Both the position numbers and the translations under genes were made by a program. Shown here piece after piece: positions 1-43,121 of a stretch of 43,121 nt of DNA. This DNA comes from Sphaeroforma arctica JP610 (lineage: Eukaryota), in contig NW_014040429.1 of assembly GCF_001186125.1 (NCBI RefSeq), positions 71,714 to 114,834 of the forward strand. The letters are read 5' to 3'. The stretch's first letter is position 1. Each line of letters starts with the position of its first letter. The notes under the pieces are model-generated. The model saw only the letters and a program-made list of their open reading frames with translations, ran no database searches and was not told the origin of the DNA.

Positions 1-100
1 GTTGTGTGTGTGTGGTGTGTGTGTGTATATATATATAAATATATATGTGTGTGTGTGTTTATGTATATATATATATGTGTGTGTGTATGCATTATATATG
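1..100. repeat. (GT)n/(AT)n compound microsatellite
   Basis: Alternating gtgtgt and atatat runs read directly from the sequence. Confidence 0.9.
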
Positions 101-531
101 AGTTATTTTTTAATCGTTCTTAAACGTGTCACGATCTGTTTCTGTGTTTTTGCTGTATCTTTATCTGTAAATATATAAACAAACATGTTATATCTCTGTG
201 TCTGTGCGTGTGTCTGTGCGAAAGAAATGGCGTTTATTCTCGATGTGTGCGAAAGATGTATCCGCATACGTACTGTTTCCAATGTGTGTTCGTGATTTCG
301 TGTTTGTATGGAATTTAATCGACGTATTTGTCATCAATTACATTTATTTGGTACTTATGAATCTACTTATTCTTAACTTCCCATTAGCATCTGCCTGGCC
401 TTCGTCTATTTGTCTTTTACATGCACAATACTGAAAACTTCATCTACTTATAAAGTGCCTTGCGGAGAAACGCTTGCGACTTAGCATCATACAGACTGAT
501 TCGGAATATGTACCCTTGAAATCAATTGCAG

Positions 532-3513
532 CAAAAAGAGTAGCAAAACATTTCGGCCCAAAAAGAACATCAGTGAGGGTTCAAAGCAGTATCAGCTGAA
601 AAAATATGCTGAGGCAACTTTGGGCTCTGGCAACCTACGCCTAGCTGTCACACTTCCAGAAGGAGAGGACATACATGAGTGGGTAGCCGTAAATAGTAAG
701 CCGTCGCTCAATGCTTTTATATTGCTGTTCACATGTTATTTCACCGGCGTATATTGTGATATGCGGCATATGCGTGTATTTGCGGTTGTAGTGCACTCGC
801 ATCTGCGATGTAATCGTCGCTCGCCTATGTAGTATCAAGTCGGAATGTAACGTCGCTGAAATACCCCTCAATGCAGCTGTGGACTTCTACAATCAAATCA
901 ATATGCTTTACGGCACTATAACCGAGTTTTGCACCCCAGACGAGTGTCCTGTCATGTCAGCAGGTTTAAGGTACGCAACTGTCATGTGCGGCCGCTGCTG
1001 CGACCAGCCCACTATCGTTCTGCCTTGGTTCGTGGTCCGGTCCAACTAATCTGTTCTGCTTTCTGTTTTGGAATAAGTGATGCTTGTACTGTTTTGTTTG
1101 GTTTGCTTACTTGTGGTGTCTAGGTGCAAATCTCAAATATGTATGTGCGTTTGTTTGTGTGCTTATGCTTATCGTATGCATCTGTCTGAATCTACAGCCG
1201 TTGTTCTTCACTCTGAGAGTCGAGTTCGGTTTAAATGTTCTACTTCGGTGCCATCATTCCGAGGAAAATATATCTTTGTTTCTCTTGAACCCTGAGCCTT
1301 TGACCACCTGAGTTTTTATTTCCTGGTTCTTCTCGTAAACCTCTGCATTATCTGATTACAATCGCCTTTAGGTACGAGTACTTGTGGGCGGATAATGTAA
1401 CTGTAAAGAAGCCAATCAAGTGCAGTGCGCCGGAGTATGTAGACTATCTCATGACATGGGTGCAAACCCAGTTGGATGATGAGCTCATCTTCCCTTCCAA
1501 GATTGGTGAGTGATATTTCTCCTGACATATTTGACAATTATCAATCTAATTTGTGCATGTTGCTCTTTAGTTGGTTTCGAAGGTGTTGCTGAAATCGTAC
1601 TGTCATCCCACATATCTGAAGACTCGATACCTACTGTGTGCGGACCTTGATCGTACGTGTACGATTATGCGGAGACGCTCGCATCACAAATGAACCCTCG
1701 TATATGTGTCGTAGTTGTTGCCAAGCGACGTTTGATGTTTGTAGGATACTGTTCAATTGATAACTTTGACAGCTCACACCTGGATTTTTCTGGTGCATCC
1801 ACAAATGTGATATCACAAACCTTCACGGTCCCCGCATGCGGATATAAGTTTGTTCCCATGAGCTTCAAGAACTCGCACTTTCTGAATTTCGTGTAGTTTT
1901 AGCTGATACTGATGAGCAATATGGGTTTGTATGTGGCGGCTGTGTTGATTGTTAATGCACTCGCTATTAAACTCGGGCCAGCACATATATGCTACTGTAG
2001 AGGAGCTGTTGATATGATTATACGTGTCAATTTGCACCTACGTAGAGGTTGGGAGAAAAAGAGCGAGTGGTGCATTTGAGTTAGGATCTTCTTGTTCGTA
2101 GCCATATACGATATTAATGAAGGATATTGTGAACATCAGGTAAATGCCCACTTGATATCAGCAGGACGTCGCTATTAAACTCGGGCCAGCACATATATGC
2201 TACTGTAGAGGAGCTGTTGATATGATTATACGTGTCAATTTGCACCTACGTAGAGGTTGGGAGAAAAAGAGCGAGTGGTGCATTTGAGTTAGGATCTTCT
2301 TGTTCGTAGCCATATACGATATTAATGAAGGATATTGTGAACATCAGGTAAATGCCCACTTGATATCAGCAGGACGCAATAATATTCAATTCATATTTTG
2401 TTGTCTATCTTTTTTGAATTTGGCTCCTTATTTTCACTGTATCAGGCGTGCCCTTCCCGCGGACGTTCATGTCGGTTGCAAAGAACATCTTAAAACGACT
2501 ATTCAGAGTGTATGCCCACGTGTACCATTCTCACTTCAACAAGGTAATTCCGTGCGCCATGTCAAGTTCAAGCTATGTCTGCAAGCGCAGGTCTGCATCA
2601 CCTATCCTTCTCTAATTATAATTTGTTCGGCTGTGGTCTAGGGAGGGTGCGCACATCCTGCCCCTTTTTCGAAAAATACTTTGACGTGAAGTATATACAT
2701 GTCTAACTAACAAGTTTGTAATACAGATTTTATTGCTCCGCTCTGTTCCACGTGCATACTGGGACGCAATTATCCAGTTTTGTCTCAGCCTCTCAAACTC
2801 ACGATTTATTACTGAGGTTTACTTTAAATGACATTCAATTTTGTTGTTTTCCCCTCATGCAGATTGTATCTTTGGGTGAGGAGGCGCATCTGAACACTTC
2901 TTTCAAGCACTTCATATATTTCGTTCAGGTATGTCGAGCTTTCCGATAATAGCCAAATAATGAAGATGTCGTGTGCGTATACTATGATTGGCAATCCAAA
3001 TCTTAATCGTTTATCAAATTTTTGAGTTTGCCCTAATGCTTAGTGGCAATACTCACAAGGCCAAGCATAACAGGCAGAGATATGTGAAGAGTTTGGCATA
3101 CGGCTGAACTGTCTGTCATACGGGATTTGAAGTGCTGCAGAGACTGCATTACCCAGGATATATAAGCAGCACTTTATTGGAACGTGTGTTGTCGTTGCGG
3201 ATAGTTGGCCTCTAAAACATTTGCGGATGATGCATTAATCGACTGGTCATCTTTGTACTTTACTGTAATTCCCGCACACTATGGGTAAACTGTTTTCTTG
3301 TTTTCGTTCAGTTGTTGTTGCGATATGTACTGCTCCGTTTTGCGTCTTGTTTCGATGGTCTGTATGGAACCCCACTTGATTTTTATCTCGGTTCAGTCTC
3401 TAACATTTGCTGTAAAATGCTTAATACAGGAATTCAATCTCATAGACAAGAAGGAACTAGCACCTTTGCAAGAGCTTATCGATACGCTGCTGGCCAAAGA
3501 TGCCGCTGCATAA
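532..3513 (+). CDS. MOB1: MOB kinase activator 1 (Mob1/phocein family), spliced, 5'-partial
   Basis: GT-AG bounded exons 532-695, 877-970, 1372-1505, 2446-2543, 2863-2928 and 3430-3513 splice in frame. The product reads [11 protein letters not shown]...[49 protein letters not shown]...CPVMSAG..YEYLWAD...[25 protein letters not shown]...[17 protein letters not shown]...[37 protein letters not shown], which is typical MOB1. The short first exon with the ATG was not identified and is probably upstream of the window. Confidence 0.97.
1961..2376. repeat. Perfect 208-bp tandem duplication in a MOB1 intron
   Basis: 1961-2168 and 2169-2376 appear identical (tcgctattaaactcggg...gatatcagcaggacg). Confidence 0.95.
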
Positions 3514-4387
3514 TTTACTACCAACCTTAGAACCGTGAATAAAGACATAATTGCTAAATAGTTGCTTGTGTTGATGTCAGCTGCCTTCCTTCCGGTGATT
3601 GTAGAATTAAATATCATCTGCCAGTTCGAAGATTAGCTAAAAGTTGTTAAACTTTTGACCATTCAAATTAGAAATGAACAATGTATACCACTTAAAGCTT
3701 CGTATCGAGTGCATGAGTGCAGGATCATAACCATTGCTGAGTGCGCTAATGGTTATTACGATTGGCTATCACTCTGCAAACATTTGCAACAGATTATAAA
3801 TAATGAAAAAGACTTTTTCTCAAGTAAAGTCTCTTAGCCCCCAATAATATTGGTCTTGTGTGCTGTTTGCTGGGTTTCGATAAATTCGAAATCGAAAGAG
3901 CATCGTATACTGTGTACTGGTAGGCTGCCCGACACGACTAGACTTGTCAACCCTACCGGACAGTCGGACACTGCTGGTTCTTTTAAAAGGGAAAATATGG
4001 ATAGTTTATATAAATAAATATAACCCTAAAATACATACATACCTAAAAGTAACATGACGCTCTCTGGATCAGGGTCTCTGCGGAAAACATTGCATGTCCT
4101 GCCGTGCCAACCGTGGTGCCATGTTGGGGAGAAATTGATATTTTATTTTCGACGAGACAGACACCAATCACGCCATTCAGATTCCAGAGAGGGATACATG
4201 ATTATTATTTTTTATGCCATAGATATTTTGGCGCGACAATTGGGCCAATGCGATCGGTCGATGATAGCTTCCCTCAAATAAAATATATTCATATATTTCT
4301 ACCCCACCACATAATCACACCTGTACACCGCACACGTAATAACTTAGAGGGAGCGTACTGCCAGTGTGTGTGTGTGAGTACATAGCC

Positions 4388-7300
4388 ATGGAGGGGCAAC
4401 ACTCACCGGGACAGTCTCCGGTACCCCAGAACGGACAATCTAGTCCTACTGATGGCACACACGCACCCGAAAGTCAAGCTAGACAGACGCACGGCATGCC
4501 CACACAAAAGCCGTTTAAATCTCATGCTCCGCGCATGCGACAGGCTTCTAACTCTCAAAGCAATGGTCCTCCCAACACGGCATGTGAAGTTCAGTTGCGA
4601 TATGATAGGCCGCAGTTTAATAGCGTAGCGTCAAATTCGGAGCATACCCTGGACCATAACTCTCTACAACAGCGAGCTAACATGCCACCTGGCTTTGTTC
4701 CTGTCGGTAACCAAGCGAACCAAGCGATCGGCAATGGTGCCCCTTCCAGACCGTATAATGCCGATGAAATTGATCCACGATATAGAGATGGGGTTCCCAC
4801 GAATCTAATTAACCCAAGATATAGGGGCCGAGGACCGTACCCAGGGCAGCCTAATTTGACAACCCATCATCCAAGCCAATCCATTGGATATAAAATTACT
4901 GGTGATCCAGGGTATGCTATTGACACAGCAGGTGCGTATATACCTCACAACATAGCACCGCAGCATATAAGGATGCAAGCACAGGAAAATAGGGTGCATA
5001 TGTCATCTCTTATGCAACCGAATCAGACCCCAATCTATGCGCCCGGATTTGCATCCGCCAGCAGGCCGTTGCACTGTACTGGAGGTGAGAACAAAGCTTA
5101 TCGGGTTGGCGTAGCTGGCACGAACCACGCTGGGACCTATGACTGGGCCCCAACTTACAGGGAAACAACAGTACATGGTGGCGAGCCTGTGACGGATAGA
5201 ACACATACACAGTCTGTTTTTAATGGGAGTACTGATTCTCAACCAGTTACGCATCAGAGCCTCGTATCTAGCACACTTCCTAACCACACATCGAACAATG
5301 CGGCCGGTGCTGGTCGAGTGACGAGTGCCATAGTAGAGGGTCCTACTATTGTTAGAGCAGATAACGTCGTACCACCTGCAATGCCTTCCGTAACTAATGC
5401 GCCGGTAAATGAAGAGGAAGCGGAGGAAGAAGAGACTGAGATCTTCTCGTCCTACAAGTGTCTATCAATTAGTTTTGGAAAGACCCACCCTGGCAATATC
5501 GTGGAAGGTAAGATTTGCTTGCTTGTGTAAAATTATCGTTTCGTTGAACCTATTTGTCCAGAGAGCATTCTTAAAAGGGTGATTATTAATTACATATCGA
5601 TTTTTTCTCCAATGTGCGTGTGTATCCATATATATATATATATACCTATATCTATATCTATATCNNNNNNNNNNNNNNNNNNNNNNNNNNNNNNNNNNNN
5701 NNNNNNNNNNNNNNNNNNNNNNNNNNNNNNNNNNNNNNNNNNNNNNNNNNNNNNNNNNNNNNNNNNNNNNNNNNNNNNNNNNNNNNNNNNNNNNNNNNNN
5801 NNNNNNNNNNNNNNNNNNNNNNNNNNNNNNNNNNNNNNNNNNNNNNNNNNNNNNNNNNNNNNNNNNNNNNNNNNNNNNNNNNNNNNNNNNNNNNNNNNNN
5901 NNNNNNNNNNNNNNNNNNNNNNNNNNNNNNNNNNNNNNNNNNNNNNNNNNNNNNNNNNNNNNNNNNNNNNNNNNNNNNNNNNNNNNNNNNNNNNNNNNNN
6001 NNNNNNNNNNNNNNNNNNNNNNNNNNNNNNNNNNNNNNNNNNNNNNNNNNNNNNNNNNNNNNNNNNNNNNNNNNNNNNNNNNNNNNNNNNNNNNNNNNNN
6101 NNNNNNNNNNNNNNNNNNNNNNNNNNNNNNNNNNNNNNNNNNNNNNNNNNNNNNNNNNNNNNNNNNNNNNNNNNNNNNNNNNNNNNNNNNNNNNNNNNNN
6201 NNNNNNNNNNNNNNNNNNNNNNNNNNNNNNNNNNNNNNNNNNNNNNNNNNNNNNNNNNNNNNNNNNNNNNNNNNNNNNNNNNNNNNNNNNNNNNNNNNNN
6301 NNNNNNNNNNNNNNNNNNNNNNNNNNNNNNNNNNNNNNNNNNNNNNNNNNNNNNNNNNNNNNNNNNNNNNNNNNNNNNNNNNNNNNNNNNNNNNNNNNNN
6401 NNNNNNNNNNNNNNNNNNNNNNNNNNNNNNNNNNNNNNNNNNNNNNNNNNNNNNNNNNNNNNNNNNNNNNNNNNNNNNNNNNNNNNNNNNNNNNNNNNNN
6501 NNNNNNNNNNTACGTGTGTGGGTGTGGTTGTGGGTGGGTGGGTATGCGTGTGTTTGTGTGCTTGTTTGTGTGTATTTATATATATATTTATTGATATATA
6601 TATATAATGTGTGTGTGTGTGTGTGTGTGCGTGCGTGTGTGTATGTGCGTGCGTATGTGTGTGTGTGTGTGTGTGTGTTTGTGTGTGTTTGTGTGTGTTT
6701 GTGTGACTATATGTGTATGTATGTGTCCGTGTCCGTGTCTGTGCCTGGTTCTGTTTCTTTGTCTAAGAATGTATCTACGTGTGTGGTTTGTGTTGTAATT
6801 TGTTTTTATATTATGATAAGAAGCTGTTTATTCTATGTGTGGTGCGCCATTTTAGAGTTCATTTGCGTATGCTTTACTCTACTTTTTTCATACTACTTGG
6901 AATGCTATCAGGTCATAACCTACAATACTATAGATTTTAGAGGTGAAATGAATATGTTGGATATGGAGTGGTGTTCAAAACCGTGTGTCGGATGTTTAGG
7001 TATTGATTATGTTAACATGTTGACTGCTCTTAATGGGTATGACCTAAAGTTGCAGATGTAAAATTCTTTGATTGTGGATGTATATAGCAAACTTTTTGGT
7101 AGTCTAGTGAAATTTAGTGTACTATTGAAATCTGATGTACACAGTTTGACTCACAGGTGCTAGTTTGGCTTCGGCGCATCTTCCGATACCTTCGTACCCC
7201 CTCCACGAGTCCATGCCCGATGATATCATATCCAGTGGGAAACTCAGTAATCTGCAGCTCGAAGCGATTTTATTCGCTTCTCAAAGACACCAGAAGCTTT

Positions 7301-10300
7301 TTAACTATCGCCTTACTCCTGATGGTGAACCTATGCACGCGCCACGGTTGGGCTCAGGAACACTCGACCTCTGTACCAGAGCGGGGTTCTTCATCGGAGA
7401 TCAAACGGGTGTGTTAGGCTTGGGTTTCGACATCTTGAGCATTTATCCGCTTCATTTTCCTGTTCTTTCTTTATGGCACACACGCCAACGCAATACCTCT
7501 TGAATATGTGCTTGATTAGTGTAAAATAGATTGTTTCCTAAGTAATACTTCGCAGTAAGTTTGCGAGTCAAGCTAGTAGGAGCCTGGTATTTCGACTCGT
7601 GACACCGCGCTCGAATATTCGAGAAGTAACCCTCGACAAGGCAAATTTTGCGTGAAGCCATCGTTCTAAGACCTGATTTTGATTTTTGATTTTTGTGGCA
7701 GGCGTTGGCAAAGGACGTCAATCTGCTGGTATCATTATCGCTAATGTAGCTCGAGGCAGAGGAAAGCATGTGTGGTTCTCCACCTCGAGTGACTTGAGAG
7801 CTGATGCAGAAAGAGACATGCGGGATCTGGGCAGCTATATCAATATTATCGATGGCTGTAAAGAGCTAGATAAGCAAACCGGTGCTCTGAGCATGAAAGG
7901 AGTTCTCTTCTGTACATATGCGACCTTGGCGCGACCGGCTAGGCTCGAGGAAATCATTAAAGTATGTGTTTAGGGTGCTTCTTTTTGTCTGATGCACTTT
8001 TTAGAGTGTGCATTTTAGCTCGTAAAATTACATTTATAAACTTGCAGTACGTAGTTTTACACCCATTCAAATAGTGCGGTTTTAAATAGAGTCTGTTCGG
8101 ATATAAACTTGGTATTCTTTGGCATATACAGGCTGATTTGTACGCAGGTAGAAATTATTGCCTGATTTATCATATTCTCTATCCGTATTTATTGTATCCT
8201 GAATTTATTTTAGTGGTGTGGAGGAGATACTTTCGATGGCTGCCTGATTTTCGATGAAAGTCACAAGGCAAAGAATCTCAAAATGGAGGGACGCAAAAGC
8301 TCTGGCAGTATGACAGCTGCGGCCGCTCTGCATATTCAGAGACGGATGCCGCTCGCTCGCGTAACTTATTTATCAGCCACGGTATGACATTCGCACACGG
8401 TTTTTAGTGCCTGAATCTTAGAGCGTCCTGGTATCCGTATTCTGGAAGAGCATTATCTTCACCCTGCTCTGTTGCTTTAATTTATCCGTGACCAAGTTTA
8501 ATTACTTCTCACTGACTACTATGCACACGAGTAACCAAATTATCGGAAATCTCATAGGGTGTGACGGAACCAGCACATCTGGGTTTCATGGAACGACTAG
8601 GGTTGTGGGGTCCACACACATCCTTCCCCAACTTCAAAGCGTTTCACTCTGAGATTTCTAAGCACAGTATTGCTGTTCTGGAGCTGATAGCAATGGAAAT
8701 GAAGATGAACGGCACATATGTATCTCGAGGGCTATCTTATAGCGACTGTGAGTTCGAAATTGTAGAGACCGATGTATCAAAGGTCAGTAAACATGGGTTC
8801 AGCCCGAAGTATTCACGTTTTGTGTGTTGCTGCGTTGCTTATATTAATAAGACAGAGCAAGTAATACGAATATAGAGCAGCACCTATATGGAAAAAAGCA
8901 TACGGATATATAGAGCGATACATTATTCGACAACTCTTTTACATTTGTGAACTTTCAGAGGCCGTCTGCGAGCAAAATTATGAGTGTTGTTTCTCTATCG
9001 ATCCGCCTATCTCACACACCACATGATTTTTCATGTGCATGTAGGCCCATGGCGCTCTCTACGATCAGTGCTGCAACTTGTGGGCGATCTTGAGAGGACA
9101 GATGAAAATAGCATGCAAAATGACCAACACGCCGCTTAAAATGTTGCGCAACTACTGGGCATGTCATCAACGGTTCTTCTTGCAACTATGTGTATCCTTA
9201 AAGGTGAGTCGAACATGAGGATAAAGTTTTAGCTTGTCAGAGTGACTATTCATAGGTTGGAGGAATACTCTGTGGCCTTGCCTCATAGTATAGATCAAAC
9301 CTTCTATGTGATCCATTGTGGTGGACGGTGAATAGAAGCCGCGCCGCTTTGAAGTGTCCGACAGAATGACCTGTGTTAGAGTCTTAAACATGCGGTGAGA
9401 TAATCAAGAATTATCTTTGGCATATCAGGTAGGGCGTATTGTGGAGCTAGCAAAGGCTGCTCTTGCTCGGGGCGACTGTGTGGTCATCGGATTGCAGAAG
9501 ACAGGTGAAAGCAGCTCGGACGCAGTATTGGATCTCAGCCAACCAGACAAGATTTATCCGTCCCCCATAGCAGTAGAGAAAGAAATTTTGATGCGCTTCA
9601 TCGCTGAGCAATTCCCCACCAAGATGGTATGCAAGCGTGGCCGCATTGAATCGTTTGACATCACAGGTTTTCTACCTATACAGATAGAAGTCTTTGACAT
9701 TCGCTTGAGACCTTATCTTTATGCTTTTAAACTCTTCTCTTTGCTTCAATTTGGGCAACATGGCAGGCCCCGAAAGATGTACCGGGTGACCCGGATGATC
9801 CTAATGTTATAGCACGAAAACGGATCGAGGAGCAGAGATCGATGATGACCATACCGGAACTGGTACAAACACGCAACATTCTTATTCAGAGGGCGGGAGC
9901 CCTACAGATGCCTGGCAATCCTCTTGATTTGCTCATTGATGAGCTAGGTGGCCCAACGAAGGTGGCGGAGATGACTGGTCGTAAGGGTATGTAATTTCAT
10001 GCCATTATTCTATATCTAGAAAATATCTCCCCTCAGTCTATCGCGAGAACCTTTTTTCGTTTCTAATGTGCTTTGTGCAGTTGTCCGTCTACTATCTCGA
10101 TTGGTATGACCCAAGTTCTGACGGATGGTTTCCTTCGATGTAGGGCGCATGGTGAGGGCTGGCAAAAAAGGGTTCATCTATGAGAAACGTGCCGAAACCG
10201 AGGATGACACGACGCATATCTGTAATAATGAAAAAATTCGGTTTATGAACGGTGACAAACTAGTGGCAATCATCTCAGAGGCGGCCTCCACTGGTATCTC

Positions 10301-13300
10301 GCTGGTGAGTATTCTCTCCTTTGTGAAGGACGCTCATTTTCGATAGCCTATTGTGTAGACTAGCTGCTGTTTTGTGCACGTGCAACCCGTTGGTGATGAA
10401 TTCTGACAATCATTGTACATATACATATCATTCTGGCCACGTCGCAACACTTCGCTACGTCTACCACACAGCCCGCTCTTTCCCCTTGCACGTGGGATAC
10501 AGCATTCAACTTTATAAGAGCCATATCCTCTGAGAGAACTTTCAATACATTTCCCAACCCCCAAATAACGAAATTTCGCTACTTACAGCATGCTAGTTTA
10601 AATGTGCGAAATCAACGGCGCCGTCATCATTTCACTATTGAACTCCCATGGAGCGCTGATCGCGCAATTCAGCAGTTGGGACGTACTCATAGGTCTCACC
10701 AGGTGCGTATGTACCAGTGTGGCTTCTCCGTCTCATGAGATTTTTTTTCGCCCCCAGTAAAGGCAAGTGGTATACTTGCCTGCTCACTTCGTCAGTGTAT
10801 TCGTTTCTAAATTATCCACAGGCTCGAGCATAATGACACTCGAAGATTATATTTAATGATTTTCTTCATGACTGGAAACTATGAGACTGTATAGTCCCTA
10901 ACATATACTTGCCATACCGCGTATCGGTATTTATATATCTTGTCACTGACACCCATATTTCAATTTCGGCTCGCAGAAAACGGGACCCATCTACAAGCTT
11001 GTTGTGTGCTCACTCGCCGGAGAATTACGCTGTGTGATGGCTGTGTGCTCGCGGTTGCAGAGTCTGGGAGCGCTCACGCGTGGAGATAGGCGGGCTAGTG
11101 TTGGTTTCAATTTCGACGATTACGATATAGATAATAAGTACGGGAAGAAGGTAGGGGTTTTCTTTTGCAGAAGCGGTCTTTTGGCGGAATTGGAGTTTCA
11201 GGAGCTAAACTACGATTAATAGATATATCTGTTCAAAATCTATTCGCTTGTGAACCCCGATTCGTAATTTTTTTTCTCCTCCTTCGTTCTACCATATTTA
11301 CAGGCGTTAAAGGACATGTCCCATTCTATACGACAACGCACACCCTATCCTGGCGTGGATAGTGAGACGATTTCAGCACTCGAGCAACAAGCGCAAAAGA
11401 TTGCTCAAGGCAGCGCAGACCAGGCTTTAGGGAAGCCAATACTCTTTACAGTCTTGGCTGCGTGCATAGGTACGTTCGTTGATAGCAGTCTAATTGTCTT
11501 CCACGGTTCTCAAATGACGCACCACTTAATTCCATCCGATCAGTGAGTGTATGCTGCGGGTTATGGACAGGCTGCAATGAAGTGACAAACTGAAGTAGAT
11601 TATGCTAACTTCGAGCTAACTCTGTACACATACGCGTATCATATTATTCGCACCGCTTTTTACTCAATTTTAGATTTAATGGCGTTTGAGGACGGGGATG
11701 AAGGCAAGGTGGAAAACATCAGGTCCTTCTGGAATCGCTTACTGGGTCTCACAGTTGCCCAACAGGGCATATTGTTTGGGTGTGTGTTTGAGTTGAAGAT
11801 TAGTACATAGGTTTGAATGTTGTAATACGTTATTCAATCTCACAGCGAATATACTTGTCCTTGCTACACAAGCCCCTTAAGTACAGCCTGATTTAGTCGC
11901 AATATATGTACAATTGCTTAATTTTTTTTTACACATTCATATTGAATACAGATATCTTTCTGCTGTACTGAAAGCAGTTGTGAACGAAGCCAAACGCGAT
12001 GGTACCTATTTAGATAATGTGTTGGATCTGAAAGGAGAGGATATCATGATACAATCTAAGGAAATTTTGAGTCGAGTATGTCTGTTCTTAAAAATATTGC
12101 ATGCTCACGTTATATGCGGTATTCTGTTCTTTTTTAACACGCTGCGTCGTGCTTCCCTTTCTGAATTGGTTTTGATGGGTTTCTAGAATATTCAGGTCTC
12201 TGCTAAGTATACCCATATTCTTAGACCACCATTTATGAATCATGCACGGACATTTATACACACCAATGCAGGATCCATCCACAGACGTGCCAACGATTCA
12301 CTACCAGGTACTGGTCAATAGAGGTGTATCCTTTCCAGTGGCATCCTATCGGTTGGAGCAAGCACAAGCAGCGTTCTCGTAAGTTGTTCTGCTTTCACGT
12401 AGGTTAAAACGAAAGTGTCATGAAAAAGATATCTGCTTGCACATTCGTTCATTAGAGTGGCAAGGGTGCATAAACCTCTGCTAATTTTGTGCACCTTATA
12501 TGATAGGCTGACCTTCTTGTATATTCGATCAATAGATTCGCAGCCGCATGCAGGCAATTGGCTACATAGGGTTTGAATCACTTTCTCATGTTCGTGGAGG
12601 TTCTCCCTGAGGTTGTTGATTTCAGACTCTTCTTTACCACCCATACCGCAGTGGAAGAGCTGCTCAAACCGATGGTGATACGGACAGTACAGCAGATAAG
12701 ATTGATGAAGATGAAAGCGGTGAGAATGTCAAGAAAGGCGTGGACAACGACAGGGGAGAAACCATGCAAACAAACACCGTCCAAATCACTGATCCCGCAG
12801 AGGAGGTCGAACAACCCCCGAACAGTATGTGGATTTGTATTTTCTTAATCCATTGTGAATTCTACTCTATAGTGAATTTGTGTTACGTTTTCTATCAACA
12901 CCTGTAACATATTCTGACCACTGAAACATTGTTGATTTCGTTCTTGACCTCTGCAGCTGACTCGTCGCTTTATCTGTATATTGGATTAGTGTTTGCAACG
13001 GCCTCCTATATTGTCTGTAAATTAGAATAATACATACATCTGTACATTCTATATCTGAATAGTGATGATATGTTACGCGTCTGTTGCTTGCTTTTCCAAT
13101 TTCACTGCAGGCGATTTTGTCTAATTTAAATTTCACTCGTATGCTAACAGCTGACGCGTCTGAGCCGCCAGACATTGAACCAGGTGTGCTCCCTGTTAGT
13201 GTACCAGCGATGGACAAGGACAATACAACTTCTGAAACAATGCCAGCAAACACCGATGTCAACTCTGTACGCAGTACAGCCACTTCGCCAAGGAATGGGG

Positions 13301-15295
13301 GGTACGTGCCCGCCGAGACCTCAGATCCCGTGAAATCGCCTGCACGTCTGGTGGAGGACGAAATAGATGGCGAAGGCAACGAAGGTGAAGCCAGGAATGC
13401 TAACAGTGGTTCGGATGGTTCGGATGGTTCTGATGTAGACAGCAAACCCGACGACAAAGACAGCGATTCCGAATCGGACGCGACCGTGGATTCCGACGAT
13501 GGAGGGGAAGAAAACGAGACATATGTCGATTATTCTGGATTTTTTATCTCCAAAGTGCCTCACTTTGGTAGGTATATGCTCTTATTGGCCACGGGAAAGG
13601 CTGGAAATCCATTCTACGTGAATATATATCGACCGAATACCGGAAAGGGTGTTGACATCGCTGTAGACACGCTTTTGGTAGGTCCTTGTTTCAGTCTCTT
13701 CGCTCTTTAGCACTTAGCTGTGTGATGTACGTGCCTTTGATTAATGCACACTATAGCACGTGCCTCAGTCGACGCAAGATAGTTGCTGATAAAGTCAACT
13801 ATGGGGACATATCGAATGATGCTCATTTCGCATACTTGTTCACATCTTTCACGTAGCAACGGTACAAACTAGTCAAACCGGAGGAAATGGAGCAGCAGTG
13901 GACCGAATTCTATGATGCCACTAAAGATCATTGCACACACAAAAGTACGTGTCGTTGCTCCTCTGGGAAGCGCACGGTACTACACCACATTATCAATGGA
14001 AATATTGTGCAGCAGTGGTCCACCATACAAGGGTACGTTACGTTTGTGCGTGTTCATATGCGCTGCGGTTTGCCTGCGCGGACTCGTGATGACAACGGCG
14101 ATGAATCGTCGTGTGCGCATGTATGACGGTCCGAGACCTTTTTGGATTGTATTCTGTGCACGATTCAAGTCATGTTGTATTGACCACAATAGGAGAGCTT
14201 GATTGAATTCTTTTCAACTATGATTGTATCACTTCTTTGCATTTACAGCATCACGCAACGGTTCAAATCGACTCAAGCGGCCGGCAAAAATAATATGCAG
14301 ATTGTTCGGTTGGAAACCAGTACCGGGGAACGATTAGTGGGTATCTCTCTGAACGAGCAATGTATATTTGAATTGTCTATGCATCTCCGGGAGAGGGAGC
14401 ACGTACTGGCCACTACGCATACGAGAGCGAATATGACGATTGAGCCTGTTGGTACCCTAAAAATTAAACAATTACAGCGCGCAATGGTATGTTATCTGTG
14501 TGACCCGCAGCTTTTAAACAATTCTCAGTACACTGACGGAATATTTCTTTTTGTACAAGTCAATTGCATGTTGTCATTTTTAAGCATCTTGAGTACCTGA
14601 TAGCACAAACCACGGATTGTTGACGCAATCACATGTTCAATCAATTGTTCGCAGACCAAGCCTCGAGACATCACCACCTACTTCGGAGCAGCTTCTGCAG
14701 TATCTAAGCAGGAGCCGAAGGTTGAACATGAAGCTTCTCTAGGTAGAATGGCTCCCTTAAGCGAAAACTCGCAGAAAAGAAATGCTGACAATATTGAAAC
14801 GACCATCCGCGCAAAGATAAAGCCAATTGTACATTCTAAAAAGCGTAAAGTCACCTCCTCGAAAAAGTCATCGTCAAATCCGAGCTTGTTGTCTTTATTC
14901 AACAAACAAAGGTATGCAAGCTGTAGGTATTCATACTATATTGTAAATTGAATTGTAACACAGCATAGTGGGTTTTGAATGTACAAACGAAGATTTTTCC
15001 TTCCATACTGACCACTGACTGTGACACTGCCTCTAGTGTGTACGCGGTATCCTCCAATCTCACGATTGCCGTATCTCGCATTGGGTAGATATCTCTGGTT
15101 AGAATAGATGAATACCTCATTTGATTTCTAATTTGCGCTTTTGTATTGAATACTTATCATATTATCTGAAGGAGCAAGAAGCCCGGTGTTGTCAATAGTG
15201 GAAATGCGCCAGCCGCACCCAGTTCGCGTCATGCGAATCCGACTTCCCCTGCTGCCGGTCCTAAGGAAGAACCGACATATATCACACTCGACTGA
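4388..15295 (+). CDS. SBNO: Strawberry notch homolog (SBNO/FORGETTER family SF2 helicase-like protein), about 21 exons
   Basis: Exons read by hand: 4388-5507, 7157-7408, 7702-7961, 8214-8381, 8558-8782, 9045-9203, 9429-9626, 9767-9986, 10144-10304, 10589-10702, 10977-11150, 11304-11469, 11674-11779, 11952-12075, 12272-12378, 12652-12824, 13151-13677, 13857-14032, 14249-14486, 14655-14911, 15172-15295. All are GT-AG and phase-compatible. Family motifs: [31 protein letters not shown] (Walker A), FDESHKAKN (DExH), [99 protein letters not shown]. Confidence 0.93.
5612..6745. repeat. (AT)n/(GT)n microsatellites flanking the assembly gap 5665-6510 in SBNO intron 1
   Basis: Dinucleotide runs lie on both sides of the N run. 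Confidence 0.9.
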
Positions 15296-18200
15296 TGGCA
15301 GCTACGTATGTTACCATGGTCATGTGAAGAGCTGTATCGCACGGGCCGACCTTGCCCTCACTAGATGGGTATAATGTGAAGTACTACTCTGCAAATCGAG
15401 TACAGGCGAAAGGGGCCATCAGGGCTTGTGAAAGATGTCTCCAGAGCGCAGCATTCCTCTCAATAGGCGCTGGGTATGATCCATGCCATTAATGGAATAC
15501 ATCACGTGTACTGGGTGTATACTTCTAAGATTGTGGTGCAAATGGTGAAGCCCGTACTCTTATCGCTGGCTTACAGACTGGCTGCAGTCGGAGTACGGTC
15601 GCTGTTGATTGAGCGATCTGGAAACGAATCCGCGAACGCACCATGTGATACTCGATGGAAGCAATCAAAAGTGGACTTTTTTATGCTTTCAAATTCCCAC
15701 TCCTTTAGATATGTCGAGATCTTCCATCACATCCAATTAAGGCATATGAACCAGATTCCATAGGATGCACTCCCCGCCACGACTCCGTTTTTACTAGGTC
15801 ACTAACGGAGTTTTCGATATTGGAGGTCGCTGATCGGCAAATAAATTTAAAACTAGATATTTCGCATAGTCATAATACTTAATAAAATGTAAGGAAGAAC
15901 GATTAATTTACCTGCGATGTTAAGAACCGGCATCGAACAATATTAAATTAAATGGCTAATTGTTATATAAAACCAATACAACAAGAATACTGAGGCGGTT
16001 CCAAGTAGAAAAATGTTTCAGATGTGATCTCGATAAAATACAGTAGGTAGGGAGGCTGTCTGATCATATTTGTTCGACTCGTAGCTGCGAACTCTCGCCC
16101 AAACCCAAACCAGAGGGCATTTATACAAAGCAGGGGTGAGGTCAGTATAATCACTCGTACAAATAAAATAAAAGAGGGATTTGACCCGAAAATTAGGGAG
16201 GGTTCGCCTGAAACAGTTACATACTTGGAACCCGCCTGGCAGTCTTTTCAGTACTTTTCGTTTACTGTACTTGGACACTGCTAATTCCACGTCCTAGAAT
16301 GATTGTTATTAAAACGCGGACTAAGTTTGTGTATGACGGGGAAGAATATAGTGCATGAGGGGTATTAACGAGAAAAACTGCAGGAAGTTTGCGTGCCATA
16401 AGTAATACCTGATGTCATGATTGTGTGTTCCGTCACATACCTGTATTCCCGGTTCGGGCATAGCTCGTCTCGGATATAGCTCGTCACATACTGGGGAAGG
16501 CTGTCCCTAAGTATTACAAAACAGCGCTTTTGACTTCGACTCCGAATGGGTTGGGACAGGCGCGCAGACAGATTTTTGGGCTTTACCCATGCGGGTTACT
16601 TCACGCCAAACAGAAATTAGTTGGGAACCCACATGAACAACAACGCAAGCAGCGTATTTTGTAAAATTCACAGCTCAAACGAAACTTTGCTATTGTCTGG
16701 TGATACTTTACGTATTGAGTGACTTTCGCCTAAACCTGTTTGTGAATATACTTCGATAAATCTGTTGTATCATTTGATGATGATAGGCAGTTATCCAATG
16801 AAACATATTCCAAACATGTGTATACTTTAAGCGCAATTGGCGACATGAATTCAGATGAGACAGATAGAACACTATTACATATCGTAATCCATGCTTTACT
16901 AATTCAAACTCGTTTGTTCTTCATATATTTGTGGAGGAACAAGTTTGTGTCGTTGAGCATATAACTTGCGCCGATTTTTGAATTTAAAAAAGGTCACCCC
17001 GGGTAGAAGTCACTTGAAATTTTTGCACAGTTACATGGAAGTTGCTACACTACCAAGCTCATGTATGTTTTGAAAAAATAATCGATGAACTTTTCTGTTT
17101 ATATGTAGCTAATTTTTGGAAAGGTCATATAATGACACCTGATTTAAAGTAGCTTTTTTTCTCTGTAATGTGTGCTACATACCCCAAAGCGTACCGCTCA
17201 AGTAAATTTCTGATAAAATTGCTAGAAACTATCGAGTAAAACCCCTCAAGATTTGTTGATTGCGCTGGTGCACTGCCAATAACTGTGCATCTACCCTTTT
17301 GTTGGGCGGTACAAAGGCACACTTGTGTAAAATATAGAGGAGAGTTACTCGATAGTTGTTTTTTCAGCATTCGCGTGGTATTGACTATGACCAATTGTAT
17401 CACTGTCAGCAGAGTCCCTGGTTCTGTTCGCTGTCATACAAATAGCTAGCTGCCGCAACAGCCATAAAATCACCCCCAAAAAAAAAATCAGAATGTCAAC
17501 ACAGCCTTGGAGGATTAACCACTTCTGCTATCACAAAGATAACGATATTTACTCACTAATACCTGAACGCGCATTTAAAGGTTGCCTTTTAAATAGTAGG
17601 TTTGGTACGAGGCTAAATTTTAAATACAACAAGATCTGTTCGTAAGCTTCTGGTGTATGCAAATTCTTGTGGTGGTCAACCGATGCAAGCGTCGCCTGTC
17701 TTCGACATATATTACTTGATTTTGCGCCTGGCTCATATTCATTTTGAGTGAGGGCGCAATACACATGCACTTGAGCTAAAACACATCTGGCCGGTGTCTA
17801 CCGGCGTCCATTTCTAACAGTTCAAGCTTAGACTCTTTGTGTACATGCCTATTATCCAATAGCAGTGACTATGCAACTAAAATGATGGACCATTCTTTTT
17901 ACAAGCAACAGAATTCTAGCCAAAAAGCGACACTTACGGGGAATGATGTTTTCTTTCAAAAGATACAGGTCTTCGATTAAATACGAATTGCGGAGTACAC
18001 ATCACATAAGCACATCCCGCACTAACGCTTTCATTTCCACTACTCTATAAAAATAAAAATCGAGAGGAGAGTCAGAAAAGTGATCTAGGCTTATACGATT
18101 TCTCAATATGTGCATCAGAGCGCGGCTTTCATGTGATCATATCTTTGACGTCTGCTACATGACTCATCACTCGAAAATGCAAGAATTGCGAATAATTCTC

Positions 18201-18495
18201 ACTTGGTATTCTGCAGAATATAAAGCAGTGTGCTATCATATTTGTTTAACTAAAAAACCGCCTATCAACCGGGCCTCAATCTTGGGGCAGGGGCAACTTA
18301 ATTAAATGCGGTAATTACCCAATCCTTATTTTATCATTCGAGACGGATTATCACCACACTTCTGAGCAATTGTTGTTTTCACACCATGTCCATTGCACCA
18401 TCACTTCACGAATTACTGATATGCACGTATTAGAGTGTAGGTCGGTTTTGAGGTTGGTAGAATATACGATTATAGTGTACTAAAGCACTATAGAG

Positions 18496-18673
<178 letters not shown>

Positions 18674-19333
18674 NNNNNNNNNNNNNNNNNNNNNNNNNNN
18701 NNNNNNNNNNNNNNNNNNNNNNNNNNNNNNNNNNNNNNNNNNNNNNNNNNNNNNNNNNNNNNNNNNNNNNNNNNNNNNNNNNNNNNNNNNNNNNNNNNNN
18801 NNNNNNNNNNNNNNNNNNNNNNNNNNNNNNNNNNNNNNNNNNNNNNNNNNNNNNNNNNNNNNNNNNNNNNNNNNNNNNNNNNNNNNNNNNNNNNNNNNNN
18901 NNNNNNNNNNNNNNNNNNNNNNNNNNNNNNNNNNNNNNNNNNNNNNNNNNNNNNNNNNNNNNNNNNNNNNNNNNNNNNNNNNNNNNNNNNNNNNNNNNNN
19001 NNNNNNNNNNNNNNNNNNNNNNNNNNNNNNNNNNNNNNNNNNNNNNNNNNNNNNNNNNNNNNNNNNNNNNNNNNNNNNNNNNNNNNNNNNNNNNNNNNNN
19101 NNNNNNNNNNNNNNNNNNNNNNNNNNNNNNNNNNNNNNNNNNNNNNNNNNNNNNNNNNNNNNNNNNNNNNNNNNNNNNNNNNNNNNNNNNNNNNNNNNNN
19201 NNNNNNNNNNNNNNNNNNNNNNNNNNNNNNNNNNNNNNNNNNNNNNNNNNNNNNNNNNNNNNNNNNNNNNNNNNNNNNNNNNNNNNNNNNNNNNNNNNNN
19301 NNNNNNNNNNNNNNNNNNNNNNNNNNNNNNNNN

Positions 19334-22300
19334 AGTAGGCGAGATAGAGCGTGTTTCATCCGGCCGCATAGCTGCTAAAAGAACACGTGTAGATATTCCG
19401 GAGTATGTACGCTCGCTCGAGACCCCATCAGACAATGATAGTGCGCCTCATAGTAACTATACACACTCAGAGAGTACCACCATCGTCACAATCAGCGCAA
19501 ACAAAACCGGTCGCATCAATACAATAGGAAATATCCCGCAGGAGTTCGGCTGGAGCCGATTTTTTAGAAAGGCACTACCCAATACACAACTACGTGCACA
19601 CAGCACTGGATTTGCAACACACACAAAAACACACCCACACAGCTGGAGTTGCATGTCACAAATCGTGTTGAAAGCTACCAATACGAATTGCAAATATAGT
19701 GCATCCTGCGAATCCGGATGAATTGCTGAATGATGTTGCTACAGCTAGGTACTACAAACAAGGCGACCGTAGATTAGAGTAAGTTCCTAGGTAGACGAGT
19801 ACTACATAGCGTCGTTGATATATATAATGTAGCTCCTAAAAACTCTTTGCAGAAGAGGATAACTAGAACCATACTCATGAAGAGACTAAGTAGGAAAGAA
19901 ATTGATACTCTGAAGAAGTGTTGCAAACTAACTTTATCCGGCTCGTCGCGTGATGTAGGCTACGTGGACTACAAAACGATGGATCTTGGTATCAGCTTGG
20001 AGGTAGTTAAGCGCAGCAAGACTAGGTTTAACAACTCAAATCTGGAAGCTGCAATCAAGTTCATACTTTCAGATGAAAACGTCTGTTCAATATCTTGGGG
20101 CACTAAATTCTTGAGAATATGATACGAGGAGCTTGTAATCTTGCCGGCATTAACACGGCGGAAACCTATGCAGATTATTTACAAGGGTTATGTCGTATCT
20201 GTTGATGAAGACGACCAAATTGGAACAACAAGCTTCATGAAAGTGGTTTTCTCTAATGCGAATAACGATGAAAAGTTTATCAATGTTGTCGTATATGTCA
20301 CAGGTTGTCTCGTTAGGGTCGTAGTAGTACAATGCAGACTATACTTGAAAACTTCGCTGAGGACCAAACAGAACGAACACTGCTCTCCATGTTGGATCTA
20401 GGCAAGGCCTTCATTAAGCAAAAACCAGATCATTATGTAATCCTTGACGACGCAGTAAACACTCGAGGGCTAGAATATGCGCTTTTAAAGCCTGTAAAAT
20501 AAATGTACCTGTTGAAGTTGAAGAGTGTATCGGGTGTAAATTCGTGCCCTGGGTGGTGTCACAAGTGAAAGAAACAGTGAGACGGAGTGCCTATGGTGGG
20601 GCCGATGTACAACAGGATGCTCTAGAAGTACTTGAGGTATGACGAGATAAATTAGAGATATATTATGGGCATCCTATCAGAGTCAAGAATCAGCAACAAC
20701 ATTATGACAAAGTCCTGAAAGCCATGTCCGATCGCTGCATAGCCAATAAAGGGAGCACATAACAATTCACATCAATTGATTGGAAATTGGAGTTCGACCC
20801 TATATCAACTAGAGAGACCCACTCACGAACACTATGGACAACGTGGTGTGGGATGGCACGGATGTATGTCCATGTACATCGAGTACATAGAATGGGATGA
20901 GGAAAATGAAGACGGGCAGTTGGTTAAAAAGAAGGCGGCAGTGCGGCACATCGTGTATGGTGGTCAAATATTAGAAGGTGAGAATAAGCAGGACACATCC
21001 TGCGTATATCCAATAATAGAAGCATACCTTTTTGCAATCAAAGAACGTCTGCCGCCCATGACAACAACTGTTCTTGCCTCGGATAATGCTGAAAGTTACA
21101 AATCCAATGAGTTAGTAGGAATCGGAATATTAAACCTTACTAGTCCAATACAGATTGCAAGATACATGCATACTGAGACATAAGATGACAAAAGGCCTGA
21201 TAGACGCTCATTTCGCACGGGCGGTGGTCATGTTAATAGCTTTATGAAATTCCCGAGGCGTAACAGGATAAAAGAATAACGACATCAAAAGGTCTAACAA
21301 CGACATTGGCCTAGAAACGGGGTATACCGAGCTCCTTTGTACAATTAATCACGGTCGATCGAAAGGGACGGTTACATGAGTTCTTAGAACGAACCAAAAA
21401 GATAGTAGATGCGGCTGCGAATATTTTTTACGCGAGCTAATGATGTAACCTTCGAAGGTATTGATTGTGCATTGGAAGAATATGATAAATTAGACCTCGA
21501 GAAGATTCTTGGGAGTGACACGGTGATGTATCTGCGTACATACGCCTATTCTAAAATTAATACAGGTGTGCTCTACCGAGTTGACTTCGGTGATGAAGCA
21601 TTTACTATAGTCAATAAGTCGGAGAATGTCGAAGTTTGTGGTGAAAGTGTGGGTGACGGCGTAATTAGTGTGAGAGATCGGAAAATGATAGTGAGGCACC
21701 ACACCATGTACAGGAGCCTGATGGGCCAGATTATGTGCTCGAGGCTGGTGAGATAGCTCAGGAATCAAATGAATTGAATCCGGAGTTAGAGCTCAAAAAT
21801 GAAGTCGCAGTTGAGCTCCATGTCGACCACGTCAAGAGCCTGAACATGAGTATGAGACTGTTGCCGCCACAGAGCTCATCGAATTTGGACCTGGGGACCC
21901 TGATAGGGGGGAAGAAGATTATCTAATGTATATGTATTAAGCAATCAAAGTTTGGTGTTATCTTAGGTCCGCGCGACCATCTACGTGATTAACGCCAGAA
22001 AGAGATATACAAAGTTCGATCCGCAAATACTCTCATCTCCTCCCTTGCTGTGGCTGTACGAAACGGAAGTGAGGCTTTTGCTGTGATTGATCTTGCTAAT
22101 GACTTGCACCCTAAGAAATTCGCACAAGGATGGGCGAGACGTAGGCCTCGTGGCCAGCAATACGGCGAATCATACATGAAACATCTTGTAAGGGCGTGGC
22201 TGACGCTTCGTTTTAAATACAGCTGGGAACTATGCTGGCACAACTGAAATTGATGTACCCTGGACGCTATTCTCTTCCAGGTGAAATGGATATAAGGACA

Positions 22301-22690
22301 CAAATATCAACGATGACACAAGCGACAAAATGGGCCGATGCCAAGAGAAGCTAGAGGTAGAAGCGGTTGAAAGGGAGGTCTTAGCAAGAGCTCAGGCAGT
22401 ATCTAGAGGCGAAGAGTACGTTCTTGTCAACTCCAAGAAGCCTAAAGCGACTGAGCCCTTCCCTAAGAAATATCGAAGTGACTTGCAGCAGATGGTCTCC
22501 GACGATATCACGATTAAGTGGCAAGCGGTATTACCTAATTTGAAAGCTATGTATGCTAAAGAGAATAGAAGTTTGCCTGAGGACTTTCAGTAGACACAGG
22601 AATCAAGTCTAAGCTTATATATGGCAAGACTAAGGCAAAAAAGTTGGATCTCTGGGCAAAGTTATTACCCAGAACTGTTGTTGGTGAACG
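19334..22690 (+). pseudogene. Fragmented large DDE-type transposase, resembling Sola3
   Basis: Collinear + strand fragments broken by stops and frameshifts: ISWGTK...LPALTRRK; IDW(K)...RE...HYGQRGVGWHG; NKQD..CV..IIEA.L..IKE.LP......SDNAESY; YMHTET*D.K.LIDAHF; FAQGWARRRPRGQQYG. From memory these match the DWAMK..RE.Q..FGKRG.SWH / SDNA..Y / E...GK..CD pattern of Sola3-type transposases. The superfamily was not verified by a search. Confidence 0.6.
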
Positions 22691-23373
22691 AATTGAATCA
22701 ATACATGTGCTTATAGATTAACATATATCATCCAAACCTCTTTATGGATAATTTACACTTTATTAGTTCGTTCAACGCTATAAATTGCAAATTCTAGGGT
22801 AGAAGCACTCTAAATACCATTATGCGGAATTTCCATCTCATGGCCATTTAATGCACCATTGGCCATAACCCTCATTAATACAGCTTCCGCCACCATAAGG
22901 ATGATCATGCACACTATTTATATGCTATAAATAAGTTTATGACCCTTAAAACACTACATTACTGCCATTCGAAGTACGATAATCGTATATTGCCGGTAGC
23001 AATACATAGTGAAGTATTGGTGCTATGGCCTAGCTTCAAAAACAATTATTGCTCAGAACTACTTGCTTAAAACATATGGAGTGATAAAACAAGGTTTTAC
23101 TTAATACCGTTTTTAAACAAGAACCTGCTATTCCAAGCTTTTGGACCCTAAGGCCCGGTTGATAGGCGATTTTTAGTTAAAACAACGCAATTTTGCGTAA
23201 CAAAGATACAGTAATGTGTCGTACAAAATTGAAAGCCGGATAGCTGAAATCAATCAAATTTCACCGACATGCTTTTAGCAACGATACTACGAGTTTTGAC
23301 CGAGTTCACCTTGGGCGTGATAACTAGAATGATACTTGTGTAGAAGCACAATTTCTAGGTGGCCTAGAACTAT

Positions 23374-23690
23374 CAATAATGGGCTATGTATAATTACACG
23401 ATAAAATGCCTCTTCGGCAATATTGTATTGTTTCCTTTAATAGTGCTCAGAAATCACATCGATGGCAATAGTCTGGCTTATAGATTTGTTTGTATTTAAG
23501 ACGAAGCACCTAATAAATTATTAGATGAGAAACACATATTATGGTCCGTCTAGAAGAATTAACAATAATGGGTTATATATAATTACACGATAAAATGCCT
23601 CTTTGACAATATTTTATTGTTTCCTTTTTATTACTGTTCAGAAACCACCTTGATGGCTGTAGTCTGGCTTATAGGTTTGTTTACATTTTT
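23374..23690. repeat. Diverged direct repeat, about 125 bp x2, period about 189 bp
   Basis: caataatgggctatgtataattacacgataaaatgcctc...gtctggcttatagatttgttt (23374-23495) versus caataatgggttatatataattacacgataaaatgcctc...gtctggcttataggtttgttt (23563-23685). Confidence 0.9.
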
Positions 23691-26600
23691 AATGAATTAT
23701 AAGATGGGCTCGTCTGTTTCTGAAAATCCTAATATTGAATCAATTATTTTCGTCTCATTTTTTTTCCAGTAGGAATAAATCGACAAGTATAGGCATACTG
23801 TAAAACTGTACATTTGTCCATAACTTGTCTATCCATGTGACTGTAGCGTACCTAGCTATAAGTCGCGATATAAAAGCTTAGTGACGTGCAAAGGAAATCA
23901 CCTTTTACTTTATGTATGCGATTAACGGCTTCACAGCATTTTATAGTATCCATCGGAATGTGCTATGACTACAGGACTAAAATATGCCACGAAGCCTTAA
24001 AAGCGGTCGAATACAGGGACAAAGATGCACCAATGAAATATTTCCCTGTGGACTGTGTGCTTCCAACAGCACTACATGTGAAGTATTTCCTGCACTCGTC
24101 TGCATGCAGTCTAGCACCACCCTTGATCGCGCTTAAACAATATGAGTGGTTGCACCTGTACAGATGGTAGATACGCACGATGCCTCTGCCCGAATCCCCG
24201 GTCTGGCGTTTATTGATAATAGCTACAAATTGCATTAGATATTGTAGGCGATGGTGGAGTGGATTTTGATTTATTTTATCGGCTTTCGATCCAGCCAATG
24301 TCTCTCAAAAACGCCACTCGCTTAAATGCGTCAAATTGAGGGCTGCCACCCTTTTCGCTAAGATTTCAACGCCTTTTCGACGATTTTATTGGTGCCCTCG
24401 GACACACTTTATCGAAAAGCTTGGAGGGTAGCCACTCGTATTGATAAAGTGCGCTAAGTTGGCTACAACTCTATTTTGATCATTTTGTTATCGTACGTTG
24501 CCAATATTTGAATATGATTGACTTACGAGCATCGTCTCATTGCCGGAATACCAACTTCGCACCGATCCAGCAAGCCGTCCATATATGGGTGCCTACAATC
24601 GTAAATAAACAAAGCCGATGGGCTTACTAGAGCAGGGTACCCTCCCGTGTCCGTGTGTGACTGAAGGGTGAAGGAAGGTGATACCAAAACATGCACCACC
24701 ACCCCCCTCCCCCCTCACAGCTAAACAAAAACCTTACTTCTATAGCTTTAAGTCTACTTACCTGAGTTTGATGCACACTTATTCTTATGAACACTTCTGT
24801 TCTGCTTTACTTTGCTATAACTACACGAGTCAGGTTACAGCTGCAGGTCGTTTAGTCGAGTGCAAGAATCACGTGGCCTTTAATGTGCTCAGGTGGTAGC
24901 TGGGGTGAAGTCAACAGTAAGCTTTTAGCAACTCTTCTACGTTGGATAGTGTCGCTGAGAAAATCGTGGAGGAATATAAAATGCATCTGTTTCGATGGGG
25001 CACACGGATGTTCGAGAAGTATATAATACTGGAGGATTTCTATAGATTCCGAGTGTCTAACCAGCTGCATAAGAGACTCCATTACATCCACGGGCGTCGT
25101 AAAACAGATGTAATACACTTACTGCGAAAGTCGAAAGATAGAAATACTTCGTCAACCAAAAAATTATTCACTGGTTTCCTATTTTGGCGTATGAGTGGTG
25201 ACAGTGTATTTTTGGATGATGACACAGTGTAAGTTCGCCTTGTTACATTTACAATGCACACTGCGAGACCCGCTCTAACTCGGCGCGCCCGAGGGCCAGG
25301 AGAGGAACAACCATCCTAAACTCCAAGCCGTAGCAAATGGAATACAGAAGTATAGCGCCACTCCCTAACAAGACAGCAACAAGCCATGAACCAACTACTC
25401 CATTCGGCAGACGGGATGTCCACAGGTTGCCATTGCATAATACTATGCTGGCCCGATGATGAAATGTCTACTCACCGCCCGCGCATCCTGTAAAAAGAAA
25501 GAGAAAATGATGGAGTGCCCGACCAGTTCAAAAGTTTCGGGCTATGTGCGGAATAATTTCACGTTGCGGTCTGCTTCCTGTACAAGTGTTTATTCGTCTA
25601 CTAGCGTTTCGGCTAATGCTTTCCGGCCAGGAGCAACCAATGAACGCGTCGAACATGTGAACGCGAGTGAGACAAGGTAACGTAAGTATAATTTTACAAT
25701 TTACTGGCTCGTACCCAAAAAGTGGTAGTGGTGACATTCCCATATGTCTGGATCACACGTAGATGACTGCTTTTTGTTTTTGTTTTTTGGTCAGAGATAC
25801 TGACAGTTTTGTGAGCTGGCCGCCGATAAAGTATGAACTTCGCCGTATACATGTTGAAGTGCAAAATAAATAACAAATAAATTAATATTTGCTTGTTTTT
25901 AGTTCTTTCAATCCATATAATTTGAAAATGAACGTGTATTTAAATTTTTAAATACAGAGAGGAACCAATTTATGTCATTTGGTCCTGATATTTTATAAAT
26001 GGCCAGACGCCGTATTTCTACATAGCCCCAGCAGCTTTTAGAACTACGAACAACCGTGAAAAAACGATCTAGTTTATAAAGTGAAACCCAAAGTAAAACG
26101 GTTTCGGTTATGTCCTACCTAGATAGGTTTGTGCCTGCATGTACGAGTTCAAGACTCACTCTTTTTTCGTTTAGTATTAGGTCCAGTAACCATTTTCGAT
26201 GTAGGCGCCATACTTTTTTTTATGTAAGATTAAGGGCAGGGGTTCTTCTTTATTAGTTGCAAAGTTTGAAGAAGATTCTTTACTTTGTTAAGCAGACCAG
26301 ATAGTTTTGCCACATATGAAGTAGGCGGCAAAGAAGGGATTCCAGATCTATCAGAGTCCGCAGCAACCTGAGGAATTCTCATCCTTTTATCTCATGTATT
26401 TGTATGAAACCACGTATTCCATTTCTTATAAAAGATTCAAAGGAAGTCGCAGGATTCACAAAAGACATGGGATGATACCCATGCTACTGTTCCACTCTTA
26501 AATATGGGGTTTGTAGTAAGTGTGACCGTATTCGGATGTTTTGCCAATAAAATCTTTGACATATGACTCCATAACAGGCACTTCAAAATCAAATGAGAGG

Positions 26601-27859
26601 GCAATTGAGATCTAGGATGTAGGCGTTAGTACCATCTATGTTATTAGCTTCGTAAGTACCACTTTCCTCATCGTGGTAGGAGATAAATAAATAAAATCTT
26701 TAGAACAGAGTTCTGTAACGTTGACGTTTCTGTTACTAGAGATAATGTAATCTTCAACTTAAACTGAACAATGTTCTTTGTATCATTCCAACGGTTTTTA
26801 GGCTTTTAGCAAGATGCGGTTTTTGCGCTTGAGTTAACAGGGGTAAACGAAGTTCTGCATATGAGTAATCTTTTGTCGCCACGGGGTAACGTGTTCCTCC
26901 GGCGCAGCTTTATAAAATGTTGCTTGTAATTTACTATAGCCGTCAAAGAAATAATGAAACGGGAGTGTTCCCGTTTGAAAATTCATGCATTTAATCATTT
27001 GAGTTTGAACCTATTTCAAATGATAAGGCCACATATCCTCATCGTCATATAGGACGGTACCCAAGAGTTTCTTACCTCACTACTGCGTATCTCATTAATA
27101 CCCTGCTTTTGATGTATATAAGGAACACCACGTCTATGGGCCATACCCATAAGTGCCTTCATTACATCGTTACAGAACTCGCTATCATTATCAGAGCATA
27201 GTACTCGGAGAAAATCGAAGTCATTAAAGACTTGATAGCATAACTTTGCAATTGTTTGCCGGCGTTTGCTCGGTATTGCAAAACGCATGTTGTAGCCCGA
27301 AGCCACACATAAGAAATGGTAGATATATACATCGCATTTCACAAATAGCCATCCCATAAGTATTCTCGTAAGCTCGATGAGCAAAGTTGTGAATGATCAT
27401 AACTTTACTTTCATGCTCTTCTAATGAGTATCACTGGTGGGGTGAACCATTTCCACGGTACTTAGGCAACTTCAGTATTAGTAGGAGTTATTTCCTGTGA
27501 TAAATAGTTATTAACGACAGATTGTTAAAAGTATCCTCTTTGGTTGTTTTGCATTTAAAAAGCACTTTAAGTGGTTGAGTGCAAGCTTTAGGGTTCGTAT
27601 AAAAATGAGTCCTACATCCACGGCCATAGCTAGTTTCATGTTTTTACGACCTATTGCCGTTTCCATCGGCACGACCTTGATTTCATTCTTGCTGAGTGCA
27701 TGTGTTGTGCAAGTCTGGAGTTTGTGATCAAACTGCTCAGACACTTTTAGTTTAGCATAGAATTGGGTTGAGCCTTTCCAACTTCATTTAATGATACCTG
27801 CAGGACCGATGCGACAAATATGGCGTGTTTCTATGGTGATCTCTTAATAGATTAGGATC

Positions 27860-28190
27860 CCTTATACAAAAGCGTGCCGGTTTCACGGTCGACATATATA
27901 GGTTTGTCTTGAACCATACCAATAAGCTCACGTATGCAAGGATCGGAGATATGTAAGGGACAGCACAGCGGTATGATAGATTTAGTTATTAACATAATTT
28001 AACAACTGGTATATTAGTTGCCATGATGGGTCTGCCCACAATTGTGTAGAGATTGGTCAAGCTGAAACGCATCACCCTTAGGGTGTGTCGGCGACATGTA
28101 TTCGGGTACTTGTTTATTTTGTTCAGCAGCAAACATATCAATAGTAAATCGACCCCAGCGTGACTCACCGAGCCGGAACCATTTCTTAAT
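27860..28190 (-). pseudogene. Degenerate DNA N6-adenine methyltransferase domain in retrotransposon pol (copy 2)
   Basis: KWFRLGESRWGRFTIDMFAAEQNKQVPEYMSPTHPKGDAFQLDQSLHN / (frameshift) WADPSWQLIYQLLNYV / LCCPLHISDPCIRELIGMVQDKPIYVDRETGTLLYKG. This aligns residue by residue with the domain at 38030-38434. Confidence 0.85.
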
Positions 28191-29100
28191 AAGCAATTGA
28201 CGTTGTGATTTTTTTTTTAAAAGTCAGGAACAAGTCGAAAGAGCATGTCAGAAAGATATTATATATTCCTGGTATGTTTGCTATATTAAAGGCAAACTTA
28301 GCAATTATGTCATGACAGCGACTCCATAACTGTGAATCATGGTTCATGCCTTCGAAGTAAGCTAAATCCTTTTGATCACAGGCGACATTGAAGTATCTTC
28401 CGTTTAGGTAGTCTTTGAACTGAGTAACTAAAACCCTTATTTAACGGTAGGGTAGGGTAGTTACGTTGACTTTGGTTATAGCTCTTACTATAATTGCTTG
28501 TAGTGTGGGTTACCATATACAGTTTGATATAGTACGTCCCTAACCGCTCGATCTGAAGCTTCGGCTGCTGCTTGAAATGGAATGCCGTCTACTGGGTATT
28601 GCATGATCGGTGCATCCATTACTTTAGCGTTATCCGAGAGATACTACCATCGTTATTTGTTGGGAGAAAGAATTCAAAATATGTAAGCTTTCAGGTACAC
28701 TTTTATATTGGTACTTATTGCCTTGCCACGCAAAGAGAAAGTACTTCCTACTTGGTTCGTAAATTGTAATTAATGAAATACAGCTTTCAAATCCATCTTG
28801 GAAAAGATAGGGATAATATTATTTATGTAGTATCTCACTTATTTTAGAAAAGGGAAAAATAAGTTGCGGTTTTAATTTATTAATTGAAAACAGGTCTAAC
28901 ACCACTCTTGTTTCACTGAACGTTCCATCAGATTTATTTTGATATACCGTTAAGAGCGCAAGGTTAACAGAGGTTGTATCGTATTTGATTTGAATTAGAC
29001 CATTTCATTATCCAGTCTTCAATTTGGGTCTTGACTCCATCTTTGTGTCGCCAACTTGCGTAGTTATAAGAAGGATACTTTAACTTAGATTCCTACAGAA

Positions 29101-29289
29101 ACTCTCCTACACCCCCCCCCCTTCCCTGCCGGAGTCCCTTCGGAAGTGGTGGAGGGTAGTAACTCTCCTACACTTCCTCTTTTGGCGGGAGTCCCTTACC
29201 TTTGGGAGTAGCATCGTGGGAGGGCAGCTTCCTACACTCTTTCGGAGTCGGGGAGGTAGTCCCTTCGGAAGTGGTGGAGGGTGGTAACT
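29101..29289. repeat. Three imperfect tandem units of about 60 bp (ctcctacac...gtcccttcggaagtggtggagggtagtaact)
   Basis: Units start at about 29101, 29162 and 29229. The related motif ggagtagcat recurs at about 32447 on the other side of the nested element. Confidence 0.75.
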
Positions 29290-31084
29290 GGTGTGGTCAA
29301 AACCAATTGACACTTAGTACAGAGTGCTAAGTCTGAAATAAGCCTTCTCTGCGGATGCCTGAGTGATAACGGAGCGGTTCGCCCCCGTGTTAATGAGCTG
29401 CGCATCGCATGTCCGTTTACTTGTAAAGTAAGATACACTCGGTTGTCGGTAGGGAACAATTTCTCTTTTACTGCAAATATTCTTGTCGCCGTACGACCAA
29501 ACGTCACGCACGGGTTCAACTCAGACACCCCAGCATCTCAATTCGAGCTTATCTCCTCTTCCCAATTGGCTGGCCCTTGCTCGGTCTCCATCAACTCATC
29601 TTCGCTGTCTACATATGACTTGTCGACCAAATCATGAATATGCATCACCTCACTCTCACCTACCTCCGCTGGCGTAGGATCAGGAATCTGATCATTCCCA
29701 TCCACTAGATTAACTCGAAGGCGGAAGTTATTACCCGGCGCCTGTTGTGTACGCGTGGATGTACCCACAGCTGATACACGGTGTAGTGGCGCACCCCCTA
29801 TGGTTGCTTTCTGTAACTTAGGACAGCGTGGTGCGTCCGCTGGGCCAGGAGGGAGATTCTGTTCACATGACCGACAACGAACCCGAGGGTTCGATGCTGG
29901 CAGTGCATGCGGGTTAGCTCGTGTGTTCGCCTCCACACGCACTCGTGGGCGTGAACGTGATCCCCCCGGAATCTGTAGCGGCCGAGAAAGATTTGCCCGA
30001 CGGTGGTCTTCTGTCTTGTCAATATTTACCCTAAATACATCACGCAATTGTGCAGCGGAGTATTCTCGCCAGTTCGGGTGCATACGAAGGGTATCGCGGG
30101 ATTATGCTCCCCCGCAGCTTGACTTATTAGGTTGAGCATACCATGATTGCGGTATACTTGTAGCGGATTCTCATATTGTCGCATCTCCATAAAGTCTACT
30201 TTGCGTTCAAAATTCCGAAGTTGTGTCTCCAGTGGCACCGAAGGGTTTAACTTCATGCAAGCCACCACATTTCTGTATGTGTTATCTTTCAGATCTTATT
30301 CGTATGTGCGTACAATATGAGCAGTGACGTCCTGAAACGACATGGACTGCAATTTTTGTTCGTTCTCCACGATAAAATCCAATAACGCCTTGGGAGCTCC
30401 TTTCTTTTTGAAGTGCCCTGTGTAGGCCCTTGAATCGGGTCTAATTTGTGAATTCAAAATGAACGCATGCAGCTGTATCTTCTGCGGGTTGTCCAAAAAA
30501 TAGCTTCCTTTAGCGTCCGTTTGTCTACCGTTATCGAGCATGTCTTCAACGTCTCATTAGATGTGCGAATTAAACCCTGCAACGAACGGGTGTCCTCTGT
30601 GTGCCCCTCAGATTCTGATTGCATCATACATTGGGTGAGATGGAATACCTGCGTTTTCATATCTGCCGCGGTAGATTCAATGATGCACGCCTCTGTAGGT
30701 GGTGATATCTTACATCGTTTCACATCCTGCGGGTCCTCTAGGTAGCGATCGTGGTGAACAGGGAAGTGTTTGCGATATGCAAGCGTATCGAGAGGTACAT
30801 TTGCATTATCCTGGCAGTTCTTCTTCCTCTCTTCTGGTGACTGTGGACGACGACGATGTTGTAACTTGTTCCGGAATAAATTCGCTGCTGCTTGACCGTG
30901 AATAGACTGTTGGTTGTCGTGGAGATTTCATCACTCTGCAAAATGCATCAAAGGACCGCTTCGCCGATGATGACAAATTTAATGGGGTAGCTGTAGCCAT
31001 GTCCAAATGTAAGTCCGCTGGGTCCAAAAAAATTCTACCAGGATATTTCACTACAGCTGACGACTCCTGATTACGATTAAAATC

Positions 31085-31312
31085 CCCAAAGTCGATTGGC
31101 GTCACTTCTGGTGTCGGAATTGCTTATGCTCGATTTTGAGCGTAGTTTAGCATCCGTCCTCTACGAGAAGCGTGGACATTGTCGTACGAAGCTAACTTCC
31201 CAAAATCGATTGGAATCTCCTCAGGTGTCGGAATTTCTTGTGCCCGATTTTGAGCGGTTTTCAACATTCGTTCTCTGCGAGTAACAGGTACATTATCGTA
31301 GGGAGCCACTCG
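31085..31312 (-). repeat. 114-bp (38-codon) diverged tandem repeat inside the nested gag
   Basis: cccaaagtcgattgg...ggtgtcggaattgcttatgctcgattttgagcg versus cccaaaatcgattgg...ggtgtcggaatttcttgtgcccgattttgagcg. The protein unit is YDNV...RR.RML..AQNRA..IPTPE..PIDFG. Confidence 0.85.
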
Positions 31313-31995
31313 AGGTACAGGCTTCGTGCGGCCAATTCTGTGTTTCACCTAAGTTGCTTCATGTTGTTAGTCCCACTGCCAGGTGACTGGTCGATTGGTG
31401 TCGACCCTGCCTGCGTTGGGTATTGAGGAGCCCAATGTTGTTGCACTGTTATCATCATCCACTGTCGCCTGGGTCGTATCATGGGGCGTAAACGTATCAA
31501 TATCCGCCAGTGACAATTCACGAAGTCGGCGGAGTTGCTCTTGAATGAGATGAATATTTTCCGTGGCCTCCTGCACATGCATCATCGTATCCAAGTGTCC
31601 TTCTTGATCAGAAATCCAGTTTGGGGATTGTCTAAGCTTACCCAAGGTTTTAATCGAGTATTGGGCCTCAGAAACCAAACTGGTCAATTCCAAATGAATT
31701 TCTGTCTTCTTGTCATCCTCAGGTGCCGGTTTCTTAGCAATTGTTGTCTCCACCTTGGTAACCGGCGAAGAGCTCTAAGCAACCCCCACCTTAGCACAGA
31801 CTAATGGTAACTGGCAAAAGCTCCAAGCGACCATTTCAGCAGCCGGTCACAAACTTGCTTACCCACCTTAGGCAACAGTTTAGTATTGGGTCCAGTCATT
31901 ATTGTAAATTAAAAAAACCTAAAATAAGTTGCTTCTTAGTTGATTGTCTTCAAAGAACGTATTATAATAAATAGAGTAGTTCGGTCACTTAAAAA

Positions 31996-32408
31996 TGTGG
32001 TCAAAACCAAGTGACACTTAGTAAAGATGTAGTGTGAAGTCTGAAATAAGTGAACTCAGTCAGGAGTACCGTTGTGATCGGCGCGTCTGCTGTATCTATT
32101 GTCACATTCCTGTGTGGAACGAGATTTCTTCTAACAACGGATAATTGTGAAAAAGTCCGTATCTATGGTTTTCGTCTGCTAGTTACTATTAATTATGATA
32201 ACACCCTATGAATCATCATTCGTCTCCAAGATACTAAATTATGATGATACTTTCTGAGTCATCATTCTCTCGCATTTGGTCCGGTCCCTTAGTCCGGTCC
32301 TGAAAGAATCTCTTTTAGATCTGGTCCTCTGGCCCGGTCTTAAAATCCTCATCTAGGTCCGGTCCTCTGGTCCGGTCCTAAACCTCCGTCCAGGGTAATT
32401 TGTCTACA
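31996..32408 (-). repeat. Putative 5' LTR of the nested element, with internal ggtccggtcc repeats
   Basis: TG...CA ends. Several ggtccggtcc(t)-like motifs at 32278-32380 and a duplicated ttatga...tcatcattc motif at 32193-32270. Confidence 0.55.
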
Positions 32409-35391
32409 TTGGTAACCCTCGTATTGAGGAGAGTAGCCCCCTCCAGGAGTAGCATGGAGGAGGATGCCACCATAGAATGTTTTTGAACGAGTGTATATGC
32501 TTATGTTCGACAAAGGTGCGTTGGTTAATTGCGGATTACCTTCTCTCTCTCTTCTCTTCTATCAGTTAAAAATAGATATTTGTAGTCGATGGCTTCTTCA
32601 GAAGTAAAAACTCTACCTTATCCAAAATGAAGTCAGTTCGCTCATTACTTACAGGAGCGTAGACTACACGAGTCAAGCAGAGCTGTGGTATTTTTTTCCT
32701 CCCCAGTAACTTATATTATACGCATTCAAATATTTATTCATCACCTTCGGTACATATTGTATTAAAGAAATTTATGGTCTTGTTTCAATCGGCATGTCCA
32801 TGCAATTATCGGTGTGCCATCTATTGATACTTCTGCAAGTAGAGCACTATTCATATAATGTCCGAAGATTGACTTGCCTGGAGCACACGTTTCTAGGTCG
32901 TGTCTACCAACCCATGTACCATTTCGTACAGTGAGATTGAAACACTTACAAGGTGCCCGCTGCTGCTGTTTTTTCTTATTAGAACCTGAAGTAGGCGAGG
33001 GAGTACTAGCTGCAGTGGAAGTTTGAGGGTTCTTCTGGATGTTGCTTATAGTACTCAGTACTCTGGTAGAAGCGTTAATATGTTTTTGAACTAATGTTTC
33101 AAAAACAGACCACGGCATGGACCTCAGGTGACCGTAAGTGATGATATCGTCGTTCACTTTTGTAAAGTGACTAGCCTCCATAGCAATAATATTAATAATT
33201 TCAAACAAAAAAAGATAAGTTACAATGTATGTATGTTATAATGTATGAACATATGGTATGGCTTTCATAGCCGTTGTAGTGGTTCGAGAAAGATTGATGG
33301 GAAGAAGTGGGCAGTAAATTCCCGTTTAAAGCTTGGGCCAAGTGAGTCGACGATGGAGGATATGCGCTGAGTCAATTCGGGCCGGTGCTGACAAAACACT
33401 GATACCATCGAATGTGCCCTGTATTCGCTTGCTGACCTACTAAGTAGCGTACCCACCTCCGTGGTACCGATTGGGTCTGCGGCGTGTAGGCCGTGGAATC
33501 CATATCAACAGATATTTGTCATTGTAAGTACGACCTTCTGATCATCTTACGGATCCTATGCATTACATGAGAAAGTGTACCTCGTTTGATGGGTTCGGTA
33601 GTGAACGACTTACGAGACGCGAGAAGTTCACGACCGCAATGTGCATCTGCAAAAAAAAAGGATTCAAGATACTTTCTCGTAGCTGTTTCCGGGGTAATAA
33701 CTTCCAGTTAGGTTAGCTTTCAGTATGGTGCGCTATTCAGTAGCCTCGCAACGCAAATGTACGAAAGCAATCTTCATTTGTTTATTTTTAAGGTTTGCAG
33801 TGGTTTAAATTTTCTCAAATGGTTTTGGTGTTTCCAGTGTACTCTCGTTGGTTGAGAAATTGGCCTCAGCATGAGAATACTCAAGCTGCTTAATGAAGCT
33901 TGATTTAGTGTGCACTCGCTGCATCCGCTCAGTGCTCTGTTACGGGGTAGCTTGCGTTAAGATCATGTGTCATTTTCCTTTATCGTTGTCGTATCAATGA
34001 GGTAGCGGATGTTTACCACATATTTAACTAGCACCTTGATATTTGTCCTATTGGTTGTTCGAGAGTTTTATATCTATTTGTAAGGGATTTATGTGCCATA
34101 AAGCAATTGAAAGGCCGGCCTTTAATACTCACGCCATACAACTCGTCAATACAATCATTACCATAGTCTTGTTTGACTATCTTCATTTCGGCGTCTACCA
34201 TCCTCTCGTCAAATTTATAGCTCGGTGCTGTACTGCAAGTGTCACGAGCTGTGCATGTAGTTGGTAAAAACTTTGCTGTGTAAACTTCGATGGATATTTC
34301 AATGTTTTAAACTAAGTTATATAAGCTAAGATACAATTTAAGTCAGTTAGGATTTAGCAGTGGTAGCTTGTGTAAGAATGGTCGGGACTGCCTCTTGGTA
34401 AGAGCCTTAATATCCTCGATCACACAGGACGTACCTCTAGCTGTTTTTTATTGAATAGTTTTCACTAGAAGTACTAAGTGTTCATGACCACATGTCTAAT
34501 TTATAGATAGACATAAGAACGTAAGTCAAGTTAATACATTAGCTAATATAAATATAGTTCCATCTGAAGAAAAGTTAAAAAAAGAAAAAGATTTATTGGA
34601 TTTTGGAGTTCAGCTGTAGATTGCACTCGTTGTTTGCTTCTAATTGTCGGGTCTACGTACACTTGCTTCAAACAACAGCAATCATCGACAGTGTGTGGAT
34701 TTTCTATGCGATATGGAACACATGACTGAAACAGAAGACAGCTCTTGTATCTCAAACAATTAGTCCATTTTTGTCCGATCCATTGGTACAGAAAACTGTC
34801 ACTGTTCTGCATCCATTTTTATCGTAGCCTACTCATTCCTGCGTGATATGTCAGATCTGAACACTATCTATGCACTGAAATAACACAATAGAAAAACAAA
34901 TAATTGTCCAGTGTTGATATGCTTACAATTTTTATTTTTTTTTGGCTAGGGGAAGTGGATCGTGGTCTGCCGTCCCCCATTTTGTCGGTTTGCAATCCTA
35001 GAGCTACATATACAAGGAACGCGAACGGATGTAATGGGAGTGGAAAGTACTTCCAAGAGACGAAATGACTGTTAGAGGGCATTTGGGTGTGCATCTAATG
35101 ACAATATTGGTATCTTTATTATCTAGGCCTCAGGCGTATGCTTATCGAAGCATATACTCTGTTCTTCTACGAACCAAAAGTTTGCTTAGCACTCGACAAG
35201 GTACAATCAATTGTATCTCTTGAAAATAATGTGGATTGCTGCTTTGTGCAGAGACGATACACATCCCATCACAGGTATCTTCACCGAGTCTATCTTTCAC
35301 TATAAGAATTCCAAACTTTTCCCTCAAAATCCTACCAATGAATCGTTGTTGTTAACTGTGTATATTCTAATTTGTATATTGTGTGTCTTGC

Positions 35392-35900
35392 TGTAAGATT
35401 CGGTCTATTAAGGCGATATTAACGCCTTAGAGTAAATATACGCGTGGGTAAATTCTAAGTATCGTGAAATTATCAAAGTAAATAAACGAAATGCGACTTT
35501 TAGTAAAGTTAGGTATGCCTCGTGAAAACAGCAATACTCTGAGGGATTGTGAGGCTGAGACATTGCCTATATATAATCCTCTCAGTACTGTTTCCGCCGA
35601 AGGGATTTTATTTAGTGTTTCGTTGTCGCTCTATTAGAAACTATTGTATGTTTCACTGGGGCGAATCCGAGAGACTCATAAAATCCTATCTTTAGAATAA
35701 AGAAATAAAAAAACAAAAAAACTCTTGACGTCCCTAGTTACTGTCTTAACCAATAACTTGCCACTATCTAGAATTACCGACTTAGCCTTCATCAGAATGG
35801 CACATCTGGTTGGCTTATCGGAGGATCAACTAGGTAACGTTAATAGTCCCTAGAAACCTATATTCGGTTGAACCATCTCGCTACCGAAGTATTCAGATAT
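35392..35900 (-). repeat. 3' LTR
   Basis: tgtaagattcggtc...ctaccgaagtattcagatat is collinear with 42637-43117. It may extend further right, because its partner is cut by the window end. Confidence 0.9.
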
Positions 35901-36046
35901 AAATAAATTTGAAAAGTAAATATAGTTCTATTAATAGAACTAGGCAAACTCTTATGTTTGGTATTTTACTGAGGCCTTTTAATGGCCTTGTCCTAATATC
36001 TGATATGTAAAATGGAAAAGGTTTAATTAATAAAACCATTAAAAAT

Positions 36047-36149
36047 CATTTTAGGAAACTTAAGTTCCTTGTGCTATTAAGAGTACATTTAGGAAGCTTA
36101 AGTTCCTCGTACTATTAAGAGTACATTTAGGAAACTTAAGTTCCTCGTG
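36047..36149. repeat. 38-bp tandem repeat running into the assembly gap
   Basis: Units catttaggaa(a/g)cttaagttcct(c/t)gt(g/a)ctattaagagta start at 36047, 36086 and 36124. Confidence 0.9.
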
Positions 36150-36479
36150 NNNNNNNNNNNNNNNNNNNNNNNNNNNNNNNNNNNNNNNNNNNNNNNNNNN
36201 NNNNNNNNNNNNNNNNNNNNNNNNNNNNNNNNNNNNNNNNNNNNNNNNNNNNNNNNNNNNNNNNNNNNNNNNNNNNNNNNNNNNNNNNNNNNNNNNNNNN
36301 NNNNNNNNNNNNNNNNNNNNNNNNNNNNNNNNNNNNNNNNNNNNNNNNNNNNNNNNNNNNNNNNNNNNNNNNNNNNNNNNNNNNNNNNNNNNNNNNNNNN
36401 NNNNNNNNNNNNNNNNNNNNNNNNNNNNNNNNNNNNNNNNNNNNNNNNNNNNNNNNNNNNNNNNNNNNNNNNNNNNNNN

Positions 36480-37600
36480 AGTATGTATAGCCTCCCTTAT
36501 CCGTTCTCCATATAATGTCTTTAAATTCAGCACGATCAAGAGGGGCATTAGAGTCATGTCTTCTTGCGAGTATAATCTATGTAGTCGGAATACGACTTGT
36601 GCCTATATTAAGCGCACTAGAACCATCGGGGTTATTTACCTCGTACGTTCCACTTTTAGTGTCTATTACAGATATTATATACGGACCTATCCTTTAGATG
36701 TTAACACAGTAGCATCGGAATTACGTTGACTGATGTTAACTCTGTCACCGACCTGATACTCTGCTATCTTCTTGGTAGTGTTCCAACGCTTTTGCCTTTT
36801 TAATGAGGCTATATTGCGTATTTTTCGCAAGCACGGATGTACAACGTTATAGATACGTTGTCCCTTCTCTAACCATGGTAACTCATGGTGATCAGGTTCG
36901 TCCTTGTTAAAGGGGATTTGTAACTCACTATATCTGCCACGAAAATAGTGAGTGGGTGTAGTTCCTGTAACCGGATCAGCACACTCGCTCATCTGTGTTT
37001 GTACTCACGTAAGGTGGAACGGCCAATCATCTGCATCATCCGTTAATGCAGTACTCAAGAAGAACGTAAGTCTTCTATGGCGCGTTTCATTCGCGCCTTG
37101 CGTTTGCGGCTTATATGGCACACCTCTCTTATGGCATATGCCTGATACGAGTACTAGCGATTCCATTACGTCATCGCAGAACTCACTACCGTTATCAGTG
37201 CACAGAATACCTGGCCACCTGTGGTCAGCAAAGACTTGGCAACATGATTCTGCCACGGTCTGCATATTCTTATCCTTAAATGGATAGAGCAAGTTAAACC
37301 GTGACGCCACATCAACGAAATGGCGTACGTAACGGTCGCTTGTGTGCTCGGACGTGGGCAGGTCAACCAGATCAAAAATGACCCTGCGCCATGGAACATC
37401 TTCAGTCACACTCTTAAGCGGGGCGAACCCATAGCGCTTGATCTGATTGAGATCACAGTCTGTACATGACTGATATATTCTGTCAACTAAAGTTGCCAGC
37501 TTAGGGTGCGCGATCCCATTTCGCTTAGCATCTTTAAGTGCATCTACTACGTTCTGGTGCTTCAGCTTATGGTTTTGCGTCAGCCAAGCAAGAATGTTTT
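36480..37600 (-). pseudogene. Retroviral-type DDE integrase with HHCC zinc finger and GPY module
   Basis: HKLKH...CTDC; PWRRVIFDLVDL; VDVASRF; TDNGSEF; PYKPQTQGANE; WPFHL; TGTTP; (R)IGPYII at about 36680. There is an in-frame TGA at 37005-37007, a frameshift at about 36690 and a TAG at 36577-36579. Confidence 0.95.
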
Positions 37601-38029
37601 CATCATTCTGCTCCTCCAGAGTAAAGGTAGGGTGTTGAGAATCCACTTGCGTGGTCTCTAAGTCTGTAGTGTTTCCAGACTCATATACTGCTTTCGCATG
37701 AGCGTCATAAGTGCGCTCAGATACACCTGACTTATTAAATAGTCGCATTATATGTGTATACGCTTCAGGATTGTCTTTCATTATTCCCTTTAGAAATAGG
37801 GGTTGAAAGACCTCGGGCTTGGACTTTATGTTATTAAACAAAGTCCTAGCTAGAGACTGATGCTTCTTAACAGTAGTGTCATTAGTATATTGTATTTCTT
37901 GTGCACAGACTTTAAGTGCTATGTTGCATTTGAACTGCTTAACGTTCAATTGGGCAGAGAGTGGAATCTCTGATTCTTTGACCTTGTTAAGGAAGGTCTC
38001 AGAAGGAGTCCATTTGGTTGTTCCAATGG

Positions 38030-38434
38030 GACCTATACGACATATTATAGTATGTCTCCAGGGCTTCTTCTGGACGGCTCGGGTACCCTGATATAGGAAA
38101 GTGTCTACTTCCCTATCTAAATATATTGGCTCGCATTGTATTATGCTTATTAATTTATTGAGCCATGGATCTTTACTCCGTAACGGGCAACACAACGTGA
38201 TGGTAGCTTTATGTATATGAACATAATTTAATAGCTGGGCAATTAACTGCCATGGTGGATTAGCCCACGCATTATGTTTGGAGAGGTCTATTTGAAAGGC
38301 GTCTCCCAGAGGATGATTAAAAGTCCTGTAATTCGATGTTGTGTATTATGATGTGCAGCAAACATATTTAAGGTATGTGACCCAAATATCTTTTGAGCCA
38401 GTTCAAACCACATGGGATTACATTTCCAGTCATT
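38030..38434 (-). pseudogene. DNA N6-adenine methyltransferase (Dam/DIRS-MT-like) domain within pol
   Basis: Hand translation across a 1-nt frameshift at about 38340 gives NDWKCNPMWFELAQKIFGSHTLNMFAAHHNTQ/TSNYRTFNHPLGDAFQIDLSKHNAWANPPWQLIAQLLNYVHIHKATITLCCPLRSKDPWLNKLISIIQCEPIYL. The catalytic NPPW motif is at 38250-38261. Confidence 0.92.
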
Positions 38435-38459
38435 GGCTAGTAACTCACGTACGGATTTA

Positions 38460-39760
38460 TTAAAGTCCGGTACGAAGCGTGATAACATATCCGGTAAATG
38501 GTTATGTATTCCTGGCAGATGTTTTATATCAAAATGAAACTTTAATATTGTATCATGCCAGCGACTCAGTAATTGCGAGTCGGGTTTCATCTCTTTCATA
38601 TATTGAAGAGATTTCTGATCACACATCAGCGTAAATGCTGTTCCGTATAAGTAATCTCGGAAGTGTGTTAGAGCTGCCACTATGGCTAATAGCTCTTGTT
38701 TGACAGTTGGATAATTCAACTGTGAAGCATTCATTGCTCGACTAAATAATTGTATATATCTAGGTTTGTTATTTATAACCTGATATAATACTCCTCCTAA
38801 GGCCAAGTCTGATGCGTCCGTTGCTATTTCAAACGGCACGCCATCGACTGGTCCTTGTACAACAGGGGCTTGCTGGACTGCGTGTTTGAGCGTTTTAAAT
38901 GCGTCATCACAATCTTTAGTCCACAAGTCTCCTAGTTTGCCTTTAAGACATCTTAAGTGTCCAAAAGGTTTAATGTAATCAGCCAAGTGTGGTACGCCAT
39001 CTGAAAAGAAGTTTACAAACCCACACATGCTGTTAACATCTCTTCCTGTAGTTTGTGTTCGCCAATCTAACAGGCGTTCTACCTTACCTGGGTCGATTTT
39101 AATACCTTCCCCAGATAATATTCGGTAGCCTAAGAGCTGTATTTCGCTCATGGCGAAGTGACATTTCTTCTCGTTAATCTTGAAGTTTTGCTCGTTGAGT
39201 CTCTTAAGGACTCGTCTGACTAATGTGGCGTGTTCGCCCTTAGTTTTAGGGTAGATGACTATGTCATCTATAGACTTGCACGCTTGGCATGTCTGCAAAC
39301 ATTTCCTCCATTACTTGTTGGAAGAATGCTGGTAAAGAGTGTAACCCGAAAGGTGCACCTCTGAACCTGTATTGTTTACCTTTCCCGGTAAAACTAAAGT
39401 ATTTACGATGTGGTTCATATACCTGCATTTGATGGTATCCTTGTGTAAGGTCTATAGTTGTAAATACTGAAGCACCTTCCATCCTTCACAGTAGCTCGTT
39501 AATACGAGGTAAGTGAAAGCTACGAGTCGGCAATAATATATTTATTGGACTCATATCTAAACATATTCTGACTTTCTTAAACGATCCGTCAGAGTTATGA
39601 TGGTCTACGGCTAGCAGTGCCAAGTTAACTGGCGTCTGTTGATAGTTAACTTCTATCACTCCATCTGCTAGCCATTTCTCAACTTGTTCTTTTACCACAG
39701 CCTCGTGTCTCCAGGATACATAGTTCCCTGAGGGACACTTTAACTGTGTAAAGTCCACAT
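38460..39760 (-). pseudogene. Reverse transcriptase and RNase H (Ty3/Gypsy type)
   Basis: RICLDMSPIN; LPRINELL; FTTIDLTQGYHQM; APFGL..LPAFFQ; V(YI)DDIVI broken by a frameshift at about 39270; KKCHF...LLGY; RNase H TDASDLALGGVL, NYPTVKQELLAIV, CDQKSL, NHLPDMLSR. Confidence 0.97.
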
Positions 39761-39959
39761 TGGTTAAGTCAAGGTTGACATATCCGTCGTTAAAACAGAA
39801 TTTTGCCCAATCTGTGATCTTTATCTTTTTATTAACTAGAATCAGATCCATGATTTTGTTCGCAAAGTCAGGTATTAATGCCTTGACTGTGTCTGACGGG
39901 GGCTTATATGGATTCAGACAGTTATCGCCTGACTGATCCTTTAATGGATCTATGTTATT

Positions 39960-40290
39960 TGGTAGACCAGTTACGGTTATACATAGAGTGAGTAAATCGC
40001 TCATTCCGACTATAATGTCGTACTTCTGTGACATCTTAACTATCACAGCTTGAGTATTGATACTCGTATCTTCGGCCAGGGAGATTTTAACATCTGTGGC
40101 GATGGTATCACATGTAGCAGTTTTATCATCAGCTAAAATGAGATGAGTTGTTTATGTTCTTCTTTCGATTTCTTTCATTAATGCAAAGCGATCGGATATA
40201 CATGAAATTTCTGAACCAGGATCAATCAACGCAAGGACTTTATTACCATTGCAATGTACAGGGATTATTACACGCTCATCTAAAGAGTCG
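39960..40290 (-). pseudogene. Retroviral-type aspartic protease
   Basis: ERVIIPVHCNGNKVLALIDPGSEISCIS (40195-40280) and YDIIVGMSDL (about 40010). There is an in-frame TAA at 40152-40154. Confidence 0.9.
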
Positions 40291-40328
40291 TTGTATTGTC
40301 TGTGTAATGATTGTACCTGGTAGTACCG

Positions 40329-42506
40329 TCACTCCAACTTAATGTTGGGCTTTCGGTCACAAGACTTAGTGTGATAACCATTGGTCTTCTCACACTTGTC
40401 ACACTTAGTAAGAAAGTGTGTACAGGTGGATACATGTCTACCATTCCAATAACCGTTAGGAGTTAACTGGTACATGTCATACCCACACTGGGCGTCGGCA
40501 CATGTCTTAATCTCCTTAAATGGAGGTTTCATGTCCTTCGCTCCTGCGCGTGCCCGTTTATTGGGTCGTGTTGTGAAAGTGGATTTGCGAGCATGTGTAT
40601 GTTGGGGTCTCTTGTTTGAGGTCTGCCTCGATACGTACCCGTGATCGGTGAGCTCCCGCGGCTTCTTAACAGCCGCTTTTCCTTTTGATGTTACTCGATG
40701 TGCGGGAAAAAGAGTGGATACAGTATCATAAAACTGTTCCCATGTAAGTCGGGATAGATAAAACTTTGTTTCATGTCTCTTGTCTCGAGCCTCAGTCGCG
40801 TGTTTACGTCGCAACTCGGTGTACAGACTCTCACGGTCGTTATTCCCTATGTTCTTACAGAACACGTGCATAACCAGGAATTCGTACCATCGCTGTGCCT
40901 TGTCCTTTGTTATATTGGGACGTTTCTGGTCAGCGTCTAACTTCAGAATATAACTCTGAATGGGTGTGTTCTCGGCTGGTTCATTTAAAATTGAACTCAG
41001 CCCAGGGCTACGCATATCCTTACTTAACAAGGATGTGACCAACCAACACACAGCTGGCCAGTCACGACAAGTGTCTAGCTCATGCTGGTGTCGCTGCAGG
41101 ATCAGATAACTGGTACCTGTAGGGTCAAATGTCTGCATTAAGGCAGAGATCCATTGCTGGGGAGCGATATCATTCGTCTCCAGCATGACCGTAAACGCAT
41201 TGAGCGTACAGGTTAGCGTGTTGAGGTCATGGTTGTTTATAAACTCGACCTGCTTACTGTTGACATCCCAGTTCGACTTAAGTCAACTGATCTGTCCTTT
41301 GTACTTCTGGTTATCCCTGTGGTCTTGTCCACGTTGAGCCTGAAGTAGCTGATCGATGCGCTTTTGCTTAATCGCAATAATATTCACATAGTATGCTACG
41401 TCATTAGCATGATGCGCAGCATGGGCGACTTCCATTTTATTGGTATAGTCGTCGACCGATTTATTAAGGTCGGTCACCTCGTCATAGTGGAAATCCTCTG
41501 CGGGTTGGTGTAAAGCCGTGCGGTCGAAGCGATTAAACTCGACATCGTTCACACGTCTGCGGGGATGATTAATATCCCTTGGCGTCAGAATAACGTACCC
41601 AGTCTTAACTGGTTTCCGACGATTGTCCTCCCAATTGGGTACAAGTGGAGGAGTATATTTCCTTACCTCTCGGTCTATAATACCTTTGAGAACAGGTGAC
41701 TCACGACCAGGTGTCAGAACAGGCGAATGACTAGCCTGTTCTTCTGGCAGTAATGTCTCGTACGGTATATCGACGCTGTGCATCTCTGGATTATATGACT
41801 CAGGTGTCAAGCTTGAGTCTTTGGGCGTAATTGCCTGTCAACGTTCTGTCCACTTATGTACGGCTTCAGTTATGCCCGGGGAATCATGCTCGCGTAAGCG
41901 CTGTGTATGTTTTCCTGATCTTTCTATTTGATCTACACGCTCGACAGTCAAGTCTTTCATAATAGTAGCTAACTGATTCTTAAGATCAGCGTATTTAGTA
42001 ATTAACTTACTTATGTGCTTCGGCTTAGAAGTCTCGGACGTAGATTCGGTTTTGCTACTTGAGCTTGCCTCTTCTTCTGGTTCCATATTAGGTTCCTTCT
42101 GAGATTTGTCCTTGTCCCCTATAATTGGGGACGCCCTCATAATTTGTGACTTTCCTTTCTGATTTTTGTCAGAAGAATGGGTTGAGGCGTCTTGCGACGT
42201 ATCCCTTGTCTCACTTCTTGGCTTCGTTAATGCAAGCTTTGAAGATGAGGCTATAGTTGGCCCTCGGTCTCTGTCAGAAGGAGTAGTCTTCTTAAGCGGA
42301 GTGGCTACTTCCTTATATGAAGCATTGTCCCTTTGACTATAATTGTCAGAGGCAAGTGCTTTGGCTGCAGTGCGCTTAATTGTATCAGCAGCTGCGTCGG
42401 TTGCTTGCGCAGCAGTAATAGCTGCGGCAGCGTTAGCGACTTCTCTCTCCATTATCTTCTTTTCAGCTCTACGTTTCTTAGAAGGAGTGTTGTTTTTCTT
42501 GGTCAT
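40329..42506 (-). pseudogene. gag-like ORF1 with C-terminal Cys/His knuckles
   Basis: ORFs 41838-42506, 41283-41810 and 40329-41186 share one frame and are separated only by TGA codons. The C-terminus reads CADAQC...GRHVSTC and CDKCEKTNGYHTKSC. Confidence 0.85.
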
Positions 42507-42636
42507 AATCTTAACTTATGACTACTAGCTTGTCTCTTAACAACTAGCTTAGACAAGAGAAAAAATGTTGTGGTAGTTAACTTACCTTTACGTTTAAGTA
42601 GTCTAAGTAATTAATACTTTAGATAACTTTAAAATG

Positions 42637-43117
42637 TGTAAGATTCGGTCTAATAAAGGCGATACTAATGCCTTAGAATAAATAAACGCGTAGGTAAATT
42701 CTATATATCGTGTAAATATCGATATAAATAAACGAAATGAGACGTTTAATAAAATTAGGTTTGCCTCGTTATAACAGCAATACTCTGAGGGATTGTGAGG
42801 CTGAGACATTGCCTATATATAATCCTCTCAGTACTGTTTCCGCCGAAGGGATTTTATTTAGTGTTTTGTTGTCGCTCTATTCTGGGGCGAATCCGATAGA
42901 CTCATAAAATCCTATCTTTAGAAAGAAAAAAAAAATACTCTTAATGTCCTTAGTTATTGTCTTAACCAATAACTTGCCACTTTTCAAGAATTCCCGCCTT
43001 GGCCTTCATCAGACTGGCACATCTGGTTGGCTGATCGGAGGATCAACTAGGTAACGTTAATAGTCCCTAGAAACCTATATTCGGTTGAGCCATCTCGCTA
43101 CCGAAGTATACAGATAT
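42637..43117 (-). repeat. 5' LTR (probably truncated by the window end)
   Basis: tgtaagattcggtc...ctaccgaagtatacagatat is a direct repeat of 35392-35900. Confidence 0.9.
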
Positions 43118-43121
43118 GTAG

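Follow-up and report, generated by a model that had tools for sequence, protein, structure and literature searches.

The window, a stretch of 43,121 nucleotides from Sphaeroforma arctica JP610, holds two copies of what is with high probability one old Ty3/gypsy-type retrotransposon family, in which the pol polyprotein carries protease (PR), reverse transcriptase (RT), RNase H (RH), a Dam-like domain and a DDE integrase (IN), and in which the Dam-like domain is predicted to put 6mA on the element's own replication intermediate. Elements of this kind, termed DAM-LTRs, are reported from S. arctica, A. whisleri and Pirum gemmata in the main text of a recent preprint (Fernandez-Moreno et al., May 2026, bioRxiv 10.64898/2026.05.21.726589). 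Both window copies are dead, and sequence comparison places them in different subfamilies, the older one grouping with P0001 and the younger one with P0002, both of them intact relatives. Conservation of the methyltransferase-like domain between these copies supports the view that it was kept through subfamily divergence.

The older copy is a Ty3/gypsy-type pol fragment at 26155-29089 on the minus strand, which is 5'-truncated, internally deleted and broken into 12 frame segments with 17 in-frame stops. The original prediction had placed a diverged element at 27016-28580; an element does lie there, but residues 197-1397 of P0001 are colinear with the window from 29089 down to 26155 (tblastn, E 2e-42, 1e-59 and 7e-106), so that the decayed element is larger than was supposed. 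Its domain order is that of P0001, namely RT, RNase H, Dam-like domain, linker and DDE integrase, with the equivalents of P0001 residues 345-485 (the RT core) and 933-994 missing. The N-terminal part of the RT (28648-29089) matches P0001 residues 197-344 at 60-78% identity in tblastn and is followed by the RNase H (28296-28628, P0001 residues 486-601), where the stretch DAPIMQYPVDG is found at 28584-28616, upstream of the Dam-like motifs. The Dam-like domain itself (27796-28196) has 75 of 127 residues identical to P0001 (tblastn, E 2e-45) and is interrupted by two frame changes and two in-frame stops. All motifs quoted in the original prediction could be located on the minus strand: TIDMFAA at 28125-28145, GDAFQLD at 28056-28076, WADPSW at 28021-28038 in a different frame, LCCPL at 27954-27968, IYVDRE at 27882-27899, and the integrase behind them; ICRIGPAG is a further motif of the same domain. 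A poorly conserved linker (27514-27795) leads to the integrase (26155-27439), which consists of the rest of the zinc finger, the DDE core with CSDNDSEF at 27175-27198, and the C-terminal region with its tail (P0001 residues 901-1397, E 7e-106). Pfam matches to single window pieces of this copy are weak and stay below the gathering scores (Dam PF05869, E 0.0034, 17.5 bits; rve, E 0.0015 on 27016-27396; RT_RNaseH, E 0.0023 on 28186-28440). Neither a blastn self-comparison of the window nor tblastn with the frames of the younger copy found an LTR pair, gag or protease of the old copy, and no primer-binding site (PBS), polypurine tract (PPT) or target-site duplication is definable for it. A gag-like candidate of 13 residues at 32885-32923 was rejected as too weak, with E 0.029 when two sequences were compared.

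The younger copy (35392-43117, minus strand) is flanked by LTRs and shows the same domain order, which, together with the colinearity of the old copy with P0001 in tblastn, bears out the claim that the window holds a second, diverged copy with the order RNase H, methyltransferase, integrase. Its 3' LTR (35392-35900), with the end ...TTACA, aligns with the 5' LTR (42637-43117) in 441 of 511 columns, or at 92% without gap columns. As the start of the 5' LTR is cut by the window end and lies at or beyond it, the target-site duplication is unreadable, and no clear PBS or PPT was found beside the LTR ends. Upstream of pol, three open frames without a Pfam match (40329-42515) represent the presumed gag. 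They are followed by protease, RT and RNase H at 38434-40280, which match P0001 residues 20-637 at 58-67%, are recognised by Pfam RVT_1 and RT_RNaseH and contain one frame change near 39271. The Dam-like domain (38016-38433) carries the motifs TLNMFAA, GDAFQID, WANPPW, LCCPL and IYLDRE and one frame change near 38330-38341; Pfam Dam has no match at E<=0.01 on the frames of this copy. Linker and integrase extend over 36481-38015, with an HHCC finger at about 37452-37508, CTDNGSEF in the DDE core at 37179-37202 and a C-terminal part (Pfam rve, E 6e-7), and an assembly gap of N follows the integrase at 36150-36479.

The original prediction had described little similarity between the copies in their DNA and clear similarity in their proteins, and this is what was found. 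Sensitive blastn of one copy against the other gives only two short matches, 38180-38367 with 27953-28138 (69%) and 38502-38590 with 28259-28347 (72.5%), and the codon-aligned nucleotide identity is 52% overall, while the protein identity amounts to 50% in the Dam-like domain, 53% in RNase H, 50% in the integrase core and 25% in the linker between Dam-like domain and integrase. The difference between domain and linker recurs in the relatives, with 67% versus 33% identity for P0001 and P0002 and 41% versus 12% for P0001 and Abeoforma P0006. In the codon alignment of the window copies, which was guided by protein similarity and for that reason lowers pN everywhere, pN is 0.315 (0.257-0.377) in the Dam-like domain, the same as in the integrase core, and rises to 0.560 (0.455-0.659) in the linker. 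Values of pN are given instead of a numerical dN/dS because synonymous sites are saturated (pS 0.84, range 0.72-0.91) and both copies are dead. By these sequence measures, conservation of the Dam-like domain equals that of RT, RNase H and the integrase core, unlike that of the linker behind it.

The intact relatives P0001 (1400 aa) and P0002 (1376 aa) are single open reading frames with the order PR-RT-RH-Dam-IN, as seen with the Pfam families PR, RVT_1, RNase H, Dam, H2C2 and rve; in P0001 the rve match is above the cutoff at 36.5 bits and the H2C2 match is sub-threshold. This order in the intact relatives, the direct LTRs of the younger copy and the DDE integrase with its HHCC finger are features of the Ty3/gypsy type. 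A chromodomain was not found, with no Chromo match at E<=1 in P0001 or P0002 and none in the window frames by Pfam; it is present in other DAM-LTR relatives, namely P0014, P0016, P0021 and P0028. A profile-free search of 1.84 billion representatives returned 5654 matches at E<=1e-3, 10 of them at E<=1e-30. When the best 28 matches were scanned with Pfam, Dam was present in 18 (in 15 above the gathering score) and Dam together with rve in 14, and our own HMM found the Dam-like domain in 31 of 151 collected proteins. The nearest named relatives are the S. arctica protein SARC_07241, with 82% identity to the integrase of the younger copy, three more S. arctica proteins, and P0006, P0004 and P0068 from Abeoforma whisleri, of which P0006 aligns with the younger copy without a break from the Dam-like domain to the integrase (E 1.5e-43). 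The window also contains a host exon of strawberry-notch, with an identity of 96% to the S. arctica protein SARC_02779 and of 88% to a Creolimax protein. That the nearest named relatives come from S. arctica and A. whisleri and share clades with the window copies in the RT, Dam and IN trees, and that a host exon resembles the one of S. arctica, assigns both window copies to the ichthyosporean DAM-LTR lineage outlined in the preprint (bioRxiv 10.64898/2026.05.21.726589).

As two diverged copies carry the same Dam-like domain between RNase H and integrase, the fusion has been inherited within the family. The order could also be thought to be an artefact, in that a fragment of a DIRS element was nested in a gypsy element, that the assembly is chimeric or that the domain was captured twice independently, given that a domain of this kind also follows RNase H in DIRS elements and that the preprint, as far as its main text goes, names DIRS as the source of the domain and infers several independent transfers from DIRS to LTR elements across eukaryotes. 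This explanation is highly improbable and is refuted for the window by the order shared between the two copies, by relatives with intact single open reading frames (1400, 1376 and 1426 aa), by spanning contigs and by congruent trees. In three runs from three studies, one contig of 2638 nt covers 27013-29200, and with it the RH-Dam-IN part of the old copy, with no difference. Runs tentatively marked as RNA were used only as contig sets. Per run, between 1839 and 3858 short contigs resemble the RH-Dam-IN stretch of the younger copy at 90% or more, and its Dam bins reach the same depth as its RH and IN bins, summed contig depth not being a copy number. From run X17 (organism B) a single small piece falls on the old copy, which is uninformative on presence or absence there. 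In addition, no tyrosine recombinase family matched the window frames or any scanned protein, while the rve integrase is present.

The congruence of methyltransferase and RT trees, which the original prediction had proposed to examine, is seen in that one clade emerges alike from the RT-RH, Dam and IN trees (12 rows with support 98, 16 rows with 98 and 14 rows with 97, respectively) and within it the same Sphaeroforma-type subclade, in which the old copy pairs with P0001; support for the window family is 99-100 in all three. Rather than being absent from most members, the Dam-like domain is found in 11 of the 12 members of the RT clade and 13 of the 14 members of the IN clade, P0012 being a clade member that does not have it. 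Taken together, identity per domain, the pN pattern, congruent trees and a non-chimeric order uphold the earlier claim that the methyltransferase was retained through long divergence, and single-frame relatives and the contig seen in three studies speak, as had been argued, against a one-off nested insertion or an assembly chimera.

The motifs of the domain are conserved unevenly. As originally noted, the acidic D is present in TIDMFAA of the old copy and replaced by N in TLNMFAA of the younger one (38354-38374); it occurs in all 24 relatives that cover this column of hTIDxFA. The (N/D)-P-P-(W/F/Y) motif reads WANPPW in the younger copy and P0002, WACPPW in P0001 and, in degenerate form, WADPSW in the old copy. 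Across the 26 aligned relatives N-P-P-W/F is kept in 19, and the N is absent in the other 7, being replaced by C in the intact P0001 and, among the remaining 25, by F or H in six. Against a gathering score of 28.1 bits for Pfam Dam, the piece from the old copy reaches 17.5, P0001 22.9 and P0002 26.2 bits, and the 15 relatives above this score include Abeoforma P0006 at 43.5 bits. The fold was modelled for P0002 and not for the broken copies of the window. For its Dam part there was no match among PDB sequences at E<=10, and the AF2 model of this part (pLDDT 92.8) has a class-I (Rossmann-type) methyltransferase fold. The best solved neighbour in Foldseek is PCIF1/CAPAM (E 2e-4, TM 0.64), which is also the top match in VIA-align (Z 10.5, rmsd 2.8, 135 aligned residues), followed by DIMT1, Erm and KsgA (Z 8.2-8.5), T4 Dam (Z 7.7), E. 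coli Dam (7.6) and M.TaqI (7.4). PCIF1/CAPAM carries an NPPF motif. All of these top neighbours are SAM-dependent adenine-N6 methyltransferases, the domain itself being a putative adenine-N6 methyltransferase.

Following the model of the preprint (bioRxiv 10.64898/2026.05.21.726589), the Dam-like domain would, after translation, methylate adenines of the cDNA or of the RNA-DNA hybrid made by the RT. Alternatively, it may recruit the host 6mA writer AMT1. The outcome would be the same either way, in that the new insertion would come to lie in 6mA-marked, transcriptionally permissive chromatin.

The part played by catalysis in such a model can be read in different ways. According to the main text of the same preprint, DAM-LTR insertions are more often 6mA-methylated and expressed than other LTR elements, and the DAMs of DIRS, DAM-LTR and adintovirus did not raise 6mA in dam-deficient E. 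coli. The latter, negative heterologous assays could mean that the domain is a non-catalytic module, either a pseudo-enzyme that binds nucleic acid or else a host factor, for instance AMT1, or a structural spacer that separates RNase H from integrase; the C at the catalytic N/D position in P0001 and the missing N in 7 of 26 relatives point the same way, as does the shortness of the domain, which has about 140 aa and, as stated in the main text of the preprint, can be aligned to bacterial Dam solely from TR-2 to CD-2. With N-P-P-W/F retained in most relatives and the D of hTIDxFA in all that cover this column, a confident model that predicts the full Rossmann-type sheet of adenine-N6 methyltransferases, and more 6mA in DAM-LTR insertions, this reading is rather improbable. 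A domain that methylates adenine-N6 in RNA or in RNA-DNA hybrids, unlike a Dam for double-stranded DNA, would likewise leave the DNA of E. coli with no gain of 6mA and would mark the transcript or the first-strand intermediate. Its top structural neighbour is an mRNA cap m6Am writer that leads the rRNA adenine methyltransferases, next in rank, by 2 Z units, the Dam enzymes of DNA rank lower with fewer aligned residues, and in pol the domain comes immediately after RNase H. Nevertheless, a common fold does not fix the substrate, sequence profiles lead to Pfam Dam (PF05869), which is a DNA methyltransferase family, and the main text of the preprint ties the elements to 6mA in DNA, all of which makes a preference for RNA or hybrids unlikely. 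It is also conceivable, if doubtful, that both hold in part and that a PCIF1-like adenine-N6 methyltransferase acts on the element RNA or the RT-made RNA-DNA hybrid, having become a non-catalytic recruiter in some sublineages, those with C, F or H at the first motif residue; this would account for the negative E. coli assays. The preferred reading remains that of a Dam-like domain predicted to place 6mA on the replication intermediate of its own element. Retrotransposons with an adenine methyltransferase-like domain of their own suggest that such elements may exploit the 6mA-marked permissive chromatin of the host and not only evade silencing.

DIRS1-group elements, as Goodwin and Poulter are said to have described in 2001, reportedly combine RT, RNase H and a methyltransferase-like domain with a tyrosine recombinase. 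They share with the window elements the same Dam-like domain directly behind RNase H, with the motifs hTIDxFA, DAF and NPPW in this order. By contrast, a DDE integrase with an HHCC finger, a protease and direct LTRs characterise the window elements, in which no tyrosine recombinase was found. Among solved structures, PCIF1/CAPAM (PDB 6irw, 6irx) lies closest to the modelled P0002 domain but shares only 12-15% sequence identity with it; it is an RNA enzyme of the cell, about 480 residues long and equipped with additional domains. The likeness is one of fold and not of family. Retrotransposons with captured C5-cytosine methyltransferases, reported from dinoflagellates and charophytes (de Mendoza et al. 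2018, Nat Commun, PMC5890265), also have a DNA-modifying enzyme domain in or beside pol, which, as far as that report was available, is of the C5-cytosine type, in contrast to the adenine-N6-type domain of the window elements. A literature search for earlier descriptions of Dam domains in integrase-bearing LTR elements gave only this 2018 paper and the 2026 preprint in the portions available. The main text of the latter does not contain constraint per domain, congruence of RT, Dam and IN within the clade, the Dam-less P0012 or the substitutions of the first motif residue, which its supplements may cover. With the ichthyosporean DAM-LTR lineage, as presented in that main text, the window elements share a Ty3/gypsy-like organisation, no chromodomain and a Dam-like domain between RT/RNase H and integrase, and there is no essential difference, the window copies being dead members of two of its subfamilies. 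The architecture and biology of DAM-LTRs are thus already published and the window adds no new kind of system; it offers a clean case within one genome, in which two subfamilies have DNA that can hardly be aligned and a Dam-like domain that appears to be under the same constraint as RT and integrase, and it thereby backs the published view that this domain is useful to the element.

The original prediction placed a decayed retroelement encoding RNase H, a methyltransferase and an integrase at 27016..28580, and proposed that selection has kept this architecture as an ancient trait of the family, which would argue against a chimera. Three-frame translation and motif location recovered every quoted motif of this old copy on the minus strand: RNase H at about 28296-28628, then in the Dam-like adenine-methyltransferase (Dam) domain TIDMFAA (28125-28145), GDAFQLD (28056-28076), WADPSW (28021-28038), LCCPL (27954-27968) and IYVDRE (27882-27899), and finally the integrase (IN) core with CSDNDSEF (27175-27198). 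Two intact pol relatives, P0001 (1400 aa) and P0002 (1376 aa), were found in public assemblies using the Dam-integrase frame of the younger copy as query. As residues 197-1397 of P0001 are colinear with the old copy from 29089 down to 26155 (tblastn, E 2e-42, 1e-59 and 7e-106), the element spans the predicted interval and is about twice as long. It is broken into 12 frame segments with 17 in-frame stops and lacks counterparts of P0001 residues 345-485, the core of the reverse transcriptase (RT), and 933-994; blastn self-comparison and tblastn with the younger copy's frames found no protease, gag or LTR for it. The neighbouring stretch 29100-33300 is richer in G+C (0.49) and contains minus-strand open frames at 29541-30101, 30457-30927, 30809-31123, 31370-31774 and 32765-33235, none with a Pfam match; in one of them a short motif, NGTWVGRHDLETC, resembles what is presumed to be the gag of the younger copy (E 0.029). 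These frames may represent a diverged gag of the old element or part of a different one.

The younger copy, a relative with identical domain order, is flanked by direct LTRs, at 35392-35900 and 42637-43117 on the minus strand, that end in ...TTACA and agree in 441 of 511 alignment columns (92% without gap columns), the start of the 5' LTR being lost at the window end. Pfam identifies RVT_1, RNase H and rve in its open frames, and an assembly gap (36150-36479) separates the C-terminus of the integrase from the 3' LTR. Like the old copy it is dead: the reading frame changes three times and is interrupted by four stops, and an N replaces a conserved D. Contigs from other genomic copies have a different length at two of the frame-change places and another letter at one of the stops, which makes these defects specific to the younger copy. 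Both copies carry a stop at the position aligned to P0001 residue 1105 (W; 37005-37007 and 27011-27013), TGA in one and TAG in the other, and at residue 1248 (E; 36577-36579 and 26612-26614), TAG in both; given 4 and 17 stops over about 1000 aligned codons, about 0.07 common positions are expected by chance and two are seen. The stop at residue 1105 is a TGG-to-stop change, for which a double hit is easy, and other genomic copies read differently there.

Little nucleotide identity is left between the two copies, as had been noted from the sequence: sensitive blastn returned only two short matches, 189 nt at 69% inside the Dam domain and 91 nt at 72.5% at the end of RNase H (RH), and codon-aligned identity is 52% overall, yet they align well as proteins. 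The two represent separate subfamilies, since the partner of the old copy is P0001 (support 97 in the Dam tree, 92 in the IN tree) and that of the younger copy is P0002 (IN tree, support 83). In P0001 coordinates, protein identity between them is 41% for RT, 53% for RH, 50% for Dam and 50% for the IN core, with 25% for the Dam-IN linker; the same series is 62%, 70%, 67%, 58% and 33% between P0001 and P0002, and 43%, 40%, 41%, 34% and 12% between P0001 and P0006 from Abeoforma whisleri. Nei-Gojobori counts between the window copies give a pN of 0.315 for Dam (bootstrap 0.257-0.377), 0.315 for the IN core, 0.324 for RH, 0.361 for RT and 0.560 for the linker (0.455-0.659), values which are inflated by neutral decay of both copies after insertion and deflated by a codon alignment made through protein similarity, and of which the domain-to-domain comparison is the sound part. 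The ratio pN/pS is 0.37 for Dam versus 0.77 for the linker with pS saturated (0.72-0.91), because of which no dN/dS figure is given. Within Dam, the fraction of identical sites is 0.60 at the first, 0.71 at the second and 0.41 at the third codon position.

Searched in full, a set of 1.84 billion representative proteins yielded 5654 matches at E<=1e-3, of which 438 reach E<=1e-10 and 10 reach E<=1e-30. Among 28 of the top matches scanned, Pfam finds Dam in 18 (15 above the gathering score) and Dam together with rve in 14; P0014, P0016, P0021 and P0028 also have a chromodomain, and P0040 and P0068 are RT-RH-Dam proteins without integrase. Our own HMM detects the domain in 31 of 151 stored proteins. 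Three maximum-likelihood trees were built by quick searches with SH-aLRT support only, on rows from this one search, the RT-RH tree being made from the younger copy, 17 proteins with Dam and the 14 highest-ranked proteins that lack it. It contains a 12-row clade (support 98) of the window family, P0010, the Abeoforma P0006, P0011, P0013, P0022, P0040, P0019, P0020 and P0012, of which 11 carry Dam; the Dam tree returns the same membership in a 16-row clade (98), and the IN tree a 14-row clade (97) with Dam in 13. The three domains are therefore congruent, and separate captures inside the clade are not indicated. The exception, P0012 (1023 aa), falls within the clade by RT as well as by IN and has only about 67 residues between RNase H and the integrase zinc finger, which looks like a secondary loss.

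An assembly chimera is ruled out by P0001 and P0002, each of which encodes protease, RT, RH, Dam and IN in a single ORF, and by contigs from three studies: in sequencing runs X1, X7 and X5 a single 2638-nt contig spans 27013-29200 with zero differences, and a 7662-nt contig spans 26000-27041. In addition, 1839-3858 short contigs per run are at least 90% alike to the younger copy's RH-Dam-IN stretch, with Dam bins equal in depth to RH and IN bins; although summed depth is no copy number, this is consistent with a family that is present in many copies and generally includes the domain. Parts of the old copy (26856-27069, 27177-27390, 27819-27925 and 28889-28995) are matched at 90-95% by short contigs with a depth of about 10^4, versus 33-62 for single-copy contigs, which shows that related copies are abundant in the same genome. 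Taken together, domain constraint, trees, single ORFs and contigs support the view of an old, selected family trait.

The window itself is eukaryotic DNA of about 42% G+C with TG/TA microsatellites, which flank the runs of N at 5665-6510 and 18674-19333, and holds two retroelement copies, both on the minus strand. Host genes on the plus strand are a Mob1/phocein exon (500-829) and a multi-exon strawberry-notch homologue with AAA_34 and Helicase_C_4 (7150-10735), one exon of which (8558-8872) shares 96% identity with Sphaeroforma arctica SARC_02779 and 88% with a protein from Creolimax. Tandem duplications occur at 1961-2376 (two 208-nt units, 100% identical), 23366-23688 (imperfect, period about 190 nt, 82-90% identity) and 31085-31306 (imperfect, 108 nt, 77%).

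Pfam Dam (PF05869) scores 17.5, 22.9 and 26.2 bits in the window's own family, all below the gathering score of 28.1, and up to 53.8 bits among relatives; P0006 scores 43.5 bits and aligns with the younger copy as one stretch from Dam through integrase. In an alignment of 26 relatives, all 24 rows covering the column have the D of hTIDxFA, and the contrast noted between D in the old and N in the younger copy holds. The first residue of N-P-P-W/F is N in 19 of 26 rows, C in P0001 (residue 694 of this intact protein), H in one and F in five; the H or F rows are P0016, P0028, P0034, P0037, P0057 and P0094, and among these at least P0016 and P0028 have a chromodomain. These substitutions hint that only some of the relatives retain catalysis. 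A PDB sequence search with the P0002 Dam part found no match. A model of this domain (155 residues, 21-row alignment, pLDDT 92.8) has as its top Foldseek match in the PDB the cap-specific adenosine-N6 methyltransferase PCIF1/CAPAM (E 2e-4, TM 0.64), with KsgA/Dim1 next. VIA-align against 48,161 chains also ranks PCIF1 first (Z 10.5, rmsd 2.8, 135 aligned), followed by DIMT1 (8.5), ErmE (8.3), KsgA (8.2), T4 Dam (7.7), E. coli Dam (7.6) and M.TaqI (7.4). The predicted fold is that of an adenine-N6 methyltransferase, and the modelled likeness to PCIF1 would allow an RNA or hybrid substrate, or a role without catalysis in some sublineages.

Seven proteins are the nearest relatives with a name, four from S. 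arctica JP610 and three from A. whisleri, among them SARC_07241 with 82% identity to the younger copy's integrase. With the strawberry-notch exon, they place the host among Sphaeroforma-type ichthyosporeans, a group from which the system has already been described. A preprint of May 2026 (bioRxiv 10.64898/2026.05.21.726589) names such elements 'DAM-LTRs' and presents them as the first report of Dam in non-DIRS LTR retrotransposons; our literature searches found no earlier description of Dam domains in integrase-bearing LTR elements. The preprint describes, for the ichthyosporeans Pirum gemmata, A. whisleri and S. arctica, a lineage without chromodomain and with conventional Ty3/gypsy organisation. 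It reports that this lineage exceeds other LTR elements in 6mA-methylated insertions and expression in S. arctica and A. whisleri, and that a methylation assay in E. coli was negative. In its model, the domain would mark RNA-DNA intermediates or recruit AMT1, and insertions would thereby remain in permissive chromatin. The window elements match this description exactly. Relative to the available text, the present analysis makes small additions: the per-domain constraint between two subfamilies, the congruence of RT, Dam and IN, a clade member without the Dam domain (P0012), the substitutions at the first N-P-P-W residue, and the structural match to PCIF1, which ranks above all others.

Follow-up and report, generated by a model that had tools for sequence, protein, structure and literature searches.

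A decayed Ty3/Gypsy LTR retrotransposon of Sphaeroforma arctica with a Dam-like domain between RNase H and integrase

The window analysed here, a stretch of 43,121 nucleotides from Sphaeroforma arctica JP610, contains a decayed member of a high-copy family of Ty3/Gypsy LTR retrotransposons in which a Dam-like domain lies between RNase H and integrase, an identification to which we assign a probability of roughly 0.95. The architecture is not novel, since a May 2026 preprint describes Gypsy elements with a Dam-like domain, those of Sphaeroforma included (Fernandez-Moreno et al., bioRxiv 10.64898/2026.05.21.726589). We give about even odds to our best overall explanation, which covers both the identity of the element and the function of its methyltransferase in intact members of the family.

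Results

The element lies on the minus strand, from 35392 to at least 43117, with direct repeats at 35392 and 42637 (Table 1). Its order is gag, followed by a pol that consists of protease, reverse transcriptase (RT), RNase H, the Dam-like domain, a spacer and an HHCC/DDE integrase, so that the succession of protease, RT, RNase H and integrase expected of a Ty3/Gypsy LTR retrotransposon is present. An earlier, sequence-only reading had placed the element at 36480 to 39760; its true extent is larger, with protease and gag upstream. The integrase that was called complete has all of its motifs but is not intact, being interrupted by two stops and a frame change. In total, the pol of this copy carries three frameshifts and four stops, with one of the frameshifts in the YxDD motif of the RT, and the copy is no longer functional.

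Table 1. Features of the element and its surroundings in the window
Feature	Position	Strand	Remarks
Second RT-RNase H-methyltransferase-integrase copy	26155..29089	-	more decayed; family D14; sister subfamily, closer to P0001
3' LTR	35392..36149	-	outer edge 35392, ...TTACA in element sense; inner edge probably at or inside N gap
38-bp tandem repeats	36018..36149	n.a.	repeat family D9; presumed U3 part of 3' LTR
Assembly gap (N)	36150..36479	n.a.	must contain final ~100-120 codons of pol
Integrase, C-terminal part	36481..37004	-	GPY 36679-36690; frame change near 36690; stop 36579
Integrase, HHCC zinc finger and D-D-E core	37005..37571	-	stop 37007
Spacer between methyltransferase and integrase	37572..38027	-	20-27% identity among window, P0001 and P0002
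Dam-like (PF05869 / PHROG 111) amino-methyltransferase domain	38028..38431	-	NPPW 38250-38261 intact; frame change near 38338
RNase H, Ty3/Gypsy type	38477..38923	-	PF17919 E 3e-30; PF17917 E 1.7e-28
Reverse transcriptase	39119..39690 (edges approximate)	-	frame change at YxDD near 39270; stop 39488
Aspartic protease	40000..40280 (edges approximate)	-	catalytic DPGS 40212-40223; stop 40154
gag stop, pol continuing in frame	40326..40331	-	context UGA CGG
gag-position frame	40329..42506	-	ATG 42506; internal stops 41840, 41285; Cys/His-rich end
5' LTR	42637..43117	-	match to 3' LTR; probably truncated by window end

The direct-repeat LTRs proposed to enclose the element were recovered in part. 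The 3' LTR matches 42637-43117 at 86% over 511 columns and one end is a sharp CA, but no more than about 510 bases of the repeats can be aligned, since the 5' LTR is probably truncated by the window end and the inner edge of the 3' LTR is probably concealed by the N gap; the opposite end is thus either outside the window or within the gap. The target-site duplication and the polypurine tract lie beyond the sequence available in the window. The outer edge is supported by the 67, 69 and 73 contigs of three sequencing runs that split at 35392 into differing flanks (agreement 0.35-0.37), and repeat-level cover of the 3' LTR runs on to 36149. No TGG-type primer binding site follows the 5' LTR, and the window has no tRNA gene; a candidate self-priming site was rejected, as it offers only an 8-base self-complement, which is at chance level. 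Summed contig depth in run X5 rises from about 136 in unique flank to 40,000-640,000 over the element, a figure that marks an abundant repeat and is not a copy number. There is no ApT, GATC or CpG bias in the element (observed/expected ApT in this copy is 1.03 in pol and 0.85 in the LTR, hence no excess).

The gag-position frame has no Pfam match; three S. arctica proteins, which are all of the gag relatives found, align to it at 60-70%. P0168 terminates at the same residue as the gag stop of the window, and no stimulatory structure was detected 3' of that stop (z -0.77 over 132 bases). The protease region is 43% identical to the PF13650-positive region of P0001, a related pol protein. The C-terminal piece of the RT matches PF00078 (E 2.2e-9), and among solved structures the RT/RNase H frame is closest to Ty3 (E 1e-34), above chains of the caulimovirus type and of retroviruses. 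In an RT tree built without a curated Gypsy reference set, and leaving out proteins with fewer than 140 RT residues and two endonuclease-bearing proteins, the RT lies outside 48 DIRS-like rows with 100% SH-aLRT. Judged by these sequence comparisons, the RT is of the Ty3/Gypsy kind and not of the DIRS kind. The integrase motifs, aligned with those of five relatives, are found at 37455-37571 (HHCC) and at 37368-37379, 37188-37199 and 37086-37097 (D-D-E); the match to PF00665 (E 6.2e-7) is slightly below the curated cut-off. The alignment of P0001 and P0002 to the window pol reaches residue 1280 at 36481, and neither protein has a chromodomain match (PF00385, E<=0.1); the pol end of the window copy itself is inside the N gap.

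The RNase H ends in NHLPDMLSR (38477-38503), and the Dam-like domain follows with DW at 38431, NMFAA at 38354-38368 (the DxFA motif), GDAF at 38295-38306 and a final CRIGP at 38028-38042. A coordinate check located every motif named in the sequence-only reading on the minus strand where it had been placed, and also the 1-nt frame change said to split the domain. The two broken halves give no Pfam Dam match at E<=1 (2 of 2 pieces), so that such a match requires an unbroken relative: the unbroken domain of P0002 scores 31.4 bits against PF05869, for which the cut-off is 28.1, and the full-length P0001 (22.9 bits) and P0002 (26.2 bits) fall below it. Among 59 aligned members, 53 match PF05869 (E<=0.05), 43 match PHROG 111 (E<=0.01) and ten weakly match PF12237 PCIF1 (best E 1.1e-4). 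A profile built solely from 50 DIRS-like relatives gives the two halves of the domain 71.2 and 24.6 bits, and gives the second copy 37.0 bits; when the window was shuffled 20 times, no score exceeded 14.2 bits.

A structure model of the domain (pLDDT 92) has an amino-methyltransferase fold. The best viral predicted folds are phage N6-adenine DNA methyltransferases (E 2e-8, TM 0.74), and E. coli Dam and T4 Dam reach Z 8.4 and 8.2. Among solved structures, CAPAM/PCIF1 comes closest (Foldseek E 2.9e-4; Z 10.7, rmsd 3.1, 141 aligned) and stands above the DNA enzymes: it takes ranks 1-6 in one structure search, and in another it leads the next row by Z 10.7 to 8.7. A sequence-profile search of solved structures returned four matches (E 0.25-1.3), no methyltransferase and no PF05869 protein among them, and CAPAM may for that reason lead the fold ranking by default. 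Together, the PF05869 match of the unbroken relative and the modelled fold agree with the suggested Dam-like amino-methyltransferase.

The order of RNase H, Dam-like domain and DDE integrase, noted from the sequence alone, is present in the window and, in a single unbroken frame, in P0001 and P0002. We considered whether it could be an accident, produced either by a DIRS fragment sitting within a Gypsy copy or by faulty assembly close to the gap, given that the domain of this copy is interrupted, that the copy adjoins the N gap, and that no single contig of four sequencing runs spans the whole element. This reading is very improbable, and we regard it as refuted by the intact relatives, which are 70% and 73% identical over the domain and have the same order. 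The second, diverged copy and an Abeoforma protein, P0007, share the arrangement; repeat-level cover is unbroken over all 30 bins of the element in 4/4 runs; and the element has no tyrosine recombinase match. The two intact relatives and the second copy thus argue against misassembly.

A methyltransferase followed by an integrase was found in 17 of the 151 proteins examined. The nearest named relatives are SARC_08637, SARC_04479, SARC_00969 and SARC_09150 of S. arctica (SARC_08637 being 69% identical over the end of the domain, and 71% to P0001) and three proteins of Abeoforma whisleri. In a quick methyltransferase tree without bootstrap, which left out 79 methyltransferase-only proteins and does not include the sequences of the preprint, a 16-row clade with SH-aLRT 95 includes the three Abeoforma proteins. 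Searching near-length proteins with the methyltransferase part yielded 0 of 3 candidates, and a metagenome scan with P0002 yielded two loci in 25 stretches, both ordinary RT-RNase H-integrase relatives without a methyltransferase match.

Among the window, P0001 and P0002, identity is 63-70% for the methyltransferase, 61-68% for RT and 67-73% for RNase H, versus the far lower values of the spacer (Table 1); against P0007 it is 48% for the methyltransferase and 46% for RT. By sequence identity, the methyltransferase domain is as conserved as RT. The catalytic asparagine is kept in 18/20 Gypsy-type rows, NPP in 17/20 and the aspartate of DxFA in 19/20 (one gap), and the asparagine is kept in 45/50 DIRS-like rows; this sample is tilted towards rows keeping NPPW, because the search query carried NPPW. 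P0001, an unbroken pol of 1400 aa from the sister subfamily, has CPPW in its place.

Discussion

We propose, at slightly less than an even chance, that intact members mark their own new DNA copy with N6-methyladenine (6mA) inside the particle. Pol would be made through readthrough of the gag stop and packed into the particle, where the methyltransferase, which is small and lacks a large target-recognition domain, would be held beside the nucleic acid processed by RNase H and RT, and could mark adenines on the RNA:DNA hybrid or the cDNA. In the preprint's model, AMT1, the ApT maintenance enzyme of the host, would then copy this mark once the element has integrated, and the new insertion would consequently lie in transcription-permissive chromatin. 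Methylation of the element's own cDNA to mimic 6mA-marked active chromatin had also been suggested from the sequence alone; it is the preprint's model as well, and there rests on correlation (bioRxiv 10.64898/2026.05.21.726589). According to that preprint, DAM-LTRs of S. arctica and A. whisleri have more 6mA-marked insertions and higher expression than other LTRs, and AMT1 is present in 9/13 DAM-LTR species. This enrichment is correlational, and its source could be host AMT1 acting on transcribed copies.

When domains from DIRS, DAM-LTR and adintovirus elements were placed in dam-minus E. coli, 6mA was not raised (bioRxiv 10.64898/2026.05.21.726589). This result would fit a domain kept as a non-enzymatic SAM- or adenine-binding or structural module near RNase H, which holds the template or positions pol, with the 6mA written by the host. 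Such a module would also account for P0001, which is unbroken, has CPPW and yet retains 63-67% identity over the domain, and for the loss of the asparagine in 2/20 Gypsy-type and 5/50 DIRS-like rows. In the available text of Iyer et al. (PMC4738411), DIRS-type domains are judged likely inactive, with template binding or PCIF1 mimicry proposed instead; a 2011 article calls their function unknown in the part available to us (PMC3266345). We nonetheless consider a non-enzymatic role unlikely, though a serious contender, since retention of NPP in 17/20 Gypsy-type rows and of the asparagine in 45/50 DIRS-like rows across deep divergence is the pattern expected of a working active site.

Alternatively, the domain might be a PCIF1/CAPAM-like enzyme that methylates adenine N6 in RNA and acts on the element transcript, at a cap-adjacent or internal adenosine, or on the primer; the mark would then influence how stable the RNA is, how it is packaged or how it is reverse-transcribed. 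Two different searches rank CAPAM first among solved folds, 10/59 members weakly match PCIF1, and the available text of Iyer et al. puts the DIRS domain in the PCIF1 clade (PMC4738411). Moreover, DIRS elements whose hosts lack genomic 6mA also commonly carry the domain, and the sole published assay read DNA only (bioRxiv 10.64898/2026.05.21.726589). We judge this improbable: both sequence profiles and predicted viral folds place the phage DNA methyltransferases much nearer than PCIF1 (matches in 53 versus 10 members out of 59; fold E 2e-8 versus 8e-5), identity to CAPAM is 12-14%, the model has no counterpart of CAPAM's large extra domain, and in the preprint's tree the eukaryotic domains descend from prokaryotic Dam (bioRxiv 10.64898/2026.05.21.726589). 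A stricter version, to which we give marginally less credence still, is that the retroelement "Dam" is a minimal CAPAM/PCIF1-like RNA methyltransferase and not a DNA enzyme, marking, in the particle, either the element's genomic RNA or the hybrid's RNA strand. An RNA enzyme would explain the negative DNA assay, the fixed place beside RNase H and the survival of the domain in DIRS of hosts without 6mA; if that were true, this high-copy family in a culturable host would be the system in which to resolve what the DIRS methyltransferase does, a question of long standing. The remaining value of the family is as a test system, with unbroken relatives of two natural kinds, NPPW (P0002) and CPPW (P0001), a pair in which substrates, and whether catalysis is needed, can be compared directly.

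Comparison with known systems

The proposal that a Ty3/Gypsy lineage carries a Dam-like (PF05869) domain of the DIRS type is borne out by the Ty3-type RT, the PF05869 match and the DDE integrase. By contrast, a recent DIRS/Gypsy chimera is not supported, because the RT and methyltransferase trees return the same chromodomain-less clade, and the presumed novelty of the architecture does not survive the preprint, which covers DAM-LTRs including those of Sphaeroforma; the parts of PMC9940879 and PMC9289625 available to us hold no earlier Gypsy-plus-Dam description. The element matches the "Ichthyosporean DAM-LTR lineage", which includes S. arctica and A. whisleri (bioRxiv 10.64898/2026.05.21.726589), in its Ty3/Gypsy-like organisation, its Dam-like domain with NPP, placed within the pol of an integrase-type element, and its lack of a chromodomain match; its nearest named relatives come from two of the three hosts named there. 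No difference from that lineage was established, the main text of the preprint being silent on the domain's place in the lineage, and also on PCIF1/CAPAM, the CPPW subfamily and the in-frame gag stop.

DIRS1-like elements, as far as the available text describes them (PMC3266345), have the same methyltransferase family directly after RNase H, and share with this element the series DxFA...N...DAF...NPP[WF]...P...W. Their pol stops after the methyltransferase, and they use a tyrosine recombinase and inverted terminal repeats, whereas this element combines direct LTRs with a protease and a DDE integrase. Two recombinase queries left the element unmatched, their best match, at E 0.70, lying elsewhere; the repeats listed include no terminal inverted pair of at least 30 bases, and the flanking repeats are direct. 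With the phage Dam-like N6-adenine methyltransferases, the element shares the PF05869/PHROG 111 match (in an intact relative) and the best predicted-structure matches; the phage enzymes are free-standing and 14-21% identical, whereas here the domain is part of a polyprotein and its activity is putative. A literature search that combined a retrotransposon DAM methyltransferase with PCIF1 returned no paper. CAPAM/PCIF1 (PDB 6IRW, 6IRX) is the closest solved fold of the catalytic core, but it has about 480 residues with an extra domain, and the element's domain has about 140.

Domain order is a family trait

Pfam searches recognised RT, RNase H and the integrase core in the pol pieces of the minus-strand, Gypsy-type element, and the methyltransferase motif series that a sequence-only reading had noticed between RNase H and integrase was indeed located there. 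Scored with a profile of 50 DIRS-like proteins, from which the window element and its close kin had been left out, the two halves of the domain reached 71.2 and 24.6 bits, well above the maximum of 14.2 bits in 20 shuffled windows.

Features of the element and of the host genes to its left (window coordinates)
Feature	Position	Strand	Basis or remark
MOB1 host gene, introns	500-1510	+	PF03637
Strawberry notch homologue host gene, introns	about 7100-14900	+	PF13872, PF13871
Gag-position frame then pol	42506 down to 36481	-	Frames read on minus strand
RNase H end	38477	-	Pfam and motifs
Dam-like methyltransferase motifs	38028-38431	-	Listed motifs located
Integrase zinc finger start	37571	-	Motif position; a spacer separates methyltransferase from zinc finger

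Two unbroken pol relatives, P0001 (1400 aa) and P0002 (1376 aa), share 70% and 73% identity with the window copy in the domain's C-terminal part. A single frame in each encodes RT, RNase H, Dam and integrase, and in P0001 the protease as well. A second decayed copy in the window, at 26155-29089 on the minus strand, has the same domain order and is nearer to P0001; this sister subfamily has a changed catalytic motif, CPPW in P0001 and DPSW in the decayed copy. An artefactual arrangement can be regarded as excluded. A search with the P0002 domain returned 1725 proteins at E≤0.001 among 1.84 billion representatives, and the best 150 of these, together with P0001, were classed by our own domain test rather than by curation. 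In 17 of the 151 an integrase follows the methyltransferase; 51 contain RT and stop shortly past the methyltransferase (50 of them DIRS-like and one a Gypsy fragment). A further 79 were scored as methyltransferase-only, two are Gypsy RNase H fragments and two bear an endonuclease. Two long polyproteins, P0038 and P0059, contain, in this order, Exo/endo/phosphatase, a Dam-like domain, RT, RNase H and an integrase zinc finger, P0059 additionally with a protease; they differ from the window element in domain order and in having an endonuclease within an LTR-type pol, and they possibly correspond to the Euglena-type chimeras described by Fernandez-Moreno et al. (bioRxiv 10.64898/2026.05.21.726589).

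Ty3 is the nearest solved structure to the RT/RNase H frame. In an RT tree of 63 rows, 15 Gypsy-type sequences stand apart from 48 DIRS-like ones (SH-aLRT 100), in agreement with the earlier suggestion of a distinct Gypsy lineage bearing the methyltransferase. The window element falls within an 11-row clade of this tree (SH-aLRT 98), and a tree of 73 methyltransferase domains also unites these elements, in a clade of 16 rows (SH-aLRT 95). Because both trees come from quick, short searches with neither bootstrap nor outgroup, they show that RT and methyltransferase descended together within this clade but do not identify the donor. The named clade members are three Abeoforma whisleri proteins; SARC_08637, from Sphaeroforma arctica, aligns to the domain end and spacer of P0001, and all three gag relatives found are proteins of S. 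arctica, an ichthyosporean, which makes Sphaeroforma the likely host. Six proteins from contigs of 4-8 kb (P0005, P0008, P0009, P0010, P0021 and P0083) group with the Sphaeroforma/Abeoforma elements in both RT and methyltransferase clades, and may widen the lineage's host range.

State of the window copy and its surroundings

Compared with the two intact relatives, pol has three frame changes, at about 39270 (RT YxDD), 38338 (methyltransferase) and 36690 (integrase tail), and is interrupted by four stops, at 40154, 39488, 37007 and 36579; gag has two stops. The direct repeats on either side share 86% identity with gaps (K2P 0.086 across 479 columns). Contigs from four sequencing runs cover the element in 30 of 30 bins at repeat-level depth and show many unlike flanks at 35392, and the methyltransferase frame is unbroken at the break site in 17, 11, 6 and 1 contigs, respectively. 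The family is thus abundant, and the window copy is an old and dead insertion of it. Contig depth remains at LTR level as far as 36149, which makes it likely that the LTR extends beyond the 510 bases that align.

Unlike the remaining stops, which reflect decay, the gag stop UGA CGG (40326-40331, minus strand) is a readthrough candidate: pol continues in the same frame, the S. arctica gag relative P0168 terminates at the same residue, and UGACGG is the type II readthrough context (PMC13517186). No strong RNA structure was found downstream of the gag stop, and no TGG-type tRNA primer binding site was found after the 5' LTR (42601-42636, minus strand); the first 13 bases after this LTR also occur in a variant from one sequencing run, X16.

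Spliced genes for MOB1 and strawberry notch lie in the left part of the window, which is eukaryotic. A 35-base inverted pair about 4.9 kb apart (18242-23185), accompanied by a longer weak match, flanks broken frames at 19778-22593 that have no Pfam match of note, and looks like a decayed DNA transposon. An exact 208-base tandem duplication at 1961-2376 is possibly an assembly artefact, and a short, 74% match of 2781-2814 to the LTR, inverted at 35529-35562 and 42775-42808, is perhaps left over from a related solo LTR, or may be due to chance.

Identity and substrate of the methyltransferase

The proposed assignment to Dam-type (PF05869) amino-methyltransferases held: the unbroken P0002 domain exceeds the PF05869 cut-off, and Foldseek gave methyltransferase folds. 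Among 59 aligned relatives, PF05869 matched 53 and PF12237 (PCIF1) 10, both at E≤0.05, and PHROG 111 matched 43. In conservation the domain matches RT and RNase H, and the spacer does not. The predicted model is confident (pLDDT 92), and its top predicted viral folds are phage N6-adenine DNA methyltransferases (E 2e-8, TM 0.74), followed by giant-virus PCIF1-like proteins (E 8e-5). Among solved structures, CAPAM/PCIF1 comes first (Foldseek E 2.9e-4; Z 10.7, rmsd 3.1, 141 aligned), ahead of rRNA adenine methylases, E. coli Dam and T4 Dam (Z 8.2-8.7). This modelled likeness to CAPAM could mean that the substrate is RNA, as could the assignment of DIRS domains to the PCIF1 clade by Iyer et al. 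(PMC4738411); we regard an RNA substrate as unlikely, given that the profiles and viral folds point to phage DNA enzymes and that the CAPAM lead may only reflect the absence of a closer solved family member. PCIF1 is unmentioned in the main text of Fernandez-Moreno et al., and our literature search found no paper combining retrotransposon, DAM, PCIF1 and methyltransferase.

As the most likely reading, we propose that the methyltransferase of intact copies acts on the nucleic acid handled by RNase H and RT, such that new insertions are marked with 6mA, a predicted activity to which we give a probability of about 0.45-0.5. Intact copies would make Gag-Pol, presumably by readthrough of the UGA CGG stop; once this is packed, the small methyltransferase would act on nucleic acid passed on by RNase H and RT, and new insertions would thereby begin with 6mA, a mark of active chromatin in these hosts. 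The catalytic asparagine is present in 18 of the 20 Gypsy-type rows; P0001 is one exception, reading CPPW though its pol is unbroken. This CPPW subfamily supports non-catalytic binding, a role also supported by the view of Iyer et al. and by the dam-minus E. coli assay of Fernandez-Moreno et al., in which no activity was found; we see it as possible, if somewhat unlikely.

Relationship to described DAM-LTR elements

The element is real and well supported, and elements of its kind have been described before. In Fernandez-Moreno et al. (bioRxiv 10.64898/2026.05.21.726589), LTR elements outside the DIRS group are reported to bear Dam-like domains, with at least four transfers out of DIRS-like elements, and an "Ichthyosporean DAM-LTR lineage" that lacks a chromodomain is described from Pirum gemmata, A. 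whisleri and S. arctica. The novelty that the sequence-only reading had seen in a Gypsy element with a methyltransferase is thereby lost and the feature itself stands; the element is most likely known as a lineage in S. arctica. The same authors report that 6mA and expression are raised at DAM-LTR insertions in both ichthyosporeans, and propose that reverse-transcription intermediates are methylated and that host AMT1 then maintains the mark. Relative to these described elements, the remaining value of the window element lies not in its architecture but in the question of substrate and in the natural NPPW/CPPW pair.
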